The translations under genes and the position numbers were made by a program. Shown here piece after piece: positions 1-43,770 of a DNA stretch of 43,770 nt. Under the pieces are notes generated by a model, which was not told the origin of the DNA, did not search any database, and worked only from the letters and a program-made list of their open reading frames with translations. The stretch lies in the IMG/VR virus record IMGVR_UViG_3300045988_064273; one strand, 5' to 3'. This DNA is from a virus. How positions within the stretch are numbered: position 1 is the first letter of the stretch; every line of letters starts with the position of its first letter.

Positions 1-52
1 ATCAACGCCTTTTTGTTCTGCCGCAAAGGTTCGAATCCCTTACGGCGTGCCA
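1..52 (+). tRNA. 3' portion of a tRNA(-like) gene (T arm, acceptor 3' strand, G discriminator, CCA); the 5' part lies outside the window
   Basis: AAAGG-TTCGAAT-CCCTT T arm, then ACGGCGT, G and CCA ending at nt 52. The anticodon arm could not be folded from nt 1-24, so isotype is unknown. Confidence 0.55.
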
Positions 53-55
53 AAA
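1..55. repeat. attL core: left copy of the perfect 55-bp direct repeat
   Basis: Identical to nt 43716-43770 (ATCAACGCCTTTTTGTTCTGCCGCAAAGGTTCGAATCCCTTACGGCGTGCCAAAA). Confidence 0.9.
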
Positions 56-57
56 AG

Positions 58-100
58 AGAAAATCCCGAAGTCGTTGAAACTTCGGGATTTTCTTTATTT
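58..100. terminator. Bidirectional rho-independent terminator just inside attL
   Basis: Perfect 14-bp stem AGAAAATCCCGAAG/CTTCGGGATTTTCT with a 9-nt loop. T-rich tracts follow it on both strands. Confidence 0.75.
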
Positions 101-187
101 ATCAATGGTTTGCGGCGTTTTTGCGCCGTATATTTTCCAACGTAATCATACAAAAATTAGCGTAGCAATGTACGTTTTAACTTGCAA

Positions 188-209
188 TTTTACGTCAAAA
201 TTTACGACA
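188..209 (+). promoter_or_regulatory. Putative integrase arm-type site (left arm), TTTACG-N6-TTTACG
   Basis: TTTTACGTCAAAATTTACGACA matches 43673-43694 at 20 of 22 positions in the same orientation. Confidence 0.45.
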
Positions 210-215
210 ACTTTG

Positions 216-602
216 TTATGCGTTTTTGAGGATGCTTATAGCTTTCTTGATTGCCATGTGTTCGCTCTCGCCGCCTGCGGTTTTGAGCATATCCTCGAGC
301 TTTGCGATAGCGTGCTCGTTTTCGTCGGCGCGGCTGTAATGTCTGCGGCTATAGTCATCATCCCGGCTATAGCGCCCCATGCTGTCGCGCTTGTAGCTGT
401 TGCCTCGCATAAAGCCTTCTGCATCCCATTCGCTTCTACGGCTGTAGCCCTCGCCCATGCAGATCTTGTCGATGTTCTTGATGCTGTGCACAAGCTTGTC
501 GATAATGTCAAGCGCGCCGACGTTTAATTCGCCCTGCTCTGCAATGCTGTCAAGTTCCTCACAAAGCATGTCGCGCAGTCTTTCAAGTGTTTTCATACTC
601 AT
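216..602 (-). CDS. Hypothetical protein (128 aa) with helical ends and an R/S/D/Y-rich centre
   Basis: ORF with SD GAAGGGA upstream. Last gene before attL. No family recognised. Confidence 0.6.
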   Translation of the reverse strand: MSMKTLERLRDMLCEELDSIAEQGELNVGALDIIDKLVHSIKNIDKICMGEGYSRRSEWDAEGFMRGNSYKRDSMGRYSRDDDYSRRHYSRADENEHAIAKLEDMLKTAGGESEHMAIKKAISILKNA

Positions 603-615
603 GTTATTGCTCCCT

Positions 616-1038
616 TCACGCTATTCTGTCAACTATAAGATTTGCATTTGCAAAGTTGACTGCCTGGCCGCTCGTGTTCTCTGCTGCTACAGTGAGGCAG
701 CAGTCGCGCGGCACGTTTACATTTGCGGCAACGTAGATATTAAAATAATTCTCAACCGCAGCCGGTGTTATCGTTGCCGTCGCACTGGTAAGCGGTTCGC
801 CGTTTATCGCTAAAGCGGCCGTGATAGCCTCCACGGCGCCGCCGGTAGGTATGGCTATATTCGCGCCAAAGGCAACACGATAACGCGCTCTGCACTGGTT
901 TGTGAGGCCTCTGAGCGTAACAATGCCTGCACCCTCGCGGTGCACTATGCTGCAATTACCGGCTACCGCCGTCTCGGTAAGAGGTACGTTCTGCCCGGCT
1001 GCTACGGTCACGATGTTTGAGTTCGTAAATTCAGCCAT
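616..1038 (-). CDS. Hypothetical beta-rich protein (140 aa), possibly a C1q/TNF-like (BclA C-terminal-domain-like) jelly roll
   Basis: ORF. The alternating hydrophobic pattern and C-terminal NANLIVDRIA resemble BclA-CTD-type domains. Resemblance is by eye only. Confidence 0.55.
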   Translation of the reverse strand: MAEFTNSNIVTVAAGQNVPLTETAVAGNCSIVHREGAGIVTLRGLTNQCRARYRVAFGANIAIPTGGAVEAITAALAINGEPLTSATATITPAAVENYFNIYVAANVNVPRDCCLTVAAENTSGQAVNFANANLIVDRIA

Positions 1039-1246
1039 CGTTTTCGCTCTCCTTTCCGGCGATACCGAAAGGTATCGACAGCGACATGGTTTTTATCATG
1101 TTTTCAAAGTAATCGCCTTTTTCTGTTTCGTTGACAGTCTTGATGATATACGCGAAAGTGTTAAGTTCGCTTACATCGAGCGTGTCAAGATCTACATCCA
1201 TAAGGTAGTCAATGAATTTTTCTTTGAGTTCTTTGCAAGTTGCCAT
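1031..1246 (-). CDS. Hypothetical acidic protein (71 aa)
   Basis: ORF overlapping the next gene by 8 nt (coupled). Confidence 0.5.
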   Translation of the reverse strand: MATCKELKEKFIDYLMDVDLDTLDVSELNTFAYIIKTVNETEKGDYFENMIKTMSLSIPFGIAGKESENDG

Positions 1247-1363
1247 ATAATCAGTCCTTTCATAAGAAATGCGGTGAGGCTATGCGCCCCACCGCTTATC
1301 GTTAGTATCGGTAAAGGCCGAACATTTTCGTAAAGTCACGAAAAAGCTAAACTATGAGATTTG

Positions 1364-2086
1364 TTATGCGCAGCTACCGCATGCCCCGCAGGGTGCAGAC
1401 GAAGCCCAAGGGTTACAAGTGATGTAAGCCGGAGTCGGGCAAGGCCGCAGCTGAGATACGAGGTAATTGTTCTGCGCAGCCTGCGAAGCCGCAAGCTTGA
1501 GGTTCTGGTTCTCGGTCTGCAAATCCTGCATCTTGCTGTTGACGAGGAAATCGAGAATTGCCTTGCTGTTGCTGTTTGCGTTGTCGATAATGTCGCGTGT
1601 TGCGTTCTGCACAGTGTTGCGAGTATCGCAAGCCTGCGTTGCCATATCATAACGCACCTGAGCAATTGCCGCGCGGTTCTCGCAGCAGCACTCCTGTGCC
1701 TGCATCTGCATTGCGTTCAGCTGCTGCATAAGTGCGGCCTGCTGATTGCAGCGCGACAGCTCGGAAGAGTAGAAGCCGTTTGTGACCGCCTGAGTGACAC
1801 CGGCGAAGCCGTTAAGCATTCCCGTGTTCATGGCATAGAAGCCGTCACACAGGCCGTTGTTAACGTTGTCAAGCTTTCGCTCGATGTTTGCAAAGTCGGA
1901 AGTCAGAACGTATCCGTCCATCACTCCGCCATTGTTACCGCCCCAGCCGTTGCCGCCCCAGCCGAAAAGCACGATGAAAAAGAGGATTATCCACCATCCA
2001 TCACCGCCAAAACCGCCGAAGCCGCCGTTTGCTGAGGTTGGTGCAACCGGCATGGTCATTACCGGCGCATCAGAAGAAATCGCCAT
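1364..2086 (-). CDS. Membrane-anchored protein (240 aa) with a Gly/Trp-rich TM N-terminus, Q/N-rich coiled coil and Cys-rich C-terminus
   Basis: GGFGGFGGDGWWIILFFIVLFGWGGNGWGG, then ECCCENR and CGACGSCA. SD AAAGGAAA upstream. Confidence 0.65.
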   Translation of the reverse strand: MAISSDAPVMTMPVAPTSANGGFGGFGGDGWWIILFFIVLFGWGGNGWGGNNGGVMDGYVLTSDFANIERKLDNVNNGLCDGFYAMNTGMLNGFAGVTQAVTNGFYSSELSRCNQQAALMQQLNAMQMQAQECCCENRAAIAQVRYDMATQACDTRNTVQNATRDIIDNANSNSKAILDFLVNSKMQDLQTENQNLKLAASQAAQNNYLVSQLRPCPTPAYITCNPWASSAPCGACGSCA

Positions 2087-2141
2087 TGTTTAGTTTTCCT
2101 TTCGATATGTATTTACAAATACCCGGCCGGATAAAATGTAC

Positions 2142-2348
2142 CTACTTCATAAGCGCCTGGAACTGTTGCGCAAAGCTCTGCGCCTGGTTGAGCTGCTGTT
2201 GTGTTATCTTTCCGCTTTGAAGCATTTTTTGCACTTCCTGTTGTGGGTCTCCCTGAAACGTGCTTTTAAACTGCTGAAAGCGCTGCACGAGCTGCTGAAA
2301 CTGCGGATTAACTCCGCCGCCGAGAGCTTCAAACAAAGGATTACTCAT
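2142..2348 (-). CDS. Hypothetical Gln-rich protein (68 aa)
   Basis: ORF overlapping the upstream gene by 8 nt. Confidence 0.55.
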   Translation of the reverse strand: MSNPLFEALGGGVNPQFQQLVQRFQQFKSTFQGDPQQEVQKMLQSGKITQQQLNQAQSFAQQFQALMK

Positions 2349-2712
2349 TGCTTACCTCCTTCGGCATAAGCGCCGCAACTTGCTTTACAAGCGTCTCATA
2401 CTCCGCCCGGGTCACATAATCCGCAGTCGGCTGAGCCGGTGCGCTCTGCGCTCGTTCCGTGTAGTCAAGAATGCGCATAGTCGGCATGCCTGCCGCGTCA
2501 ACGGATTTAAGATAGATCGTTTGCCGTTCGCTGTCCCAAAGCGGAACAGTGTTTCCGGCAGCTACTAAATACGCTTTACCTGCCGCCTCTCCCTGCACCC
2601 AGATCATGCCCTGCTGTGCAGGCTGCTGCTGTGCTCGCATCTGCGCGAGATTGTCCATCATAGGCGGCTGATAATATGATTGCCCATACATGTTGCCGTA
2701 ACCGTAAGCCAT
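2341..2712 (-). CDS. Hypothetical protein (123 aa) with a Tyr/Gln-rich N-terminus
   Basis: ORF lying 2 nt after the upstream stop. Confidence 0.6.
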   Translation of the reverse strand: MAYGYGNMYGQSYYQPPMMDNLAQMRAQQQPAQQGMIWVQGEAAGKAYLVAAGNTVPLWDSERQTIYLKSVDAAGMPTMRILDYTERAQSAPAQPTADYVTRAEYETLVKQVAALMPKEVSNE

Positions 2713-2714
2713 GA

Positions 2715-3092
2715 TTAATCCTCTCTTTCAAAGTAATAAACCGGCACTTCCTCGCCGCTGTCCCACGTGTCGTAGTAATCGCCGTTTACGACGGCCACGA
2801 CGTGCCCGGACAGTGCAAGGACATAAACGCCGTGCGGATGTTCATCGGCGAAGGCGGCGACTGTGTAGCACTCCGGGCAAGCATCCGGCAGTATGCGCTG
2901 TCTAAAGCCGTTGGCTTTGAGGTAACTTCCCCAGACGCTGTTTCCCGAGGGCATGTCGTGCGCTCTCAGGCCTTCAACGCACAAAGCGAGATAGGTCTTT
3001 TCCCAGTCCGTTCCCATTGCTTTTGCAATTGCTCTCACTGCGCAATCGCCGACGCGCTTAGCACCCGGATTAGGATTAAAAAACACGAACAT
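2715..3092 (-). CDS. Putative small Cys/His peptidase-like protein (125 aa)
   Basis: NPNPGAKRVGDCAVRAI ... SGHVVAVVNGDYYDTWD gives a papain-like Cys..His arrangement by eye. SD AAGGAGG upstream. Confidence 0.5.
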   Translation of the reverse strand: MFVFFNPNPGAKRVGDCAVRAIAKAMGTDWEKTYLALCVEGLRAHDMPSGNSVWGSYLKANGFRQRILPDACPECYTVAAFADEHPHGVYVLALSGHVVAVVNGDYYDTWDSGEEVPVYYFERED

Positions 3093-3177
3093 GTCGCCGC
3101 CTCCTTGTACCTAAAGCTTAATGCTTTTTCGTTTTTCAAGGGGGAAACTAATGTCCGTGTTATGGGGAAAATGGGCG

Positions 3178-3205
3178 TAAAAAAAGAGGAGGTCTTGCCT
3201 CCTCT
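3178..3205 (-). terminator. Strong rho-independent terminator after the lysis cassette
   Basis: - strand AGAGGAGG-caaga-CCTCCTCT followed by TTTTTTT. The stem overlaps the stop codon of 3205-3453. Confidence 0.8.
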
Positions 3206-3453
3206 CAGCTTTTGAAAAACCGCTCGTAATTATACTCAAGCTTTGTTCGCGCCGTTGTTATTCGTTTACCGACGGTTTTTCGGTCAAGCCCTATTTCTTC
3301 TGCTATGTCTATCTGCGGAATTTGCTGAATGAAATACAAATCCGCTATCCTGCTGCCCTCGCGCCCGAGGTTGGAACTGTATATAAGCTCATCCCACTTC
3401 TCGCGCGGCAGCATTGCCATGTCCGGCCTGAGCCGTAATCGCGCCTGTGTCAT
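3205..3453 (-). CDS. Small sigma-70 region-4-like HTH protein (82 aa)
   Basis: ADLYFIQQIPQIDIAEEIGLDRKTVGKRITTAR. ATGA start/stop overlap with the holin gene. Confidence 0.6.
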   Translation of the reverse strand: MTQARLRLRPDMAMLPREKWDELIYSSNLGREGSRIADLYFIQQIPQIDIAEEIGLDRKTVGKRITTARTKLEYNYERFFKS

Positions 3454-3713
3454 TTATCACACTTCGGCTTATCGTACTCCATAGCCTGCTTGCTGTCGCC
3501 CACGCCGGCGGTCGTCGGGTCTGTGACTACGCCGAGAATGGTAAGCACCGCGAACAGCGCGTTTACAACGGCCAGCAGCTTGTCGCCCAGCGCGTCAAGC
3601 TTCAAGTCGATGCCGAACACCGCCGCTACCACCTGAATAAGCAGCAGCAGCGCCGGGATTAGCGCAAGCCAAAAGGTTTTGTTTTTAATGCGTACAGTCC
3701 AATTGATTTTCAT
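3450..3713 (-). CDS. Holin, phi-LC3 / Phage_holin_1-like
   Basis: MKINWTVRIKNKTFW..., two TM segments, then ...VVTDPTTAGVGDSKQA. Confidence 0.88.
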   Translation of the reverse strand: MKINWTVRIKNKTFWLALIPALLLLIQVVAAVFGIDLKLDALGDKLLAVVNALFAVLTILGVVTDPTTAGVGDSKQAMEYDKPKCDK

Positions 3714-3727
3714 AAATGTGCCTCCTG

Positions 3728-3961
3728 TTAATGATGATGATTTTTCATGTCGTCTTCAAGATCGCTTATGCGATGGTTGATTACCTTAATCTGTTCCTCT
3801 ACCACAGGCATACGCTTTGCAAACTTGTTGTGTTCCCTGACCTCGCGCGTAAGCTCGTCCACGCGCTCTTCCATGACCGCTTGCGATTTGTTATTGTTGA
3901 TAATAACGCCGATAAGCGTCAGCACGCCGGTTATGATAGCTACGACTACACTTTCAACCAT
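3728..3961 (-). CDS. Lysis-cassette membrane protein (77 aa) with an N-terminal TM and coiled coil
   Basis: VVVAIITGVLTLIGVII followed by a charged helix. Sits between the endolysin and holin. Confidence 0.65.
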   Translation of the reverse strand: MVESVVVAIITGVLTLIGVIINNNKSQAVMEERVDELTREVREHNKFAKRMPVVEEQIKVINHRISDLEDDMKNHHH

Positions 3962-4659
3962 TATTTTTTAATTATCCTCTCGCAAAAAATTATCGTCCTG
4001 AGCATATCCTCCGTCAGGTCGATAACGCCGTCGCCCTTGCCCTGAATAACGCCGTCGGCCATAAGCTTCTTCACTGTGTCGCGGTAAAACCCTTCGGGAA
4101 CGTCGTTGACCGTTTTCCATCTGACCATTTCTTCATCCTCGCTTTCTGCTGTATATTTCGGTCTGCCAAAGCCGTAGACCGTGCTGCCGAGATGCCTGGT
4201 AACGCGCTGCACGGAGTTGCCGTGGTTGCCCTCTATGGTAACGAACGTGTTGCCGTTTACGCTTTCGACAATGCCCGTGTGGCAGGGCAGCCCATCGCGG
4301 CTGTCGCGCTGAAAATACTGATCGCCTACCTGCGGCTTGGTGAAAAGCCTCGCCTGTCCTGCGTAATACTTCGCCCAGCTCACGCAGCTTGCGCCGTATG
4401 GCCCGGTAAGGCACAGAATATCCTTTGCCTCGCTACCTGCAATGCGCCAGAAGCACCACGCTACAAAGCTTGTGCACCATTCATAGCCGTTCTTCGGCGT
4501 GTTCCAGAACTTCGCCTTGTCGAGCTCGGCCTGAAACATCGTGAAGTTGCCTCGCCCGGCGTTATCCTCAAAGCTGTATAAGTCCTTGTCCGACGCCTTT
4601 TCCTTATAGCCTATGTACTTTGCAGCTAACGTGAGCACCTGTTTCGGGGTAATGTTCAT
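3961..4659 (-). CDS. Endolysin with an N-terminal CHAP domain and a C-terminal wall-binding-like domain
   Basis: GYEWCTSFVAWCF ... CHTGIVESV ... TIEGNHG. Start moved to MNITPKQ (SD GGGAGGA); the ORF extends to 4674. Confidence 0.85.
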   Translation of the reverse strand: MNITPKQVLTLAAKYIGYKEKASDKDLYSFEDNAGRGNFTMFQAELDKAKFWNTPKNGYEWCTSFVAWCFWRIAGSEAKDILCLTGPYGASCVSWAKYYAGQARLFTKPQVGDQYFQRDSRDGLPCHTGIVESVNGNTFVTIEGNHGNSVQRVTRHLGSTVYGFGRPKYTAESEDEEMVRWKTVNDVPEGFYRDTVKKLMADGVIQGKGDGVIDLTEDMLRTIIFCERIIKK

Positions 4660-5099
4660 CCTGCATCCTCCCACGCGCTCGGCAGCGCCGACGCATCGTG
4701 TACAACATTATCCTGCAAGCACCTGTGTACCTTGCCGGAAGCGTCCTTGTAGCATTCGCCGGTCATGTACATGCCGCTCGTTCCGAGAGGGTCTACCCAT
4801 GCTTTGGCCTTTGCAGGGTCTTTCGTGTGGCACAGCCCCCACAGAGCGCGAAGCGTTGACGGCCTGCCCTGATAATTCGCGGCGTTGTACGGCTGTATAA
4901 GCGTCCACACCTGACCCTCGTCGGCCACCGGCGTACCGGCAGGACATGCGCTGTAATCCTTCTGCGCGTTGAAGTCCGGCACTTTGCTTTCCTCCGCGAT
5001 TATCGCCGTGCCGTCCATCGTGCTTGCGCGTCCGCGCAGATTGAGCGCATCGTCCGCGCCCTTTTCCTTCATTTTGGTCATAGCCTCTGTCTTCGTCAT
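4656..5099 (-). CDS. Hypothetical protein in the tail-fibre region (147 aa)
   Basis: ORF with 4-nt start/stop overlaps on both sides. Confidence 0.6.
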   Translation of the reverse strand: MTKTEAMTKMKEKGADDALNLRGRASTMDGTAIIAEESKVPDFNAQKDYSACPAGTPVADEGQVWTLIQPYNAANYQGRPSTLRALWGLCHTKDPAKAKAWVDPLGTSGMYMTGECYKDASGKVHRCLQDNVVHDASALPSAWEDAG

Positions 5100-5512
5100 A
5101 TGCTGTTGACTCCTTCCCTGTAGGCGTTATCAAGGTCGCTTGCTGATATGGCGTTTGCCGTCACGGTCTCGATCTCCGTCGGCTTGCCCATTTTGATGGT
5201 AACAGTGCCGTCGCGGTTATCGCGGATAACACCGCTCATGCTGTATTCCGAGTTGTCAAACTCGCTCGTGACTTCTTCCATTACGGGATTTCCGCTGCTG
5301 TCTATCATCGGCTGGCCGTCCTCGCTTAGCTTCTGCACCGTGTCTTTCTGAACGATGCTCCACGGCGTATTGTCGGGCATCAGCGCAAGTACGTCGGCGT
5401 AAGTCATGTTAAGCGTGATAGACTTCGTGTCACGCCTGTCCCACTCGTAGTCGCCTATTCTGCCGCCTATTTCCGCTGGGTATAGTATGTTGTTTACTTT
5501 GATGTAGGTCAT
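5096..5512 (-). CDS. Hypothetical protein in the tail-fibre region (138 aa)
   Basis: Start moved to MTYIKVNN (SD AGGAGG); the ORF extends to 5575. Confidence 0.6.
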   Translation of the reverse strand: MTYIKVNNILYPAEIGGRIGDYEWDRRDTKSITLNMTYADVLALMPDNTPWSIVQKDTVQKLSEDGQPMIDSSGNPVMEEVTSEFDNSEYSMSGVIRDNRDGTVTIKMGKPTEIETVTANAISASDLDNAYREGVNSI

Positions 5513-5522
5513 TGTGTACCTC

Positions 5523-6317
5523 CTAAAATATGTTGAAGTTATCATCGAATTTTGCATCGTCGGATGGAAGAACAAGAGAAGGTCGAATGCCTTCTTCTTT
5601 GCCAGTGACAGAGGTTAAATATGCCAAACTCCCTGAGGTGTAGACAATAGTAAGGTCATTGGAAAAATCGTCTCGAGTATACCAGCTTGTCGCTTGGCCA
5701 TTATAGTAACCAATTTTCTTTTTATTGCTCGAAGATGTTTGATCCGGAAAGTAACTCAATGGTACATATGTTTCACCTGACCAGTGACCAAATCCCAAAT
5801 CAGCTCTGTCAAGGCAAAATATTTTTCGTGGTACTGTTGTTGGCGGATTATATGTTGCACTGGCACGGCTAATTAACGGGAGATTAATTTGTTTAATCAG
5901 TGACTGAATATGGGGTTCTAATAATGGGAAGAATGTGTTTCTTAGATAGTTATCGACTTTTGAATACTCATAATAATATCTATATCCACCGGCTTCGTCA
6001 TTTGTTTCATATGCAAACTCAATAAGGGCATAAATATCTTTCAACAATAACCATGTGCCATTACAAGTATCATCGTAATACGCGGGTGTTAGATTACCTT
6101 GATGCACAACAAGCCATTCTTTGCGAACTCCGCCGACGTTCATATACACACTCGACCCAACTGCAAGCTCTCCAACAGGCGTTCCAAAGCTTATATCATA
6201 CCCCGTACCTCCAATAAGCGTCCGGCCTTTCTTGATGTCATAACCGGTACCGCCGATTAAGGTTCTACCGCTTTTGATATCATAGGAAGTACCATTGATT
6301 AAAGTTTTGTGTGCCAT
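5523..6317 (-). CDS. Putative receptor-binding / distal fibre protein (264 aa), chimeric
   Basis: The N-terminus has 2.5 copies of GTGYDIKKGRTLIG. The C-terminal ~200 aa lie in a sharp low-GC island. Confidence 0.6.
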   Translation of the reverse strand: MAHKTLINGTSYDIKSGRTLIGGTGYDIKKGRTLIGGTGYDISFGTPVGELAVGSSVYMNVGGVRKEWLVVHQGNLTPAYYDDTCNGTWLLLKDIYALIEFAYETNDEAGGYRYYYEYSKVDNYLRNTFFPLLEPHIQSLIKQINLPLISRASATYNPPTTVPRKIFCLDRADLGFGHWSGETYVPLSYFPDQTSSSNKKKIGYYNGQATSWYTRDDFSNDLTIVYTSGSLAYLTSVTGKEEGIRPSLVLPSDDAKFDDNFNIF

Positions 6318-6329
6318 ATCCGCGCCCCC

Positions 6330-8072
6330 TTAGCCGTACACCCAGCATATCTGCCCGTTTACAGTCGGCGTCGATTCCGCACTTGCAAAATACTGATTGC
6401 GCAGTGCAGGCGTTCCGACCGCTACACCGTCGGTCGCGTACTTCGCCTTGTTGACGGTTTGACTTGCTATGTTCGATGTGGTGATAGCCGTGGATTTGTC
6501 CTGCTTTGTGTCTTGCAGGTTTTTGTCGGCTGATATCCACGTATACCCCGTAGCCGCCGCCGCTGTGCAGTGATAAACAAGCTTTGCCGCCGTGTCGATG
6601 TAGGTTTGGCCGACTACACCGACGGTCGATGTCGTTGGCGGCGCGGTGCCGATGATGGGCTGAGGTAGATCGTCAAGCGCCGCCTTTACGCCTCCCGAAG
6701 TTATCGGGTTTGTGCTGCCTGCCGTGGGTGCTGTGTCGAATGTCAAAGCGTTCTGCTTTCCGTTCCACGCCGTCCTCTCCGCGGCGGTAATGTGCTTAGC
6801 TGTGTTTTGCGCGTGGGTATTCAGATTGTCCTGTACGGTCTCTGCCGCGCCCTGCGCGTCCGCTCCGACCATTGCGGCGGTGTAGTCGCCCGTCTGGGGC
6901 GCAACAGCTCCGGAGCGCCCGTTGAAGCTTGAAACACCGCCTCCGGCAACTCCCTGTGCGGCCATAGCCCAATACTTGGCGTTGTTCGTGTCCTCGCCGG
7001 TTCGCGTGCCTGTGCCGCCGACTGCCCAGCTCTCGGACAGCTTGCTGCTCGCCTGTGCGCTTTGTGCACTCGCTCCGGCGCTCTGTGCGCTCCCCGCCGC
7101 CGCGCTCTTGGCGCTCTCTGCGTCTGTCTTGGCGCTCTGTGCGGAAGTATTCGCGGCCTCGGCATCTGCTTTCGCGGTCTGCGCCGAGGTGTTTGCAGTC
7201 TCGGCCTTGCTCTGCGCCGTCTGTGCCGCTGCTTTTGCCGACTCTGCGGCGGATTTTGCCGACTGCGCGGAAGCATTCGCGCTCTCGGCGCTTGCCCCTG
7301 CCGTGACCGCCGCTGCTTTCGCGCTCTCTGCGGCTGCCTTTGCGCTCTGTGCCGCCTGAGCCGCGGTCTGAGCCGCCGTGGCCTTTTCTGTGGCCGTCTG
7401 AACGCTCTGTGCGCTTGCAGTCTCGCTGGCCGCTGCCGATGCAGCCGACTCTGCCGCCGCTGATGCCGAGCCGGAAGCCGATGCTGCCGCGCTTTCTGCT
7501 GCGGTCTGTGCGCTCTCCGCTTTGCCTTGGGCAGTCTCGGCCTTGCTCTGCGCGGTTTCCGCTTTGCCCTGTGCGGTCTCGGCTGCTGCCTGTGCCGTCT
7601 CCGCTGCTGCCTGCGCATCCTCGGCTTTGCCCTGTGCGGTTTCTGCCGCTGTCTGCGCGTCCTTTGCCGCCTGTGCCGACTGTGCCGCCGCCGACTGCAC
7701 CTGCGCCCAGATGGGCAGTGTGCCGGTCGATACGTCCTCATATCCCTCATAGCCCTTGCGTATCTTGCCGACCGTCGCCCACACCGTAGGTATCGCGACC
7801 GTGTTGGCGTTGTCTGCGCCGTACACGCCGACCATAAGTATCTCGTCGCTTTTCGCAAGACATTCCTGCGGAATGGAGCAGACGTTGTTTTCCCAATACG
7901 AATCGAGCACGACCTTTGTAACGTCGCCTGCCGTGAATATCGCGGTTCTGCTTATTCCCGAATGCCAATCGGCTGAAAACTCGAATTTTATCTTTGCATT
8001 TATCATGCCGCTGGTCAAGGTTTCGTTTTCCGTCACCGTCGCCAGCGCTTTGCCGATCATGATTGTTGTCAA
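6330..8072 (-). CDS. Tail fibre protein with a ~210-aa Ala-rich heptad (AETAQGK-type) shaft
   Basis: Long low-complexity helix plus SFNGRSGAV..GDYTA, a common fibre motif. Start is TTG 8072 (SD AGGAGG, 8-nt spacer) or ATG 8060; the ORF extends to 8150. Confidence 0.7.
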   Translation of the reverse strand: MTTIMIGKALATVTENETLTSGMINAKIKFEFSADWHSGISRTAIFTAGDVTKVVLDSYWENNVCSIPQECLAKSDEILMVGVYGADNANTVAIPTVWATVGKIRKGYEGYEDVSTGTLPIWAQVQSAAAQSAQAAKDAQTAAETAQGKAEDAQAAAETAQAAAETAQGKAETAQSKAETAQGKAESAQTAAESAAASASGSASAAAESAASAAASETASAQSVQTATEKATAAQTAAQAAQSAKAAAESAKAAAVTAGASAESANASAQSAKSAAESAKAAAQTAQSKAETANTSAQTAKADAEAANTSAQSAKTDAESAKSAAAGSAQSAGASAQSAQASSKLSESWAVGGTGTRTGEDTNNAKYWAMAAQGVAGGGVSSFNGRSGAVAPQTGDYTAAMVGADAQGAAETVQDNLNTHAQNTAKHITAAERTAWNGKQNALTFDTAPTAGSTNPITSGGVKAALDDLPQPIIGTAPPTTSTVGVVGQTYIDTAAKLVYHCTAAAATGYTWISADKNLQDTKQDKSTAITTSNIASQTVNKAKYATDGVAVGTPALRNQYFASAESTPTVNGQICWVYG

Positions 8073-8107
8073 AAGGCTTTTCCTCCTTTTTCGCTTCTTG
8101 ATTTCAG

Positions 8108-8145
8108 CATAACAAAAGAAGGCAGGGCTTATTAAGCCCCACCTT
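8108..8145 (-). terminator. Rho-independent terminator after the giant gene
   Basis: - strand AAGGTGGGGCTT-aat-AAGCCCTGCCTT (12 bp including 2 G-U pairs) followed by CTTTTGTTAT. Confidence 0.65.
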
Positions 8146-8163
8146 CGCATGTTTTTTAACTTT
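8133..8163 (-). repeat. Late-junction element, copy a (AAAGTTAAAAAA-CATGCG-AAGGTGGGGCTTA)
   Basis: Shares an A-tract, 6 nt and AAGGTGGGGCT(G/T)A with 23019-23050 and 27232-27262. Confidence 0.6.
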
Positions 8164-11100
8164 CGTCGTTCTCTTTGCGCTTATAATATTCCTGCGCATG
8201 GTCGATTATCCCCTGCGCCGGGTTTGAACTCTTATAGGCCGCCATTTGCCAATCGTAAACCTTGTCGTACTCGTTGTTGACCTCGTACTTGGCGATTTGG
8301 TCTGCGTATTTGTATACATAACTGAGCATGTATGCCTTTTCGGCATCGGATGCGCGAGAATATGCGCTGCTGTTTATTATCTTTTTTGCCAGATCATAAG
8401 AGGTTCGTCCCCTGACCGTTGCATACTTCACATATTCCTCAGCCGTCAAAAATTCGCCGTTGATTTTTGTTTTTACAGCCGCGCGACCGGGATATACGCC
8501 GGTTTCGCCCAGATCATAAAGCCGTTTGAGCTCGCCGTCTATCTCGGTGCTGCGCTCCTTCTTGACGTATGCCGGATTTACAAAGTTGTTGAGCACCCTC
8601 TCAAACAGGTTGCCGGTTTCCTCTGTACGTCCCCATGCGTCAATGTACGGTATCTGGCTGAAATCATAAAACGGTATCTTGTTGGCGATCTTGCCCCACA
8701 TATATTGCAGCTCTGAGCCGACATTGCTGTTGCGGTCAATATACGTTGTTTCTCGCTGATTTTCTCCAAACGCTCTTTCGGCCTGCCCGAACAGCGTCGG
8801 GAAATACTGTGATATGTAGTTTGTCGCCATGCTCGTTACGATTTTGAACGAACCCTGTCCTTGCTTTATGTAGGCAAGGTTATCAAACAGATCGTTGACG
8901 CTTTGAAGCATTGACATTTCAAACATCGGCGTGCTGAGGCTCATGACGGAACTCATAAGGTTCTGAACAAAGCCGTTATCCTCGCTTTTGCCGCTGAGCG
9001 AATTATACAGTTCAACGCCCACGAATAGCGGCATGCTTTCCGGCGCGAGCCAGTCAAGCGTGATGCTTAGACCGCCTATGTTAAGCGCATAGTTTTGACT
9101 TCCGCCCAGCTCGTCAAACTTGTTTTGTTTATCGTCGTCTCCGGGACTGCCGCTGAATAATCCCCACGATGCCAGAAGAATACCCAATCCAACAAGCGCA
9201 GTGCCAGTCAGCCCGGCTGAAACGTCGTCGATAAACTGTGCCGGTGACATTCCGTTTTCTACATCGCCGTTTACATACGCCTTGACTTTCTTCGTGTCAA
9301 CGGCGAGCGACTTTATAAGCCCTACGGGCGAGTATTCCACCGCTCTCACGAGTATGTTTGCCGGTGTTTTTTTGAACGGCAAAACACCCTCTATCAGCGC
9401 GGAAGCGATCTTGTTATCGACCTTGCCGAGCCTGCTGACCATTGCCGAAAATCTGTTTGTGTCGCGGTAAGTCGCTTTCTGGGCTTCCTTTACCGCAACG
9501 GTCTGAGCTTTTATTATCGTGCTTTCGGGTACCTTGCCGGTGTTGAGCTGTTCGGCGGTTATGCCGTTTGCCTTGTACCATTTCGCGAGCGCGTTGGCGT
9601 ATGCAGGTTTACAAAACCATGCGTCCTCCGCGTCAAGCAGGTTTGAATTGCCCTTGCGTGCCGCCTCAAGGATTTTGGTTTTGTAAATCGTCCTTTTCTT
9701 GTCTATGCCCTGGAATGTATCGACATACTTGCCGCCCGAGAGTATAGTCTCCTGCATCGCTTCATAATCGGTCATTGCATACTTTATAAGTGCCACGTCA
9801 TTTGCGTTATTGCGGTTGAGCATGGCTTTGCTGCGCTCTATGCCTCCGTTCACTTTGCTGTCGGCGACATTTTCAAGGCCGTATGCTATGGTGTTTTTGA
9901 CTGCCCTGACCGGCACGAAAAATGCGTTGCCCACGATGTTTCTGACATGTGTACGAGGATTGCCCAGCATTGCGAGGTATCTGAAATTGTTGAGCTTTTC
10001 ATACCATGTCGCGTCTATCTGCTGTGCTACGCTCTGCTCGATTTTCGCCCATGCGGTCTTTATGCCATCCTCGTCGCCGCTTCTGAGTGCTTTACCGTAC
10101 TCGTCATACAGCACCTTGTCAACGTGTATATCCGCTTTGTTGTCCTTGTATTTCTCGTTAAGGTCTTCCTCTATAGTCTCAACGGACTTTGCGGCAAGAT
10201 ACAGTTTGCATTCGGGAGAGAGCTTGTTGAGTATGCGCATCGCCTGCAAAGACTGCGCCGTATTCGTCGAGTTTTTCACCATAAGTGAAGCAATATCCAG
10301 CGCGGTTGCATAATCTCCGCTGTTGACGGCGTTATTGTACAGAGCAATACCCATAACGGTATTGTCCTTCGATACCTTACCGGCATTTATCTGTGCCTTG
10401 TAATCGGCAAGCGCCTGTTCCCAGCCGTTAGCCTCTATCGTGATCTCGGCTTTTTTGAGCGCTGCCTCGTCGGAATAGGCTATGTGTGAGAATTTGCCCT
10501 GTGCCGCGTCCTCGCGTAGTGCGTCGGAAAACTCTGCCGGGGTAACGCCGCTGTTTGCGAGTGTGGAAACATGCTTGCTCGTGAGCTTGCCGTTCAGATC
10601 TTCCTTGGGTATCTCCTGCGGCGCTCTGTGCTGCTGCTCGGCAAGGTTTGCTTCCTGCTCTCGGCTTATCGGATGCAGCGCGTTGTTGCCCTTGCCCTGA
10701 GCCTCAGTTACCCAGCGCTCGCCTCTTGTTTCCTCGCCCGTGAACTCTGCCGAAGCCGCGCCCATGCCTTCGGGCAGCGAATTTTCTGCCGTTCTATCCT
10801 TTACCCTCGTAAGGACATTGTCCAAAGCCTTGATATTGACATAATCGCTGAGTTTTCTGTGTTCCTCTGCATACTTTCTGCTAAGCAGGGTAAAACGATT
10901 TCGGGCTGTCGCTATGGCGTTTTTGTCACCGCTGCTCTCTGCCGTCAACACTTCCTGACGCGCCGCGTCGAGCTTTTCGGCAATGCCGCTGACCTTGTCA
11001 TACTGGCGCTTATAGTCCTTTATAAGGCCGCGCTCGTTCTCGTTTGCTGCGTCCTCGTTTGTCGCCTGAGCAAGCATGGTTTCATTCTGCCGCCGCAGCT

Positions 11101-14100
11101 CGGTAATGCTCTCCGGCTCTCGGGAAAAATGCGCATCCGGCACGTCATTTGCGATCTTCATTCGGGCTGCATCGTCTCCGGCTCTGTATTCTTCGACGGC
11201 ATTTATTCCTGCTTCTTTAAGTGCCTTGCGCAGCGTATCCGACGATGTGTCGGGGATAATGACCTTGCGTATCTCGTCGAAGCCGACCACGCGTTCAGGC
11301 TTTGCCTCGAAGATGTTGACCGGCATATTATTAACGTCAAACAGCAGCGCAACTATATCGCTCGCCATTTTATCGGTAAGCGGATAGTTATACTTCTTGA
11401 AAAGCGCTTTCACGTTCGCGGGGCTAACATATTTAAGCTCCGTTGCCTCCATAAACACTTCGCCTATAGAGTCCAATTCCATAAGCTCGTTACTGTAGCC
11501 GCTGTGGGGAACGAGGTTATAAATGTCGTGCATGAGCTCGGAAAGCCTGCTGTCAAGCGCATCGGATATTTGGCTTGCTTCCTCCGCTGTCAGGTGCTTC
11601 AGGCGTCCTTCAAGCTTGTGCATATCTTCGACGCTCTTGAAGCGCTCGGCAGTACCTGCACGCAGACTTTTAACGCCGTGGAAGCCCATAACGTTTCGTG
11701 AGTTTCCGTCGCCCTGCGAAGCCATTGCCTTTACTATGCCGTCAAGTGTATTCGGATAATGCGTAGCCTTGAAGCTTCGTCTATTTCCGCTTGAAGTGTA
11801 ATAATCTTTGTTGTTATAAAAACCGCTGTCCTTTACTGCGTCGCCGTACAGGTCATTGAGCCACTTAATATATTCGCCGCTGTCAACGGCTTTTCTTATA
11901 GCAATGTTTGTCGCGTCAATATCGACTTCGGTTTTTCGGGTCTCAGCACCATCCTTGAGATATTTACGCGCATTGGTTGCTTCCTTGATAAGCTCTGCCG
12001 GTTTCATTGCATCAACTACGGATTTTGCCGTTTTCGCATCAATTCCGTCTTTGGTGTAATACTGCTCGAACGCCGCTTTAAGCGCATCTCCGTGCTTTGC
12101 AAACCATGCCTTTCGCGCAGCGAATGGAGCTTCATTATGTTTTGCAGCCATGTCGTTGAGAACATCCGCGCCGAGCGTGTTTATCAGCGCATCATATACC
12201 TCGATCTGATTATCCGTAAGCCGCGTTATCGTTTCGGTTTTCACCGATTCAACAGGCGTTCTGCCGGTGTCAGCAAGGTATATCTGCATCATCCGCGTGT
12301 CATCGGCAAATTTATCTATTAGCCCCTCCACGCCGCCGTATTTCGTGAGTGTGTCATCAAGGTAATTGGCAGACTCATATAACGGACTCACAAAATCATG
12401 ACCATGTTTTTTCTCAAGCTCGTAATATTTGCGTCGTATTCTCTGAGCCGCCTTTTCGTTTGCCTCGTATTCCATGCGCGGGAAAAGCGGAGTCCATGCA
12501 TCTGCTGAGTAAACGGTGTTGCGCCTGTCAAACTTCGGGTCAACTGTTTCCTTGCCGAAAACGACGGTGATATTGCCGAAATTCGTGTGCGGTATATCGC
12601 TTTTTGTTATTGCGATACTCGGCATCGGAAAACCGCCGAGTTTGAGCGTTTTCAGAAGCTTTGTCTCGTCAAGATTGTGCAGCGCGATAAGATTTTTCTT
12701 CTGCTCTATCGGCGCTTCCATGGAAAATTTCTTGACAGCGGCATCAGCAAATGATACACTACGGATGAGACCAAACTTGGTTCCCCCGAACGGCGTAGAG
12801 CGCCCTAAGGCATTGAACCATGCTTTGGTTTCTTTTTTATTCTCTCCGAGGTAAAGGATATTGCTGTCGTTTAAAAGTTTATCTAAATTGTGAGAGCGTG
12901 AGCCCACACTTCTTATTTTGTTAACAAGCGTAATGCTGTTACGCCTCTTTGTAGAATTAACGCGCAATGCAACTACTATAGGGTTACCATTCGCATCAAA
13001 TACCTGACCAAAAACCATAACTGTATTGTCATATGATTCTGATATTGCAATAGGGTGCTGCAAAATCTCAGGTATTTGTTTAATAACAGATTTCGTGATT
13101 TCGCCTTTTTCAAGAAGCTGTTTTGCCGCCTTGCTTTGGTCGAACCAAATATCTGTATTTGGTATTCCTACTTTCAACAGCGGGTCAGAAACTCCGCCGA
13201 CTCTGAATGCACCGCCATGGTCTTTGCCGTCCCACTGGTCTATCTGTCTGGCAAAATACTTATCTTCTGCTTGCCGCGAGAACATAACCCCGCTCTTCGG
13301 CGGTGCTCTGCCTTTGTTCGCAGTCTCGGCGGTGTGCTTGCGGAAGCTCTCCTGTACCTTGCCGTAGTTTGCGCTGTCGTGCTCCGTTCCGGCAAAGATG
13401 TTTATCTTGCCCAGCGCGTCACAGCACATTTCCTCGAACGCCTCGGCCTCGCTTATCGTGTCGCCGTATGCGTGTCTGTAGACCTCAACAGCGCTGTTAA
13501 GCTCTTTCTCCGAGAGGTCTGAAAGCATAGCGCTGCGCAGCTCGTCAAGGCTTATATCGCCCTGTGCGATTGCCGCGTGCCCCATCTCGTGGCGCATTAT
13601 CTGCTCTGCGGATATGTCGGGATGGTCTGAACGCACCATAACGGTTTTGCTCTCGGTATCGACCATGCCTCTGAACTCGCCGCCGCTGTCCTTGATATTG
13701 CCGCCCTCGAAATATGTGACGTTATAGCCGTAGCTTTTTGCAAGCTCACGGCCTTTTTTCATGCTCTCGGTGTCCTCGCCGGAGTAGTAGACGTTTTCCT
13801 GCTCTACGCCGTTATAGACTACTTTTTGCTCAGTTTTGCCTTGAGCTGCGCTATAACCGCTTTGTCTGCCGCTATCTGTTCCGGCGTAAGCTTCGACTGT
13901 GCCTCTTTCCACTGAGGGTATTTGTCCTTCGGTATTCTGACCGTTAAGCCGTTGGCCGCTGTCGCGTAGACGTACTCCATTATTGTTTACCTCCTGTGTG
14001 TTTATCTGGTTGTTTACCTGTGTGCTTACATTATCACCCTGCGCCGCCGCATTGTCAACCGCCGCCTGAGTTGTAGATGCACCCATGTTATAGGCTATCT

Positions 14101-15994
14101 CCGCCTGTGCGCGGTTCAGAACGGGCACTTTGGTGAGCGACTCTTTGTTCGCGCCCTGCTGCCCCATCTGATACACAGCATCAAACGCCATTTCAAACGC
14201 CTCGGGAGACTCGACGGGATTTAAATTGTACACTCTGCTCACAAACTCAGGCGTTGCATCTATCTTTGCCGCAACATTGTTTATGCTCTTGCTTACAGCT
14301 TCATTATTTGAAACGTTTGTGTTAACAGGCGCGGACATCTCCGAGCGTTGAGCAACATAATTCCTCAACTCGGATAACTGCTGTTCTCTGTTCAGCGCAG
14401 CATGCGGCAACGCCGGGCTTTCCTTATTGAGTTGTGTTTCCGGCGCCGACTGAACAGCAGTACCCTCATTTACCTGCGCTTTCTCGTTAGCTTGTGCAAG
14501 CCTATAAAGCTCGTTGCCGCTAAGCTGTTTGCCGTTATTTAGTTTTTCGTCGTATTTCCTTGCAAGCTCATAGCTTTTAGTGCCTCGTTCGCTTTCCAGT
14601 CCTTCGTCAACTAACTCTCGCTGAGAATTGCCGTATAATCTTTGCCCGGTTTCTCCGCGCTGCTTTGCTCTGTATGCCGCATTTATGCCGGTTGTAGGGA
14701 GACCGAGCAAAGTCGAAACGACCGCCGCGCCGGTAGCTTCCTCAAGCGCCGCCTTTGGATTGATTATAGAGTTTTCATCGTTTGCGTCATACAGCGGCAC
14801 GTCAGAGTATATACTCTTTAATCCTCTGCCCAAAATGCCCTGTATGATTTCCTCGCTTGCTTCTTCCCCGATGCTCTTAGCGTAGTTGAGAAGCAGACTT
14901 TTGTCGCCCTTATTAACAGCTTTTTTCACCCATTCGGGCAACTTCTGCAAGCCGCCAAGTTCGGAGACGCCGCCAAGTTCAGTAACCGCATTTCCTGCGC
15001 CATTCAGCGCAGCATAAACAAGCGCCTGCAAGTCATCCGCACCGTCTTGTTTAGCCTCGTCATAGCTTGAACCAAATGACGAGCCAAATATAACTTGCGC
15101 ATCCGGGCGCGTCGCAAACTGCTTTATCGCGTTCTGAGCTATAGCTCCGGTCTGGCTGAGTTTTGAGGCAGCCTGCCCAATCCGCGCAGCATTAGCAAGC
15201 GCGGCAGTGTCGACAGCAGTTGCAAGACCGCCGCCCATAAGAGTTGACGCCATCATTGCCGCCGCTTCGGAGGTCGCCGTGCTGTACTTATAAAGGGGGT
15301 TATCTGCATACGCAGCGTCGCGCTTTTGGCGGTATTCTATTTCTTTCTCACCGAGTTTATTAAAGGCTTTGATAGGGTTATCTTTAAAATTCAAGCCTTT
15401 AATTCCTAATGCATTATCCCCTGCAGCCTCTGCTATGCGGTCGCCGCCAAACATATACCAAAGCTCTTGCAAAGGGCCTCCGTCCTCGTCACCGAGGCTG
15501 GTAACAACATCAGCAGTGGAAACCAAGCTTTTGCTGAAATCGGTTAGGCCTACGTCAATGCCTCTGAGTATCTTTTTATACCACTCAATATCGCCTGCCG
15601 ATATCGCGTCGCTGCCTTTGGTGAGCTTTTCACCGCCTCCGGCCTGTTGCAGATATGCGTATCCGGGATTGTTGCGCTTAACTGCATCGCCATCCCACAC
15701 GCTGATATAGCCGTTGCCCTTGCCGGTTTCAATTTTCGAAGCCGCAGCTTTGCCTTTCGTTCCATCGCCGTATACTTTGCTATATACATATCCGGGATTG
15801 TTGCGCAAAAGTGCTTTTGACTTCTGCTCATCATCATAGGTTTTTGCTGCCGCACCGCTTTTTATTCTTGCAATATACTCACTGCGCCAATCTGAATTGG
15901 TGCTCTTGCTTTTTTCGCTGCTTGCATTGTCACCAACCCAGTTTTCATTAGCTTTCAGTTTCGCAATATATTTTTTTATGCTATTTGAAGCCAT
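8156..15994 (-). CDS. Giant multidomain virion protein (2612 aa) with a zincin HEMGH motif, probably a polyvalent ejected/internal protein
   Basis: One uninterrupted ORF. HEMGH is encoded at 13577-13591. TM segment GLTGTALVGLGILLASWGLF lies near nt 9150-9220. NNPGY(V/A)Y occurs twice at the N-terminus. Confidence 0.85.
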   Translation of the reverse strand: MASNSIKKYIAKLKANENWVGDNASSEKSKSTNSDWRSEYIARIKSGAAAKTYDDEQKSKALLRNNPGYVYSKVYGDGTKGKAAASKIETGKGNGYISVWDGDAVKRNNPGYAYLQQAGGGEKLTKGSDAISAGDIEWYKKILRGIDVGLTDFSKSLVSTADVVTSLGDEDGGPLQELWYMFGGDRIAEAAGDNALGIKGLNFKDNPIKAFNKLGEKEIEYRQKRDAAYADNPLYKYSTATSEAAAMMASTLMGGGLATAVDTAALANAARIGQAASKLSQTGAIAQNAIKQFATRPDAQVIFGSSFGSSYDEAKQDGADDLQALVYAALNGAGNAVTELGGVSELGGLQKLPEWVKKAVNKGDKSLLLNYAKSIGEEASEEIIQGILGRGLKSIYSDVPLYDANDENSIINPKAALEEATGAAVVSTLLGLPTTGINAAYRAKQRGETGQRLYGNSQRELVDEGLESERGTKSYELARKYDEKLNNGKQLSGNELYRLAQANEKAQVNEGTAVQSAPETQLNKESPALPHAALNREQQLSELRNYVAQRSEMSAPVNTNVSNNEAVSKSINNVAAKIDATPEFVSRVYNLNPVESPEAFEMAFDAVYQMGQQGANKESLTKVPVLNRAQAEIAYNMGASTTQAAVDNAAAQGDNVSTQVNNQINTQEVNNNGVRLRDSGQRLNGQNTEGQIPSVERGTVEAYAGTDSGRQSGYSAAQGKTEQKVVYNGVEQENVYYSGEDTESMKKGRELAKSYGYNVTYFEGGNIKDSGGEFRGMVDTESKTVMVRSDHPDISAEQIMRHEMGHAAIAQGDISLDELRSAMLSDLSEKELNSAVEVYRHAYGDTISEAEAFEEMCCDALGKINIFAGTEHDSANYGKVQESFRKHTAETANKGRAPPKSGVMFSRQAEDKYFARQIDQWDGKDHGGAFRVGGVSDPLLKVGIPNTDIWFDQSKAAKQLLEKGEITKSVIKQIPEILQHPIAISESYDNTVMVFGQVFDANGNPIVVALRVNSTKRRNSITLVNKIRSVGSRSHNLDKLLNDSNILYLGENKKETKAWFNALGRSTPFGGTKFGLIRSVSFADAAVKKFSMEAPIEQKKNLIALHNLDETKLLKTLKLGGFPMPSIAITKSDIPHTNFGNITVVFGKETVDPKFDRRNTVYSADAWTPLFPRMEYEANEKAAQRIRRKYYELEKKHGHDFVSPLYESANYLDDTLTKYGGVEGLIDKFADDTRMMQIYLADTGRTPVESVKTETITRLTDNQIEVYDALINTLGADVLNDMAAKHNEAPFAARKAWFAKHGDALKAAFEQYYTKDGIDAKTAKSVVDAMKPAELIKEATNARKYLKDGAETRKTEVDIDATNIAIRKAVDSGEYIKWLNDLYGDAVKDSGFYNNKDYYTSSGNRRSFKATHYPNTLDGIVKAMASQGDGNSRNVMGFHGVKSLRAGTAERFKSVEDMHKLEGRLKHLTAEEASQISDALDSRLSELMHDIYNLVPHSGYSNELMELDSIGEVFMEATELKYVSPANVKALFKKYNYPLTDKMASDIVALLFDVNNMPVNIFEAKPERVVGFDEIRKVIIPDTSSDTLRKALKEAGINAVEEYRAGDDAARMKIANDVPDAHFSREPESITELRRQNETMLAQATNEDAANENERGLIKDYKRQYDKVSGIAEKLDAARQEVLTAESSGDKNAIATARNRFTLLSRKYAEEHRKLSDYVNIKALDNVLTRVKDRTAENSLPEGMGAASAEFTGEETRGERWVTEAQGKGNNALHPISREQEANLAEQQHRAPQEIPKEDLNGKLTSKHVSTLANSGVTPAEFSDALREDAAQGKFSHIAYSDEAALKKAEITIEANGWEQALADYKAQINAGKVSKDNTVMGIALYNNAVNSGDYATALDIASLMVKNSTNTAQSLQAMRILNKLSPECKLYLAAKSVETIEEDLNEKYKDNKADIHVDKVLYDEYGKALRSGDEDGIKTAWAKIEQSVAQQIDATWYEKLNNFRYLAMLGNPRTHVRNIVGNAFFVPVRAVKNTIAYGLENVADSKVNGGIERSKAMLNRNNANDVALIKYAMTDYEAMQETILSGGKYVDTFQGIDKKRTIYKTKILEAARKGNSNLLDAEDAWFCKPAYANALAKWYKANGITAEQLNTGKVPESTIIKAQTVAVKEAQKATYRDTNRFSAMVSRLGKVDNKIASALIEGVLPFKKTPANILVRAVEYSPVGLIKSLAVDTKKVKAYVNGDVENGMSPAQFIDDVSAGLTGTALVGLGILLASWGLFSGSPGDDDKQNKFDELGGSQNYALNIGGLSITLDWLAPESMPLFVGVELYNSLSGKSEDNGFVQNLMSSVMSLSTPMFEMSMLQSVNDLFDNLAYIKQGQGSFKIVTSMATNYISQYFPTLFGQAERAFGENQRETTYIDRNSNVGSELQYMWGKIANKIPFYDFSQIPYIDAWGRTEETGNLFERVLNNFVNPAYVKKERSTEIDGELKRLYDLGETGVYPGRAAVKTKINGEFLTAEEYVKYATVRGRTSYDLAKKIINSSAYSRASDAEKAYMLSYVYKYADQIAKYEVNNEYDKVYDWQMAAYKSSNPAQGIIDHAQEYYKRKENDES

Positions 15995-16014
15995 TTAGCA
16001 CCTCTCGTACTTCA

Positions 16015-17133
16015 TTACATTTTCAAACCAACATAAGCTGCCAGAGTATCGGCCTGTTTTTTGCTGATTTTGCCCTCGCTGATCATTTCAACAAGTTGGT
16101 TTTGCGCCCATGTCGTACCGTTTGCCTGTTTGCCGTAGTAGAGCGTGTCTCTCAGGCCGCGATATGTAGCATCGTCAACTCCGGTCTCGCTAAAAGTGCT
16201 GGATGAGCTTTTTTTGCTGCTCCCCCCTCCGCCGCTCCTGCCGCTTGCACTCTGCGCCGCCGCCTGAGCCGCAAGCTGTGCGTAATAGTTTTTAAGTGTC
16301 TGCACATACTCATCGCTCAATCCGGAACGCAAAACGAGATCGGCAGAAGGCGAGCCACCGACCTCAAGTATTGCTTTGACCTGATCTGCCGCCGAATTCA
16401 TTTGAGACTGTAGCTGTGCATAATTTATCTGTGCTCTATCATAGTCCTGTGCATCCTTTGCCATGTACATGTTATACTGATCTTTAAGCTCGTCGCCCTC
16501 ATCCTGATACCGCGAATATGCCAGCTGGTAAAGCTCCGGCACAACGCCGTTTAGCTTCTGCAAATACGCGTCATACTGTTGCTGACCGACTGCCTGACTG
16601 TAGCTTGAACCGTAGCCGCCCGTAAGAGCTGCCGCCTGACCCATTGTGTCCTGCATGGCAAGTCTGCCCTGATTAATGTACTGTTCCCTGTACAGCTTAT
16701 ACAAAGGGTCTGTCTCGGTGTCGTAGCTGAAGCTTTCTCTGTTGAGGAGTTTGTTGAAAAGCTCATTTATCTGTGTATCATACTGCGGAGTATAGGTGTA
16801 ATTGGTCTTAGCGTTTGGAAGCCCATCACCGTCTATTTTGGCATTGCGCTGCTGCTCGTATTGAGACGCTGCGGTATAATCGCCTTTACCAAATGCCTGA
16901 TATATCTTCTTCATATAATCCGTGCCGCTATCGTATTCAACACCGTTGTATTCTTTGGGAAGGTACGAAGAATAATTGTTGGTCTGGGCATAATTAAGCG
17001 CTTCACCTTGAATTTTCGCGTTTCGCGCCTGCTCATATTTTGCTGCTGCCGTATAGTTGCCAGCGGCAACAGCATCGTTTATTTTTTTCTGATAATCGGT
17101 ATCCCTATCATATGTCGTTTTTTTAATTGCCAT
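16015..17133 (-). CDS. Virion-associated protein (372 aa) with a duplicated TDY..KKI...G.YTAA..YEQ.RNAKI.G repeat
   Basis: ORF with SD AAGGAAGG. Two ~50-aa internal repeats and a Ser/Gly linker. Confidence 0.65.
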   Translation of the reverse strand: MAIKKTTYDRDTDYQKKINDAVAAGNYTAAAKYEQARNAKIQGEALNYAQTNNYSSYLPKEYNGVEYDSGTDYMKKIYQAFGKGDYTAASQYEQQRNAKIDGDGLPNAKTNYTYTPQYDTQINELFNKLLNRESFSYDTETDPLYKLYREQYINQGRLAMQDTMGQAAALTGGYGSSYSQAVGQQQYDAYLQKLNGVVPELYQLAYSRYQDEGDELKDQYNMYMAKDAQDYDRAQINYAQLQSQMNSAADQVKAILEVGGSPSADLVLRSGLSDEYVQTLKNYYAQLAAQAAAQSASGRSGGGGSSKKSSSSTFSETGVDDATYRGLRDTLYYGKQANGTTWAQNQLVEMISEGKISKKQADTLAAYVGLKM

Positions 17134-17172
17134 ATTTATGCCTTCCTTTATCTAATCTTTAGTTGCAAAGTG

Positions 17173-18009
17173 CTATGCTGTGCGTTTCCACATATAGACC
17201 ACTAAATAGGGCGGTAAAATATTAAATGCCGTTCCGCTGCCTGTAGCACCTGTCGGAATGCCTTGGGCAGCTGTTTTAGCGCTGGTTGAATAGCTTGCAT
17301 AGTCCAAGTTGGCCGATATGCTGCCGCCGCTTGTCGCAACGTATTGGGGGTGGGTATGGCTTGGCAAATTAGCAGCAGTTAGCTGACATGTAGCAGCACC
17401 GCCTATTCTGCCATTAGTATAGGAAGTACCGGCTCCAAGCAAGAACCTATCCTGAATCTGCGTCCAACTGCCGCCAAATAGCTGAGCTGGATCAGTGCTG
17501 TTAACGCTCATATAGATGCTGCCCACTGGATATACTAAGTCTGCTATGCTGCTGCTGGGATCGTCACCAATTCCAAGATCAGCCGCCAGCTCTGAGGCAG
17601 ATCTATATTCTATAATGTTGCTGTCGCTGAAAACCGCTATTTTTTTAGCCGCCGTGTTCATTCTGCTAACGTTTGTCAAGCGAACATCCCCGTTTATCTC
17701 ACCACCGTACTTATTAAATTTCGATTGAAGCTGGGCAGTAACGGTTTTGTTCTGCACGGGATTTTTGCTGCTTCCGTCCAGATTTTCTTCAACGTCAGAC
17801 TTATTGAGCTTGTCATCTAATGCTGCTTTGATAACCTTGTTCTGAACAGGATTTTTGCTGCTTGCGCTTAAAACATCATCAAGCGCAATGCTGTCGTTAA
17901 GCAAATACGGCAGGTTATCCGATAATTCCAGCAGATATCTCTGCATTGCGGCAATGTTTTCTTCCTGCGTTCCTTTAAATAAAGGTGATTGCGGTGGAAT
18001 AATATTCAT
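17173..18009 (-). CDS. Tail fibre protein with a C-terminal phage tail-collar domain
   Basis: ANLPSHTHPQY ... GSGTAFNILPPYLVVYMWKR matches the tail-collar (MdpB-like) signature. Confidence 0.75.
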   Translation of the reverse strand: MNIIPPQSPLFKGTQEENIAAMQRYLLELSDNLPYLLNDSIALDDVLSASSKNPVQNKVIKAALDDKLNKSDVEENLDGSSKNPVQNKTVTAQLQSKFNKYGGEINGDVRLTNVSRMNTAAKKIAVFSDSNIIEYRSASELAADLGIGDDPSSSIADLVYPVGSIYMSVNSTDPAQLFGGSWTQIQDRFLLGAGTSYTNGRIGGAATCQLTAANLPSHTHPQYVATSGGSISANLDYASYSTSAKTAAQGIPTGATGSGTAFNILPPYLVVYMWKRTA

Positions 18010-19832
18010 CGAATGTCTGTACCTCCCTCAAACAATTTGCTCATGCTGTAAAGTCTAACCTCCCCGCTGCCGGTGAGCTTTATTCTGAAATGGTCACATC
18101 GTCTCGGTCTTACGGGGATCATGAAAGAAGTTGTGCCGGTTCCCTTGATGTGCCCTTGATGCTCCCACTTTCCGCTTGAATCGTACTCAATATAGATGTC
18201 CATGTATGAGCCTTTCGGCAGCATCATACGCAAGTTGAAACGGCTGATATACTTTTGCCCTGTATAACTGTAGCCTTGCAGACCCGTGACAGCTTCCCAC
18301 TCCGGTACGCTCTCTTGTGCGCTCGTTTTGTTGTAATCGCTTATAAGATGTATATCATAGCTATCAGTGCTCTCCTGCGTTACGTATAAAGTATCTCCGT
18401 TCACTGAGCAAAATTGCACTGCGTGACTTTCGCCCTCTTTATGCCACAATCCCTTTGCAGCGTCGTAAGCAAACATCGCCCACTGTCCGCTTGAATTCTT
18501 CATTGAGATATAGTATTTGCCGTTAGCACTGCCGCCGACAGCATCTGTGTAACGCTCATCTCCAAGGTTGTCCCCTGTAGAATATGTTGTAGAACCGTCA
18601 AATGCCACAACGCCGTTACGAGATTTGTAATAGCAAACATTCCCGACCATTGCGACTGAGCCACTGCAACCGTCCTGCACGCCGTCTATCACTTTATCCT
18701 GTATCTGATGCGCTCCTGTTGACGATACAAAGACCTTGTGGAAGCAGTTTTCTTTGAAAAATATCGGATATCCGTTAACATTCGCAGCGCCTGTAAACTC
18801 GCCCGGTGTGCCGCACGATGCTTTATAGCTATCTGTGGATATGCCCTGAAACACATTCCAGTTAGTTGCATCACCCAGCTTGCAAGCATATATCTCATTT
18901 ATTCCTTTCATGTTTGCGCTATCAGACTTTCTATAGTGGCAGCCCCACAAACGATTTTGCGCTTGTATGACAAAATCCATATCAGGGACATCCCTGCTCA
19001 TAAAAAACATACTGCCACTTGAATCAATGGTTTGAGTTGCGCTTATCGTACCGGCTATAACATGCTCAGTGTTATTTCCTTCACCCCACGACTTAACTAT
19101 TATGTGTGTCCCCTCTATGCCGATCGTGTCTTCTTTGTTATTTATAGTTGTGGATATTCTTACCGCATCACCGGCCGGAAACGTATATGATGAATAAATG
19201 TCATTGCCATTCGTAGCAATGGTTATACGCACATATGTACTTGTCCCGGAAGTTATAATTTTGCCGTCCGAATCGCACGGGCTTATCTTGACATAAGGCA
19301 ATGGGGCAGAAGTCATAACAACCTGGCTGTACATTGAAAGGTGGTGTGAATAATAATAGCCATCGGCATTTTTCTTTGTTTTCACTTTAATACCTGTTGG
19401 GAATATAACTAAATCATCGTTAAAAAAAAGTAATTGCACTTTGTCGGAGAATAAGAGTTTTCCCAGATCCGCATAATCATCATATGTGATAGCCGTCATA
19501 TCTTCGAGATTACTGTAATCCGGCTCTTCTGCCGGATCGCTTTTGTATATTTTATAAAGTCTCTCTGAGCTATATTGGCCGCCGGACTTGTTCCCGATAA
19601 CATACAAATCTCCATTACTGTCTACAGTCATTCCACCTATGTACGCAAACACGCCGCTCTGAATGAGACTTCGTGCCGCCCTGTTGCCCATGAGCGGGTA
19701 ATAGTCCGACGTGAGATTTTTCATATCATAAAACTCTCCGTCGCCTATTTTGTAGTTGTGGTTATAGCCGCCGAAGGTATCAACGACTGTTTCAACCGTG
19801 CTGCTTTCGGGTATAGTTATATATGTCGGCAT
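18006..19832 (-). CDS. Large tail/nozzle structural protein (608 aa), beta-rich
   Basis: ORF with SD AGGAGG in the structural module. No family recognised. Confidence 0.65.
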   Translation of the reverse strand: MPTYITIPESSTVETVVDTFGGYNHNYKIGDGEFYDMKNLTSDYYPLMGNRAARSLIQSGVFAYIGGMTVDSNGDLYVIGNKSGGQYSSERLYKIYKSDPAEEPDYSNLEDMTAITYDDYADLGKLLFSDKVQLLFFNDDLVIFPTGIKVKTKKNADGYYYSHHLSMYSQVVMTSAPLPYVKISPCDSDGKIITSGTSTYVRITIATNGNDIYSSYTFPAGDAVRISTTINNKEDTIGIEGTHIIVKSWGEGNNTEHVIAGTISATQTIDSSGSMFFMSRDVPDMDFVIQAQNRLWGCHYRKSDSANMKGINEIYACKLGDATNWNVFQGISTDSYKASCGTPGEFTGAANVNGYPIFFKENCFHKVFVSSTGAHQIQDKVIDGVQDGCSGSVAMVGNVCYYKSRNGVVAFDGSTTYSTGDNLGDERYTDAVGGSANGKYYISMKNSSGQWAMFAYDAAKGLWHKEGESHAVQFCSVNGDTLYVTQESTDSYDIHLISDYNKTSAQESVPEWEAVTGLQGYSYTGQKYISRFNLRMMLPKGSYMDIYIEYDSSGKWEHQGHIKGTGTTSFMIPVRPRRCDHFRIKLTGSGEVRLYSMSKLFEGGTDIR

Positions 19833-19841
19833 GCTGTCCTC

Positions 19842-20216
19842 CTAAAATCTGAAATGCGTCAGTTTCGGCAGTGGCCTGTGCGCCGCGTCATATGCCTGCG
19901 CAAATCGCGTGTAACCGTCGTTGTAAAACAGAACGGCTTTGTTGTACTTGGCATCCTCGCCGTTCTGCTGCGCTATTTTGGCCTGTAGGTAATTAACATA
20001 GATATCCTCTGCATACGGCTCAGGAACCAGCAAGTCAGTTGCTATGTCCTCTGCTGCATACTCAGGCTTTTCAAACCTCTCCGCGCCCTCGTGCGTGGCT
20101 ATCAAGTCTGTATACACCATCTGGTCAATAGTCAGCAGCCATCGTACCTTTTCGGTTTCATCGTATGCGTTAGGCGTAAGCTTATCGGTAATGTCTATTG
20201 CTTCTGCAATTGTCAT
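19842..20216 (-). CDS. Putative head-tail adaptor (124 aa)
   Basis: First gene after the capsid-operon terminator; call rests on size and position only. Confidence 0.45.
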   Translation of the reverse strand: MTIAEAIDITDKLTPNAYDETEKVRWLLTIDQMVYTDLIATHEGAERFEKPEYAAEDIATDLLVPEPYAEDIYVNYLQAKIAQQNGEDAKYNKAVLFYNDGYTRFAQAYDAAHRPLPKLTHFRF

Positions 20217-20228
20217 ATTGTTCTCCTA

Positions 20229-20253
20229 TTAAAATAGCCGCCATGAGGCGGCT
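20229..20253 (-). terminator. Terminator after the capsid operon
   Basis: AGCCGCC-tcat-GGCGGCT followed by ATTTTAAT on the - strand. Confidence 0.6.
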
Positions 20254-20270
20254 GTTATTTTTGATATTAA

Positions 20271-20495
20271 TTAGTGCGCGGCAAACTTCATCTCGTCGAT
20301 GTGCTCGTCGAGCATGCGCTGAGCGTAGTTGGAGCGCTCGATCTCGTCCGCGACTTCTTTCGGGACAAGGCTTGTTTTGCCTTTGGGCAGCAGATAGTTT
20401 TTTCCGTTTATCGATACAAACAGATCGGGGTCACTGTTTCTGTCGCCTCTCGGTATAAACATTTCAACTCTTTCATCTTCTGTTTTTTTAGCCAT
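20271..20495 (-). CDS. Hypothetical protein downstream of the capsid gene (74 aa)
   Basis: ORF with SD GAGAGGAG upstream. Confidence 0.6.
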   Translation of the reverse strand: MAKKTEDERVEMFIPRGDRNSDPDLFVSINGKNYLLPKGKTSLVPKEVADEIERSNYAQRMLDEHIDEMKFAAH

Positions 20496-20513
20496 ATTTC
20501 GCTCCTCTCAGGC

Positions 20514-20539
20514 GGAGGGGCAGAGTGTTCCGCCCCTCC
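20514..20539 (-). promoter_or_regulatory. GC-rich stem-loop directly after the capsid stop (RNA stabiliser or attenuator)
   Basis: GGAGGGGC / GCCCCTCC 8-bp stem with no U tract. Confidence 0.45.
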
Positions 20540-20547
20540 CGGGATAA

Positions 20548-21699
20548 TTACTTGTTTTCCTCGTCAGTCGCGGAATACGAGCTGACGGACATCACGCGGA
20601 GTACGCGCTCAGGGTAAAGGATAGTTGCGCCGTTGGTCTCAAACTTGTAACCGATGGTGCTGAACTGGTTAAGAGGACCGCCGATTTCGTCCTTGTCATG
20701 AGCGATCATCTCAAGGCCGCCGCCCTCGGGGTCAATAATGCCAAAGCCGTCCTTGCCGAAGAAGTAAGTCGCATAAGTAACGCCGTCGGACTTATTCTTG
20801 TAGGTGGTGCTGCCGGAATACTTGTAGCTCGCGCCGAGAATAGGTGCATAGGTATCCTCAATGAAGCGGCAGCCGTGCAGCTCGCCGATCTCACCGTTGA
20901 AGATCTCGGAGGTAGCTGCATACTTATGCACTTCAATCCATTCCTTGCTCTGGCGCAGGTCATACGCAACAGAGGGATGGATAACAGCATAGTATTTGCC
21001 GTTTATCTTGGGCACACGGTCTTTCTTGAGCTTGGTAACGGCCTTGTTTACCATGGTGGGGGTAAGTAGTGCCCAGCCGTCAGGAGTCGAGCTGCCTCCG
21101 CTGGAAGTAGTGCCGCCTGCGCCCATGGTTGCCGGGGAAGTAGGAGTAGAAACTTTAGTGCCGTCCTCGGTGACGTTATCGCAGTACATTACGTTAGTGC
21201 CGACAAGCAGCGCATCACGGATAAGGGTTTCCTGAGTAGCCGCAGCGGATGCGCCCATTTCCTCGGTCGCTGCAAGAATGACATCGTCATATGCGCGCAT
21301 CTCGAGCTTATCGGTGATAGAGGTGTAAGTGCCGTACTGCGTGATAGATGCCGTCAGCTTGGTTGCACCAAACTGCTGACCGGTGGGGATAACGCCTTCC
21401 TTAAGCTCAGTCGCCTTTGCAAAGGTGTTAAACTTACGCCATTCAACAGTGGTGCCGCCGTTCTTGGGCAGTCTCTGCTTGCGGCCAAACTGCGCATAGA
21501 ACATCTCAACTCTGGCATTTTCGAGCAGCTCAGTGTCATAGAACGTCTTAAGTTCGGGTGCCATCGTGTTAGTGGCAGGGCTGGCCGCGACGGCCTCGCC
21601 GGTGTATGCGTTGGTGTAGTTGGAGGTGCCGTTGCTTACAAGGGTGTTAACAACGGTGCCTGCATCTGCAAAAATCTGAATCCAATTAAAATTGATCAT
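20548..21699 (-). CDS. Major capsid protein (HK97 fold, N4-gp56-like by eye)
   Basis: TFYDTELLENARVEMFYAQFGRKQRLPKNGGTTVEWRKF. Start moved to MINFNWIQIFADAG (SD AAAGGAAA); the ORF extends to 21741. Confidence 0.85.
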   Translation of the reverse strand: MINFNWIQIFADAGTVVNTLVSNGTSNYTNAYTGEAVAASPATNTMAPELKTFYDTELLENARVEMFYAQFGRKQRLPKNGGTTVEWRKFNTFAKATELKEGVIPTGQQFGATKLTASITQYGTYTSITDKLEMRAYDDVILAATEEMGASAAATQETLIRDALLVGTNVMYCDNVTEDGTKVSTPTSPATMGAGGTTSSGGSSTPDGWALLTPTMVNKAVTKLKKDRVPKINGKYYAVIHPSVAYDLRQSKEWIEVHKYAATSEIFNGEIGELHGCRFIEDTYAPILGASYKYSGSTTYKNKSDGVTYATYFFGKDGFGIIDPEGGGLEMIAHDKDEIGGPLNQFSTIGYKFETNGATILYPERVLRVMSVSSYSATDEENK

Positions 21700-21744
21700 A
21701 TCGTTTCCTTTCATGGTCATAGGCCACGCGGAAACGCTCAAGGC

Positions 21745-22758
21745 TTAAAACTGCCCGGGATATATCTTTTCACCCGATCTAATCCGGGCTTTCAACGCCT
21801 CTCTCTGTTCCCTCGTGGCGTTTCTGTAATCAAACGTCTGAATGGAAGCGTTAGAGGACTTGGGAACGCCGCCCTCACTCGGGCGCGATCTATTCGACTG
21901 CACAGCATTTGACACCTGCTGCACCGATGCTTTCAGCGCTGCCTGCCGTATGCTTTCCTTTATTTCATCACGATGCACAAGCTCATATGCATCTTCGAGG
22001 GAAAACATCAGGTCGGGCGCGGTCAAGCGTCGGAATGTAGGGTTGTCCAGCTCTTTCCGCAAATCAAAGTTGGGGTATTTCTTCTGAAGCTCAACGGCCT
22101 GCGCGTTCATCTTGCTCAGATGCTCCATAAGCTTCTGCTCGTTGATAAACTGCTGTTTCTGCGCTTCTGCTGCTCTTGCCACAGCCTCGGAGCGCTCGAG
22201 CTGCTTTGCTACCTCGGTCGATACACCCAATTCCATCGCACGGTCTTCGTAATACTCGTCATCATCCGCGACCGCTTTTGCGATTGCGTCATAATCTCCC
22301 GAGTCTACGCCGTACTTTTTGGATAGCAGCTGCAGCGCCGGAGCAAGCTTCTCAAGCCCCTCGGCGTCCGCCTTGTACTTTGTCTTTGCCGACGAGACTA
22401 CTTTCTGCATCTCCCGGTTATAGTCGGGGTCTGCCATGATTTCATCCCATGTAAGCCGCTTTGCTGTATCTTTAGTCTCTGCTGCCTCTATGGCTTCCTT
22501 TGGCGCAGCGGCGGCCTGCGCATCGGCTTTAGGCTGATTAACAGCCTTGCCATATTTCGCCCGTCCGAGTTTTTCCTTAGGCACTCCAAGCTCTGCGAGC
22601 CTGTCAGCCGTGGTTTTCGGTGCTGTCTGTTCGGCGGCAACAGACACATTAACGCCCGTGTTCTGCCCGGCGGCGGCAGATGTTTCGCCCGAAGTGGCTG
22701 CACCGCCATCGCCGGTACCGTCCGCGAATAGCTGCAACCAACTGAATTTGTTGTGCAT
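21745..22758 (-). CDS. Scaffolding protein (337 aa)
   Basis: Lies between the protease and capsid genes. Ala/Glu/Lys-rich and helical, with the same WLQLFAD N-terminal motif as the capsid. Confidence 0.7.
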   Translation of the reverse strand: MHNKFSWLQLFADGTGDGGAATSGETSAAAGQNTGVNVSVAAEQTAPKTTADRLAELGVPKEKLGRAKYGKAVNQPKADAQAAAAPKEAIEAAETKDTAKRLTWDEIMADPDYNREMQKVVSSAKTKYKADAEGLEKLAPALQLLSKKYGVDSGDYDAIAKAVADDDEYYEDRAMELGVSTEVAKQLERSEAVARAAEAQKQQFINEQKLMEHLSKMNAQAVELQKKYPNFDLRKELDNPTFRRLTAPDLMFSLEDAYELVHRDEIKESIRQAALKASVQQVSNAVQSNRSRPSEGGVPKSSNASIQTFDYRNATREQREALKARIRSGEKIYPGQF

Positions 22759-22803
22759 TTACATGCCTCCTATTTATTTGCCCGTAGGTGGGCGAGCCCG
22801 TCG

Positions 22804-22870
22804 TACCGCCTGCAGGGCTCGAACCTGCATCTCTATCTCTCCGAGCGTTTTACCGTTAAACTAAGGCGAT
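22804..22870 (-). ncRNA. tRNA-like element (67 nt) with acceptor, D and T arms but no foldable anticodon arm
   Basis: ATCGCCT/AGGCGGT acceptor, GTTT-AACGGTA-AAAC D arm, and a perfect GCAGG-TTCGAGC-CCTGC T arm. The middle 17 nt (CTCGGAGAGATAGAGAT) give no 5-bp stem. Confidence 0.55.
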
Positions 22871-22904
22871 ATACAAAAGGGGCGGAGAAGGGGGGACTCC
22901 GCCC
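22871..22904 (-). terminator. Rho-independent terminator between the Prp gene and the tRNA-like element
   Basis: - strand GGGCGGAG-tcccccctt-CTCCGCCC followed by CTTTTGTATAT. Confidence 0.75.
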
Positions 22905-23014
22905 GTAAGAAAGGAGATGTAGCAGACTATTACAGCCGCCGCCTGCCAGGGCGACATCTTAAAGGAGGTGAACTTGCTGTCTCATGCAACCCACGTTTTC
23001 AGCATAGCATTTAC

Positions 23015-23359
23015 TTATGCTTTGCTTTCAGCCCCACCTTGCGCACTTTTTTTAGTTTCTGTGAAAATTTTTATGTATTCCGGGTATTCCTGCATCAGCA
23101 ACACAAAGCCCTTGACTATTACCGACATTTCAACGACCGCCACAGGGTCATATTCAGTCAGCTTTATTCGCGCTTTGCCGTCGGATATATCAATTTCCGT
23201 GATATCTTTGGAACTTTCCTGCAAAATAGCCGCTGCCGTGCGCACAAGGATTGTCGCAGCCGCGCATATCAAATCCTCGCCTTTGGGCGCAGACTGCGCA
23301 TGCCCTTCGATTTTTAATTCAAACGTGCTGCCGGTGCTGTTTACGCATACATTTATCAT
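23015..23359 (-). CDS. Prp-like (DUF464, ribosomal-processing cysteine protease family) protease
   Basis: ELKIEGHAQSAPKGEDLICAAATIL matches the GHA...G.D.(V/I)CA signature. 114 aa, between portal and scaffold. Confidence 0.8.
   Translation of the reverse strand: MINVCVNSTGSTFELKIEGHAQSAPKGEDLICAAATILVRTAAAILQESSKDITEIDISDGKARIKLTEYDPVAVVEMSVIVKGFVLLMQEYPEYIKIFTETKKSAQGGAESKA
23019..23050 (-). repeat. Late-junction element, copy b (GAAACTAAAAAAA-GTGCGC-AAGGTGGGGCTGA)
   Basis: Matches 27232-27262 with 1 mismatch and 1 indel over ~31 nt. Lies in the last codons of the Prp gene. Confidence 0.7.
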
Positions 23360-25287
23360 GTCGTTGCATGTCCTCCATCGGGCATTGCCGCCTCGCGCGT
23401 CTTTGCCCGGGCGTTAGACACCTGCGCATGTTCGCGCTTTGCCGGGTCTTCTGCAAGCTGTATATTCGCCTGCGGTGTGCTGATCTGCACGTTGGCCTGC
23501 TGTGCTATAGCCTGTATCTGCGCAAGCGACTGCGCATCACCGCATTTGGCCGCAAGCAGTGCCGCGACTTGCAGCACCGTGTTAAATCGGTCAAACAGGG
23601 TGCCGTTTTGCTTGATGGTTTTGCGGACATCGTCGATGCTGTCAAAATCCATCATCGTAAGGCATGCAAGCGCCTGGTCTGTCTGCTGCGGATTGAAAAA
23701 GCCAAGGTTATAAAACTGCAAAGCCAATTCATTATTTGACATCTTGGTGTATGCCGTGCGCTTCTGCGGAACGACATTGATATCAAACTCCGGCACACGC
23801 TGCCCGATATCGTATCCGGCAAACATCTGTGTCTGCGGCTTTATGTGCTCGTTGGAATAGCTTAAGAACAATTCCTCGCCGCCGTCGCCCAGAATGCGGA
23901 ACTGGCGCGGCGCATCGTAAAACTGCCTTATCAGCTCTATGACAAGATAGTTTAATTCGCTGTATGCCCTGTAGCTTGCCTTGGTGCTGTCTCTGCTGCC
24001 TTTGCCGCTGGCTTCCTGCAATGCTGCTATTGCGCTTGCAGCCGTTACTCCGCTGCTTGTCGTGCCTGTTGCGGTTTCTGTGTTGCCGCTGGTTTCGCGC
24101 AATTCGTTGATGCTAAGCTGCAGCATGCTGATATAGTTGCCGTCAAGGTTATCGTGCGTAACAGGCTTTAGGTTATCGTCGTTTAAGCTGCCTTCGACGT
24201 TTATGATGGTTTCATTCAGGTTCGTAAACTGTTCAACGTTAACGCCGCAGTTGGCTTTCTTAAAGTACCTGGGTTTTGCGCCGACCATTGCATTTTCCAC
24301 ATACGCCGTTTTCATCAGGTCAATTTCAGTCTGCGGCGCTTTGCACAGGTCTACATAGCCGTATCCGCACGGGCTGCCTTCAATGGGAAACAGCGTGTCA
24401 AACACATACGGGTATTTGCTGTGGTCATACCAGCCGGTCATTGCACGGTCAGGGTCATTTTCCGTCGCATAAAGCACCGTGCCCGGAACAAACAGTATGT
24501 AGTGCAGCACACCGTTTTTGTGATAGTACGCACTGATAACAGGCACTTTGTCCGTAGTGTCTACATGGTCATCGTATCTGTATTTGCTGGTTATAAAATC
24601 ATGCGGTATATTCTTGCCCTCCGGCAGCTCAGCCGGGAACATGGCTCGGACTTCGGTTTCGTCCTGAAAATCGACCTCAAAGAAATACTTTGACTGCTGT
24701 ATATCCTCGACTCCCGGCTCCCAGAATAGATTAAGGATGTTGCACTTGCGCACATCGATATCGCCCAAGCCGTTCATTTTGTTCTTATCCCATATGACCT
24801 TGTACACGCCTGTGCCGGTCTTTAGCTTTGACCACATGACTTTGCTATAGGTAGTCTCAAACTGGTTCTTTTCCAGCACAACAGGGATTATTTTAGACAG
24901 CATAGCCGCCTCCACCTTATCTCCCTGCTCCCTCGGCAGTATGTTAGGCTCAGGGTAGGCGTCCATTGCGTCGGCGTGTTTGTTGGTGATTACGTTATGC
25001 AGCCAGCCGCTTTTGCTACGAAAGCCCGGCTTTGCGTGGCCGTCCTTGTCTTCTTCAACATCGTTTCGCAGCTTCCACCAGTTTTCCGATGCGATGATAC
25101 GGCTATCGACCGACTTCTTCCCGGCGCGATATTTGTTTAGTATCTGCATCAAATCCTGTATCTGCTGTTCCCCAATGGGTTTTATGCCAAGCATCTGCGC
25201 CGCAGTTTCAACGCTGCCAAGCTCGGGCGCTTTGCTGCCGTCTGCGCGTATAGTGTCCTTAGTGATATCCATTTGCTTTGTATCCAT
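23356..25287 (-). CDS. Portal protein (643 aa)
   Basis: Immediately downstream of and overlapping TerL. Size and position are typical of portals. Confidence 0.75.
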   Translation of the reverse strand: MDTKQMDITKDTIRADGSKAPELGSVETAAQMLGIKPIGEQQIQDLMQILNKYRAGKKSVDSRIIASENWWKLRNDVEEDKDGHAKPGFRSKSGWLHNVITNKHADAMDAYPEPNILPREQGDKVEAAMLSKIIPVVLEKNQFETTYSKVMWSKLKTGTGVYKVIWDKNKMNGLGDIDVRKCNILNLFWEPGVEDIQQSKYFFEVDFQDETEVRAMFPAELPEGKNIPHDFITSKYRYDDHVDTTDKVPVISAYYHKNGVLHYILFVPGTVLYATENDPDRAMTGWYDHSKYPYVFDTLFPIEGSPCGYGYVDLCKAPQTEIDLMKTAYVENAMVGAKPRYFKKANCGVNVEQFTNLNETIINVEGSLNDDNLKPVTHDNLDGNYISMLQLSINELRETSGNTETATGTTSSGVTAASAIAALQEASGKGSRDSTKASYRAYSELNYLVIELIRQFYDAPRQFRILGDGGEELFLSYSNEHIKPQTQMFAGYDIGQRVPEFDINVVPQKRTAYTKMSNNELALQFYNLGFFNPQQTDQALACLTMMDFDSIDDVRKTIKQNGTLFDRFNTVLQVAALLAAKCGDAQSLAQIQAIAQQANVQISTPQANIQLAEDPAKREHAQVSNARAKTREAAMPDGGHATT

Positions 25288-26716
25288 CCTTTTTGTATTG
25301 GTTCAGTGGGTCTGACAATATAACTTTCGGTTTTTGAGGTATTATCGGGCTTATCGGTCTTGCCATACACATATAACGCCATTCATCGCCTACGTGGTCT
25401 TCCATCGACGTGTCCAAATCTTCGGGCTTGTGTTCATCGTACATCAGCAGCGGTATAGTACGGATAAACGCCTTGCAGTTGTCAAACACATACATGCGCG
25501 GATAACCGTTATCGTCAAATTGCAGTCGGTAATGGCATTGCATCCAGCCTGCAAGCCGCTTGTTGTCGCCGGGGTCGAAGTACACACCGTATTTCTCGGC
25601 GGTCTCCGCGACCGACACGCCGCGCGACACATCCCATATTGACGGGTCAGCAACACCAAGTATCTTGCGCCCTTTAAGCCATGGGTGCGTCTGCTCCGTC
25701 TCGCGGATGCGCTTAAACTGTTCGTCGGGTGTCCACTTGACACCTTCATTCGGCGTATCTGTGCAGCCGTACAGTTCCAAAACACGATACAGCACGCCGT
25801 CATAGTCGATAGCCCACCATGCGCAACTAAACGGCTTGTTATAGCCGAAGTCGTATGACCTGTATATCGTCCAGCCACGCGCCGCGCCTTCGTTCAGGTC
25901 AAACGCCGGTATAACATGCGTAAATCTGCGCTGTGCAATAGCTTCTTCCTGCGTTATCCCTGCCTTTGCGCACAGTTGCGCATCCGGGCGCGTTCTGAAA
26001 TCTTCAAAGAATGCGCCGTCGAATATATCCCATTCGCCCTCCAACCACGCCTTACGCAGCTTAGGCGGCAGGGCTTCAAGCTTTTTTATATAGTCGGGGT
26101 CTGCATCCATCAGCGGCTTGTTATCCGTGACCTTGCTTTGAATGAATGAATAGTCCTCCGGGTTCTCCCCATCGGTATAGGCGCGGTCTATCGCCAGCCG
26201 TTTCACCCAACTGTGACCCACACCGCCGGGGTTACATGTAACATATATCCGCCGTGGGAAATCATTCGCGCCACGCACGCAGGCCGAGAGCTTCCTAAAC
26301 CGTTCTTCGGTTTGGTGGGTACCTTCGTCCAAAAACAGAATATCCGTTTCTGTGCCCTGAAAGCGTTCTGCATCCTTGTCGGTATCGCAGTACCTAAACA
26401 ATATTCTACTGCCGTTCGGGAATGTAATGGCCTTCTTCTGATCGTTATAGCTTGCCATGCGCTGTGATTTATCAGCATCATAGCAATGCAGATCGCGTGT
26501 CAGAGGTACTATGTGGTTTTCCTGCAATTCCGGGTATGTTTTACGCACGATCATTGCTGTTATCCCCGGAAACTTGAAGCAGTACAGCACCGCCGAGACG
26601 CGCACGACGAAGCTTTTGCCGCCGCCGCGTGCGCCGCCGAAAAACACAACATGCGTCCTATCCTTTAAAAATTCCTGTTGTGTAGGGCTTAGGTAGTCGA
26701 TTTTGTATTCAGGCAT
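25259..26716 (-). CDS. terL: Terminase large subunit
   Basis: Walker A FFGGARGGGKS and Walker B-like ILFLDEGTH, with a C-terminal nuclease-type region. Confidence 0.92.
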   Translation of the reverse strand: MPEYKIDYLSPTQQEFLKDRTHVVFFGGARGGGKSFVVRVSAVLYCFKFPGITAMIVRKTYPELQENHIVPLTRDLHCYDADKSQRMASYNDQKKAITFPNGSRILFRYCDTDKDAERFQGTETDILFLDEGTHQTEERFRKLSACVRGANDFPRRIYVTCNPGGVGHSWVKRLAIDRAYTDGENPEDYSFIQSKVTDNKPLMDADPDYIKKLEALPPKLRKAWLEGEWDIFDGAFFEDFRTRPDAQLCAKAGITQEEAIAQRRFTHVIPAFDLNEGAARGWTIYRSYDFGYNKPFSCAWWAIDYDGVLYRVLELYGCTDTPNEGVKWTPDEQFKRIRETEQTHPWLKGRKILGVADPSIWDVSRGVSVAETAEKYGVYFDPGDNKRLAGWMQCHYRLQFDDNGYPRMYVFDNCKAFIRTIPLLMYDEHKPEDLDTSMEDHVGDEWRYMCMARPISPIIPQKPKVILSDPLNQYKKDGYKANGYH

Positions 26717-26718
26717 GG

Positions 26719-27228
26719 TTATTTACCGCAGAAATCATCGGCACCGGCAATGATAACGCGCACCGGCTCAGGCTGTGCTTCTCCTGCTGCCTGGCGTTCA
26801 AGGTTTTTGATACGCGCTTCCTGTTCGCGTTTATCAGCATCGGATTTAACACCCTGGATTTCCGCAAGGTCTTTCATTGCGCCTGTAAGGCTTTTCAGGC
26901 CGCGTTTATCCTTTATAATATCCGCATCCGTTAACTGTGCTACAGCGCTGCATAGCTTGCTTGACAGCAGCCCAGCAGCTTCTAACAGGCTTTTATATTC
27001 CTGATAGTCAATTTCCAGCTGTGCTTTGATACGGTCTGCGCCCTTGGCCGCGCTATACTGCGTCCGCTTCTGCGCCCATTTTTCTCTTTCTGCGCGTTTC
27101 CTCAAAGTGCTGTAAGAAACGTTGTGTTTCTCGGCAAGCGGCCTTGTGCCTATGTCGGTAGTAATATATTCAGTTTTGATATCATCCCATTTGCTCATGC
27201 CTTTATAATAATGTAGGTGGCGCTGCAT
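26719..27228 (-). CDS. terS: Terminase small subunit (HTH)
   Basis: GTRPLAEKHNVSYSTLRKRAEREKW HTH, directly upstream of terL. An alternative start is 27198 (MSKWDD). Confidence 0.6.
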   Translation of the reverse strand: MQRHLHYYKGMSKWDDIKTEYITTDIGTRPLAEKHNVSYSTLRKRAEREKWAQKRTQYSAAKGADRIKAQLEIDYQEYKSLLEAAGLLSSKLCSAVAQLTDADIIKDKRGLKSLTGAMKDLAEIQGVKSDADKREQEARIKNLERQAAGEAQPEPVRVIIAGADDFCGK

Positions 27229-27243
27229 TAATCAGCCCCACCT
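27215..27243 (-). promoter_or_regulatory. Hairpin enclosing the terS SD and first ATG
   Basis: - strand AGGTGGGGCTG-attaatg-CAGCGCCACCT (10 of 11 bp). ATG 27228 sits in the loop and the SD in the 5' arm. Confidence 0.5.
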
Positions 27244-27262
27244 TGCACACTTTTTTAGTTTT
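27232..27262 (-). repeat. Late-junction element, copy c (AAAACTAAAAAA-GTGTGC-AAGGTGGGGCTGA)
   Basis: See 23019-23050. Lies immediately upstream of terS. Confidence 0.7.
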
Positions 27263-27347
27263 ATATGCAAATCGCATAAAATCCATGTCGATGATTTGTG
27301 CATTTTGCTGTTTTAATATTTTTTATGTCTAATCGGCTAAAAAGTGC

Positions 27348-27376
27348 TTGGCAAATTAGCCTAATAGGACTATAAT
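27348..27376 (+). promoter_or_regulatory. Near-consensus sigma-70-type promoter of the inverted cassette
   Basis: TTGGCA, 17-nt spacer, TATAAT. Confidence 0.6.
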
Positions 27377-27421
27377 AGAATCATCAAGAGGGAAATGACA
27401 AAAACAAAAGGAGAAATTAAA

Positions 27422-27649
27422 ATGAATATTCCGAACGAATTAGAGATCATAAACATTATGAAAACCGGCTGCAAGAAAGCTCACATAGCGCAGTGCCTGA
27501 GCGACGCGAGCATGCACGACGAGATTAAATATGATTATTTCGGCCAGCGTGTGCAACGCGGCGAGACGCTGCTCCACACCAAGAACGGAGATTTTACTCT
27601 GAAATTCCGAGCCGAAAACGGTTGGCTGACTTACGCCGAAGTCATTTAA
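27422..27649 (+). CDS. Hypothetical protein (75 aa), cassette gene 1
   Basis: SD AAAGGAG 8 nt before ATG 27422; the ORF track start is 27395. Confidence 0.6.
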   Translation: MNIPNELEIINIMKTGCKKAHIAQCLSDASMHDEIKYDYFGQRVQRGETLLHTKNGDFTLKFRAENGWLTYAEVI

Positions 27650-27662
27650 ACGGAGGAAGAAA

Positions 27663-27878
27663 ATGAATTACTATTCTTATCAGGAATTAAAGGCCGCTGT
27701 TATGGCCAACCCCACCGCCGAAAACGTCAACGCACTCGGCGAATGGTTTTCAAGCCACGGAAACGATTATTGGAATGGCGAATACTACGACGCAGACGAT
27801 TTTGCAGTATGGCCAATGTGCAAAGAAGTCGAAGAAGACGAATTTGAAATCACCGGATATGAAATCCGGTCGCTGTGA
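27663..27878 (+). CDS. Hypothetical strongly acidic protein (71 aa), cassette gene 2
   Basis: SD GGAGGAAG. Asp/Glu-rich (EEDEFE, YYDADD). Confidence 0.6.
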   Translation: MNYYSYQELKAAVMANPTAENVNALGEWFSSHGNDYWNGEYYDADDFAVWPMCKEVEEDEFEITGYEIRSL

Positions 27879-27941
27879 GTTGAGTTGATGATTGGCATTT
27901 CCCGACCGAGAAGTTTTGGATAAGCAAGGAGGAACGCTAAC

Positions 27942-28286
27942 ATGCGATTGACTGATAAACAGTTTGGGCAAATGTTTGCCGATGCTAATAGCATTAACGA
28001 CCGTGATGCTTTTATGTACGATTGGGCATTATCTGATATTTGGGGCGATGCCCCGGAAACCGATATTCCGGCCGACCGCATAGACGCTATCACCCACATA
28101 TGGGATTTGGCGCACACTTCAATTAATGACATCATTACCACGTCCGGCTTGTCTATCACGAATTTCGCTGCAACCTACGCGATACCATATAGCACAGTGC
28201 AACATTGGCGGTCAGGCGTTAATACTTGTCCGGTTTATCTTCGGCTGCTTTTAATCCGCTCGATCGGCTGCTACAAATTTAAATAA
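27942..28286 (+). CDS. Hypothetical protein (114 aa) with a C-terminal HTH-like segment, cassette gene 3
   Basis: SD AGGAGGAA. NFAATYAIPYSTVQHWRSGVNTCPVYLRLLL. Confidence 0.6.
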   Translation: MRLTDKQFGQMFADANSINDRDAFMYDWALSDIWGDAPETDIPADRIDAITHIWDLAHTSINDIITTSGLSITNFAATYAIPYSTVQHWRSGVNTCPVYLRLLLIRSIGCYKFK

Positions 28287-28290
28287 AAAC

Positions 28291-28318
28291 AAGGGTAACG
28301 CTTAATGCGCTACCCTTT
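28291..28318. terminator. Bidirectional terminator between convergent units
   Basis: AAGGGTAACGC-ttaat-GCGCTACCCTT (1 mismatch), with T-rich tracts on both strands. Confidence 0.7.
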
Positions 28319-28544
28319 AGTATTTTTCCGCTAATGTGATCTTGTAGACCGGGCATTGTGCGTACTGTGTGCAGCAGTATTTGGACACATACACCCGGCG
28401 TTTCTGCTCGTCGCCTTTAAACCACAGCTGCAATCTTGCGTCACCGCATGGGCCTTCACAAAATATCTTGTTCTCACGCGCCGAGCCTTTTGACCAAAAC
28501 GGGCATTTTGCCCGACTGTCATAATATCCGTCAGCGCCCCTCAT
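28317..28544 (-). CDS. Small Cys-rich protein (75 aa), last early gene
   Basis: Start moved to MRGADGYY. Contains CPFW..CEGPCGD..CC..C. Confidence 0.5.
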   Translation of the reverse strand: MRGADGYYDSRAKCPFWSKGSARENKIFCEGPCGDARLQLWFKGDEQKRRVYVSKYCCTQYAQCPVYKITLAEKY

Positions 28545-28755
28545 GCAGCGTGTACCTCGCGTACCGTGTCGGGATGCCGTAACGGTTAAGTCCGGTCTCC
28601 ATCGTTGTTTCAACGTCATAGCCGCGTTTGCGAAGATCAAACACGCGCCCGGATGCCCTGCCTATGCCGTAGTCATACATTGCCTCACGGCTTGTTATGC
28701 TGCCGTGTTCGCGCATGTGATTTAACATCATTTCGCACTGGCTTTGAATTATCAT
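28531..28755 (-). CDS. Winged-helix DNA-binding protein (74 aa)
   Basis: SITSREAMYDYGIGRASGRVFDLRKRGY. ATGA overlap with the upstream gene. Confidence 0.6.
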   Translation of the reverse strand: MIIQSQCEMMLNHMREHGSITSREAMYDYGIGRASGRVFDLRKRGYDVETTMETGLNRYGIPTRYARYTLHEGR

Positions 28756-28967
28756 GTCCCGCGATACCTCCAACTTTTTTTAGTCGTAAATGTCTTTACC
28801 GCCCTTGCGCGTTTTATGTAACCAGTCACCAGCAGCTCCCTTGCCGGGTATTCATTCCGCGCCGCCGCCTTGCGTTTATCATTCTCCGCGCAAAACGCCT
28901 GATAGCTGCTGCAATTGGCGTGGCAGCCTATGCGGCGCACTGTGCAGCCTTTACAGTCGTTAGTCAT
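28752..28967 (-). CDS. Small Cys-rich protein (71 aa)
   Basis: MTNDCKGCTVRRIGCHANCSSYQAFC. ATGA overlap with the upstream gene. Confidence 0.55.
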   Translation of the reverse strand: MTNDCKGCTVRRIGCHANCSSYQAFCAENDKRKAAARNEYPARELLVTGYIKRARAVKTFTTKKSWRYRGT

Positions 28968-29260
28968 CTTTTTGTAAATTCTTTGGGTGCAAAAGCAGCG
29001 CACCAGCCGTTACGCTTATCGCAACGCGGCACACAACAGTATTCGCAGCACCAGTCGTAATAGCTGTGCTCACTCCTGCGGCATATCTCGCGCACAACGG
29101 TTTTATAGTCGCGTATCACATCTTGATAGTATGCGATTGCCCGTTCCCGCTTTTTTATGTCGCGTTCCGCTATGGATATCGCATCATTAAGCATTTCATC
29201 GGGGCAACCATTAAGCAGCCTCATCACCCACATTCCCAGTTTATGCAGTAGTTTTTTCAT
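28964..29260 (-). CDS. Small protein (98 aa) with a Cys-rich C-terminus
   Basis: Start moved to MKKLLHK. C-terminal YYDWCCEYCCVPRCDKRNGWC. Confidence 0.55.
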   Translation of the reverse strand: MKKLLHKLGMWVMRLLNGCPDEMLNDAISIAERDIKKRERAIAYYQDVIRDYKTVVREICRRSEHSYYDWCCEYCCVPRCDKRNGWCAAFAPKEFTKR

Positions 29261-29264
29261 GTCT

Positions 29265-29618
29265 TCACCACGCCTTTCCCGATTTTTCGTTGCGTTCCGG
29301 CAAGTCAACCAGTTCCGGGCGCTTGATTTCCTGTTCAACTCCCCATGCGATATTCCACATGGCCGCTATCAGGTGATGATCTTCCGCATCGCCCTGAATA
29401 TATAGGCTTAAATGCCGGATAGCACTGTCTATCAAGCTGTGCTGCGGTATACCCTTGTCAACGTTTCTCTCGCCATAGTGCTCAGCGCCGCGCTCGCAGT
29501 GCTGAGCAAGGGCGTGTATCGCGCCCCACGGCAGCAAATCATAGCGGCCTTTCCCGTCGGCCTTATCTCTCACTGCGCCGGTAGAAAACTCGCGGCGTTC
29601 ATCTTTTTCGAATTTCAC
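29265..29618 (-). CDS. DUF5664-like protein (dATP/dGTP diphosphohydrolase N-terminal-domain-like)
   Basis: GTG start with SD GGGAGGA. STGAVRDKADGKGRYDLLPW...HYGERN...RHL..Y..GD..DHHLIAA.WN. Confidence 0.55.
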   Translation of the reverse strand: MKFEKDERREFSTGAVRDKADGKGRYDLLPWGAIHALAQHCERGAEHYGERNVDKGIPQHSLIDSAIRHLSLYIQGDAEDHHLIAAMWNIAWGVEQEIKRPELVDLPERNEKSGKAW

Positions 29619-29760
29619 TATCCTCCCACCTTTCGCCGATATCTTCTAAAAAGTGCAGAAATTCATGCGTATCTGCGCAATAATATTGTTTGCCGTTAAC
29701 GGTAACCGTGTAGCTGCCGTCGTGGTTGCTTTTGGCTTCCCAGCCTACGTTTTTAGCCAT
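29599..29760 (-). CDS. Small ORF (53 aa) absent from the ORF track
   Basis: MAKNVGWEAKSNHDGSYTVTVNGKQYYCADTHEFLHFLEDIGERWEDSEIRKR. TAATG overlap with the upstream stop; fills an otherwise empty gap. Confidence 0.45.
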   Translation of the reverse strand: MAKNVGWEAKSNHDGSYTVTVNGKQYYCADTHEFLHFLEDIGERWEDSEIRKR

Positions 29761-30083
29761 TATCGCCTACCATACCTTTCATCGAATGGCGAGAAGTTAT
29801 CCTCGCCCACTATTTCACGGATACGACGATCAAGGACGCTTTTTGCATATACGATCTCGTCGTCGGCCTTGCTGTCTTCCACCACCAATTCAGCGATTTC
29901 GTTTGCGTATTTAACAAACGCCTCGCCAAACGCCCGGGCGCGCCCTGCGCCCAAGCCCAGCACTTCATTAGCGGCCATAAACGCCGCGTCCTCCGCAAGC
30001 TGCATGCGGTTGCGCCCGTAAAGCTGTAACTGAATGTTCACTTCACGCTGCACGGCTTTTGCAAATGCTGATTGCTTACCCAT
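29760..30083 (-). CDS. Hypothetical protein (107 aa)
   Basis: ORF in the coupled gene string. Confidence 0.6.
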   Translation of the reverse strand: MGKQSAFAKAVQREVNIQLQLYGRNRMQLAEDAAFMAANEVLGLGAGRARAFGEAFVKYANEIAELVVEDSKADDEIVYAKSVLDRRIREIVGEDNFSPFDERYGRR

Positions 30084-30237
30084 GCTTAGTCACCACCTTA
30101 AATCGCTTTGTATACGGTTCAAAGTCCAGCGGCAGGCAATTCAACTGCGCCGGTGTGTTCATTCTGCAATCGCTTAGCGGACATTTAAAGCAGCTATCGC
30201 TATAAATGCAGCGCTTGGTTTTTTCACGTGTGCGCAT
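30076..30237 (-). CDS. Small Cys-rich ORF (53 aa) absent from the ORF track; paralog of 32373-32585
   Basis: SD GGAGG 7 nt upstream. MRTREKTKRCIYSDSCFKCPLSDCRMN... Confidence 0.55.
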   Translation of the reverse strand: MRTREKTKRCIYSDSCFKCPLSDCRMNTPAQLNCLPLDFEPYTKRFKVVTKHG

Positions 30238-30252
30238 TGTCAGTCCTCCTTT

Positions 30253-30561
30253 TTATTCTTCCCATTCAAGCGCTTGCCCACAGTGAATGCAAAAAGCAAA
30301 CGGAAAAAGCTCTCGATGCGATTGTTCGCAGCTTGGGCACTCGCAATCATAGATTGTGTAACCATCGTTATTGTCTATTGCAAAGTTCGTCGGATTTTTC
30401 GGTATCTGCTTATCAAGCGCAGCGCAAGCCACCAAGCAAGCCTCATCAACTGCGGCGATTTCTGCGTTCTTGCCGCTGAACCCGCTGTAATATTCGATTT
30501 CTGCAAGCGCTTCTGCCGTAGTGTCGGGGTGTATAATCCTTTTCGCTTCTGCTACTGTCAT
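30253..30561 (-). CDS. Hypothetical protein (102 aa) with a C-terminal zinc ribbon
   Basis: CECPSC...CIHCG. Confidence 0.6.
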   Translation of the reverse strand: MTVAEAKRIIHPDTTAEALAEIEYYSGFSGKNAEIAAVDEACLVACAALDKQIPKNPTNFAIDNNDGYTIYDCECPSCEQSHRELFPFAFCIHCGQALEWEE

Positions 30562-30740
30562 TCGCTCACCTCGCTGTTTCGCTCTACGATTTCGGCAATC
30601 GTCTGTGCTATGCGTAAACCTGTTATGATGCCTTTTTCGTATTCGTTAGGCTCGCCCGATGAAAACCAATCGAGAAAATCTAAGATTTCAAGCGAAATGC
30701 TCTTTTCGGGCTTATGCATTGTTGCCACCTCTGCTGTCAT
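30558..30740 (-). CDS. Hypothetical small protein (60 aa)
   Basis: Start moved to MTAEVATM by a TAATG overlap; the ORF extends to 30875. Confidence 0.45.
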   Translation of the reverse strand: MTAEVATMHKPEKSISLEILDFLDWFSSGEPNEYEKGIITGLRIAQTIAEIVERNSEVSE

Positions 30741-31087
30741 TAGTCCTCGCCTTCGTCCATCCTCGCCCCGCAGTTGGGGCAGAATTTTGTGTGTTCTGTC
30801 ACATAAATGCACGGGTTTGTGTGACAGACTGAACACTCCCAGTAATGCCCCGCCCCGATGTGCCTTAGAATCCACTGCCCATGCACCACCGGCACATAGC
30901 CCATCTGCACCGCCATGCGCTTAAACTCGCTTTTTGTCGGTTCGTGGACAGCAGGCGCACACTTAATGCGCTCAATAACTTTGCGAGCGCCTCGCATTTC
31001 TGCGCTCGTTATTTTTTCTCTTGCCGTGTATACCACTGATTGTTCGATGTCATGTAACAGCGCTTCACGCTCTATGTATTCAGCCAT
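30740..31087 (-). CDS. Hypothetical protein (115 aa) with a C-terminal zinc ribbon
   Basis: CSVCH...CPNCGARM. Confidence 0.6.
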   Translation of the reverse strand: MAEYIEREALLHDIEQSVVYTAREKITSAEMRGARKVIERIKCAPAVHEPTKSEFKRMAVQMGYVPVVHGQWILRHIGAGHYWECSVCHTNPCIYVTEHTKFCPNCGARMDEGED

Positions 31088-31277
31088 TGTCGCCCTCGCT
31101 TTCTGCCTGATTTTTCAGGTTTCCCCACGCTGTGTAGCAACTCGGGCACAGATGGTTTCGACCAAATTCACCCCATCCATACGGTAGCCTATAGCTAAAG
31201 CTGCAATCATATCGTTCAGCCAGTTTGATTGCTCCGCAGTGATCGCAGATGAAAATTTTTCTCTTAACTAATGACAT
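31080..31277 (-). CDS. Small zinc-ribbon protein (65 aa)
   Basis: Start moved to MSLVKRK (SD GGAGG). CDHCG...CPSC. Confidence 0.55.
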   Translation of the reverse strand: MSLVKRKIFICDHCGAIKLAERYDCSFSYRLPYGWGEFGRNHLCPSCYTAWGNLKNQAESEGDNG

Positions 31278-31348
31278 TGCTAATCCTCCATTCCGAACAG
31301 CCGCCGTTGTATTTCCACACACAGCGGTCACATTTTCCATAGCATGGT

Positions 31349-31528
31349 TTAGTCATCGTCATTCTCCTTTCCGCTAAGCCACGCACGCAGCTTGTGTGCG
31401 CACGAAATGCACAGCTCGTAGTCGTCGTCGTTTATTTCCATTTTAAACCGCCGCGTTCCTGCGTAGGTCACGGAGCTCTTTGGGTTTATCTCCGCGCCGC
31501 AGCGGTCACAGATCAGTTTTGTCGCCAC
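31349..31528 (-). CDS. Small zinc-ribbon ORF (59 aa, GTG start) absent from the ORF track
   Basis: SD AGGAGGG 7 nt before the GTG. VATKLICDRCG...CISCAHKL. Confidence 0.5.
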   Translation of the reverse strand: MATKLICDRCGAEINPKSSVTYAGTRRFKMEINDDDYELCISCAHKLRAWLSGKENDDD

Positions 31529-31712
31529 TGTCAGCCCTCCTATTCCATGCTTTGATTGCTTCTCCCAATGTTTCTTTTTCTTTGGTACAATAACTGCATC
31601 TTGGACAAGAAATACGATATGTAATTTGATTGCTCCGAAAATGGCCGTATGGTATTATTCTGCCATGATTATAGTCGCATTTTTTACACGGCATTAAAGT
31701 AAAATTGCTCAT
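31506..31712 (-). CDS. lar: Lar-family restriction-alleviation-like protein (68 aa)
   Basis: CKKC ... CPRCSYC ... LGEAIKAWNRRA matches the Lar hallmark C-x2-C...C-x2-C...EAI..WNRR. Confidence 0.6.
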   Translation of the reverse strand: MSNFTLMPCKKCDYNHGRIIPYGHFRSNQITYRISCPRCSYCTKEKETLGEAIKAWNRRADSGDKTDL

Positions 31713-31912
31713 TTTTTATCCTCATATTGTATGTATTCATTAGAACCTTCAAATATGCAATCTTCACATCTGCCTGTCCAATTCCAGCAACTTTTACAGG
31801 ATTTAGGAACGTCATATCCAGCATCCTCATACCAATCAATTGCTTTAGATAGGGCTTTAGGACAATGGCCATTTATACATTCATTGGCGCAAAAACCAGC
31901 ACATCTTGCCAT
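31709..31912 (-). CDS. Small Cys-rich protein (67 aa)
   Basis: Start moved to MARCAGFCANEC by a TGATG overlap. Contains 10 Cys. Confidence 0.55.
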   Translation of the reverse strand: MARCAGFCANECINGHCPKALSKAIDWYEDAGYDVPKSCKSCWNWTGRCEDCIFEGSNEYIQYEDKK

Positions 31913-32130
31913 CACTCCACCTCCTGCATCCAGAACTCTCGGCGACAGTCGGAGCAGAGACGGCCAAAAGTCGAGCAACAGCCGTCAGCATCTCTATGAG
32001 CCGCGGAAACCTCAAGCGGGCGCATTTCCAAATATCCATCTTCGTGAACATATGCCTCCGGGTACTGCTCCAGGAACACGCTCTGCCGCTCTCTGATAAA
32101 TTCAATAGCGTCCATCACATTTCCCTCCAT
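31912..32130 (-). CDS. Hypothetical small protein (72 aa)
   Basis: ORF with C-terminal GCCSTFGRLCSDC. Confidence 0.55.
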   Translation of the reverse strand: MEGNVMDAIEFIRERQSVFLEQYPEAYVHEDGYLEMRPLEVSAAHRDADGCCSTFGRLCSDCRREFWMQEVE

Positions 32131-32185
32131 TTCTATCCATTTCTATTTGCACGGACGGTGCAAGTATTTCGGCTTTCGCAAGGTT

Positions 32186-32446
32186 TTAGTTGCCATCGTT
32201 TACCTCCTTCGGCTGATTTTTTGAAAAATAATATTCCTTCACGCATTCAACGCATGGTTTGTTTTCATAATTGCCGTCATTTTGCGGTTGGTATTTCAAG
32301 TGCAATTTTGTCGGTATTTCATCGCAGAGCCAATAATCAACTCTCCCGAACGCTACAAGGTCTTCTGCTATTTCATGATAAGCAGCTCTCAGCGCTTCGT
32401 TTTCGCGCCTTAGGTTTTGGATTGTTAAATCTTTTTCTGTCATCAT
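32186..32446 (-). CDS. Hypothetical protein (86 aa)
   Basis: SD GAAAGGA upstream. Coiled N-terminus and C-terminal CVEC. Confidence 0.6.
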   Translation of the reverse strand: MMTEKDLTIQNLRRENEALRAAYHEIAEDLVAFGRVDYWLCDEIPTKLHLKYQPQNDGNYENKPCVECVKEYYFSKNQPKEVNDGN

Positions 32447-32585
32447 TCGTCCTTTCTTCCAAAAATCCTAAATCGATCTGGTTAATCTGCACCGCATCCA
32501 TCCCGGATATTCTGCAATCGCTGCAAGGGCAACTAAAGCAGCTTGGGGAATACGGGCAGGGCTTGTTTACTGTTGGCCGGCGCAT
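32373..32585 (-). CDS. Small Cys-rich protein (70 aa), paralog of 30076-30237
   Basis: SD GGGAGGA. MRRPTVNKPCPYSPSCFSCPCSDCRIS. Its 3' 74 nt overlap the next gene out of frame. Confidence 0.5.
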   Translation of the reverse strand: MRRPTVNKPCPYSPSCFSCPCSDCRISGMDAVQINQIDLGFLEERTNDDRKRFNNPKPKARKRSAESCLS

Positions 32586-33262
32586 ATTCCTCCCCATTGT
32601 TCGGCCATAGCCTTTGCTATGCCGAGGAAGGTCTTGCTCCGGATTTTGGCTGTTTGAGGGTCATTCCACGCGAGAATTTTCCCGTTTTCGTCCACCGCAT
32701 AATATGCGGATGCACCAACGCTAAACCCGCCCGGTAAGATTTTGCCAGGGTCAACAATTCTCGTCGGGATAAGAGGGGGTAGGTTTTTAAGCCATAGGCA
32801 GGTGCTTTTTCGAGCGTGTTCTCCAAACCAGTACGGTTGTATAATCTGCGTCGGCTTTTTATAGCGCGTACTCATAGCCCCTATCGGGTTTTCAACGGCT
32901 ATGCGGTCTACATCGGCGTTTATAAACTGCATAAAAAACCATGCCGCCTTGTCTCTATTATGCCCTCGCTCAACGGCTTTCTCACCATATCGCTCGACAT
33001 TAAACCACCTGTTTCCGGCAGCAGAGAGATATGTACAAGGAGGATGTGCTATCAGCAAGTCCCATTTGCCCACATCATGTGTCACGCCGTCCATTGTGGT
33101 AATCTGCCCACCTTTGAGGGCTTCGAGCGCGTCGCCGAGTATGTGCCACTCAGGATGCCCGCCCGACGGCTCAATTATGTCGCAACTGTAAGCCTCGTGC
33201 CCCTTTGCGCGGAACGCCTTGCACACCGTCTGGCTTTCTTCACAGGCTATAAGAACTTTCAT
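32567..33262 (-). CDS. Phage Dcm-like DNA (cytosine-5) methyltransferase-family protein (231 aa, short form)
   Basis: VLIACEESQTV..GHEAYSCDI, IAHPPCTYLSAAG (motif IV-like) and AVENPIG (motif VI-like). No restriction partner gene. Confidence 0.55.
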   Translation of the reverse strand: MKVLIACEESQTVCKAFRAKGHEAYSCDIIEPSGGHPEWHILGDALEALKGGQITTMDGVTHDVGKWDLLIAHPPCTYLSAAGNRWFNVERYGEKAVERGHNRDKAAWFFMQFINADVDRIAVENPIGAMSTRYKKPTQIIQPYWFGEHARKSTCLWLKNLPPLIPTRIVDPGKILPGGFSVGASAYYAVDENGKILAWNDPQTAKIRSKTFLGIAKAMAEQWGGICAGQQ

Positions 33263-33781
33263 TTAGTACACACTCCTAAACCAATTCTGAATACCGTCGC
33301 CGGTGAAAAAGACAGCGTTCTTATCAAGCTCCCTTGCCACCGCCGCGCCCTGCTTTTCCATGCTCCATCGCGCGAGTACATCTTCTGCAACGGCATAGAG
33401 GCTATCCCACACCGGGAAATCAGCCGAATAGCCGTAAAACTGCCCCGGTTGCGACACAACGCCGATTATGCTGTCAGGGAACCGCGCATCGTCAACGCGG
33501 TTCAAGACACACCATACGCACTGTTGCTGATTTAATAGGGTGCAGCCACGAGCCTCGCCGTATAGCATCTGCGCAAGGGCTATCACGTCGGCCTCGGTAA
33601 AGTACATCTCGTACTCAGGCTCTGCCACTTCCACTACGCACAGGCCGTGCGTATCAACCTCGGGCGGCACACCGTCCGCATCGGCCTTGTTGCCCCCTTT
33701 GTCAAGGGCAAGCAGTACCATGACTATCAGCGCCAGCAGCGCCGCGCACACCTGGGCTATGATGATCGTGTATTTATTCAT
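33263..33781 (-). CDS. SleB-type cell-wall hydrolase (Hydrolase_2) with an N-terminal TM anchor
   Basis: LAQMLYGEARGC...CVWCVLNRVDDARFPDSIIGVVSQPGQF. Confidence 0.75.
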   Translation of the reverse strand: MNKYTIIIAQVCAALLALIVMVLLALDKGGNKADADGVPPEVDTHGLCVVEVAEPEYEMYFTEADVIALAQMLYGEARGCTLLNQQQCVWCVLNRVDDARFPDSIIGVVSQPGQFYGYSADFPVWDSLYAVAEDVLARWSMEKQGAAVARELDKNAVFFTGDGIQNWFRSVY

Positions 33782-34490
33782 CGGCTACCTCGACAAATTC
33801 GCCGTCCGCAAGCTTATACCATGTATCAGCCTTTATTATTTCGCCGTCGATCTGTGCTGATTTAACGCAAACAGGGGCACAGCGCTGTTTATCGCTGTCA
33901 TATGCCCACTCCGCAAGTGTTATCCAGTTGCCGACTGCTCCTTTTATAATGCTGTTGAGGCCTATAGCAGCGCCTACGCTGGTGTTGCCCGAAATATCGA
34001 TCTTCGCGAAGTTGCCTGAGCTGCCTATCTGCGCGGAGTCGCCTGAGCTGCCTATCTGCGCGAAGCCGCCTGAGCTGCCTATCTGCGCGAAGCCGCCTGA
34101 GCTGCCTATCTGCGCGGAGCCGCCTGTTTCGACCTTATCACTCGGCATATTTTTTATCGTTTTCTCGTATACGAAATCTATACAGGCTTTGACGAAACCG
34201 GCAAAACCAAGCTTTACGCCGATTTTGATAGTGCTTGTGGCGAATTTTCGCCCATCATCGGTAACAGGCTCGTCGATAGCTTCGACAGTCGTAAATTCGC
34301 TGAACTTACCGTCGTTACGCACAAGCGGGTAATGATTCAACACATCAAACGGATTAACGCAGTAGTGCGTAACCCCGCCGACGCATACGCCGTGCCCGTT
34401 TTTCTTGTAGGTTTTGCCTTCTTCGTACTGATAACCCCTGCATACGAGTCCGGGGTCATAGGCTTTGTAGCCGTGTTTGTTGTCTGTCAT
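33774..34490 (-). CDS. Hypothetical protein (238 aa) with a conserved phage N-domain and a 9-aa tandem repeat (AQIGSSGxF)
   Basis: GYKAYDPGLVCRGYQYEEGKTY..HYCVNPFDVLNHYP, followed by the repeat array. Confidence 0.6.
   Translation of the reverse strand: MTDNKHGYKAYDPGLVCRGYQYEEGKTYKKNGHGVCVGGVTHYCVNPFDVLNHYPLVRNDGKFSEFTTVEAIDEPVTDDGRKFATSTIKIGVKLGFAGFVKACIDFVYEKTIKNMPSDKVETGGSAQIGSSGGFAQIGSSGGFAQIGSSGDSAQIGSSGNFAKIDISGNTSVGAAIGLNSIIKGAVGNWITLAEWAYDSDKQRCAPVCVKSAQIDGEIIKADTWYKLADGEFVEVADE
34024..34131. repeat. Four 27-bp tandem repeats inside 33774-34490
   Basis: GCCTGAGCTGCCTATCTGCGCG(G/A)AG(T/C)C x4, with units 2 and 3 identical. Confidence 0.9.
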
Positions 34491-35200
34491 GGTTGTTCCC
34501 CTTTCACTTTTGCGTAGATCGCTTTTAAGTTTTCAAGCTCGTCGCTGCTGACATTCTCCCTGTGCTGCTCAACGCCTAGTCGCTGCTGTTCGCGTTCTTT
34601 CAGCGGATAGACATCCTGCCAGCATTTAACGATGCTTTGTTCAAGCACCGATTTCCACTGCTCCGGCGGAAATTCGTTTTTAAGCTTTGTCACTAAAAGC
34701 TGCTTTGCCCTGTCAGTCATGGGCTTTCTGATGCTCCGGCGCATTTTCTCGAAGTCTTTCAAAACGGCCAGTAAATCACCATCACCGGCCGCGAAAGCGG
34801 CGAATGCGTCAGCATCGCGCGTGCGCGCGCTTTTGTCTTTGTCTTTGTCGATTGTCTTATTGTCTTTGTCGATTGTCTTATTGTCTTTGTCTTGTGGGCT
34901 TTTGCTTGCACTTGCTGCATTTGCTTGCAAATGCTCTTTTTGCTCGCAAGTGCTCCTTTTGCTTGCACTTGCTGCGTCACGCCGCTTTTGAGACAACTCA
35001 TCCTTTGATAAAACATCTCTATCAATCTGCGCCCTCATCATGGGGAATAAGAATCGTTCGTTCCCGTTGAGCTGCGGAACTTCGCCCGACCTTGCATAGG
35101 TTAACAAGGAAGTGAAAAGTCTCCCCCTCTCAGCGTCACCGAGCGGCTCTATCGCATCGAGATAATCAACAAAGACCTTGATATAAGTTATCTCGGCCAT
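34487..35200 (-). CDS. Putative replication initiator / replisome-organiser-like protein (237 aa)
   Basis: Lies next to ssb. C-terminal ...SIVKCWQDVYP resembles phage replication-protein C-domains. Carries internal iterons. Confidence 0.45.
   Translation of the reverse strand: MAEITYIKVFVDYLDAIEPLGDAERGRLFTSLLTYARSGEVPQLNGNERFLFPMMRAQIDRDVLSKDELSQKRRDAASASKRSTCEQKEHLQANAASASKSPQDKDNKTIDKDNKTIDKDKDKSARTRDADAFAAFAAGDGDLLAVLKDFEKMRRSIRKPMTDRAKQLLVTKLKNEFPPEQWKSVLEQSIVKCWQDVYPLKEREQQRLGVEQHRENVSSDELENLKAIYAKVKGEQP
34840..34894. repeat. 21-bp tandem repeat (2.6 copies), TGTCTTTGTCGATTGTCTTAT
   Basis: 34840-34860 and 34861-34881 are identical, and a partial third copy follows. Confidence 0.85.
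34901..34976. repeat. Four tandem 19-bp iterons, TTTGCT(T/C)GCA(C/A)nTGCT
   Basis: Units start at 34901, 34920, 34939 and 34958. A 19-bp period is not a multiple of 3. Confidence 0.8.
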
Positions 35201-35208
35201 AGCTCACC

Positions 35209-35610
35209 CTAAAACGGAAGGTCTCCATCGTCCGGCAGCTCTTCAAAGTCTGCTGCGGATATATCGGGTGAGGGCACGGAAGCAGCGCGGCGGCTCTCAC
35301 CGAAATAGACATGCTCTGCAACGACCTTTGCGGTAACTCTCCGTTTGCCGTCGTTGTCCTGCCATTCGTCCATTGCAAGCCTGCCCTGCACAACTATCAT
35401 GCTGCCGGTCTCGAAGTATTTGCCGACGAAGTCAGCCGTTGAGCGCCATGCCTCGCAGTTTATGAAATCCGTCTTGGGCTTGCCGCCCTCGCTTCCGGCA
35501 TAGTCGCGCTGACAGGCGACCGTGAATGACGCAACCGGGATGTTAGTCCTCGTGTATCGCGTTTCGGGCGTTCTCGTCAGTCTGCCCATGATGGTTATCT
35601 GATTAAGCAT
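35209..35610 (-). CDS. ssb: Single-stranded DNA-binding protein
   Basis: OB-fold pattern ITIMGRLTRTPE...VVQGRL.. and an acidic tail DDGDLPF. Start moved to MLNQ (SD AAGGAG). Confidence 0.9.
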   Translation of the reverse strand: MLNQITIMGRLTRTPETRYTRTNIPVASFTVACQRDYAGSEGGKPKTDFINCEAWRSTADFVGKYFETGSMIVVQGRLAMDEWQDNDGKRRVTAKVVAEHVYFGESRRAASVPSPDISAADFEELPDDGDLPF

Positions 35611-35621
35611 TGTTTCTCCTT

Positions 35622-35900
35622 TCAAATCCATGACTTGCCGAACACTTCCATGAACTTTTCGTGTCCGTATAGTTTTTCAAATCGTTCCTGGCACTCGCGC
35701 TTTAAGCGCAAATCAAAATCGTGGTTTCGGTGTACGCTGTATTCTGCGCCGGTGTGCCAGTCCCAGCGCAGCCATACCCAGCAGCCCCATTTGTCGGCGG
35801 CTTGCCTGCGTCCTCCGCCGTATACATGGTGCCGGTTTAGACCCTGTGTGTCGCCGGTGATGTAGCATTCCCGGCGGCTCTGCATGATGCTATCTGCCAT
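35622..35900 (-). CDS. Small HNH/NinG-like protein (92 aa)
   Basis: ...LNRHHVYGGGRRQ...VHRNHDFDL. Start moved to MADSIMQ (SD GGAGG). Confidence 0.35.
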   Translation of the reverse strand: MADSIMQSRRECYITGDTQGLNRHHVYGGGRRQAADKWGCWVWLRWDWHTGAEYSVHRNHDFDLRLKRECQERFEKLYGHEKFMEVFGKSWI

Positions 35901-36393
35901 CCCACGCCTCCAAAAGCGCCTCGATCTCGTCCTGCGGCCTTGTCTCAATGTCCAGTGCCCGGCAATCCTGTATCAGGTTGTCGATAAGCATTGACATCTG
36001 CCGTGTGTCGAAGTCTGAGCTGCCCATGTGGAAAAACACATTTGAATAACCTGTGTATGCCGGTTCTTTTTCCGCCTTGCGCCCGATGTGACCTTTTTGC
36101 CAATCGGTCATGGCAGCATCGGTGTACTCGTCGGGTATCAGCGCTATGTAATACAGCGTCGGGATATCCAGCAGCGCATTTCGGTAAACTTCTTCCGGGC
36201 TTATCCGCGTGGCAAGCGATATGTCGTTTATCAGCTTCCATGCATAGGCGTTAGCATCCATACTGCGCTTTTTGCGCGTTTTCTTGATATCGTACTCGCC
36301 CGGCTTGAAGCTGTAGCAGAAGCGCCGCGCCTCGTCTCGGGAAACCGTGAGTCTTATCCCATCCGGCGTAAGCTCTGCTTTACTGATCTGCAT
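35890..36393 (-). CDS. NinB/Orf-like recombination mediator (167 aa)
   Basis: KKRSMDANAYAWKLINDIS resembles the lambda NinB RSLDQN..LW motif. Sits in the recombination module. Confidence 0.45.
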   Translation of the reverse strand: MQISKAELTPDGIRLTVSRDEARRFCYSFKPGEYDIKKTRKKRSMDANAYAWKLINDISLATRISPEEVYRNALLDIPTLYYIALIPDEYTDAAMTDWQKGHIGRKAEKEPAYTGYSNVFFHMGSSDFDTRQMSMLIDNLIQDCRALDIETRPQDEIEALLEAWDGR

Positions 36394-37039
36394 TTTTCTC
36401 AGCCTCTACGCATTTATCGCAAAGCACCTTGCCGAATTTCTTCTTTGTTCCCTCGCTCCATTTGCGGAGGGATATAGGCTTGCCGTCAGCGCCGAAATAG
36501 ATAGTCAGCGGATGATTGCACTTTTCGCAGCGGTAAACTAAATCCTCTTTCGGCTTTGCAGGCTGCTCGACCGGCGGCTTGCGCTCAATTTTCGGCTTAT
36601 CGTTGTACTTCGTTTCGTCGCGGCTGAAATAAATGTCTGCGCCGATGCCCAGTGCCTTAGCTGCAACGCTTATCGCGTCGGTTAGGCTCATCTTGTAGCA
36701 CTCATCCGACATATACGCCCCGTTGCGTTCCTGCGCCACAAAGCTTGCGCCGCCAGTGCCGGGGATACCGTGGCTTTCCACGCCGGTATCGGGGTCTACG
36801 TAGTAAAGTTTGATATCGACGAATGCCGCCGTCTGCTTGCTTATCGGGTCATGCTCAAGGTGCTTGTCGGTGATCTCGTACCACCAGCCGACGCCGGCAG
36901 GTCCGAACATCTTCGTCAGCATCTTGATGCGCCACATTGGGTTGATGTCGCTCATGCCCTTCAAGCGCCCGGCGGCTATCGGCTTAAGCGCACTATCGGG
37001 GACGCTGCGCCCCATGTTGTAGTATTTAAGGTTGTCCAT
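36380..37039 (-). CDS. Rad52/Sak-type single-strand annealing protein with a C-terminal zinc ribbon
   Basis: LKPIAAGRLKGMSDINPMWRIKMLTKMFGPAGVGWWYE; C-terminal CEKC...CDKC. Confidence 0.75.
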   Translation of the reverse strand: MDNLKYYNMGRSVPDSALKPIAAGRLKGMSDINPMWRIKMLTKMFGPAGVGWWYEITDKHLEHDPISKQTAAFVDIKLYYVDPDTGVESHGIPGTGGASFVAQERNGAYMSDECYKMSLTDAISVAAKALGIGADIYFSRDETKYNDKPKIERKPPVEQPAKPKEDLVYRCEKCNHPLTIYFGADGKPISLRKWSEGTKKKFGKVLCDKCVEAEKNADQ

Positions 37040-37043
37040 CTTC

Positions 37044-37529
37044 TCACCTCACGCTCATGTTCACACGCTCGACCAGCTTGCAGCCGGGTATCTCCTGACC
37101 GGCTTTGAGCGCCGCTGTAATGGCTTTTTTGTCCGGCGCGGTCGTTACCTTTGTCGTGATGTATTCCACCGGGCACAGGCTCTCATCGACCTCGGCAGCC
37201 GTGCTCTTGCGCCACGACACCGCAACCTTTGCGGTCTGGAATTTCTCGCCGTTAAGCGCGTCGGAAGCGTCGGCCTTGAGCCTGTCCGCACGTTTCTCAA
37301 GCGCGGCCTGTCGCGCCTTGAGGGTCTTTATCTCTGCCGCTATCGCCTCTGCGTCGCTCACGCAGTTTTTGTAGAGCAGCAGCGTGTTTTCGATGATCTC
37401 TTCGCGGCTGATCTCAAGCTCTGCGTATCTTTCCGCGAATGCGTCCGGGTCTGTAAGCTCCCCTGTCTCGGGGTCAACAAACTCGTCATAAAGCTTGTAG
37501 ATTGCGTTGTCCACCCAGTAAAGGTTCAT
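37044..37529 (-). CDS. Siphovirus Gp157-like protein
   Basis: Coiled-coil N-terminal half and ...FQTAKVAVSWRKS..V C-terminal half. Lies upstream of the annealase, as is typical. Confidence 0.7.
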   Translation of the reverse strand: MNLYWVDNAIYKLYDEFVDPETGELTDPDAFAERYAELEISREEIIENTLLLYKNCVSDAEAIAAEIKTLKARQAALEKRADRLKADASDALNGEKFQTAKVAVSWRKSTAAEVDESLCPVEYITTKVTTAPDKKAITAALKAGQEIPGCKLVERVNMSVR

Positions 37530-37547
37530 TTGCCGTCCTCCTTTTTG

Positions 37548-37685
37548 TTATTTAAATGTGTATCTCTCGCGCCTCTTAGCGCACTCGGCCTCCGCAGTAT
37601 CGGCAAACCATACAAGCGCCGATACAATGCCGCCTATCGTAAATACGATGCCCATGACGGCCACGCAGAACCAAAACAGTATCAT
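37548..37685 (-). CDS. Small TM protein (45 aa) absent from the ORF track
   Basis: SD AAAGGGGAAAGGG. MILFWFCVAVMGIVFTIGGIVSALVWF... Confidence 0.45.
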   Translation of the reverse strand: MILFWFCVAVMGIVFTIGGIVSALVWFADTAEAECAKRRERYTFK

Positions 37686-37699
37686 TACCCTTTCCCCTT

Positions 37700-37942
37700 T
37701 CAGCACTTGCCCACAAGTGCCCTCAGCTCGTCTATCGGGATATCCAGCGCCCTTGACAGCGCCTTGACCTCACCGATCTTCCACGCATCCGACGTTCCGC
37801 CCATCATCGAGCGGTAACGCCCTACGCTTATGCCCATTCTGGCGGCAAGCTTGACCTCGCTCAGCTGCAACGCACTTTTTCGACCGAGCACGAGCTCCTT
37901 TAGCGGGTCTCTGTCGATTTTGCCAAATCGCGTTCTCGGCAT
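37700..37942 (-). CDS. HTH DNA-binding protein (80 aa)
   Basis: Start moved to MPRTRFGK (SD GAAGGGGG). LSEVKLAARMGISVGRYRSMM. Confidence 0.6.
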   Translation of the reverse strand: MPRTRFGKIDRDPLKELVLGRKSALQLSEVKLAARMGISVGRYRSMMGGTSDAWKIGEVKALSRALDIPIDELRALVGKC

Positions 37943-37943
37943 T

Positions 37944-38150
37944 TTATTTGCCCCCTTCGTTTCTTCGTGCCATGATCGCATCAAACGCCGCGTTAAGCTT
38001 CGCCTCGGCGTTCCTGGGCTTGCGCTGGCCGTTGAGTATCATGGAAATATAGCTTTTGTGCACGCCCAACTCATTGGCGATATCTACCTTTGTTACCTTT
38101 GCGTTGTGCATGCGGCCTATGAGGTCTCCTGTCCACATTTCCGGCATCAT
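37944..38150 (-). CDS. XRE-like HTH protein (68 aa)
   Basis: Start moved to MMPEMW (SD GAAAGGAG). TKVDIANELGVHKSYISMILNG. Confidence 0.6.
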   Translation of the reverse strand: MMPEMWTGDLIGRMHNAKVTKVDIANELGVHKSYISMILNGQRKPRNAEAKLNAAFDAIMARRNEGGK

Positions 38151-38186
38151 ATCAGCTCCTTTCTGTTGCATTTATTCACATTTCGT

Positions 38187-38214
38187 GATACCCTCCTGTA
38201 AAAAAGGAGGTATC
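38187..38214 (+). promoter_or_regulatory. Hairpin pairing an anti-SD (CCCTCCT) with the SD (AGGAGG) of 38218-38499
   Basis: GATACCCTCC-tgtaaaaaa-GGAGGTATC (9 bp plus 1 bulge) ending 3 nt before the ATG. Confidence 0.45.
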
Positions 38215-38217
38215 TGC

Positions 38218-38499
38218 ATGTTCATAAATCCGCAGTTTAAAATTTTGTATTTGCTTCATAAAAACGGTCAGATGTCCAAAGCAGACATCTTGAATCACTT
38301 TAGAGTGTCCAAAGGCCTTGATGTTAATGCTCTCCTCAAGGATTTTGAAGCAAACGGCCATGTACGGCGCAGCAGCGATTGCTATTCGCTAACAAATTCC
38401 GGTCGTGTACTCCGGTCAGAGCTTGTGTATAACGAGGTTCGCTATTGGATAACAACAGGCATTGCCGTTGCTGCCGCACTCAAGGCATATTTGCTTTAG
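38218..38499 (+). CDS. Winged-helix protein with a C-terminal TM helix (93 aa)
   Basis: SD AAGGAGG. ILYLLHKNGQMSKADILNHF...; C-terminal YWITTGIAVAAALKAYLL. Confidence 0.6.
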   Translation: MFINPQFKILYLLHKNGQMSKADILNHFRVSKGLDVNALLKDFEANGHVRRSSDCYSLTNSGRVLRSELVYNEVRYWITTGIAVAAALKAYLL

Positions 38500-38639
38500 C
38501 CGCCGCGTATGAGCGGTGCAAGAAACGCCGATATCAGCGCGAATATTGCGAGTATGAGCGGCAGATTCGGGTGCTTCTCGGCAAATGACTTGTATAGCTC
38601 TCTGTTCAGGTCCTTTTTAAGCTTCTTCACTTTCCTCAT
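38496..38639 (-). CDS. Small tail-anchored membrane peptide (47 aa) absent from the ORF track
   Basis: SD AAGGGGG. MRKVKKLKKDLNRELYKSFAEKHPNLPLILAIFALISAFLAPLIRGG. Confidence 0.4.
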   Translation of the reverse strand: MRKVKKLKKDLNRELYKSFAEKHPNLPLILAIFALISAFLAPLIRGG

Positions 38640-38747
38640 CCCCCTTTCCAATTATTTTTTACAAAGCAGAACCCGGACACGCCGCGTGCGTCGTCACAAA
38701 AATGTACAGTTTATTCGCGGCATTCTCATCTTAAAGGAGTTGATTTC

Positions 38748-39140
38748 ATGCGTAGATGTAAAATGGTGATTGCTCTTGTCCTTGCCGCATGTATCGGCAT
38801 TACCGTTGTATATATAGCCTCGATGACCTCGCTTCTCCCGGGTGTTGAGTTCCGTTATGTTACCAACGGTCGAACCGGTGAACCTGTAAGCCTACTTGGC
38901 TCTTTGATCGCTTACGGTTTCATTTGGCTCATATTCAACGGCCTGATTTCTACATGCTTTTGCATTGCCATATCAATAGCCGGTACCATACTTAAACGAT
39001 GCGGGTACAAGCAGGAAATTGATAAGCTACTGAACGATGGCCTATTTCTTAACAGGCTTGGAATTTCTGCCATAGCCTCAACCGTCGTCACCGGCTTTTT
39101 TCTTCTGCTGTATATGTTCAACATCATAAGTCTCGTTTAG
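38748..39140 (+). CDS. Four-TM membrane protein (130 aa)
   Basis: SD AAAGGAG. Four hydrophobic segments. Confidence 0.65.
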   Translation: MRRCKMVIALVLAACIGITVVYIASMTSLLPGVEFRYVTNGRTGEPVSLLGSLIAYGFIWLIFNGLISTCFCIAISIAGTILKRCGYKQEIDKLLNDGLFLNRLGISAIASTVVTGFFLLLYMFNIISLV

Positions 39141-39148
39141 CTGCGGCC

Positions 39149-39340
39149 TTACCCGTTTAGCAGTTCATCCACCGTTACGCCGAGCACTCCGGCCACAGCC
39201 TTTATTGTTTTACTCATTGGCTCGCACTTGCCGTCTCTCCACTTCCCTATTGAGCCATTGCTGATGCCGGCTGCACGCTCAAGCGCCGCTATTGAATACC
39301 TCTGTTCTTTTGCCTTGCGATAAAGTATCTCTGTGTTCAT
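39149..39340 (-). CDS. Cro-like XRE-family HTH regulator (63 aa)
   Basis: SIAALERAAGISNGSIGKWRDG. Divergent from the CI-like gene. SD GAGGAGGTG. Confidence 0.8.
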   Translation of the reverse strand: MNTEILYRKAKEQRYSIAALERAAGISNGSIGKWRDGKCEPMSKTIKAVAGVLGVTVDELLNG

Positions 39341-39357
39341 TTTTTCACCTCCTCATA

Positions 39358-39382
39358 ATGTCAAGCATTATTTGCTTGACAT
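39358..39382. promoter_or_regulatory. Palindrome ATGTCAAGC-N7-GCTTGACAT (operator candidate)
   Basis: Perfect 9-bp arms, each containing a TTGACA hexamer. Confidence 0.5.
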
Positions 39383-39383
39383 T

Positions 39384-39418
39384 TCGATTTCATTTACATT
39401 GTATTAGAATGAAATCGA
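39384..39418. promoter_or_regulatory. Inverted repeat TCGATTTCATT-N13-AATGAAATCGA
   Basis: Perfect 11-bp arms within the cro-side leader. Confidence 0.5.
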
Positions 39419-39440
39419 AGCACTAATTTAACTAAGTTTC

Positions 39441-39469
39441 TTGACAGAGCTTAGAAACCGTGCTAATAT
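39441..39469 (+). promoter_or_regulatory. Candidate rightward (repressor-side) promoter
   Basis: TTGACA, 17-nt spacer, (TGc)TAATAT. The -35 is bracketed by GTTTCT...AGAAAC. Confidence 0.55.
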
Positions 39470-39545
39470 GAACTTGACCTTATAACTTCATATTTTTCAA
39501 GTCCGCTATATTAGAGGACTTAGTTTCTTGTGCCCTATGTGCCTT

Positions 39546-39574
39546 ATCATAACTAAGTTTTCTAAGTTTGTCAA
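39546..39574 (-). promoter_or_regulatory. Candidate leftward (lytic-side) promoter
   Basis: - strand TTGACA, 17-nt spacer, TATGAT. The -35 is bracketed by TTTCTAAG...CTTAGAAA. Confidence 0.55.
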
Positions 39575-39627
39575 TAGTAATCTTAGAAATTTTAGTTTGG
39601 CATATTGCACAAACTTCGGTGTAAAAA

Positions 39628-40077
39628 ATGAACACAATAGACAAAATCAATTACTATTTAGCCAAGCAAGGGAAAAATGGTGCCGGTTTGTGTGCTTATT
39701 TAGGCGTGTCAAACGGTGTATACAGCCAATGGAACACCGGCAGGACTTCACCGCGAAAAAGCAAACTACCCTTAATCGCCGAGTATTTGGGCGTAACGGT
39801 TGAAGATTTGCTCCCTGATGAAAGCATAAAAAAACAGCCCTCCATCCCTAAGGATGAAGAGCTTAATAAAAACGATGCTGTGTGGGAAAAACGCGAAGAG
39901 GTATCTCGTATGCTGCCTGATCTAACCTCTCAGCAGCTCAGCGACATAATCAATTATATAGAGAACACAAACAACCCTGAATTGAATGCTCGCTATTCTG
40001 AGCTTTTAAAAATCGCTTCTATGATGAGCAGCGAGAAGTACCAAACCGTTATGGCTCTTCTGAAAGAGCTTTTATAA
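39628..40077 (+). CDS. CI-like XRE-family repressor (149 aa), no peptidase domain
   Basis: GAGLCAYLGVSNGVYSQWNTGRTSP. Divergent from the cro-like gene. Confidence 0.8.
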   Translation: MNTIDKINYYLAKQGKNGAGLCAYLGVSNGVYSQWNTGRTSPRKSKLPLIAEYLGVTVEDLLPDESIKKQPSIPKDEELNKNDAVWEKREEVSRMLPDLTSQQLSDIINYIENTNNPELNARYSELLKIASMMSSEKYQTVMALLKELL

Positions 40078-40201
40078 ATGTGTATACGTTATCGAGCTGT
40101 TCCTCGTCAAGCTGATACAGCAGCGCCATTAATTCGGCAGACCGGCTTATTGTTTCCCTCATCGCTGTTTTCTGTGCTTCCGTAAATTCTTTATCGGTCA
40201 T
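40049..40201 (-). CDS. Possible small ORF (50 aa) convergent with and overlapping the repressor 3' end
   Basis: SD GGAGGGTG 5 nt before the ATG. MTDKEFTEAQKTAMRETISRSAELMALLYQLDEEQLDNVYTFIKALSEEP. Confidence 0.3.
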   Translation of the reverse strand: MTDKEFTEAQKTAMRETISRSAELMALLYQLDEEQLDNVYTFIKALSEEP

Positions 40202-40225
40202 CGTTTCACCCTCCGTTATGTATGT

Positions 40226-40258
40226 GCCCGGCTGCTTTGGCCGGGCGCTTTCTGTTTG
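40226..40258 (+). terminator. Terminator downstream of the repressor gene
   Basis: GCCCGGC-tgctttg-GCCGGGC followed by GCTTTCTGTTTG. Confidence 0.6.
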
Positions 40259-40391
40259 TGCAATCTGCGTATTTTCTCGGTTTGCTTTCGGACATTTCGC
40301 CGAAAATGTAAAAATTTATAGAATTTGTGAATTCTCAGTGTTATTATTTATGTAGACATTGGCAAATAAAGTTACGTTTGGGGGTGTTTGC

Positions 40392-40628
40392 ATGGGTAAA
40401 AGGCTTGTGTGTTTTCTCTTGGCTTTGTGCTTGCTGTTCTCGCTGTGCGCTTGCTCGCATTCCGATGATGCAGCCGCGCCGAGCGATGATAAAACCGTTT
40501 ATGTCAGTCAAAGCGGCGGCAAAATACATCGTTACAATGATTGCAGCGGCATGAAGTATTACGACACGATGACATATGGCGAAGCAATCGACGATGGTTA
40601 CACTGTTTGCGAAAAATGCTTTGGCTGA
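40392..40628 (+). CDS. Lipoprotein (78 aa)
   Basis: Signal peptide with lipobox: MGKRLVCFLLALCLLFSLCAC. C-terminal GKIHRYNDC...VCEKC. Confidence 0.7.
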   Translation: MGKRLVCFLLALCLLFSLCACSHSDDAAAPSDDKTVYVSQSGGKIHRYNDCSGMKYYDTMTYGEAIDDGYTVCEKCFG

Positions 40629-40738
40629 TATCCGAAAAAGAGAATTATTGAAACTCAATTATCTAATATAGATAATAACGCATTTGCATATAAAATGCAA
40701 GAGAAATTATTGCTCGCTAAAATAATGGGAGAACTAAC

Positions 40739-41476
40739 ATGGAGATTCAGGCATCCGAAGGAGTTGTTTTCTTACTCAACCTTTTGCTCACGTTCTGCAT
40801 CTATACGCTTCCTTTTATAATAATTCGTTTCGTCATTCGTAAAAGGCCATACACGGCTGCACAAGCAAAGCGCATAGTCATTATCTACGGCATTGCGGTA
40901 TGGCTGATAATGACCGTTGCTATGATTGTTACAGACGGTCGCGTAGCCGGAGCCAGTGTTTTACTTTGGAGCTTTATAAACTATAAGGTTCTTGTTTCAA
41001 TCTCACGCAACGAAGTTAGGGGAGCTCCCGAGCCTGAAAACGAACATCAAGAAATCACTGTTGCTTATGACGAGTACGATTGTGAAGAGAACGAAAAACC
41101 GGAAGCGCAAGATGTCACCGCGCATAAGGTAAACCATAAAAGAAACATCCCTAAAAAAATAATACGTCCTATATTTGCTTTACTTATTGTCGCTATGTTC
41201 GCTGCTACTGCTTACTTCGCCTATTCTTACGGCTGCGATAATAGTTATGATGACGGTTACACAGTCGGGCACAAAGAAGGATACACTAAAGGCTGGGAAG
41301 TTGGCAGAGATGGAGGATACAGCGACGGCTATAAGAACGGGCATTCGGAAGGATATGTTGAGGGTTATATAACCGGGCATAATAGCGATACCGCTCGAAA
41401 ATATCAGTTTTCTGATCAGGAATTATGGAGAGCGGCATATATAGATTACATAAGAGAACATGGAGTTGTTGATTAA
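40739..41476 (+). CDS. Membrane protein (245 aa) with a C-terminal GY-x-x-G repeat region
   Basis: 4-5 TM segments. YDDGYTVGHKEGYTKGWEVGRDGGYSDGYKNGHSEGYVEGYITGH. Confidence 0.65.
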   Translation: MEIQASEGVVFLLNLLLTFCIYTLPFIIIRFVIRKRPYTAAQAKRIVIIYGIAVWLIMTVAMIVTDGRVAGASVLLWSFINYKVLVSISRNEVRGAPEPENEHQEITVAYDEYDCEENEKPEAQDVTAHKVNHKRNIPKKIIRPIFALLIVAMFAATAYFAYSYGCDNSYDDGYTVGHKEGYTKGWEVGRDGGYSDGYKNGHSEGYVEGYITGHNSDTARKYQFSDQELWRAAYIDYIREHGVVD

Positions 41477-41495
41477 GCCGCGGTATGCCTACAAA

Positions 41496-41651
41496 CTATG
41501 ACCTCAACACCCTCTGTCTATCGTCGAACAGCTTTAGCACTCGCTCTATCTGCTCGTCGCTGCACTCGGTTATGATTATGACGGTCTTGTTTCTCGCAAG
41601 CCACTTGACCCTTAGGGGTTCGGGCGTAGTTTTTTTCGTGTTGTTTCTCAT
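41496..41651 (-). CDS. Possible small ORF (51 aa) absent from the ORF track
   Basis: SD AGAGGTG 6 nt before the ATG. MRNNTKKTTPEPLRVKWLARNKTVIIITECSDEQIERVLKLFDDRQRVLRS. Confidence 0.3.
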   Translation of the reverse strand: MRNNTKKTTPEPLRVKWLARNKTVIIITECSDEQIERVLKLFDDRQRVLRS

Positions 41652-41675
41652 TGCTGCACCTCTTTAATTTAATCA

Positions 41676-41711
41676 GTCCTGCCGCCGCGCCAACAGGGCA
41701 GGACATTTTTT
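41676..41711 (+). terminator. Rho-independent terminator
   Basis: GTCCTGCC, 13-nt loop, GGCAGGAC, followed by ATTTTTT. Confidence 0.7.
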
Positions 41712-41808
41712 CACACAGCGTTTGTAAAATATTGCTTGCTGTACTTATAGCGTAGCGCCTGTCTTGACAAATGTCTATGCAGAAATAACCGAAACCTAAA
41801 AGAAACAA

Positions 41809-41891
41809 CCGAAATCGATTTCGGGAAATACACGAAATTTTCGTGTTTTCGCCGAATTCATCGTGTATTTCAATAATTTCTCGTGTATTTC
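41809..41891. promoter_or_regulatory. Operator-like repeat cluster upstream of the membrane-anchored XRE gene
   Basis: 16-bp palindrome CCGAAATCGATTTCGG and palindrome ACACGAAA-T-TTTCGTGT. TCGTGT(A)TTTC lies at 41841, 41861 and 41881 (20-bp phasing), with an inverted copy at 41825-41835. Confidence 0.55.
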
Positions 41892-41911
41892 AAAAAAATT
41901 TAATATGGGAG

Positions 41912-42490
41912 ATGCTTAATGTGTCAAAAATGGAGGACATGCAATCTTACTTTGACGAGTACCCTGAGGCACTGCGAAAAGCGAGAGCTTCAAGCAGTCT
42001 TACGCTGGCAGAGCTGGCAAGGATAAGCGGCGTTCCTTATAACAGCATTTGCTCCGTCAACTCCGGCGCTACGAAGCAGCCGCTGCTTTATTACTCTGCG
42101 GCAACCTGTAAAGCACTCGGCTTATCCTTGGACGAGCTGTTCGGTATAACAAACACAGAGGGCAGCGTTACCCAGCTAAAGCGAATAAACGCATTGGAGG
42201 TGAAAGCGGCGTGCTTGGAAAAGGACGTTGAACACCACAAGCGCATGAACGCCGTTTACAGGCCGCTGATCTTCTGCCTTGTCGGTGTATGCGCAATTCT
42301 GCTGTGCGCAATCATCGGATACGTAATGTTTGATATACAGCTTAAAAACATCGGTCTGTTCAAATCCGGCGGCTTAACGGTGCTGGCCGTGTTCCTGGCT
42401 ATCGTGGTGCTTGCTGCAATCGCCCTGATCGTCTTTGCGGTGAAAACCGTAATCCACGATGCCAAAACAGCAAAAAGCCCACAGGACTGA
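41912..42490 (+). CDS. Membrane-anchored XRE-family HTH regulator (about 190 aa, 2 TM)
   Basis: LTLAELARISGVPYNSICSVNSG HTH plus two C-terminal TM helices. Start is uncertain (ATG 41912, GTG 41921 or ATG 41930). Confidence 0.7.
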   Translation: MLNVSKMEDMQSYFDEYPEALRKARASSSLTLAELARISGVPYNSICSVNSGATKQPLLYYSAATCKALGLSLDELFGITNTEGSVTQLKRINALEVKAACLEKDVEHHKRMNAVYRPLIFCLVGVCAILLCAIIGYVMFDIQLKNIGLFKSGGLTVLAVFLAIVVLAAIALIVFAVKTVIHDAKTAKSPQD

Positions 42491-42554
42491 TTCTGTGGGC
42501 ATTATTCGCTATAAAATTATTTTCGGCGAATATCTAAGGGGGTTAAAGCGAATA

Positions 42555-43670
42555 ATGAAATGCAAAAAATGCAAAGCCGAATTGCCCGATGAGCTGCATT
42601 TTACGTTCTGCGGCTATTGCGGTGAGCGCCTTGTCCGCGAGCGCAAGAAGAAAGACGAGATAAAAATACCCACGCCGCGTAAGCGTGGGCAGAGATGGTA
42701 TGTTGACCTACGCCGCGAGGGCGTGACCGTCATTGAGGACACCGAAGCCGAAGCCAAGGCCAAGGCGATTGCTATAAGAGCCGGGTTTGTTAAGACTCAA
42801 AAGAAAACGGACTTGACACTTGCCGAAGCGATAGATAATTATATTGAAAATCGCCGGAACGTTCTGTCACCGTCAACCCTTGCCGGTTACGGCTCCGTGA
42901 AAAAGAACCGCTTTAAGGCCGTAATGGCAAAACCGCTTTCTGATATAAAGGACTGGCAAGCAGTAATTAACGCAGAAGCGCTTGTGTGCGCTCCTAAGAC
43001 GCTTAAAAATGCATGGGGGCTTGTGTCACCGGCCATAAAATCCGCCGGTGTGGAGCTGCCCAGGCTCACCCTACCGCAAATCGTGCCTAAAGACCCAGTT
43101 TTTCTTACGCCGGAGCAGATACATGTCTTTATCGCAGCTGTCAAGGGAACGCCTGTTGAGATAGCTGCACTACTCGGCTTGCATTCGCTCAGGCGCTCCG
43201 AGATCGCCGCGCTTGATTGGTCAAATGTCGATTTGGAAAAGCGCACTATAAAAGTATCCGGCGCAGTAGTCCCGGGAGAAAATTGGACACTTGTTGAAAA
43301 GCCGTCAAACAAAAACGCCACATCGACCCGAACAATACCTATTATGATACCAGAGCTTTATGAGGCTTTGACGGCTGTTAAAAGTAAGCACGGTAAGGTC
43401 GTAACATGCTACATTTCCACAGTGTATGATTGGGTCAATGATATTTGTGCTGCTAACGGTTTGCCGAAGCTTGGAGTTCACGGCTTGCGTCATTCTTTCG
43501 CTTCATTAGCCTACCATGTTCGTATGAGCGAACAGGCTGCGATGCAAATAGGCGGTTGGTCAGACTATGCGACGATGCGCAAAATTTACACGCATTTGTC
43601 TGCGCAGGATATAGGCCACGCAGAGAATGCAATGCGCGATTTTTACGACAATTTACCCAAGCAAGATTGA
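42555..43670 (+). CDS. int: Tyrosine integrase with an N-terminal zinc ribbon
   Basis: HGLRHSFASLAY and GGWSDYATMRKIYTHL catalytic motifs. N-terminal CKKC...CGYCG. SD AAGGGGG. The ORF track start is 42459. Confidence 0.93.
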   Translation: MKCKKCKAELPDELHFTFCGYCGERLVRERKKKDEIKIPTPRKRGQRWYVDLRREGVTVIEDTEAEAKAKAIAIRAGFVKTQKKTDLTLAEAIDNYIENRRNVLSPSTLAGYGSVKKNRFKAVMAKPLSDIKDWQAVINAEALVCAPKTLKNAWGLVSPAIKSAGVELPRLTLPQIVPKDPVFLTPEQIHVFIAAVKGTPVEIAALLGLHSLRRSEIAALDWSNVDLEKRTIKVSGAVVPGENWTLVEKPSNKNATSTRTIPIMIPELYEALTAVKSKHGKVVTCYISTVYDWVNDICAANGLPKLGVHGLRHSFASLAYHVRMSEQAAMQIGGWSDYATMRKIYTHLSAQDIGHAENAMRDFYDNLPKQD

Positions 43671-43672
43671 TA

Positions 43673-43694
43673 GTTTACGCCAAAATTTACGACA
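43673..43694 (+). promoter_or_regulatory. Putative integrase arm-type site (right arm)
   Basis: GTTTACGCCAAAATTTACGACA matches 188-209 at 20 of 22 positions. Lies 22 bp from the att core. Confidence 0.45.
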
Positions 43695-43715
43695 GCGCCG
43701 CAAAAACATAGTATT

Positions 43716-43770
43716 ATCAACGCCTTTTTGTTCTGCCGCAAAGGTTCGAATCCCTTACGGCGTGCCAAAA
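43716..43770. repeat. attR core: right copy of the 55-bp direct repeat (displaced tRNA 3' fragment)
   Basis: Identical to nt 1-55. The upstream sequence is phage DNA and does not complete a tRNA. Confidence 0.9.

Follow-up and report, generated by a model that had tools for sequence, protein, structure and literature searches.

The window analysed here, a 43,770-nucleotide stretch of viral DNA (IMG/VR record IMGVR_UViG_3300045988_064273), derives from a prophage of gut Clostridia, and between its lysis genes and a tRNA-Arg attachment site lies a cassette of seven genes on the minus strand. A preliminary description had counted eight, but our own list of ORFs agrees with an independent gene calling of identical contigs on seven, g1 to g7, with products of 125, 123, 68, 240, 71, 140 and 128 residues. 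The genes had also been called tightly coupled, which holds within two groups but not at the junctions around g4. In the first group g1 (2715-3092) and g2 (2341-2712) are 2 nt apart and the start of g3 (2142-2348) overlaps the end of g2 by 8 nt; in the second the end of g5 (1031-1246) overlaps the start of g6 (616-1038) by 8 nt, with g7 (216-602) following 13 nt beyond g6. Spacers of 55 nt and 117 nt separate g4 (1364-2086) from g3 and g5, respectively. The cassette is accordingly divided into three translationally coupled blocks, g1-g2-g3, g4 and g5-g6-g7, with conserved non-coding elements in between.

Both flanks carry terminators, as had been proposed. The late/lysis operon ends just upstream of the cassette in an intrinsic terminator (3184-3206, minus strand) with a GC-rich 9-bp stem, including five GC pairs, and a U-run, which folds at -14.4 kcal/mol (z = -2.7). 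Butyrivibrio phage Ceridwen likewise has an annotated terminator ahead of its g1 homologue. At the prophage end a very strong hairpin (58-94, minus strand; 16-bp stem, -23.2 kcal/mol, z = -7.4) lies between g7 and the 3' part of a host tRNA-Arg(ACG) gene, the attachment site, which occupies positions 1-47 of the plus strand (...GGTTCGAATCCCTTACGGCGTGCCA, ending at about 47). ARAGORN returned no match in the window because this gene is cut by the window edge; in the integrated copy at locus L119 it placed a full tRNA-Arg(acg) gene 164 nt past g7, and integrated copies have the complete gene adjoining g7. A separately insulated accessory cassette in the slot between lysis genes and attachment site is supported.

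The final gene ahead of the lysis terminator (3205-3453, minus strand) encodes an 82-residue protein resembling only region 4 of sigma-70, a helix-turn-helix, through sub-threshold profile matches (Sigma70_r4_2, E 0.0036; TIGR02937, E 1.6e-6, 27.9 bits against a cut-off of 42.9). Homologues of this protein are found upstream of g1 despite unrelated lysis genes, adjoining it in loci L001, L095 and L098 and 1.1-1.4 kb away in L037 and L111, and the protein may be a regulator of the cassette.

Non-coding elements between the gene blocks

The g3-g4 spacer contains a palindrome (2120-2133, minus strand; TATCCGG followed by CCGGGTA) about 30-45 nt ahead of the g4 start that is conserved across loci. 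Palindromes with a GC core (GTGCGCAC, GTGGCCAC, CCGGCCGG, GCGGCCGC and similar) occur in 54 of 65 unique g4 upstream regions, and among the 45 regions listed the offset is near-constant in most, while the flanks vary in a compensating manner. The element is retained even where insertions of 0.7-1 kb part g3 from g4. As an RNA hairpin it is weak in the window, at -5.9 kcal/mol (z = 0.2).

The g4-g5 spacer is a structured RNA leader of 117 nt (1247-1363, minus strand) with a minimum free energy of -38.1 kcal/mol (z = -4.6) and three hairpins. The third of these is GC-rich and, together with a sense-strand U-run, forms an intrinsic terminator (hairpin 1271-1295) directly 5' of the g5/g6 ribosome-binding site. 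Over hairpins 2 and 3, 96.8% of cells are paired, with compensatory changes in 9 pairs, a result matched by none of 500 shuffles. The terminator hairpin by itself folds at -21.8 kcal/mol (z = -5.5), with 97% of cells paired and 5 pairs changed on both sides, and hairpin 1, found in 56 of 63 unique spacers, has 27 different stem sequences. Many G-U pairs in the leader are compatible with the sense strand alone. Rfam gave no sense-strand match at E <= 10 within positions 1-3400, which include both the leader and the palindrome, and inspection by eye found no conserved alternative antiterminator pairing in the leader. This three-hairpin, terminator-ended leader, backed by covariation, is a new RNA element.

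The cassette proteins

The proteins had been described as unrecognised. Six of the seven do match PHROG families, but every one of these families is annotated as of unknown function, and for g2, g3, g4, g5 and g7 we obtained no functional assignment, with matches limited to such phage families. The translations bear out the unusual compositions noted earlier: Cys/His in g1, Tyr/Gln-rich in g2, a Gly/Trp segment, Q/N coil and Cys clusters in g4, beta-rich in g6 and R/S/D/Y-rich in g7. The exception is the claim of two small Gln-rich proteins, as g3 is Gln-rich but g5 is acidic. The translations of g1-g3 and g5-g7 contain no signal peptide, lipobox or N-terminal hydrophobic leader.

The most conserved gene of the cassette is g6, with a mean pairwise distance of 0.19. 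Its AlphaFold2 model (pLDDT 90.1) is all-beta, predicting a stand-alone, ten-strand jelly-roll beta sandwich of the TNF/C1q type, and a Foldseek search returned 131 PDB matches at E <= 0.001, led by F-BclA, ExsF, BxpB, BclA, EDA, 4-1BBL and C1q domains. These include the F-BclA C-terminal domain (9h38, E 4e-7), ExsF (9h3d), ExsFA (7r1m), BxpB (8d02) and BclA (1wck), at TM 0.70-0.77, so the earlier suggestion of a C1q/TNF-like protein similar to the BclA C-terminal domain is upheld at the level of fold, in the ExsFA/BxpB or BclA C-terminal type. The deposited entry for ExsF, the closest solved relative, is a complex with a short partner-protein peptide. Sequence profiles reach less far: against Pfam BclA_C (PF18573) g6 scores 15.6 bits, under the gathering score of 38 (E 0.015), and only one of five diverse g6 members is matched. 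We considered and rejected an assignment as BclA proper, as g6 is the jelly roll alone, lacking the collagen-like GXX stalk and the N-terminal exosporium-targeting motif. The model contains no attachment domain. In BFVD, stand-alone phage proteins of 130-145 residues resemble g6 at TM 0.82-0.89, from contigs labelled Siphoviridae, Podoviridae and Myoviridae.

The largest protein, g4 (phrog_16490, E 3.5e-46), starts with an acidic tail, averaging 2.6 D/E against 0.5 K/R over 118 representatives, followed by a single hydrophobic segment rich in Gly and Trp and a Q/N/A-rich region resembling a coiled coil. The remainder comprises a CCC motif, a Pro-rich LRPxPxPAY motif and a Cys-rich C-terminus. 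In the alignment the CCC and the C-terminal Cys residues are invariant, and CCC is present in 104 of the 118 representatives. The hydrophobic segment is short and Gly-rich, and the charge bias is weak on either side of it. A spanin pair was considered for g4 and set aside: the hydrophobic segment and helix-rich domain are there, but the cassette has no lipobox partner and g4 matches no spanin PHROG or Pfam family.

For g1 (phrog_3754) we found no Pfam, NCBIfam or PDB sequence match, yet the AlphaFold2 model (pLDDT 95.1) and Foldseek indicate a minimal papain-like protein, in keeping with its earlier description as Cys/His peptidase-like. In the model Cys17 opens helix 17-26, His97 opens strand 97-102 and Asp108 closes strand 105-108, and none of the three residues varies across 104 sequences. 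The predicted arrangement, with the Cys at the N-terminus of a helix packed on a beta sheet that bears His and Asp/Asn, is the clan CA layout. The top PDB matches are all papain-fold hydrolases (Josephin-2, Tae4, USP5 and MCF), of which the best, the deubiquitinase Josephin-2, is weak (E 0.038, prob 0.90, TM 0.49).

The remaining proteins are small or of low complexity. The g2 protein (phrog_21718, E 1e-26) combines an N-terminal region rich in Tyr, Gly, Gln and Pro with a small conserved WVQGE...DYTER segment, which looks beta-rich from its sequence, and a conserved C-terminal motif; its alignment includes the diverged copies of the CPD1-like and L108 loci. Judging by inspection only, g3 (phrog_22984, E 3e-21), present in nearly all loci, is possibly helical. 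In g7 (phrog_28802, E 3e-7), which stands behind g6 in nearly all loci, conserved N- and C-terminal regions flank a low-complexity middle rich in Tyr, Ser, Arg and Asp. Neither g2 nor g7 has a PDB or Pfam match. The g5 gene occupies a variable slot between the RNA leader and g6: it matched no Pfam family or PHROG profile and gave tblastn matches in close relatives only. The g4-g6 distance is about 113 nt in other loci against 325 nt here, and some hold another ORF of similar size there.

Distribution and mobility

The same gene order was observed in around 100 loci, in phages and prophages that differ in their lysis genes and integrases, a recurrence that is far beyond chance. In most loci beyond the close relatives tblastn detects neither the lysin nor the holin of the window, and the integrase gives a weak match or none. 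The distance matrices of six of the families correlate (r = 0.66-0.88), the top pair being g4 and g6 at 0.88. The families are also large, with at least 8000 clusters at 90% identity for each of g6 and g1, and 1712 clusters at 50% identity matching g4 at E <= 1e-3. Relatives are named from Gemmiger formicilis, a Butyrivibrio fibrisolvens host and a crAss-like phage, and Clostridium perfringens phages carry the cassette in diverged form.

Oscillospiraceae phages, Dulem virus 33, Ceridwen and the L108 prophage all carry the cassette after their lysis genes, and in CPD1 it is 3.4 kb past the amidase and holin; on circular phage maps it adjoins the early or lysogeny region. Both CPD1 and L108 keep g2, g3, g4, g6 and g7 without g1. 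The best explanation is a self-contained, horizontally mobile cassette with g2-g3-g4-g6-g7 as its core and g1 and g5 as optional members. The slot had been read as one for lysogenic-conversion or defence cargo, of which the insulated accessory cassette stands but the restriction to lysogeny does not, because Ceridwen, which has no integrase or excisionase and has been observed only in lytic growth in culture, carries the cassette whole.

Homologues of single members occur in other phages. In a crAss-like phage a full-length g4 homologue (hhalign prob 99.9, E 2.5e-31) is the only cassette gene detectably conserved, with g6 and g7 not detected, and in cr115_1 it comes after a holin and a LysB/FtsL-like gene and ahead of the structural genes. 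Homologues of g1 are found in Lak megaphages and, as lone genes, next to an ocr-like anti-restriction gene in Tsamsa and ahead of RecE/RecT in GBK2; the place of these lone genes among early-looking ones may point to a part in host takeover that is separate from the other cassette genes.

The position after the lysis genes, the g4 homologue by a crAss-like holin and the lytic growth of Ceridwen link the cassette to phage benefit and to late infection or lysis. Insulation by terminators and a place between lysis genes and attachment site would fit cargo expressed from the prophage equally well.

Possible functions and relation to known systems

The cassette is a real, widespread and mobile set of gut Clostridia phages, and we weighed several readings of its function. 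We tentatively favour a membrane complex of g4 and g6 with low-complexity adaptors, working for the phage at the cell envelope around lysis. In this model, which draws on folds and composition, the proteins would assemble at the cytoplasmic membrane inside the infected or lysogenic cell. The g4 protein would anchor the complex in the membrane and contribute a Q/N-rich stalk as well as Cys clusters; g6 would be a probably trimeric TNF-like module, and g2, g3 and g7 would serve as adaptors or matrix proteins. Where present, g1 may act as a papain-like enzyme on a component or a host protein, either processing or cross-linking it, and the non-coding elements could tune the relative expression of the three blocks. 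Such a complex would most likely serve the phage late in infection, with control of lysis or release and a block on superinfection as candidate roles, and spore remodelling an unlikely one.

A rather unlikely alternative, raised in the preliminary description, is an exclusion or defence system expressed from its own promoter in the lysogen, in which g4 and its partners block other phages. The classic moron slot with terminators on both sides, the membrane protein g4 and mobility among unrelated temperate phages, as is often seen for defence cargo, are consistent with this. However, a PADLOC-DB v2 search of the cassette gave two chance-level matches only (E 0.018 and 0.004), leaving the proposal without positive support, and both Ceridwen, which is lytic in culture, and the g4 homologue within a crAss-like late gene block argue against it. 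Defence hotspots are typically variable in content, and the stable synteny over about 100 loci would be atypical of one.

Somewhat less probable still is a set of genes for host takeover or anti-defence, with early expression or a schedule of its own, in which g1 might cleave a host conjugate, either defence-related or ubiquitin-like, and the low-complexity proteins could titrate away host factors. The neighbourhoods of the lone g1 homologues, the deubiquitinase as best structural match and the adjoining early or lysogeny region in circular maps point this way, but the Josephin match is weak, the core persists without g1 in CPD1 and L108, and g4 and g6 are linked to no known anti-defence fold. 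We think it improbable that these are accessory virion proteins, with g6 as a knob or decoration and g4 as an ejected, membrane-inserting protein. Phages do use TNF-like folds as spike knobs and at the tips of fibres, examples being the phi812 central spike and short-fibre domains of cyanophages, and the crAss-like g4 homologue adjoins structural genes. Against this, the cassette is shared by phages with no tblastn homologue of the window's lysin, holin or neighbouring 147-aa gene, so it is not tied to one phage backbone; similar stand-alone proteins come from contigs with three different family labels; the g6 model has no attachment domain; and the cassette sits behind a terminator outside the structural operon. 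Profile searches assigned no cassette gene to tail-fibre or lysis families.

Most doubtful is the earlier idea of spore-surface or cell-envelope remodelling, under which the spore coat or exosporium of the host would take up the Cys-rich, the Tyr/Gln-rich and the BclA/ExsFA-like products: the exosporium structures nearest to g6, products without signal peptides like mother-cell coat proteins, the cassette in phages of the spore former C. perfringens and a composition recalling coat proteins (CotG, CotC and GerQ are comparable), with a papain-like enzyme recalling Tgl or YabG, speak for it, but it is disfavoured because relatives occur in Gemmiger formicilis, in a Butyrivibrio fibrisolvens phage and, for g4, in a crAss-like phage, sources that are not known for spore formation, and further because the fibres and spikes of phages often have knobs of TNF-like fold too and no spore-coat family in Pfam or NCBIfam scored above threshold for the cassette proteins.

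Parts of the cassette have counterparts in known systems. The leader resembles transcription-attenuating leaders, both HK022 put-like and riboswitch-like, in having two conserved hairpins and then a terminator with a U-run before the ribosome-binding site, a structure backed here by covariation; it differs in matching no Rfam family and in showing no conserved antiterminator pairing by eye. The g1 protein has the minimal topology of clan CA cysteine hydrolases (Josephin deubiquitinases, the Tae4 amidase and MCF/C58 proteases), with an invariant Cys beginning a helix and invariant His and Asp on neighbouring strands, but belongs to no Pfam or NCBIfam family, matches them weakly in structure and at 125 residues is below typical member size. 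With Bacillus ExsFA/BxpB and the BclA C-terminal domain, which form TNF/C1q-like trimers, g6 shares the jelly roll, and like ExsFA/BxpB it stands alone at about 140 residues without a signal peptide. In contrast to these proteins, it shows just 11-16% identity, has no collagen-like stalk or detected ExsY/CotY-type partner, and is encoded by phages, including those of hosts not known as spore-forming.

With i-spanins (Rz, P2 LysB) and the class III holin T of phage T4, g4 shares a short N-terminal tail, a single hydrophobic segment, a long helix-rich domain containing Cys and a Pro-rich end, and like single-pass lysis proteins it lies near holin genes, also in the crAss-like phage with a LysB/FtsL-like neighbour. 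It has no sequence or profile match to those families, however, the cassette includes no lipoprotein partner, and the window already has a Phage_holin_1 holin; the hosts of the Firmicutes phages concerned have no outer membrane. The cassette as a whole is closest in setting to the moron or lysogenic-conversion cassettes between the lysin gene and attachment site of temperate Firmicutes phages, with which it shares the genomic slot, terminator insulation and exchange between phages. Unlike these, it forms a stable group of five to seven genes that has RNA elements within it, rather than a single secreted toxin, its products carry no signal peptides, and it extends to a phage for which only lytic growth has been observed and, in part, to a crAss-like phage.

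Organisation of the cassette and its prophage

The window is a complete prophage, with an integrase gene at 42459-43670 (plus strand) and, at the opposite end, the 3′ end of the host tRNA-Arg(ACG) into which it integrates (1-47, plus strand). In integrated copies of the same phage the full tRNA-Arg(ACG) lies 164 nt beyond the last cassette gene (locus L119, 10987-11063). Public contigs contain both the integrated form, flanked by the host YmdB and SbcCD genes, and a circularly permuted 43-kb form in which the integrase abuts g7. The cassette between the lysis genes and this attachment site is a real, insulated and internally structured unit, widely conserved and mobile, with two recognisable folds and one new RNA element.

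The lysis block, on the minus strand, encodes a CHAP endolysin (3961-4674), a small XhlA-type membrane protein (3728-3961), a Phage_holin_1 holin (3450-3713; E 5e-31) and, as the final gene of the operon, an 82-aa protein (3205-3453) in which only a sigma-70 region-4-like helix-turn-helix is recognisable. Homologues of this last protein are also found repeatedly ahead of g1 where the lysis genes are unrelated, and for that reason it may regulate the cassette. A terminator does close the lysis block, as the preliminary description had proposed, at 3184-3206 (minus strand; -14.4 kcal/mol, z = -2.7), and a 16-bp hairpin at 58-94 (minus strand; -23.2 kcal/mol, z = -7.4) marks the end of the cassette unit.

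That description had also placed eight genes in a single tightly coupled operon. We find seven, all on the minus strand: g1 (2715-3092, 125 aa), g2 (2341-2712, 123 aa), g3 (2142-2348, 68 aa), g4 (1364-2086, 240 aa), g5 (1031-1246, 71 aa), g6 (616-1038, 140 aa) and g7 (216-602, 128 aa). Identical public contigs, whose genes were called independently, yield the same seven products. They fall into three coupled blocks, g1-g2-g3, g4 and g5-g6-g7, set apart by spacers of 55 nt (g3-g4) and 117 nt (g4-g5). Neither inspection by eye nor a scan gave a convincing promoter of sigma-A or sporulation type upstream of g1. An extra small ORF of ~30-50 aa (motif ERLIAAG...), termed g0, is present in many relatives, where it ends at or overlaps the start of g1; loci L020, L017, L089, L098, L103, L002, L001 and L096 have it in the ~150 nt that precede g1. 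The window lacks g0 and has only non-coding sequence upstream of g1. A Pfam scan of the g0 peptides, run on a guess that they are UBA-like, returned no match.

Elsewhere in the prophage, a 606-aa protein (6330-8150, minus strand) contains a long Ala/Gln/Ser/Thr-rich repeat (AETAQGKAE...), which accounts for a local GC peak of 0.64 and a strong AT skew. This is probably a tail protein of the fibre or coiled-coil type. A single ORF of 2612 aa occupies 8156-15994 (minus strand). The corresponding proteins of near-identical phages contain MuF_C together with PBECR5 or ART-PolyVal domains, the mark of a polyvalent protein, and their C-terminal domains vary among these otherwise near-identical phages.

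Conservation, mobility and non-coding elements

Related loci were gathered by tblastn against GenBank phages and by pattern scans of IMG/VR and GTDB genomes. About 110 loci were returned, almost all with the order g1-g2-g3-g4-(g5)-g6-g7; some lack g1, some show g4 and g6 only, and g5 was detected by tblastn in close relatives only. A megablast of window positions 1-5000 against GenBank phages gave zero matches. The closest relatives aside, most loci have no detectable homologue of the endolysin or holin of the window and match its integrase weakly or not at all, so the cassette passes from one phage backbone to another. When the six families are compared over 78 loci, their pairwise-distance matrices correlate (r = 0.66-0.88, with g4-g6 the top pair at 0.88), and g6 is the most conserved gene, with a mean distance of 0.19. 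Because synteny and correlated divergence hold in these 78 loci, we rejected the idea of a random collection of morons. Most of the named hosts are metagenome-assembled genomes of Oscillospiraceae, Acutalibacteraceae and other Clostridia, and one large g6 cluster bears the name Gemmiger formicilis. At 90% identity g6 and g1 each match more than 8000 clusters, and g4 matches 1712 clusters at 50% identity.

The 117-nt spacer between g4 and g5 (1247-1363, minus strand) folds into a leader of three hairpins (-38.1 kcal/mol, z = -4.6). The third (1271-1295) is an intrinsic terminator, in which a GC-rich stem leads into a U-run that immediately precedes the g5/g6 ribosome-binding site. In an alignment of 29 diverse sequences hairpins 2 and 3 are paired in 96.8% of cells and nine pairs are altered on both sides; none of 500 shuffles reached the observed values, and slid controls fell to 35-60% paired. 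Hairpin 1 keeps a fixed position, but its stem takes 27 different sequences in the 56 of 63 unique spacers that have it. It was recovered by a per-sequence search, RNAalifold having missed it because MAFFT misaligned the variable stem. Frequent G-U pairs are compatible with the sense strand only. Loci without g5 have the same leader (~113 nt) directly before g6, and it is kept with compensatory changes in ~60 unique loci. No Rfam family matched the leader.

The g3-g4 spacer contains a GC-core palindrome, found in 54 of 65 unique upstream regions. In the window it lies at 2120-2133 (minus strand), ~30-45 nt before the start of g4, and is followed by an A/T-rich box. The forms observed are CCGGCCGG, GTGCGCAC, GTGGCCAC and GCGGCCGC, with co-varying flanks, and the offset from the g4 start is nearly constant in most of the regions listed; L001, L017, L020, L024 and others have it at the same position. 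It stays with g4 even where insertions of 0.7-1 kb part g3 from g4. As an RNA hairpin the palindrome folds weakly in the window; an operator, a processing site and a weak terminator are the candidates for what it is. Several relatives have independent insertions exactly between g3 and g4, and the junction may be an insertion hotspot. One of these is annotated as an endonuclease on the opposite strand (L001, 5046-5597), another is CPD1_038 (L003, 4017-4667), homing-endonuclease-like in appearance, and L036, L037 and L057 have g3-g4 gaps of 0.7-1 kb.

Protein folds and relatives in other phages

Scans of the seven proteins against Pfam, NCBIfam and PADLOC gave nothing above threshold, and PDB profile searches with g1, g2, g4, g6 and g7 gave nothing significant. 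The products g2, g3, g5 and g7 match PHROGs of unknown function at most. Pfam scans of the g2 and g7 family alignments returned scattered chance matches only, among them one to YppG that looks compositional.

Structure prediction was more informative. The AlphaFold2 model of g1, built from 104 sequences, has a pLDDT of 95.1, with a helix that begins at Cys17 and with His97 and Asp108 on neighbouring strands; all three residues are invariant in the 104 sequences. The top matches in the PDB are without exception hydrolases of the papain fold: Josephin-2 (E 0.038, probability 0.90, TM 0.49), Tae4, USP5 and MCF. The earlier proposal of a Cys/His peptidase-like protein therefore holds at the level of the fold only. 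One public homologue carries the name 'putative papain-like endopeptidase'.

The g6 model (134 sequences, pLDDT 90.1) is all-beta and gave 131 Foldseek matches in the PDB at E <= 0.001, bearing out the suggestion of a beta-rich protein like C1q/TNF and the C-terminal domain of BclA. The leading matches are the F-BclA C-terminal domain, ExsF, ExsFA, BxpB and BclA (TM 0.70-0.77), followed by EDA, 4-1BBL and C1q domains. In BFVD there are closer stand-alone phage proteins of 130-145 aa (TM up to 0.89). Against Pfam BclA_C, g6 scored below threshold. Since it lacks a collagen stalk, g6 is more like ExsFA/BxpB than BclA.

The membrane protein g4 has an acidic N-tail, a single short Gly/Trp-rich hydrophobic segment and a Q/N/A-rich region resembling a coiled coil; an invariant CCC, a Pro-rich LRPxPxPAY motif and a C-terminus rich in Cys come further along. 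Flanking charges show a weak bias on the two sides of the hydrophobic segment. A match to influenza HA2 (E 0.19), over the same residue range in both, was read as coiled-coil composition and not homology. The sequences of the six non-membrane products showed no signal peptide or lipobox.

All six core genes are present in Butyrivibrio phage Ceridwen, after the endolysin and a predicted terminator. Growth of this phage in culture has been reported only as lytic; it has no excisionase, and a repressor and an antirepressor are present (PMC7372960). Clostridium perfringens phage CPD1 has, ~3.4 kb after the amidase and holin, diverged g2, g3 and g4, a Cys-rich, beta-rich protein of 125 aa at the g6 position and a g7-like protein. 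In an Acutalibacteraceae prophage (L108) a holin-like gene is followed by g2-like, g4, g6 and g7-like genes.

The crAss-like phage cr115_1 (L117) encodes a full-length g4 homologue, gp43 (3406-4326), annotated 'spike protein/glycoprotein' (hhalign probability 99.9, E 2.5e-31). It keeps the Gly/Trp-rich segment, the CCC, the LSASQQAQ...RPCPVPAY..CNP motif and the Cys-rich end, and two in-frame TAG codons point to stop-codon reassignment in this phage. The gene directly follows a holin, a LysB/FtsL-like gene and a DUF7841 protein, and precedes structural genes. The DUF7841 protein, gp42 (2741-3376; E 2e-42), has a tail rich in Arg, Gly, Tyr and Asp, whose likeness to the low-complexity middle of g7 is one of composition only; hhalign found no homology between gp42 and g7 or between gp44 and g6. 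As judged by sequence, g4 is the only part of the cassette shared with cr115_1.

Possible roles of the cassette

Our tentative reading, some way short of probable, is that the cassette serves the phage inside the infected cell, around lysis, and does not act in conversion of the host. This reading is favoured because the adjacency to lysis genes recurs in four distant phage groups, because the cassette occurs in a phage for which lytic growth alone has been observed and because a crAss-like phage has a g4 homologue. Expression from the prophage for exclusion or defence is unlikely, and no PADLOC profile matches the cassette. Lone g1 homologues are found in Geobacillus phage GBK2, in Bacillus Tsamsa-like phages, where some are annotated as peptidases, and in Lak megaphages; they adjoin early-looking genes (an ocr-like anti-restriction gene, RecE/RecT). 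Early host takeover or anti-defence seems to us rather unlikely as the task of the cassette. The PDB matches of g6 also include a phage spike knob and a fibre domain; that the products are virion accessory proteins we consider improbable. Spore-surface remodelling, raised in the preliminary description, would explain the composition and the g6 fold nicely but does not fit the host range, as relatives occur in Gemmiger, in Butyrivibrio and in a crAss-like phage, where spore formation is not known, and we judge it very improbable.

How might the products act? As all partners of g4 lack export signals, we would expect the products to come together on the cytoplasmic side and g4 to be their membrane anchor. 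ExsF, the closest solved relative of g6, was deposited in complex with a peptide of its anchoring partner, F-Anchor (9h3d), and this complex suggests that g6 is a docking module for a tail of g4, g2 or g7. It is conceivable, if doubtful, that the cassette builds a proteinaceous assembly inside the host cell on an exosporium-like principle, which would be previously undescribed and categorically new. In such an assembly g4 would be a Cys-rich membrane anchor, g6 a TNF-like docking trimer, and g2, g3 and g7 low-complexity Tyr/Gln/Arg-Ser matrix proteins; g1 would act as a papain-like maturation enzyme and the new RNA as an attenuator that sets the subunit ratio. The assembly would be common to very many gut Clostridia phages, and its anchor protein would be found in a crAss-like phage too.

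The cassette is among the more abundant unexplained gene sets of human-gut phages. It passes whole between phages that are otherwise unrelated, and its membrane protein, at least, spans the divide between Firmicutes and Bacteroidota phages. That so many phages keep it beside their lysis genes makes it likely that its function influences the way in which gut phages kill their hosts, exit from them or protect them. Concrete handles are the two folds predicted with confidence, a new, putatively regulatory RNA with covariation support and the cultured carriers (Ceridwen and the C. perfringens phages). Even an ordinary function, such as a superinfection-exclusion set, would annotate thousands of 'hypothetical' proteins. 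Our literature searches for the cassette found no description of it. As a kind, the phage accessory cassette at the junction of lysis genes and att is already known; this one differs in composition from every system described, and the leader RNA that belongs to it is uncatalogued.

Follow-up and report, generated by a model that had tools for sequence, protein, structure and literature searches.

The window analysed here, a 43,770-nucleotide stretch of viral DNA (IMG/VR record IMGVR_UViG_3300045988_064273), carries a giant open reading frame at 8156..15994 on the minus strand, which is also the strand of every other feature located below. The frame is single and uninterrupted, as had been claimed from the letters alone: it encodes 2612 amino acids plus a stop codon, begins with ATG and has a ribosome-binding site (GAGAGGTG) 6 nt upstream of this start. 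The gene belongs to a late structural operon, with portal, capsid and hub genes on one side and fibre genes on the other; the local order is a hub-like 608-aa protein, 278-aa and 372-aa proteins, the giant gene and, immediately after it, a 606-aa fibre. This order mirrors the tubular-tail-B, internal virion protein and fibre genes of T7-like phages and is kept in distant relatives. The 372-aa protein (16015..17133), encoded directly upstream of the giant gene, retains that position in distant loci at 31–57% identity. It received no family assignment in family and profile searches, and we infer that it is a candidate second internal virion protein.

The phage itself is a temperate, tube-less, podovirus-type phage of gut Clostridia (Oscillospirales) with a P22-type portal. 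It has no cultured relative, the best portal match to an isolate being 24% identical. A separate CHAP lysin and a Prp protease are among its gene products, and N-termini of the ...LQLFA↓D type are present on both the scaffold and the capsid protein. The description of the capsid as 'N4-gp56-like' in the original prediction finds at best weak support, in a match of the major capsid protein to the 401-residue capsid proteins of PDB 9d7z/9e99 at an E value of about 1e-3.

Modules and joints of the giant protein

The protein consists of four parts (N-block, MuF_C module, PBECR5 module and C-block), with a recurring joint motif between them. Every feature listed in the original prediction was recovered in its predicted position. 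The N-block (aa 1–906; 13277..15994), delimited by a BLAST block map, homologue alignment and AF2, is 95–100% identical in many relatives; it is mostly helical in a low-confidence AF2 model and ends in a zincin domain. The AF2 models of N-block and C-block are poor (mean pLDDT 55 and 47, respectively), fold searches with models of the giant protein gave no significant match, and neither block has a Pfam or LPD assignment. The NNPGY(V/A)Y duplication noted near the N terminus is present as NNPGYVY (aa 65–71; 15782..15802) and NNPGYAY (aa 108–114; 15653..15673), and both copies are retained in the family consensus.

The zincin-like metallopeptidase domain (aa about 720–890; 13325..13837) is predicted from the AF2 model together with invariant residues. 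Its zinc-binding/catalytic motif, HEMGH (aa 802–806; 13577..13591), is the sole HExxH of the giant protein, and the sequence context originally quoted for it is exact. H802, E803, H806, E855 and D859 are invariant in 33 homologues, the most distant of which have N-blocks that are only 25% identical; the motif is therefore not a chance occurrence. In the model (pLDDT about 75–85 here), strands at aa 758–788 precede the helix that bears HEMGH (796–811), and E855 lies with D859 in a later helix (849–861). This is the layout of polyvalent-type zincins, with the HExxH helix after a three-stranded sheet and a Glu in a later helix. H791, at the end of a strand, is nearly invariant in the homologue alignment, and such a residue is described for one phage zincin clade by Iyer et al. 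(PMC5512222). Fold matches for the domain, to anthrax lethal factor and IrrE, were weak (E 0.2–1.2); no Pfam family, MPTase-PolyVal included, matched aa 650–950 at E values up to 10, and NCBIfam and PHROG models did not recognize the zincin. HExxH is found in 61 of 74 relatives with at least 1200 aa upstream of the core described below, but in only 1 of 34 with fewer than 800 aa. As judged from these sequences, the zincin goes with the cargo and not with the core, and its absence from relatives whose N-terminal regions are short places it outside the penetration core. Its most plausible roles would be processing of the polyprotein or action on a host protein.

The resemblance to a MuF C-terminal domain noticed by eye at aa 940–1040 proved to be a genuine Pfam MuF_C match (aa 957–1054, E 6.5e-15), located in a module that spans aa 907–1091 (12722..13276). 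MuF-C is a PBECR-type predicted RNase domain according to Iyer et al. (PMC5512222). Adjoining it is a much stronger match that had been overlooked, to Pfam PBECR5 (aa 1088–1298, E 3.1e-63). In the corresponding nuclease-type module (aa 1092–1624; 11123..12721), this match is followed by an extension of ~320 aa with no recognized function; PHROG 22978 covers aa 884–1670, and tblastn matched aa 1084–1650 in three phage records. With the curated MuF_C and PBECR5 models and the conserved zincin, at least two distinct conflict/effector domains lie in one polypeptide, and the protein is polyvalent in nature, as had been predicted.

At the DNA level, this central region is an exchangeable cassette (11126..13294): it has no similarity to phage L001, whereas the flanks are 98–99% identical. 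More generally, near-identical phages share 98–100% identical DNA on both sides of unrelated central cassettes, and about 25 cassette types occur among 113 relatives. Pfam domains recognized in other cassettes comprise ADP-ribosyltransferase, methyltransferase, PBECR3 and LPD3; some modules are unrecognized.

The joint motif between modules has the form (K/R/M/H)(F/Y)S(R/L/M)E(P). A motif scan located joint 1, M-F-S-R-Q, at the border between N-block and MuF_C (aa 904–908; 13271..13285), joint 2, K-F-S-M-E, at aa 1089–1093 (12716..12730), and joint 3, H-F-S-R-E, at the border between cargo and C-block (aa 1622–1626; 11117..11131). DNA similarity to L001 ends at nt 13295, five codons before joint 1, and identity restarts at nt 11125, in the Ser codon of joint 3. 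The motif was counted 242 times against 7.2 expected, always at module borders, and module tails and heads recombine freely at it. It persists through synonymous changes: its Ser is encoded by each of the six possible codons and its Arg and Leu by several, and 89% of the joint Ser codons are TCN compared with 48% in the rest of these genes. Outside the close family, its enrichment is only about 2–4 fold and control patterns are enriched too; among 148 wider relatives, 35 zincin-bearing proteins are without it. The observed pattern suggests that the joints are points at which this family has shuffled its modules. The motif is not described in the available text of Iyer et al. 2017 (PMC5512222), from which the word 'linker' is also absent.

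The C-terminal core and internal virion protein D

The C-block (aa 1625–2612; 8159..11122), defined by the block map, family alignment and AF2, is all-helical: a coiled coil leads into a large helical module. It is present, always C-terminally, in 6784 protein clusters (50% identity) drawn from phages and prophages, and had no match among 72,556 plasmids; relatives were located in Clostridia genomes, those of Oscillospirales included. Neither Pfam nor PHROGs nor NCBIfam gives the C-terminal module a name. The transmembrane helix originally placed at about aa 2255–2280 corresponds to a 19–26-residue hydrophobic segment (aa 2257–2282; 9149..9226), the only one above a Kyte–Doolittle value of 1.5, and the stretch that follows it is highly conserved, as had also been noted.

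Within this block, aa 1988–2551 (8342..10033) form a core that is homologous to internal virion protein D by four approaches (tblastn, hhalign, PHROG 6651 and a reverse HMM). Searching 50,697 phage records with the C-block by tblastn gave eight matches (best E 9e-5), seven annotated as internal virion proteins and one as hypothetical, all eight from T7-like phages or phages of the same marine host groups. In hhalign comparisons, the probability was 94% (E 1.1e-7) against the single protein HTVC041P gp36 and 99.05% (E 2e-18, 498 columns) against a five-phage profile. C-block and profile have in common the motifs NP(R/K)TH..N, ED.(W/F)F and LPF..TP.N, with the hydrophobic helix after them; the counterpart of this helix in internal virion protein D is a conserved one, ATGxxL...AAEGxxTG, with which it aligns. 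The top PHROG of the core fragment was PHROG 6651, 'internal virion protein' (E 1.8e-4). Conversely, an HMM built from internal virion protein D sequences and run on the window retrieved only the giant ORF (8e-12 versus 0.27 for the next ORF), the one internal virion protein D candidate there, which comes after the tail hub and before the fibre.

Sequence comparison therefore identifies the C-block as a homologue of the 'internal virion protein D' that occupies the gene-16 slot in marine T7-like phages. T7 gp16 itself, the member that has been studied by experiment, has no detectable similarity to either the C-block or the marine profile (hhalign probability below 1%); for this reason, functional transfer rests on the genomic slot, on annotation and on the Syn5 and P-SSP7 relatives, Syn5 gene 45 and P-SSP7 gene 16 being members of the same internal virion protein D family. 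In a subgroup of relatives, the same N-block is joined to an unrelated C-block, so the internal-virion-protein-D-like core is replaceable.

Proposed delivery of cargo and alternative readings

The giant protein most likely combines an injection-type core with exchangeable enzyme modules, and its gene probably encodes a modular internal virion (ejection) protein with swappable enzymatic cargo. By analogy with the internal virion protein D family, the protein would be packaged in the capsid and, after adsorption, would exit through portal and tail, either before the DNA or along with it. The helical core and its single hydrophobic helix would help to bridge wall and membrane. The cargo, here two predicted BECR-fold RNase-type domains (MuF_C and PBECR5) between N-block and core, would be delivered to the cytoplasm, where it might act as a set of first-strike effectors against host defences or host RNA. 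The original prediction, of a packaged and ejected polyvalent protein, is supported in silico, with packaging and ejection argued from analogy; the envelope-penetration function that it had guessed gains homology support through the internal virion protein D core.

Proteins of this kind have already been described, both as polyvalent proteins and as internal virion protein D homologues with cytoplasmic domains; what is new here is the joint motif and the swapping of cassettes. Domains destined for the cytoplasm are hosted by the internal virion protein D homologues N4 gp50, H66 gp60 and VT2-Sakai orf71 (PMC4819975), and polyvalent proteins encoded beside virion genes are predicted in PMC5512222 to be injected and their metallopeptidases to autoprocess. 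Through the link to ejection proteins of the gene-16 slot, the largest gene of many human-gut phages acquires a function that can be tested. Sister phages that are 98–100% identical around the gene and differ in cargo show which weapons gut phages may inject first. The sharply defined joints are candidate sites of processing, relevant to the question of whether polyvalent proteins are cleaved, and also mark a naturally occurring place at which protein cargo for phage delivery could be inserted.

Compatible with this ejection reading, and refining it, is the possibility that the protein is a self-cleaving polyprotein, which we consider doubtful: either before the protein is packaged or once it has been ejected, the N-block zincin or Prp would cut the (F/Y)S(R/L)E(P) joints and free the RNase-type modules from the membrane-bound core. 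The restriction of the motif to module borders and its preservation at the protein level despite codon changes argue for cleavage, as do the position of joint 1 about 50 residues past E855 of the zincin, the co-occurrence of the zincin with cargo-bearing relatives, the pLDDT below 50 of residues around the joints (suggestive of flexibility) and the presence in the phage of Prp and of scaffold and capsid N-termini of the ...LQLFA↓D type. Autoprocessing by such metallopeptidases is proposed, with P1 DdrB as precedent, by Iyer et al. (PMC5512222); N4 vRNAP, ArdC and TraC1, on the other side, travel unprocessed. The motif could instead be merely tolerated, as the inherited seam of foldable recombinants, and the bias of its Ser codons towards TCN counts on that side. 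So do its slight enrichment beyond the close family, where controls are enriched as well, and the zincin-bearing wider relatives that do without it; moreover, the joints are unlike the Prp site except for an aromatic followed by a small residue. That the joints are cleavage sites of the protein's own zincin, which would make it a self-processing delivery vehicle, is a narrower claim and a shade more doubtful again. If it held, the core would carry the protein through the envelope, each joint-bounded module would then be released as a free enzyme, and recombination could insert any module whose first residues are (R/L)E... and whose last are ...(F/Y)S. The result would be a natural system for plug-and-play protein injection, spread over thousands of prophage lineages in Clostridia.

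Three further readings are less probable still. It is unlikely that the zincin degrades the cell wall as a virion enzyme, making a passage for the short tail through the thick Gram-positive peptidoglycan, with the rest of the protein as a conduit. Muralytic domains are frequent in internal virion proteins (PMC4819975), the same role has been proposed for the metallopeptidase of phi24B gp47 (bioRxiv 10.64898/2026.04.10.717836), and no other virion-associated wall hydrolase was found among the structural genes scanned. However, the closest, if weak, fold matches of the zincin cleave proteins, the phage has its own CHAP lysin, and the near-absence of HExxH from same-core relatives with short upstream regions (1 of 34) means that the core works without a zincin. 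To our knowledge, the known phage peptidoglycan peptidases (M15, M23, CHAP and NlpC/P60) are not HExxH zincins, which also counts against this role. It is very improbable that the protein is a secreted or contact-delivered polymorphic toxin used by the lysogen against competing bacteria rather than a virion component. Toxin-type modules that can be exchanged, whether C-terminal or internal, together with a MuF-related domain, are reminiscent of the MuF polymorphic toxins found in temperate phages (PMC5576092), and the central modules are predicted nucleases or ADP-ribosyltransferases; but no N-terminal MuF (Phage_Mu_F) domain was detected, MuF_C standing alone and internal, and the cassette, which lies inside the ORF, is followed by no small immunity-like gene, the fibre gene coming next. 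The location in a late structural operon and the homology of the C-terminal core to internal virion proteins also oppose this reading. Great length, helical content and a hydrophobic segment are typical of tape-measure proteins too, and the gene lies upstream of fibre-like genes, yet we give hardly any credence to the idea that the phage is long-tailed, with tube genes that escaped notice, and that this is its tape measure or another external tail protein such as a central fibre. The claimed absence of tape-measure, tube and sheath genes held for the ten neighbouring structural proteins and the giant protein, in which no such family was found; profile searches of Pfam and PHROGs gave no tape-measure match at the thresholds used, and no chaperone family was present in the module. 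The portal is of P22 type, the coding space between capsid and giant gene is too small for connectors, tube and chaperones, and cassette swaps between 99%-identical phages would make a tail ruler longer or shorter by hundreds of residues.

Comparison with known systems

Among the closest systems is the internal virion protein D found in marine and anaerobe T7-like Autographiviridae (PHROG 6651; HTVC041P gp36, S-TIP28 gp48, ProddE gp34, Syn5 gene 45 and P-SSP7 gene 16). Shared with it are about 500–560 homologous residues, the same motifs and hydrophobic helix, a helical character throughout and the slot between tail-hub genes and the fibre gene. By contrast, those proteins are about 1200 aa long, have no recognized enzyme cargo and have N-terminal halves unrelated to that of the giant protein; they belong to lytic, RNA polymerase-encoding phages of Gram-negative or cyanobacterial hosts, whereas here the core makes up the last third of 2612 aa in a temperate Clostridia phage. 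T7 gp16 is ejected into the envelope. It occupies the same genomic slot, is likewise helical and falls in the size class of the core of the giant protein, but the giant protein has no lytic transglycosylase domain and, at an hhalign probability below 1%, was not assigned to the T7 gp16 family in the strict sense. Two other assignments were also rejected: the MuF polymorphic toxins (Jamet et al. 2017), given an internal MuF_C only and a 606-aa fibre in place of an immunity gene, and the N4-type virion RNA polymerases, as the protein has no single-subunit polymerase domain.

Like polyvalent proteins as described in PMC5512222, the giant protein has MuF-C, PBECR and zincin domains in one polypeptide, is encoded among virion genes and has orthologues of mosaic architecture; it differs from them in a zincin that matches no Pfam model, MPTase-PolyVal included, and in N- and C-blocks without Pfam or LPD assignment. 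The Stx podovirus proteins phi24B gp47 and VT2-Sakai orf71 resemble it in size class (about 2800 aa) and in their origin from short-tailed temperate phages, and orf71 is an internal virion protein D homologue according to Hardies et al. (PMC4819975). The 2811-aa phi24B gp47 is a polyvalent protein with MuF-C that was found in virions by proteomics and proposed to be an ejection protein (bioRxiv 10.64898/2026.04.10.717836). Both it and the giant protein have a zincin in the local context V.V..D.PD......RHE..H, with MuF_C about 150–200 residues further on. There is, however, no significant overall similarity (hhalign E 0.07, zincin only); the other domains of gp47 are LPD5, LPD1 and LPD38, and its gene is found at the end of the genome rather than between hub and fibre genes. 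By description only, the giant gene can be likened to the 8-kb ORFs of the Clostridium clostridioforme LM41 prophages phi1 and phi4, which take up close to 20% of the prophage genome and were noted as hypothetical with some polyvalent-protein similarity (PMC11318856). Coliphage N4 gp50 (vRNAP), by its described architecture, has a similar plan of injection region, central cytoplasmic enzyme and encapsidation region, its C-terminal domain being an internal virion protein D homologue (PMC4819975). Unlike gp50, the giant protein has no RNA polymerase domain (no polymerase family was found by Pfam, PHROGs, NCBIfam or PDB sequence searches), and the cargo in this family consists of exchangeable RNase, ADP-ribosyltransferase or methyltransferase modules.

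The giant gene and its place in the structural operon

The giant gene (8156–15994, minus strand) is a single uninterrupted ORF, as had been claimed, encoding 2612 amino acids from an ATG start with a ribosome-binding site (GAGAGGTG) six bases 5′ of it, and it takes up 18% of the 43.8-kb window. Other features of the original prediction also held: HEMGH, the sole HExxH motif of the protein, lies at residues 802–806 (nucleotides 13577–13591) in the expected context; the duplicated NNPGY(V/A)Y motif is found at residues 65 (NNPGYVY) and 108 (NNPGYAY); and the supposed transmembrane helix coincides with one strongly hydrophobic segment at residues 2257–2282. The likeness to a MuF C-terminal domain noticed by eye is a genuine Pfam match (MuF_C, residues 957–1054, E = 6.5e-15), and a much stronger match directly after it had been overlooked, namely PBECR5 (residues 1088–1298, E = 3.1e-63), a predicted nuclease of polyvalent proteins with the Barnase/EndoU/colicin-E5/RelE fold. 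Segment-wise searches of the N- and C-terminal blocks (N-block and C-block) against Pfam (E up to 10) and NCBIfam (E up to 1) yielded nothing credible. Against phages, megablast with the whole giant sequence gave no match and whole-protein tblastn recovered the PBECR5 module only; in the PDB, the single protein had no sequence match and the family profile produced chance-level matches only (for example SAMHD1, E = 0.07).

All structural genes lie on the minus strand. The head end of the set comprises the small and large terminases, a P22-type portal, a Prp cysteine protease, scaffold, major capsid protein and a 124-aa protein; then follow a 608-aa protein (PHROG 511), a 278-aa fibre-tip protein (Gp10_C) and a 372-aa protein (16015–17133) directly upstream of the giant gene. 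The giant gene is followed by a 606-aa fibre-like protein (6330–8150), a DUF6273 protein and, further on, a CHAP lysin. No tape-measure, tail-tube or sheath family was found in the giant protein or in the ten neighbouring structural proteins that were scanned, in agreement with what had been proposed. The near-identical sister phage L001 has the same gene order plus a holin and an integrase; the right end of the window matches the integrase region of L001 at 100% identity, and the phage is therefore temperate. It has no cultured relative, the best isolate match to its portal being Bacillus phage PK1 (24% identity), and relatives of the C-block are carried by Oscillospirales and other Clostridia, among them Pseudoflavonifractor, Lawsonibacter, Dysosmobacter, Oscillibacter and Acutalibacteraceae. 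Such relatives occur in the genomes of cultured bacteria, including Pseudoflavonifractor sp. Marseille-P3106 (L007), Lawsonibacter celer NSJ-47 (L023) and L. hominis NSJ-51 (L076). The place of the giant gene in the structural operon is kept in distant relatives, as is the 372-aa protein directly upstream of it (31–57% identity). The latter matches no family in any library searched, and both it and the 608-aa protein have only unannotated gut-phage proteins as relatives; we regard the 372-aa protein as a candidate second internal virion protein.

Several further features of the window were observed. The fibre-like protein contains a long low-complexity stretch rich in Ala, Gln and Glu, with repeats of the type AETAQGKAE, which accounts for a G+C content of 59% over 2 kb compared with about 50% elsewhere. 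A 240-aa protein (1364–2086, minus strand) combines a Gly/Trp-rich hydrophobic N-terminal part (GGFGGFGGDGWWIILFFIVLFGWGGNGWGGNNGG) with a Cys-rich C-terminus, and L001 has a gene of equal length in the matching position. The Prp protease (23015–23359, minus strand; Pfam Peptidase_Prp, E = 1.7e-14) is accompanied by leaders on scaffold (22725–22758, minus strand) and capsid (21670–21700, minus strand): the scaffold starts with MHNKFSWLQLFA followed by DGTG, and the start of the major capsid protein reads NFNWIQIFA followed by DAGT, so that both leaders end hydrophobic-Q-hydrophobic-F-A. The scaffold leader is kept in 34 related loci. These leader ends resemble the L27/Prp cleavage site of Staphylococcus phage 80alpha.

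A C-terminal core related to internal virion protein D

Scanned as part of the whole protein, the C-block has no match in Pfam, PHROG or NCBIfam, and its relationship emerged only with the C-block alone as query at a relaxed E-value. When 1.84 billion cluster representatives were searched exhaustively with HMMER, 6784 proteins matched at E ≤ 1e-3; each of the 150 matches listed has a core of roughly 790 residues at or near the C-terminus, and most of these proteins are 1200–4250 aa long. By tblastn (E ≤ 1), the C-block matched 8 of 50,697 phage records, seven annotated as ‘internal virion protein (D)’ and one as hypothetical, and all eight phages are T7-like or of the same marine host groups: Pelagibacter phages HTVC041P (E = 9e-5), Gjalp and Eyrgjafa (both 7e-4), an uncultured Mediterranean phage (8e-4), Synechococcus phage S-TIP28, two Roseobacter CRP phages and Desulfovibrio phage ProddE.

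With hhalign, the family alignment matched HTVC041P gp36 with a probability of 94% (E = 1.1e-7) and an alignment of five such marine proteins with a probability of 99.05% (E = 2e-18) over 498 columns, corresponding to query residues 1988–2551. Specific motifs are paired (MLGNPRTHVRNIVGN with LLSNPKTHLINMSSN, LDAEDAWF with LTAEDEFF, and EGVLPFKKTPANIL with KQILPFTRTPVNLM), so that coiled-coil noise does not explain the match; the hydrophobic helix falls on a helix that is conserved in internal virion protein D. Among PHROGs, the core fragment scores best with PHROG 6651, ‘internal virion protein’ (E = 1.8e-4, compared with 5e-46 for gp36). In the reverse direction, an HMM of the five marine proteins picked out the giant ORF alone among window ORFs of at least 80 aa (8e-12, the next being 0.27).

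In each matched marine or T7-like phage, the tail fibre gene comes immediately downstream of this gene, whose own upstream neighbour, where annotated, is tubular tail B (HTVC041P) or internal virion protein C (ProddE). This position is the slot of T7 gene 16, and Syn5 gene 45 and P-SSP7 gene 16 belong to the family. At the level of profile comparison, the core is shown to be homologous to the internal virion proteins of this slot. In direct comparisons, neither the C-block nor the marine profile has detectable similarity to T7 gp16 itself, in agreement with a published comment that the P-SSP7 genes had been assigned by size and synteny (PMC4819975). Direct comparison of the giant protein with gp47 of phage phi24B gave no significant similarity, and no C-block homologue was found in plasmids. 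AlphaFold2 predicts an all-helical C-block, but the model is unreliable (pLDDT 55).

Cassette exchange and the motif at module borders

BLAST of the giant protein against 119 homologues from a large protein search revealed an N-block (residues 1 to about 900–915) in nearly all of them, a C-block (about 1618–2612) in about 97, and the central stretch (about 915–1618) in only 11. Many homologues share the N-block at 95–100% and the C-block at 96–99% identity around an unrelated middle, and the middles of 113 proteins cluster into about 25 cassette types, whose Pfam content includes MuF_C with ART-PolyVal, LPD3 with ART-PolyVal, a SAM methyltransferase, PBECR3 and several unassigned types. The same pattern is seen between the window and L001 at the DNA level: head genes are 99.7% identical, identity is 98.9% up to nucleotide 13295 and 98.3% from nucleotide 11125 downward, and there is no similarity between. 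Central modules are therefore exchanged between otherwise identical phages. Separately, in the stretch 16015–19832 (minus strand; L001 6022–9980), the 608-aa hub-like and 372-aa proteins are only 49% and 44% identical and L001 lacks a counterpart of the 278-aa fibre-tip gene, amid head genes and an N-block that are 99.7–100% identical; tail genes, too, are thus swapped as cassettes.

A short motif, or joint, recurs at every module border: VM-FS-RQ (residues 904–908), KK-FS-ME (1089–1093) and AH-FS-RE (1622–1626). Together with the block map, these positions divide the protein into N-block (1–906), MuF_C module (907–1091), PBECR5 module (1092–1624) and C-block (1625–2612), and the right DNA breakpoint relative to L001 is the Ser codon of a joint. 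Across 120 proteins, 242 copies of the pattern [KRMHNG][FYW]S[RLMI]E were counted, always at borders, compared with 7.2 expected from shuffles. Unique joint contexts, in which module tails (for instance ...RSSSENVNEKFS, ...SNPDIRYS, ...KIANDVPNVHFS and ...GRAPPKSGxMYS) are joined to varying module heads (for instance REPESITELRRQ of the C-block, LEPVKPIQPKN of the methyltransferase, MEAPIEQKKNLI of PBECR5, RQAEDKYFARQI of MuF_C, and REVNGKKIAWIE), show that modules recombine freely. A MFSLE sequence in the scaffold protein, considered as a further joint, was dismissed as chance because it is not conserved among scaffold homologues.

The joints may be inherited seams, shared through common descent, where recombinant proteins still function, or they may be cut by the N-block zincin or by the phage Prp protease, a reading that we consider rather unlikely. 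The motif is kept at the protein level through synonymous changes: it appears in 79 distinct DNA contexts, with Ser encoded by all six codons, the aromatic residue by four and Arg/Leu by many. Its flanks are predicted to be flexible (AlphaFold2 pLDDT below 50 at residues 891–915 and at the start of the C-block), and the zincin is near; conservation, flexibility and this nearness favour a functional site. The Ser codons at joints are 89% TCN compared with 48% in the rest of these genes, a bias that also fits common descent. Against cleavage, the motif fades outside the close family, and when it was compared with the zincin in 148 distant relatives it proved lineage-restricted, with control patterns enriched too; moreover, the N4 vRNAP, ArdC and TraC1 travel intact (PMC5512222).

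The C-block core is itself replaceable. In a subgroup of homologues (P0094–P0116), the N-block is 95–99% identical and the first 16 C-block residues after the joint are also kept, followed by an unrelated block of about 1270 aa. This type B block matches neither the HMM of the common type, nor the marine internal virion protein D profile, nor any annotated phage gene, and its only hydrophobic helix lies about 291 residues before the C-terminus, compared with 355 in the query. The swap seems reminiscent of published cases in which internal virion protein D of the T7 type alternates with proteins of the P22 gp16 type (PMC4819975).

A putative zincin and the proposed delivery of cargo

In an alignment of 33 homologues with N-blocks down to 25% identity, H802, E803, H806, E855 and D859 are invariant and H791 nearly so. 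Residues about 720–890 stand out in the otherwise poor AlphaFold2 model of the N-block (pLDDT about 75–85; mean 47.5) as a helix and small sheet, the HEMGH helix, and further helices including one that bears E855. As modelled, this is the zincin layout described for polyvalent-protein metallopeptidases, including the conserved His ending a strand (PMC5512222). Curated models (Pfam, E up to 10; NCBIfam) do not recognize the domain. The Foldseek check suggested with the original prediction gave sub-threshold matches to two zincins for the N-block, IrrE and anthrax lethal factor (the latter with E = 0.2 and probability 0.69), neither of them significant, and was uninformative for the C-block. The phi24B giant protein vb_24B_48 (2807 aa; L085 29149–37572) contains a zincin motif, RHEIIH, at about residue 1563 between LPD1 and MuF_C, uncalled by Pfam; its local context is like that of the window zincin, although not significantly so (hhalign E = 0.07), and in both proteins MuF_C follows about 200 residues later.

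The domain content is shown, as is the position in the structural operon, which distant relatives keep. We propose that the giant protein is packed in the capsid and then ejected, that the core and hydrophobic helix share in crossing wall and membrane, and that the central modules would be delivered to the cytoplasm for early action on host RNA, proteins or DNA. A zincin that digests the cell wall is possible but disfavoured. In a set of 148 diverse proteins sharing this core, 105 HExxH motifs were observed (2 expected by shuffling), and they are present in 61 of 74 proteins with 1200 aa or more upstream of the core but in 1 of 34 with fewer than 800, so that the zincin goes with the cargo rather than the core; this association fits a processing or effector role better, although the test is weak because longer proteins simply carry more domains. 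A tape-measure function has no profile support, no tube or chaperone genes were found in the structural module, and cassette swaps would alter the length of the ruler. That the protein is a MuF-type toxin secreted by lysogens is highly improbable given its late-operon position and the lack of a MuF N-domain and an immunity gene.

Already known were polyvalent proteins (2017), internal virion protein D homologues with cytoplasmic enzymes (2016) and a podovirus whose virions contain a giant polyvalent protein (2026 preprint), and similar 8-kb ORFs in Clostridium prophages had been noted as hypothetical (PMC11318856). New here are the placement of a very large unnamed Clostridia-phage module in the internal virion protein D family, the clear division into three blocks with the cargo cassettes, the universal joint motif and the alternative C-block. 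The proposed pattern matches the description by Hardies et al. of internal virion protein D homologues that ‘variably host ... domains destined for the cytoplasm’, such as N4 gp50, H66 gp60 and VT2-Sakai orf71 (PMC4819975), and Iyer et al. predicted the same for polyvalent proteins encoded beside virion genes (PMC5512222). In the podovirus phi24B, polyvalent gp47 (2811 aa) was recently detected by virion proteomics yet was not seen in the reconstruction, and has been proposed to be an ejection protein (bioRxiv 10.64898/2026.04.10.717836).

What the first reader, a model, noticed from the sequence alone, without database searches (positions are those of the whole stretch)
22804..22904. Anticodon-less tRNA-like element immediately after an intra-operon terminator, upstream of scaffold
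On the - strand, 22870 down to 22804 folds as follows:
- a 7-bp acceptor stem (ATCGCCT/AGGCGGT, one G-U pair)
- U8
- a D arm GTTT-AACGGTA-AAAC with the GG dinucleotide
- a perfect T arm GCAGG-TTCGAGC-CCTGC
- discriminator A

Only 17 nt (CTCGGAGAGATAGAGAT) occupy the space where the anticodon arm plus variable loop should be. I tested every 5-bp stem with a 7-nt loop register and none pairs.

The element sits directly 3' of a good terminator (22871-22904) and 45 nt before the scaffold start. Possible roles are an RNase P/Z processing signal that defines or stabilises the scaffold-capsid mRNA, a decayed phage tRNA, or a relic secondary attP, since the T arm plus acceptor is exactly what tRNA-targeting integrases recognise.
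Basis: seen in the sequence. Interest (0 to 1): 0.65.

Follow-up and report, generated by a model that had tools for sequence, protein, structure and literature searches.

The report
Anticodon-less tRNA mimic in phage operon
A temperate gut-Clostridia phage keeps a tRNA-shaped RNA with no usable anticodon arm between its head-protease and scaffold genes. It is conserved far better than the genes around it and most likely serves as a cutting signal for the host's tRNA-processing enzymes.

Summary
Window 22870→22804 (- strand) is the only Rfam tRNA hit in the window (45.9 bits, cut-off 29). It has a 7-bp acceptor stem, a D arm with GG and a canonical T arm. Only 17 nt (2 bp plus a 9-nt loop) stand where 22 nt should be. 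ARAGORN finds nothing at default settings.

- **Origin:** in related Oscillospiraceae/Clostridia phages the same slot, about 45-55 nt before the scaffold start, holds genuine tRNAs with at least eight different anticodons. Other relatives carry tRNA-likes with truncated or expanded anticodon arms, or 43-62-nt acceptor-plus-T-arm remnants.
- **Selection:** it is not a decaying pseudogene. Between lineages whose scaffold 4-fold sites are only 52-55% identical, the element is 94-97% identical. Substitutions cluster in the middle loop and stems change compensatorily.
- **attP:** the candidate attP lies beside the integrase, elsewhere in the genome.

Best reading (inferred, not shown): a tRNA-derived "t-element"/mascRNA-like signal for host RNase P and RNase Z that punctuates the late transcript between Prp and scaffold. 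It is flanked by a newly noticed pseudoknot motif and a conserved 5' hairpin. I rate it a new variant of a known kind. RNA-end mapping would decide.

The parts
22804..22870 (-). 67-nt tRNA-like element. Acceptor 22870-22864 pairs with 22810-22805. U8-A9 follow, then D arm GUUU-AACGGUA-AAAC and G26 (22845). A 17-nt stub (22844-22828) stands in place of the anticodon arm plus variable loop. T arm GCAGG-UUCGAGC-CCUGC is 22827-22811. Discriminator A is 22804. No CCA is encoded (CGA follows).
   Evidence: Rfam tRNA 45.9 bits. ARAGORN negative. 98.3% of cells paired and 6 covarying pairs in 13 variants. 94-97% identity across lineages with diverged flanks.
22871..22904 (-). GC-rich hairpin (GGGCGGAG / UCCCCCCUU / CUCCGCCC) followed by CUUUUGUAU, ending at the predicted RNase P site (between 22871 and 22870). 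It is terminator-like. I read it as a 3'-end-protecting structure or a leaky terminator.
   Evidence: -16.5 kcal/mol, z=-4.3. Not called by the terminator scan. A hairpin or pseudoknot is present at this position in relatives, but the U-tract is not conserved.
22905..22920 (-). Second pyrimidine tract, ACAUCUCCUUUCUUAC, resembling an anti-Shine-Dalgarno sequence.
   Evidence: Read from sequence. CU-rich tracts recur at this place in relatives.
22922..22955 (-). Predicted H-type pseudoknot: S1 GUCGCC/GGCGGC, L1 CUG, S2 GCAGGC/GUCUGC, L3 UGUAAUA.
   Evidence: The motif occurs in 54 of 147 dereplicated relatives against 4-10 of 147 shuffles. Six of 7 S2 pairs covary, 97.6% of cells paired. The sequences were picked by a pairing scanner, which biases the paired percentage.
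22961..22970 (-). CACCUCCUUU tract, identical to the 3' tail of 16S rRNA (anti-SD mimic), 5 nt before the pseudoknot.
   Evidence: Read from sequence. Conserved upstream of the pseudoknot in relatives. The MFE and centroid folds of the 256-nt spacer pair it with the scaffold SD, but the z-score is not significant.
22776..22799 (-). Conserved leader motif GGGCUC-[GCCC]-ACCUAC-[GGGC]-AAAU. It is a 5'-proximal hairpin of the predicted processed scaffold mRNA and starts 5 nt after the discriminator.
   Evidence: Present in nearly all relatives, with or without a tRNA. Stem sequences differ while staying complementary: GCCGC/GCGGC, GCCAA/UUGGC, GUCC/GGAC, GCCAC/GUGGC, ACCGC/GCGGU, GUGG/CCAC. 91-98% identical where flanking genes are 59-83%.
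22766..22771 (-). Shine-Dalgarno sequence AGGAGG of the scaffold-like gene (ATG at 22758).
21745..22758 (-). Scaffold-like gene (337 aa, phrog_13908) with an L27-like N-terminal LQLFA motif.
23015..23359 (-). Prp-family cysteine protease gene, immediately upstream of the spacer.
   Evidence: PF04327 1.7e-14, phrog_4478.

Best explanation
The element is a former phage tRNA gene. The slot tRNAs it most resembles are tRNA-Thr(UGU), though only weakly. It has lost about 5 nt of its anticodon arm, so it cannot decode. It has been kept under purifying selection as an L-shaped tRNA mimic.

**Proposed mechanism (inferred):**
1. It is transcribed as part of the late head-gene transcript (terminase - portal - Prp - element - scaffold - capsid).
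2. Host RNase P recognises the acceptor/T-arm stack and the D/T-loop elbow. It cuts between U22871 and A22870.
3. The upstream RNA is left ending in the GC hairpin and pseudoknot.
4. No CCA is encoded, so RNase Z can cut after A22804. The scaffold-capsid mRNA then starts 5 nt before a conserved 5' hairpin and its SD.
5. The cut may also separate the SD from the upstream anti-SD-like tracts.

The element would thus punctuate the operon, in the manner of mitochondrial tRNAs and t-elements or of mascRNA. This uncouples the fate of the low-copy genes from the high-copy scaffold and capsid genes.

**Shown:** the tRNA-like fold, the lack of an anticodon arm, homology of position with real tRNAs, and strong conservation with covariation.

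**Inferred:** transcription through the element, cleavage by RNase P and RNase Z, and the effect on mRNA stability or translation.
For: **Fold.** Rfam tRNA 45.9 bits, with the anticodon arm reduced to 2 bp plus 9 nt.

**Same slot in relatives.**
- Genuine tRNAs end 46-55 nt before the scaffold ATG, with anticodons tgt, ttt, cca, cgg, gct, gat, ttg and agg.
- Near-identical flanks carry either tRNA-Pro or tRNA-Trp.
- An acceptor stem plus T arm ends 35-70 nt before the ATG in 66 of 147 dereplicated relatives. Shuffles give a mean of 7.

**What varies across lineages is the anticodon region:**
- truncated in the window clade, L028/L029 and L100 (Rfam 43-49 bits);
- expanded to 13-18 nt in L185 and L242;
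- absent in the 43-62-nt forms.

**Register check.** Four of 6 minimal forms still encode CCA right after the discriminator, against a background trinucleotide frequency of 0.9%. U occupies position -1 in 49 of 66.

**Selection.**
- Element 94-97% and leader 91-98% identical between window and L041/L097/L164. Over the same comparisons Prp is 59-60%, scaffold 74-76% and scaffold 4-fold sites 52-55%.
- Twelve columns vary among 10 variants: 2 of 36 stem columns, both pair-preserving, against 10 of 32 unpaired (p=0.009).
- Six of the 9 middle-loop columns vary (p=0.0005).
- Six pairs show double-sided changes and 98.3% of cells are paired.

**CCA.** All 49 tRNA-likes of 60 nt or more lack encoded CCA, whereas 10 of 11 real slot tRNAs have it. 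In Bacillota, CCA-less precursors are the RNase Z substrates (established knowledge).

**Elbow recognition.** RNase P and RNase Z read the elbow and measure to the cleavage site. Tolerance of an altered anticodon region is documented for mascRNA/menRNA (PMC11693755) and t-elements (PMC1920247).

**No phage-encoded help.** No sigma-70-like promoter was found in 22500-23400. No phage RNA-processing enzyme was found among the 29 ORFs I scanned.
Against: - No RNA data exist. Neither transcription through the element nor any cleavage is shown.
- About half of the relatives have no tRNA or tRNA-like element in the slot, yet they keep the leader hairpin. The element is therefore not indispensable for this operon design.
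- Local conservation could partly reflect recent recombination of a small module rather than selection. The cassette-like exchange of tRNAs between identical flanks shows the slot recombines.
- The sequence of the window-clade element is conserved beyond what a bare cleavage signal would need. That leaves room for a trans-acting function.
- The 43-62-nt 'minimal' elements are not called tRNA by Rfam. They rest on my own scanner.
- The covariation set is small (13 sequences, related).
Confidence: 0.5

Rival explanations
1. The excised tRNA-like RNA is itself the product. It would be a stable, probably CCA-tailed small RNA acting in trans, for example as a decoy or ligand for a host factor that reads the acceptor/T-arm/elbow: CCA-adding enzyme, EF-Tu, a tRNA-modifying or tRNA-targeting defence enzyme, or a T-box. 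Processing would only be its biogenesis. This is compatible with the best explanation rather than exclusive of it.
For: Sequence is conserved in loops, not only pairing: D loop AACGGUA, T loop UUCGAGC and the 3' part AGAGAU are invariant among 10 variants. mascRNA is a precedent for a processed tRNA-like RNA with its own activities (listing).
Against: Other clades keep very different sequences, or only a 43-nt acceptor-plus-T-arm stub, at the same place. That argues for a shape-only requirement. No partner is identifiable, and no relevant gene was found among the 29 ORFs scanned.
Confidence: 0.2
2. It is a tRNA pseudogene in neutral decay. Its apparent conservation comes from recent horizontal spread of a small DNA module among related phages.
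For: A real tRNA sits at the same slot in relatives. The slot exchanges cassettes. The element lost both its anticodon arm and its CCA.
Against: Three separately diverged lineages (L041, L097, L098/L164) carry private substitutions that fall almost only in the middle loop or preserve pairing. More distant L028/L029 and L100 keep the fold through compensatory changes in the acceptor, D, T and mini stems. Independent lineages reduced the tRNA in different ways but always kept the acceptor and T arm.
Confidence: 0.12
3. It is a functional decoding tRNA with an unconventional short anticodon arm, for example the 'tRNA-Ser(aga)' fold that ARAGORN gives at relaxed thresholds.
For: ARAGORN -ps80 produces a cloverleaf with a 7-nt loop. 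L028/L029 have a 2-bp stem plus a 7-nt loop with U at the position of U33.
Against: The forced fold has 2 mismatches in 5 pairs, lacks U33 and borrows bases from the D and T stems. The loop is the most variable part of the element: it is 9, 7 or 5 nt long and 6 of its 9 columns vary. An arm about 3 bp short cannot span the decoding centre and the peptidyl-transferase centre (established tRNA geometry). No CCA is encoded.
Confidence: 0.03
4. It is a relic or secondary attP for a tRNA-targeting integrase.
For: The T arm plus acceptor 3' strand is what such integrases usually share with their target. The phage encodes a tyrosine integrase.
Against: A candidate attP core (...GGTTCGAATCCCTTACGGCGTGCCA) lies 45 nt after the integrase gene. 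One contig shows it joined to what looks like non-phage DNA with a terminator-like hairpin. Its sequence differs from the element. The element lies 20 kb away inside the head operon. Its 5' acceptor strand covaries with the 3' strand, and its G-U pairs exist only on the gene strand. That is RNA-level, not DNA-level, selection.
Confidence: 0.02

Closest known systems
Plant mitochondrial t-elements (tRNA-like processing signals; Forner et al. 2007, PMC1920247)
   Same: Both are non-canonical cloverleaves that keep the acceptor stem and the GGTTCRANYCC T arm. Both lie next to protein-coding genes in a polycistronic context. The ends of t-elements coincide with mRNA 5'/3' ends made by RNase Z and RNase P. 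Real tRNAs and t-elements are interchangeable as punctuation.
   Different: The setting here is a bacteriophage of Bacillota, not an organelle. Cleavage has not been mapped. The element is flanked by a conserved pseudoknot and a conserved 5' hairpin, which t-elements do not have.
mascRNA / menRNA at the 3' ends of MALAT1 and NEAT1_2 (PMC11693755)
   Same: Both are tRNA mimics with a preserved acceptor stem, T arm and GG/T-loop elbow and no anticodon function. In mascRNA, RNase P cleavage makes the 3' end of the upstream RNA, which a structure immediately upstream protects. RNase Z and CCA addition then finish the small RNA.
   Different: mascRNA is eukaryotic and nuclear, has a reduced D arm and a longer anticodon-equivalent stem, and has nothing functional downstream. 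Here the D arm is full, the anticodon arm is a 2-bp stub, and a highly expressed mRNA follows.
tRNA punctuation of animal mitochondrial transcripts
   Same: tRNA-shaped units between coding regions define mRNA ends through RNase P and RNase Z.
   Different: Those units are working tRNAs. Here the decoding part is gone, and only one junction of the operon is punctuated.
Non-tRNA RNase P substrates of phages and bacteria (P1/P7 C4 antisense RNA, phi80 M3 RNA, tmRNA precursor, operon mRNAs; review PMC11143913)
   Same: These are bacterial RNase P cutting acceptor/T-arm-like structures in phage-encoded or messenger RNAs.
   Different: None of those listed is a tRNA-derived cloverleaf inside a head-gene operon. 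No evolutionary series from true tRNA to stub is described for them.
Theta (HDV-like) ribozymes next to tRNAs in gut phages (PMC10879173)
   Same: Both are cis-acting RNA elements coupled to tRNA genes in Caudoviricetes of gut Bacillota or Bacteroidota. Theta ribozymes are postulated to process tRNA 3' trailers and time late gene expression.
   Different: Theta ribozymes cleave themselves and serve real suppressor tRNAs. No ribozyme family is detected here, and the tRNA itself is the degenerate part.
Ordinary phage-encoded tRNA genes
   Same: Same slot and same ancestry. The acceptor, D and T arms are canonical, and the Rfam score is above the gathering cut-off.
   Different: There is no 5-bp anticodon stem, no 7-nt loop with U33 and no encoded CCA. 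ARAGORN rejects it.

Membership tests
Canonical tRNA (Rfam RF00005) | Score at or above the family gathering threshold | tested here: met
   45.9 bits against 29, full-length model match.
Canonical tRNA (Rfam RF00005) | 7-bp acceptor stem, D arm with G18-G19, T arm with a UUCRA loop | tested here: met
   cmscan alignment. Pairing is kept in 13 variants with compensatory changes.
Canonical tRNA (Rfam RF00005) | 5-bp anticodon stem with a 7-nt loop (U33, purine 37) presenting an anticodon | tested here: not met
   Only 2 bp plus 9 nt. ARAGORN default and -ps find nothing, and -ps80 forces a mismatched fold without U33. Loop length and sequence vary among relatives.
Canonical tRNA (Rfam RF00005) | 3' CCA (encoded or added) and aminoacylation | not testable with these tools
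   CCA is not encoded; CGA follows the discriminator. Addition and charging need experiments.
t-element / mascRNA-like tRNA-mimic processing signal | tRNA-like fold with intact acceptor stem, T arm and elbow but a non-canonical remainder | tested here: met
t-element / mascRNA-like tRNA-mimic processing signal | Embedded in sense orientation in a longer transcript next to a functional RNA | tested here: inconclusive
   It is on the same strand as Prp and scaffold, and G-U pairs exist only on that strand. No sigma-70-like promoter was found in the spacer. A terminator-like hairpin precedes it. No transcript data.
t-element / mascRNA-like tRNA-mimic processing signal | RNA ends that coincide with the element's 5' and 3' ends; cleavage by RNase P and RNase Z | not testable with these tools
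   Needs RNA-end mapping or in vitro cleavage.
t-element / mascRNA-like tRNA-mimic processing signal | Conservation above the neutral expectation | tested here: met
   94-97% identity against 52-55% at neighbouring 4-fold sites. Substitutions are concentrated in the loop.
Phage attP overlapping a tRNA 3' end | Adjacent to the integrase gene and identical to the 3' end of the host target tRNA | tested here: not met
   The element is 20 kb from the integrase. A different tRNA-3'-end-like core lies 45 nt after int, and one contig shows it joined to what looks like non-phage DNA. The host tRNA itself was not retrieved.
Intrinsic (Rho-independent) terminator, for 22871-22904 | GC-rich hairpin immediately followed by a U-tract | tested here: inconclusive
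   The hairpin is strong (-16.5 kcal/mol). The tail is CUUUUGUAU, a run of only four U's. The scan did not call it. The U-tract is missing in L028, L100 and L097.

The most novel reading that the evidence does not exclude
A widespread family of temperate phages of gut Oscillospiraceae/Clostridia uses a modular RNA cassette to punctuate and control its head-gene operon. The cassette is a 16S-3'-tail mimic, an H-type pseudoknot, an exchangeable tRNA or tRNA-derived t-element, and a 5' hairpin. [quoted passage not shown] This would be the first bacterial or phage counterpart of organellar t-elements and of mascRNA, and the excised mimic may be a small RNA with its own function.
Probability: 0.4. 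Interest if true: 0.75.

Novelty: new variant of a known kind. Interest (0 to 1): 0.6.

Why it matters
tRNA-shaped processing signals that no longer decode are established in organelles (t-elements, tRNA punctuation) and in vertebrate nuclei (mascRNA). I found no description of one in a phage structural operon.

- **Operon control.** If confirmed, it would show that phages exploit host tRNA-maturation enzymes to split a late operon into differently handled mRNAs. That would be a simple answer to how proteins needed in a few copies (terminase, portal) and in hundreds of copies (scaffold, capsid) come from one transcription unit.
- **An evolutionary series.** The family offers a natural series running from true tRNA through altered anticodon arm to a 43-nt stub. 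It is well suited to defining the minimal in vivo substrate of Bacillota RNase P and RNase Z.
- **Annotation.** Sub-threshold or 'pseudo' tRNA calls in phage genomes may be functional RNA elements.
- **Two unannotated motifs.** The flanking pseudoknot and leader hairpin are candidates for new RNA families.

Tried and rejected
- **GenBank phages:** a distant blastn of the 1.7-kb region found no match.
- **Other Rfam families:** an E-value search of the spacer gave only chance-level hits. No known ribozyme or leader family was found in the window or in 20 relatives.
- **Opposite-strand gene:** ORF 22753-22908 (+) covers the element. It is interrupted by stops or frame shifts in L097, L028 and L100. 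The SD-like AAAGGAGGTG on the + strand is not followed by a conserved ORF (read).
- **Thermodynamics alone:** the cloverleaf is not the MFE fold and its z-score is only -0.71. The 256-nt spacer gives z=-0.18. Energy does not support or refute the structure; the evidence is comparative.
- **Identity of the ancestral tRNA:** the closest slot tRNAs are Thr(UGU) at 38-40 of 55 compared positions. Others reach 33-38, so this is not decisive.
- **Window ends as att sites:** I first took the 55-nt identical ends for attL/attR. Contigs joining the integrase directly to the window's left-end genes show a circular assembly overlap. Rfam does not call the attP-like core a tRNA or tmRNA fragment.
- **Pseudoknot as an HDV-like ribozyme:** rejected, because it is too small and has no P3 or P4.
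- **Minimal elements:** Rfam did not call the minimal elements tested (L035, L037, L038, L043, L057, L058, L060, L130, L195, L201) as tRNA. I treat them as supportive only.
- **First attempts at two scans** timed out and were rerun.
Full report
**1. The observation**

On the - strand, 22870→22804 reads AUCGCCU UA GUUU AACGGUA AAAC G CUCGGAGAGAUAGAGAU GCAGG UUCGAGC CCUGC AGGCGGU A.

- Rfam's tRNA model matches it end to end at 45.9 bits, against a gathering score of 29, with E=9e-07. It is the only Rfam family hit in the 43.8-kb window.
- The alignment keeps the acceptor, D and T arms. It replaces the 17-nt anticodon arm by 2 bp plus 9 nt.
- ARAGORN reports nothing at default or slightly relaxed thresholds. 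At 80% it forces a 'tRNA-Ser(aga)'. That fold has two mismatches in the anticodon stem, no U33, a 3-bp D stem and a 4-bp T stem.
- The hairpin at 22871-22904 is strong (-16.5 kcal/mol, z=-4.3). Its tail, CUUUUGUAU, has a run of only four U's, and the consensus terminator scan did not call it.
- The element ends 45 nt before the ATG at 22758.

**2. Context**

The window is a circularly assembled temperate phage.
- Its first and last 55 nt are identical.
- Other contigs join the integrase gene directly to the window's left-end genes.

On the - strand lie small terminase, large terminase, a P22-like portal and a Prp cysteine protease (23015-23359). A 256-nt spacer follows. Then come a 337-aa protein of phrog_13908 and the major head protein.
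- I call the 337-aa protein scaffold-like from its position and from its N-terminus, MHNKFSWLQLFA/DG.
- That N-terminus resembles the L27 extension that Prp proteases remove. This rests on my own knowledge of the Prp/L27 and phage 80-alpha system and is an inference.

The other 20 ORFs I scanned are replication, recombination, methylase and lysis-type functions. No RNA-processing enzyme was found among them.

Relatives come from gut metagenomes and from MAGs named Oscillospiraceae, Faecousia, Clostridia and Eubacteriales. No GenBank phage is similar at the DNA level.

**3. The slot in relatives**

I collected scaffold homologues and took 147 dereplicated regions upstream of the scaffold start.
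- Seventeen of them carry a tRNA that ARAGORN accepts. Most of these end 46-55 nt before the ATG.
- The identities differ: Thr(tgt), Lys(ttt), Trp(cca), Pro(cgg), Ser(gct), Ile(gat), Gln(ttg) and Pro(agg), plus an Arg(tcg) further upstream.
- Phages with near-identical flanks carry either tRNA-Pro or tRNA-Trp, so the slot behaves like a cassette.

A simple scanner looked for a 7-bp acceptor stem closing directly onto a 5-bp/7-nt T arm.
- It finds such a structure ending 35-70 nt before the ATG in 66 of 147 regions.
- Shuffled sequences give a mean of 7.0 and a maximum of 12.

The non-canonical cases form a series.

| Form | Example loci | Feature |
|---|---|---|
| Truncated anticodon arm | window clade (67 nt), L028/L029 (65 nt), L100 (66 nt) | 2 bp + 9 nt; 2 bp + 7 nt; 3-4 bp + 5 nt; Rfam 43-49 bits |
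| Expanded anticodon region | L185, L242 | 13-18-nt 'anticodon loop' |
| No D arm | L037-L061 clade (62 nt) | T loop UGCAACU |
| Stubs | L201, L130, L035 (43-55 nt) | acceptor plus T arm only |

Rfam does not call the last two groups tRNA.

An independent check supports their register. Four of 6 stubs still encode CCA right after the discriminator, against a background trinucleotide frequency of 0.9%. U occupies position -1 in 49 of 66 elements.

About half of the relatives have no tRNA-like element. They carry an AU-rich hairpin, or only the pseudoknot, before the same leader.

**4. Selection, not decay**

The window was compared with the L041, L097 and L164 lineages.

| Region | Identity to window |
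|---|---|
| tRNA-like element | 94-97% |
| 45-nt leader | 91-98% |
| Prp | 59-60% |
| Upstream hairpin | 59-71% |
| Scaffold gene | 74-76% |
| Scaffold 4-fold degenerate sites (L041, L097) | 52-55% (Jukes-Cantor distance 0.7-0.8) |

Among the ten sequence variants of the 67-nt type, 12 columns vary.
- Two lie in the 36 stem columns, and both preserve pairing (U-G to C-G, C-G to U-G).
- Ten lie in the 32 unpaired columns (Fisher p=0.009).
- Six lie in the 9-nt middle loop (p=0.0005).

Adding L028, L029 and L100 gives a 13-sequence alignment.
- 98.3% of cells are paired, against 39-51% for slid partners.
- Six pairs have changes on both sides:
  - acceptor 1-72, A-U/G-C;
  - acceptor 6-67, C-G/U-A;
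  - two D-stem pairs;
  - T-stem 49-65;
  - mini-stem 28-42.

The set is small and its members are related, so this is supportive rather than conclusive.

G-U pairs occur only on the gene strand. An ORF on the opposite strand (22753-22908) is not preserved.

The pattern is that of a structured RNA whose decoding loop has become free to vary. Recent recombination of a small module could inflate the identity values. It does not explain where the substitutions fall or the compensatory changes.

**5. Mechanism**

The conserved parts are the acceptor/T-arm coaxial stack, G18-G19 and the UUCRA T loop. These are what RNase P and RNase Z recognise when they measure from the elbow to the cleavage site (PMC11693755; also textbook RNase P minihelix substrates, from my own knowledge).

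Real tRNAs in the same slot must be excised from the late transcript by these enzymes. Cleavage at this junction is therefore ancestral to the family.

- Ten of 11 real slot tRNAs encode CCA.
- All 49 tRNA-likes of 60 nt or more, including the window's (CGA), have lost it.
- In Bacillota, CCA-less precursors are the ones cut endonucleolytically by RNase Z directly after the discriminator (established knowledge).

I therefore propose the following steps, all inferred.
1. RNase P cuts between 22871 and 22870.
2. The Prp-side RNA is left ending in the hairpin and pseudoknot.
3. RNase Z cuts after 22804.
4. The scaffold-capsid mRNA then starts 5 nt before the conserved hairpin 22793-22780 and its SD.

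The nearest precedents are plant mitochondrial t-elements (PMC1920247), mitochondrial tRNA punctuation, and mascRNA/menRNA. Bacterial RNase P is already known to cut phage C4 and M3 RNAs and operon mRNAs (PMC11143913).

I give this mechanism about 0.5. That the element is a tRNA-derived, non-decoding, selectively maintained mimic I hold at about 0.85.

**6. Rivals**

- **Trans-acting small RNA (0.2).** This is compatible with processing and is favoured by the invariance of the loop sequences.
- **Neutral pseudogene spread by recombination (0.12).** The substitution pattern and the parallel reductions in other clades count against it.
- **Decoding tRNA with a short arm (0.03).** Geometry, the missing U33 and loop variability count against it.
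- **Relic attP (0.02).** A candidate attP lies 45 nt after the integrase gene. It reads ...GGTTCGAATCCCTTACGGCGTGCCA and is unrelated to the element. One contig (L249) shows it joined to what looks like non-phage DNA, followed by a terminator-like hairpin. Rfam does not call this core, and the host tRNA was not retrieved.

**7. Flanking motifs**

*Upstream pseudoknot and 16S-tail mimic.*
- A tract identical to the 16S rRNA 3' tail (CACCUCCUUU, 22970-22961) precedes a predicted H-type pseudoknot at 22955-22922. The pseudoknot has S1 GYCGCC/GGCGGC, L1 of 1-3 nt, a covarying S2 of 6-7 bp, and L3 of about 7 nt.
- The motif occurs in 54 of 147 relatives against 4-10 of 147 shuffles.
- Six of 7 S2 pairs covary. 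The scanner introduces ascertainment bias here.
- An exact-pattern scan of IMG/VR found the motif only upstream of scaffold homologues. Where a tRNA is present, the pseudoknot ends 4-10 nt before its 5' end.
- In the window, a second CU tract and the plain hairpin lie between the pseudoknot and the element.
- The MFE and centroid folds of the spacer pair CCUCCU with the scaffold SD. This suggests, without statistical support, that cleavage could free the SD.

*Downstream leader hairpin.*
- The GGGACUC-hairpin-AGAU leader is nearly universal in the family.
- Its stem sequences differ between relatives while staying complementary.

Neither motif matches an Rfam family.

**8. Novelty and verdict**

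Full-text searches found t-elements, mascRNA, RNase P model substrates and theta ribozymes beside phage tRNAs (PMC10879173). They found no report of a tRNA-derived processing mimic in a phage structural operon. The library lacks most subscription journals.

I classify the element as a new variant of a known kind and score interest at 0.6. The comparative evidence for a maintained, non-decoding tRNA mimic is strong, and the surrounding motif architecture is new. The biochemical mechanism is untested, and the principle is known elsewhere.

Noticed in passing
window 22922-22970 (-); relatives e.g. L176, L062, L217, L228-L247: A pyrimidine tract identical to the 16S rRNA 3' tail (CACCUCCUUU) is followed 4-6 nt later by a compact H-type pseudoknot (S1 GYCGCC/GGCGGC, covarying S2, L3 ~NUUAGUA). 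It occurs in 54 of 147 relatives against 4-10 of 147 shuffles. It sits immediately 5' of the tRNA slot and matches no Rfam family. Function unknown; possibly 3'-end protection or SD sequestration.
   Followed up: partly
window 22776-22799 (-); nearly all loci L001-L247 just before the scaffold SD: A conserved leader, RGGAYUC-[4-5-bp stem]-CCNNAWA-[stem]-AGAU, lies about 15 nt before the SD. Stem sequences differ between relatives but stay complementary. It is present even where no tRNA or tRNA-like element exists. It is a candidate 5' stabiliser or operator of the scaffold-capsid mRNA.
   Followed up: partly
L228-L247 (IMG/VR), e.g. L229 vs L234: Phages with near-identical pseudoknot and leader flanks carry either tRNA-Pro(cgg) or an odd tRNA-Trp(cca) in the slot, a cassette-like exchange. 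Across the family the slot holds at least eight anticodons.
   Followed up: partly
L185:1354-1439, L242:2675-2759, L201 (55-nt form): One lineage (acceptor GGAACAG/CUGUUCC) shows the opposite change. The anticodon 'loop' is expanded to 13-18 nt in L185 and L242, and in L201 the element is reduced to 55 nt with CCA retained.
   Followed up: partly
window 1-55 and 43716-43770; L249:4255-4320: The window's ends are an identical 55-nt overlap, meaning a circular assembly. The sequence there (...GGTTCGAATCCCTTACGGCGTGCCA), 45 nt after the integrase gene, looks like the 3' end of a tRNA. It is probably the attP core. L249 shows it joined to what looks like non-phage DNA, followed by a terminator-like hairpin. 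Rfam and ARAGORN do not call it.
   Followed up: partly
window 23028-23068 vs 27232-27272: A 41-nt direct repeat (83% identity) links the 3' end of the Prp gene with the region just upstream of the small-terminase start. On the - strand both contain AAAAAGTGYGCAAGGTGGGGCTGA. It may be a module boundary or a shared SD-containing sequence.
   Followed up: no
L041, L097, L098, L164, L100, directly after the Prp stop: These relatives have a textbook intrinsic terminator (GGGTGGAG...CTCCACCC + TTTTTT) right after Prp. The window clade lacks it. Transcription into the spacer may therefore be regulated differently between clades, or need antitermination.
   Followed up: no
window 21745-22758 (-), N-terminus; capsid N-terminus in L033: The scaffold-like protein starts MHNKFSWLQLFA/DG, and a relative's capsid protein has NLQLFA/E. 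These resemble the L27 N-terminal extension cleaved by Prp. That fits the phage-encoded Prp processing both proteins.
   Followed up: no
window 7097-7621 and 33987-34126: In-frame tandem repeats: 21-nt periodicity inside the 606-aa ORF 6330-8150 (-), and four 27-nt units inside ORF 33774-34490 (-).
   Followed up: no
window 8156-15994 (-): A single 2612-aa ORF lies downstream of the head genes in a P22-like-portal phage. It was not analysed.
   Followed up: no

Follow-up and report, generated by a model that had tools for sequence, protein, structure and literature searches.

Three copies of a lineage-specific repeat as putative upstream halves of late promoters in a gut Oscillospiraceae prophage

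Which function explains a short element that recurs three times on the late strand of a viral genome? The question arises from a DNA stretch of 43,770 nucleotides (IMG/VR record IMGVR_UViG_3300045988_064273), which is referred to here as the window. The G-rich core of the element, AAGGTGGGGCT, has exactly three matches in the window, at 27244-27234 (copy c), 23040-23030 (copy b) and 8145-8135 (copy a), all on the late (minus) strand. Allowing one mismatch adds no site (0.48 expected), and with up to three mismatches 68 matches are observed against 86 expected, which indicates the absence of hidden degenerate copies. The three minus-strand copies described in the first-pass annotation are thus found at their places and nowhere else. 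Copies b and c have a 25-nt stretch in common, AAAAAAGTG(T/C)GCAAGGTGGGGCTGA, with one mismatch, and their similarity extends over 41 nt (83%). In 60 composition-preserving shuffles of the window, direct repeats with no more than one mismatch reached maximum lengths of 16-20 nt, in agreement with the earlier claim that this likeness exceeds chance. Copy a shares the exact 11-mer and the A tract with b and c.

The reading frames at the copies differ, as had been noted. Copy b takes in the final Prp codons (stop at 23017-23015 in the window), copy a lies across the stop of the giant gene, and copy c precedes the ORF-derived ATG of terS. The Prp stop of lineage B sits in the A tract of copy b, and lineage A, to which the window belongs, is one base shorter and gains 13 extra codons. 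Since Prp of lineage A crosses copy b only through this 1-nt deletion relative to lineage B, the element is conserved as nucleic acid and not as protein, which bears out the earlier proposal.

All three copies are followed, at equal distance, by a -10-like hexamer (TATGCT or TATTAT), while the 23 nt between core and hexamer are unrelated between copies. When the copies within each genome are aligned on their shared core, the hexamer takes the identical position in 11 of 14 copy pairs and other offsets are seen in 0-4 pairs; many of the lineages are related, so the pairs are not fully independent. The -35-like hexamers of the window are weak (2-4 of 6 positions, spacer of 19 nt), and a simple sigma-70 scan of the window listed none of the three sites. 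From this arrangement we infer that the three copies are probably the upstream halves of activator-dependent late promoters. Along the late strand, such a promoter would consist of an A tract, GTGC-like bases, the 11-nt lineage-specific G-rich core and a weak -35-like hexamer, then a spacer of about 19 nt, a -10-like TATGCT or TATTAT and a start point roughly 7 nt later. The promoter at c would serve terS and the packaging genes, that at b the head genes and a leader RNA, and that at a the genes after the giant gene. Because the -35 hexamers are poor and the core is lineage-specific, all three would probably require a phage-encoded factor that recognises the core.

Comparison with relatives is informative for the core. 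The element is retained in all close relatives of the window phage. In lineage A the core reads (A/G)AGGTGGGGCT, whereas lineage B has AAGGGTGGAGT(G/T)ACAT and lineage C has GGGGGGTGGAGTGAC, in each case at c, b and a, so that all three sites change together in diverged lineages. For lineage C, a third copy was predicted and then found after the giant gene by an exact 15-mer scan of IMG/VR, in which the 15-mer had three matches only, all in that lineage C contig. More broadly, 33 of 77 non-redundant loci have a common substring of 12 nt or more between the region upstream of terS and the region after Prp, compared with 3/77 and 0/77 for two coding controls. About ten independent lineages contribute to this sharing (L046, L068, L069, L106, L109, L144 and L184 among them). 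In the lineage D DNA examined, one copy only is found. The motif is therefore present at the equivalent junctions of relatives, covarying within each lineage, which was the check proposed in the first-pass annotation.

This co-variation also bears on the idea that the copies are linkers for DNA recombination at module boundaries or a binding site (pac) for TerS. The homology between the window and L002-type relatives starts exactly at the upstream part of copy c (27245-27262), so a mosaic breakpoint does exist at the 5' edge of c, and copy c adjoins terS. The same three opposite-strand ORFs lie just upstream of the element in the window, in L011 (lineage A) and in L018 (lineage B). Prp is about 52% identical between lineages A and B compared with 86% for the portal, and this far greater divergence marks the b junction as a mosaic boundary as well. 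However, linkers must be common to the lineages that exchange modules, and the core differs between them. The distance from b to c is constant at 4204 nt except for an intein-type insertion in TerL in some relatives, and no deletion or swap of this 4.2-kb block was found among the relatives compared. A pac site, in turn, needs no copies 4 and 19 kb away. A linker or pac function is very unlikely on these grounds, and the module-exchange role suggested earlier is not retained.

Copy c, at the head of the late operon, comprises the following features.

27245-27262, minus strand: upstream part of copy c, A tract and GTGTGC (AAAACTAAAAAAGTGTGC), about -64 to -47 from the predicted start point
27234-27244, minus strand: G-rich core AAGGTGGGGCT, then a weak -35-like CTGATT (27235-27230)
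27215-27243, minus strand: hairpin AGGTGGGGCTG / ATTAATG / CAGCGCCACCT, with the ORF-derived ATG 27228 in the loop and without a T run
27205-27210, minus strand: -10-like hexamer TATTAT, positions 35-40 from A1 of the core
27196-27198, minus strand: conserved TerS start codon, M11 of the listed ORF, 6 nt past the -10-like hexamer

The part AAAAAAGTGC(G/C)(C/G) of copy c recurs at b, in L109 and in the terS promoters of lineage D. Folding of the hairpin region gives -25 kcal/mol over an 86-nt stretch (z = -2.95); selection on the hairpin looks weak, as its 3' arm has one wobble variant and one disruptive variant in relatives. Hexamers equivalent to that of copy c occur at the same spacing as CATAAT (lineage B, L106), TACAAT (lineage C) and TATTAT (L109).

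According to the first-pass annotation, copy c supplies the Shine-Dalgarno (SD) sequence of terS. This is doubtful, as conservation of the TerS N-terminus begins only with the second ATG. The motif M-x-x-W-D-x-I-K-T-E-Y begins at the Met equivalent to 27198 in lineages A, B and C, L106 and L109, and in all of these the TerS start lies exactly 6 nt 3' of the -10-like hexamer, without an SD. The ten codons between ATG 27228 and 27198 are not conserved among relatives; the equivalent of the upstream ATG is followed directly by a stop (ATG TAG) in L022 and L023 and is out of frame in L106 and L109. By this comparison, the conserved TerS start is 27198 and not the ORF-derived ATG 27228. Because the start codon follows the -10-like hexamer by only 6 nt, the terS mRNA is predicted to be leaderless or near-leaderless. 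To our knowledge, no leaderless terS translation has been described in these hosts, which counts against the promoter reading.

The lack of conservation of ATG 27228 speaks against a translational role, in which an SD-like box and an A-rich enhancer would recruit ribosomes at c, while a and b would function as stand-by or pause sites. AAGGTGGGG does agree with the ideal SD AAGGAGGTG at 7 of 9 positions, and an ATG lies 7 nt past copy c. Yet this ATG is the one that runs into a stop or out of frame in relatives and adds ten unconserved codons, and no start codon lies downstream of a and b. Distant lineages have a separate canonical terS SD about 50 nt downstream of their element, and ribosome binding would not yield lineage-specific sequences. 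The SD-like translational or RNA-processing signal considered earlier is thus highly improbable.

A promoter at c is in line with the surroundings of terS in relatives. A strong terminator lies 10-20 nt upstream of c in L002/L015-type relatives and in lineage B, and terS needs its own promoter there for this reason. Lineage D has, at the c position, AAAAAGTGCCG-TAGAGAAAT-N15-TATACT/TACAAT/TATAAT, followed by an SD and ATG, which is a textbook promoter; its AAAAAGTGCC part is common to window copies b and c.

At copy a, the core coincides with a terminator.

8146-8163, minus strand: upstream part of copy a, AAAGTTAAAAAACATGCG, containing the giant-gene stop TAA (8158-8156)
8135-8145, minus strand: G-rich core AAGGTGGGGCT, which doubles as the 5' arm of the terminator
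8111-8146, minus strand: intrinsic terminator after the giant gene, 13-bp stem (8146-8118) and TTTTGTT, z = -3.6
8106-8111, minus strand: -10-like hexamer TATGCT, positions 35-40, predicted start near 8099

The earlier description of copy a as the 5' arm of this terminator holds, given the 13-bp hairpin and the T run. Its stem carries a compensatory change, with A-U in the window, G-C in most relatives and G.U in two. The equivalent hexamer is TATGCT in lineage B and TACGCT in lineage C. Downstream of the hexamer follow an SD, AAGGAGG (about 8088-8082), and the start codon TTG 8072 of a 606-aa gene.

Copy b is located at the end of Prp and precedes a conserved non-coding sequence.

23041-23058, minus strand: upstream part of copy b, CAGAAACTAAAAAAAGTGCGC region, within the last Prp codons
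23030-23040, minus strand: G-rich core AAGGTGGGGCT, then CTGAAA, weakly -35-like
23001-23006, minus strand: -10-like hexamer TATGCT, positions 35-40, predicted start near 22994
22866-22994, minus strand: predicted RNA of about 125 nt with an anti-SD-like GTTCACCTCCTTTAAGA, a pseudoknot candidate and a GC hairpin with T run
22804-22870, minus strand: tRNA-like element with abnormal anticodon arm, directly 3' of the hairpin (Rfam tRNA, 45.9 bits)

Folding found no local hairpin partner for the core of window copy b (z = -0.6), whereas the same site in lineage B is a perfect terminator. Window copy b thus reads as a decayed form of a terminator that is intact in sister lineages, with the promoter parts kept. 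The -10-like hexamer, the shared spacing and this decayed terminator are absent from the first-pass annotation. The core doubles as the 5' arm of the intrinsic terminator that closes the preceding unit, at copy a in the window and at copy b in sister lineages, and such junctions would both stop upstream transcription and restart it.

The hairpins can also be read as the whole function: a cassette of paralogous intrinsic terminators that spread to three junctions and stays uniform through gene conversion, with c and window b as decaying remnants. Copy a makes a good terminator whose stem shows a compensatory change, copies a and b of lineage B have the whole hairpin, the T run and ATTATGCTT in common, a complete 33-nt hairpin is duplicated in L046, and a 50-nt palindromic element occurs three times in L044. 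Decay, however, should hit 5' and 3' arms equally, but the 25 nt common to b and c survive with one mismatch next to downstream parts that are unrelated. Nor would spacers of unrelated sequence stay equal in length through gene conversion over 11-25 nt, and to replace the core in parallel at all three sites of three lineages would take selection or very active conversion. Terminators alone are therefore an unlikely explanation.

An RNA signal would use the same hairpins differently. Here, the A tract and the hairpin 5' arm would be bound on the nascent late transcript by a phage RNA-binding protein in the manner of RAT or nut; binding would disable the terminator hairpins of a and b and open up that of c. 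The core is indeed a hairpin 5' arm at a and c and, in lineage B, also at b, and every copy is on the transcribed strand. Within lineage A, the copies have identical 5' arms but different loops and 3' arms, as expected for an arm read by a factor. Lineage-specific co-variation is also seen in the nut sites of lambda, P22 and phi21. Such a signal would leave unexplained both the -10-like hexamer at identical spacing and the TerS start 6 nt after it; moreover, the core is kept at window b despite the lost hairpin, and it lies downstream of a complete terminator in L144 and L015-type relatives. N, Q, ANTAR, CAT/PRD or similar domains were found in none of the ORFs scanned, which also counts against this explanation. 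Antitermination or attenuation at the RNA level is thus unlikely as the main function. Of the late activator or antiterminator site proposed earlier, the activator half is supported by the co-variation and the fixed -10-like spacing, and the antiterminator half is not favoured. An RNA-level role may nevertheless coexist with the promoter role, because the core contributes an arm to RNA hairpins at a, c and lineage B b as well.

The promoter reading gains from copy b, which retains the core, the spacing and the -10-like hexamer though it has no hairpin partner. TATGCT occupies the identical position in lineages A, B and C despite unrelated 23-nt spacers, and the conserved non-coding RNA sequence starts right after it. 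This RNA, found in lineages A, B and C, L106, L107 and L109 only, contains an H-type pseudoknot candidate (GTCGCC..GGCAGGC..GGCGGC..GTCTGC), in whose GGCAGRC/GUCUGCY stem an A-U pair changes to G.U. It also contains a terminator, a GC hairpin with T run at 22904-22871, whose stem has two compensatory pairs; the reported distance of about 115 nt between copy b and this hairpin is confirmed when measured from the 3' end of b. The RNA has no match in Rfam, and ARAGORN called no tRNA in the adjoining tRNA-like element (22804-22870). A promoter at b would run into a terminator only about 125 nt downstream, which counts against the promoter reading.

A candidate for the trans-acting factor is encoded close to terS.

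28317-28544, minus strand: 75-aa basic Cys4 protein, last gene of the early operon

Of the 79 loci encoding the Cys4 protein, most have its gene immediately upstream of terS. Identity is 95% within lineage A and 54-66% to lineages B and C, L106 and L109, and the cysteines are spaced C-X14-C-X27-C-X6-C. Comparison with Pfam, NCBIfam, PHROG and known folds gave no match and no recognisable DNA-binding domain, and in the lineage comparison co-variation between protein and core was not demonstrated. Its gene position makes the Cys4 protein a candidate late activator.

Several known systems combine short repeats with the control of gene clusters. The sites nutL and nutR are near-identical within a genome, differ between related phages, and lie on the transcribed strand ahead of terminators, and the window copies share these properties. 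The function of nut rests on a conserved boxB hairpin, whereas loops and 3' arms differ in the window and a hairpin is missing from one copy; proteins like N or Q were not found, and the -10-like spacing has no counterpart in nut. Promoters of the T7 group recur at the junctions of gene clusters as highly conserved stretches of about 20 nt and need a phage single-subunit RNA polymerase. The element resembles them in being lineage-specific, purine-rich near the start and repeated at junctions. No such polymerase is encoded in the window phage, and the -10-like hexamer points to use of the host polymerase. The protein of 2612 aa is of MuF type, carries a PBECR5 nuclease domain and is no polymerase. 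The SAS of Cluster K mycobacteriophages is a short, asymmetric, SD-containing motif at gene junctions, immediately upstream of many starts. The element is likewise short, asymmetric, SD-containing and repeated within one phage genome, but only copy c has a nearby ATG, which is unconserved.

The P2 late promoters PP, PO, PV and PF have a shared upstream consensus at a fixed distance and are activated by Ogr (PMC3931495). Common to both systems, if the promoter reading holds, are several late promoters with one upstream consensus at fixed distance at the heads of successive morphogenetic units, and a small phage-encoded Cys4 protein, Ogr in P2 and the candidate here. The P2 element is a dyad, TGT-N12-ACA, in contrast to the asymmetric, G-rich element of the window. 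The cysteines of Ogr (CX2CX22CX4C) are spaced differently from those of the candidate, and no member of the Cys4 family matches the Ogr/Delta Pfam model. The host here is a member of the Clostridia, the portal is of P22 type, and the putative promoters are nested in terminators. Proteins of the Ltr superfamily (RinA, ArpU, LtrC) are small and basic, are encoded by the last early gene upstream of terS, bind repeated DNA upstream of terS and turn on the late operon (PMC3753634, PMC3152322). In its gene order and in where copy c lies, the window phage follows the layout in PMC3753634. One promoter region upstream of terS is described in the Ltr papers, whereas the window has three copies over 19 kb, and the candidate is Cys-rich with about 75 aa, compared with about 130 aa for Ltr proteins. 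The system thus resembles P2 Ogr and Ltr/RinA in its logic, with a candidate protein that belongs to neither family. Terminator-nested promoters of this kind would represent a familiar type of phage control signal in an unstudied phage group.

The stretch is a complete prophage whose ends are marked by exact 55-nt direct repeats, which resemble the 3' end of a tRNA gene (GGTTCGAATCCC...GCCA). Its relatives, both prophages and viral contigs, come from Oscillospiraceae of gut and rumen. Gut Oscillospiraceae are abundant and mostly uncultured, and to our knowledge the control of late genes in their phages is almost unstudied. The end sites, the late genes and the three copies of the ~31-nt element are placed as follows.

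1-55 and 43716-43770: attL and attR sites, the 55-nt direct repeats
42459-43670, + strand: integrase-sized ORF adjoining the right repeat
27262-27232, - strand: copy c, before terS
from 27228 as listed, - strand: terS
26716-25259, - strand: terL
25287-23356, - strand: P22-type portal
23359-23015, - strand: Prp protease, followed by a non-coding stretch and then the head genes
23050-23019, - strand: copy b, at the end of Prp
15994-8156, - strand: MuF/PBECR5 protein of 2612 aa (the giant gene), with further late genes after it
8163-8133, - strand: copy a, after the giant gene

The 2612-aa protein carries a MuF C-terminal domain and then a PBECR5 (Barnase/EndoU/ColicinE5-D/RelE-like) nuclease domain, and is of the MuF polymorphic-toxin type that has been described in temperate phages (PMC5576092). 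Many diverged 21-nt (7-codon) tandem repeats occur at 7055-7690 in the 606-aa gene that follows copy a (6330-8150, - strand). Four 27-nt tandem repeats are present in the DUF7666 gene (33987-34126), and four 19-nt repeats resembling TTTTGCTTGCACTTGCTGC in the DUF6291 gene beside SSB (34900-34992); these 19-nt repeats might serve as iterons of a replication origin. TerL of some close relatives is split after residue 441 by an intein-like insertion of ~860 nt (CLTGDT ... HNC) with a separate HNH endonuclease ORF inside (7150-8150 in relative locus L020; also L021, L024 and L025).

The element had been reported by the first-pass annotation at three late-operon junctions, and a check on the sequence confirmed both the coordinates of all three copies and the difference in their reading frames. 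The 11-mer AAGGTGGGGCT occurs at exactly three sites in the window, all on the late strand, and a search of the window yielded no further copies beyond chance, even at 3 mismatches. Copies b and c have 25 nt in common with one mismatch, as against a maximum of 20 in 60 shuffles of the window. The comparison drew on loci surrounding TerL relatives, 80 of them viral and 80 genomic, and on 24 that surround the end of the giant gene. Copies b and c are kept by all close relatives, which form lineage A together with the window, and the same is true of copy a. In diverged lineages the exact motif is absent and the sites vary in concert. In lineage B (TerL ~87%), all three sites read AAGGGTGGAGT(G/T)ACAT, and in lineage C (TerL ~83%) the sites before terS and after Prp read GGGGGGTGGAGTGAC. 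The third lineage C copy, after the giant gene, was predicted first and then located by an exact 15-mer scan of IMG/VR, in which a lineage C contig was matched three times by its 15-mer. This site lies ~19.9 kb downstream of c and directly after a stop codon, and the sequence following it is homologous to the window region downstream of a.

The regions upstream of terS and after Prp were also compared without a preselected motif in 77 non-redundant loci. At least 12 nt were common to both regions in 33 of the 77 loci, compared with 3 and 0 of 77 in the coding controls; the 33 come from about ten independent lineages that each have a sequence of their own. Lineages A, B and C have three copies per genome, and ~7 other lineages have two or more. 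Annotated phage records gave only weak, unannotated gut-virome matches. Other lineages of the phage group have multi-copy junction elements of their own: a 50-nt palindromic element occurs three times in L044 (~1509, 4003 and 5629), and a complete 33-nt terminator hairpin precedes terS and follows Prp in L046 (2847 and 7005).

When the copies are numbered from the first A of the core, the 11-nt G-rich part of each copy, a -10-like hexamer is found at positions 35-40 in all three window copies, and the 23-nt spacers are unrelated.

Table. The -10-like hexamers following copies c, b and a in the window and in other lineages and loci
Window: c TATTAT, b TATGCT, a TATGCT
Lineage B: c CATAAT, b TATGCT, a TATGCT
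Lineage C: c TACAAT, b TATGCT, a TACGCT
L109: c TATTAT, b TACACT
L068: c TAAAAT, b TAAAGT
L069: c TACAAT, b TATGCT
L046: c CATGAT, b TACCAT
L144: c CAAAAT, b AAAAAT

The hexamer position is identical (offset 0) in 11 of 14 copy pairs from ten lineages, and all other offsets from -10 to +10 account for 0-4 copy pairs each. A family-wide histogram of the distance between G run and -10-like hexamer is swamped by the near-identical members of lineage A and is unusable as statistics. The window hexamers have the form of a sigma-70/sigma-A -10 element (TATAAT-like, position 2 being A and position 6 T). At its 3' end, the conserved block is -35-like and reads GT(G/T)ACA in lineages B and C, with 4-5 of 6 positions agreeing with TTGACA; the window hexamers CTGATT, CTGAAA and CTTAAT agree at 3, 4 and 2 of 6. 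The spacer between the -35-like and -10-like hexamers is 19 nt in the window, B and C, as against the 16-18 nt of sigma-70 promoters. A consensus promoter scan of the window listed none of the three copies, because the -35 hexamers are poor and the spacers long. Sigma-54 spacing (GG-N10-GC) was rejected, as it fits no copy when the sequences are read by eye. In activator-dependent late transcription of phages (P2 Ogr, Mu C or Ltr type), several late promoters have a common upstream element whose distance to the -10 hexamer is constant, and the copies and hexamers here are arranged likewise. Judged from the sequence, the three copies are rather probably activator-dependent late promoters, with the 31-nt element as the upstream recognition part.

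Recombination linkers or a pac site would each explain some of the observations, and a breakpoint adjoining c exists, but neither gives a reason for the shared spacing, and both are very improbable. Linkers for module exchange, as suggested in the first-pass annotation, are in addition contradicted by the core, which differs among lineages A, B and C and the loci L106 and L109.

Copy a is an intrinsic terminator, with a stem of 13 bp followed by TTTTGTT (z = -3.6). Its stem shows compensatory variation, with A-U in the window, G-C in most relatives and G.U in two. It is the only window copy with the features of an intrinsic terminator, which are also present in copy b of lineage B and copy a of lineage C; the former is a perfect terminator immediately after the Prp stop. 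In the window lineage, b has lost its 3' arm, leaving the core without a hairpin partner. There, a 1-nt deletion in the A tract removed the ancestral Prp stop, and Prp has 13 more codons than in lineage B (23015-23058, - strand). Copy b appears coding because this deletion lets Prp read through the element. The hairpin at copy c holds the ATG of the listed terS ORF in its loop and has no T run, and its 3' arm carries a disruptive change in relatives. Since the hairpins are real at some sites only, the common feature of the three copies is a different one. Simple terminator paralogs, kept similar through gene conversion, would account for part of the data but leave the shared spacing unexplained, and are quite unlikely. 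An RNA antitermination site of the nut, put or RAT type, which also fits some of the observations, is unlikely: a common RNA structure is absent, as a and c have different loops and 3' arms and b lacks both, no N/Q-type or other antiterminator protein domain was found among the ORFs scanned, and here too the constant distance to the hexamer has no explanation. If the copies are activator-dependent promoters, copy a, and in sister lineages copy b, would have its promoter nested inside the terminator that closes the unit before it.

The core of copy c had also been proposed to provide the Shine-Dalgarno (SD) sequence of terS. The position of the start speaks against this. Conservation of the TerS N-terminus (M-x-x-W-D-x-I-K-T-E-Y) sets in at the second ATG, 27198, and does not extend to the ten codons upstream. 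In L022 and L023, a TAG comes right after the ATG of the listed ORF (27228), and L106 and L109 have their upstream ATG in another frame; the listed terS start at 27228 is probably wrong (27196-27228, - strand). An SD box would explain some of the observations, but a start codon is missing at copies a and b, the ATG following c is not conserved, and the common spacing is again unaccounted for, so that this explanation is hardly probable at all. In lineages A, B and C and in L106 and L109, the ATG at 27198 lies 6 nt past the -10-like hexamer and lacks an SD. This position, together with the conservation of the N-terminus from 27198, fits a transcript start at the terS AUG; the transcript probably begins at or adjoining the AUG, as a leaderless mRNA. 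In many relatives, a strong terminator closes the early operon 10-20 nt upstream of c, and between it and terS there is no space for another promoter.

In the diverged lineage D, the slot of copy c reads AAAAAGTGCCG-TAGAGAAAT-N15-TATACT/TACAAT/TATAAT, followed by an SD and ATG, which by its sequence is an ordinary promoter layout. The AAAAAGTGCC part of it is identical to the upstream part of b and c in the window. From GTGC to the -10 hexamer, lineage D has 31 nt and A, B and L109 have 41 nt; by this difference the G-rich core looks like 10 bp, or one helical turn, that was added to an older promoter.

Downstream of b, two further elements lie on the late strand.

~22994-22866, - strand: conserved non-coding RNA candidate (leader RNA) between Prp and the head genes
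22804-22870, - strand: tRNA-like element, 45.9 bits with the Rfam tRNA model

The leader RNA candidate contains an anti-SD-like GTTCACCTCCTTTAAGA, a C/U-rich tract and a GC hairpin with a T run. Its interlocking stems, GTCGCC/GGCGGC and GGCAGGC/GTCTGC, would form an H-type pseudoknot. It was found only in lineages A, B and C and in L106, L107 and L109, and a covariance model had matches in the closest lineages only. With Rfam, at gathering and E-value thresholds, only the tRNA-like element was obtained near b, and nothing for the repeat or the leader RNA. ARAGORN called no tRNA at 22804-22870. The anticodon arm of this element is shortened, defective and different between lineages, and the element might be a processing signal and not a decoding tRNA. 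The leader RNA may gate the expression of the head genes. Two candidates in this region were rejected. An opposite-strand ORF behind the perfect SD-like AAAGGAGGTGAAC (22960-22975) is long in A and has only 4-30 codons in B and C; what is conserved at these positions is the sequence of the late strand. In C the core could pair with the anti-SD-like sequence, but such pairing shows no co-variation between A and B, because these share the anti-SD-like sequence and differ in the core.

Activator-dependent promoters account for the repeat, its co-variation and spacing, the terS start and the terminator just upstream of c. They also account for the retention of b without a hairpin and for the conserved RNA that starts right after the b hexamer. 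A weak point of this reading is that transcription from b would run into the hairpin at 22904-22871 after ~125 nt.

A candidate for the activator is encoded by the last gene of the early operon.

28544-28317, - strand: gene of a 75-aa basic protein with four cysteines (Cys4 protein)

The invariant cysteines of the family are C14, C29, C57 and C64. The gene is located directly upstream of terS in most of the 79 loci encoding it; in the window, L011 and L018, three opposite-strand ORFs separate it from the element. These ORFs, at 27348-28286 on the + strand between the early operon and terS, are small (84, 71 and 114 aa), have no known function and are accompanied by a near-consensus sigma-70 promoter (TTGGCA-17-TATAAT, 27348-27376). 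As the same insert is shared by L011 of lineage A and L018 of lineage B, it resembles a mobile moron, which may be expressed from the prophage. Identity of the Cys4 protein is 95% among lineage A members and 54-66% between these and B, C, L106 and L109, and the family comprises 570 clusters at 50% identity. The protein has no match in Pfam, NCBIfam or PHROG, and Ogr_Delta and other relevant Pfam families were matched by 0 of 80 members. A first structure model was poor (pLDDT 51); for a second, AlphaFold model (pLDDT 81), PDB matches did not go below E = 1.6, and similarity was confined to uncharacterised viral proteins. Sigma factor, antiterminator, ANTAR, Ogr and Ltr domains were found in none of the 50 window ORFs. 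Promoters for a T7- or N4-type phage RNA polymerase were rejected, the giant protein being a MuF protein with a nuclease domain instead. The Cys4 protein as activator of the three late promoters is a guess from gene position.

The repeat is real and functional-looking, and of a familiar kind, namely repeated late promoter elements, in an unstudied phage group. Its distinctive details are the nesting of promoter and terminator, a probably leaderless terS and a new candidate regulator family. A more far-reaching proposal is tentative: the Cys4 proteins could be a new, widespread class of late-gene activators whose target, a G-rich box that varies by lineage, precedes an otherwise ordinary promoter by one helical turn. 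Each of the three junctions would then act as a terminator-promoter cassette, and together they would cut the 27-kb late region into units with their own starts, one beginning with leaderless terS mRNA and another with a structured leader RNA (pseudoknot, 16S 3'-end mimic, terminator and tRNA-like element) gating the head genes. If the copies are indeed activator-dependent late promoters, late transcription units in this phage group could be located by a simple sequence rule, namely a TATGCT-type hexamer with a lineage-specific G-rich box at constant distance; the terS start would be corrected, and a large uncharacterised protein family would be nominated as the switch for packaging and lysis. 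In staphylococcal phages, the late switch step also controls transduction and satellite mobilisation. The nested promoter and terminator form a compact design that could be reused in synthetic constructs.

The Cys4 protein differs in sequence from the Ogr and Ltr activators. The CX2CX22CX4C motif and the Ogr_Delta match of the Ogr/Delta family are absent from it, and members of the Ltr superfamily (RinA, ArpU, LtrC) have ~130 aa, whereas the 75-aa Cys4 protein shares neither sequence nor fold similarity with them. As it belongs to neither family, its resemblance to such systems, still unproven, would be one of function only. A parallel in arrangement is Ogr of phage P2, a Cys4 activator serving several late promoters with a shared consensus (PMC3931495), just as a Cys4 candidate is found here together with several putative late promoters that have an element in common.
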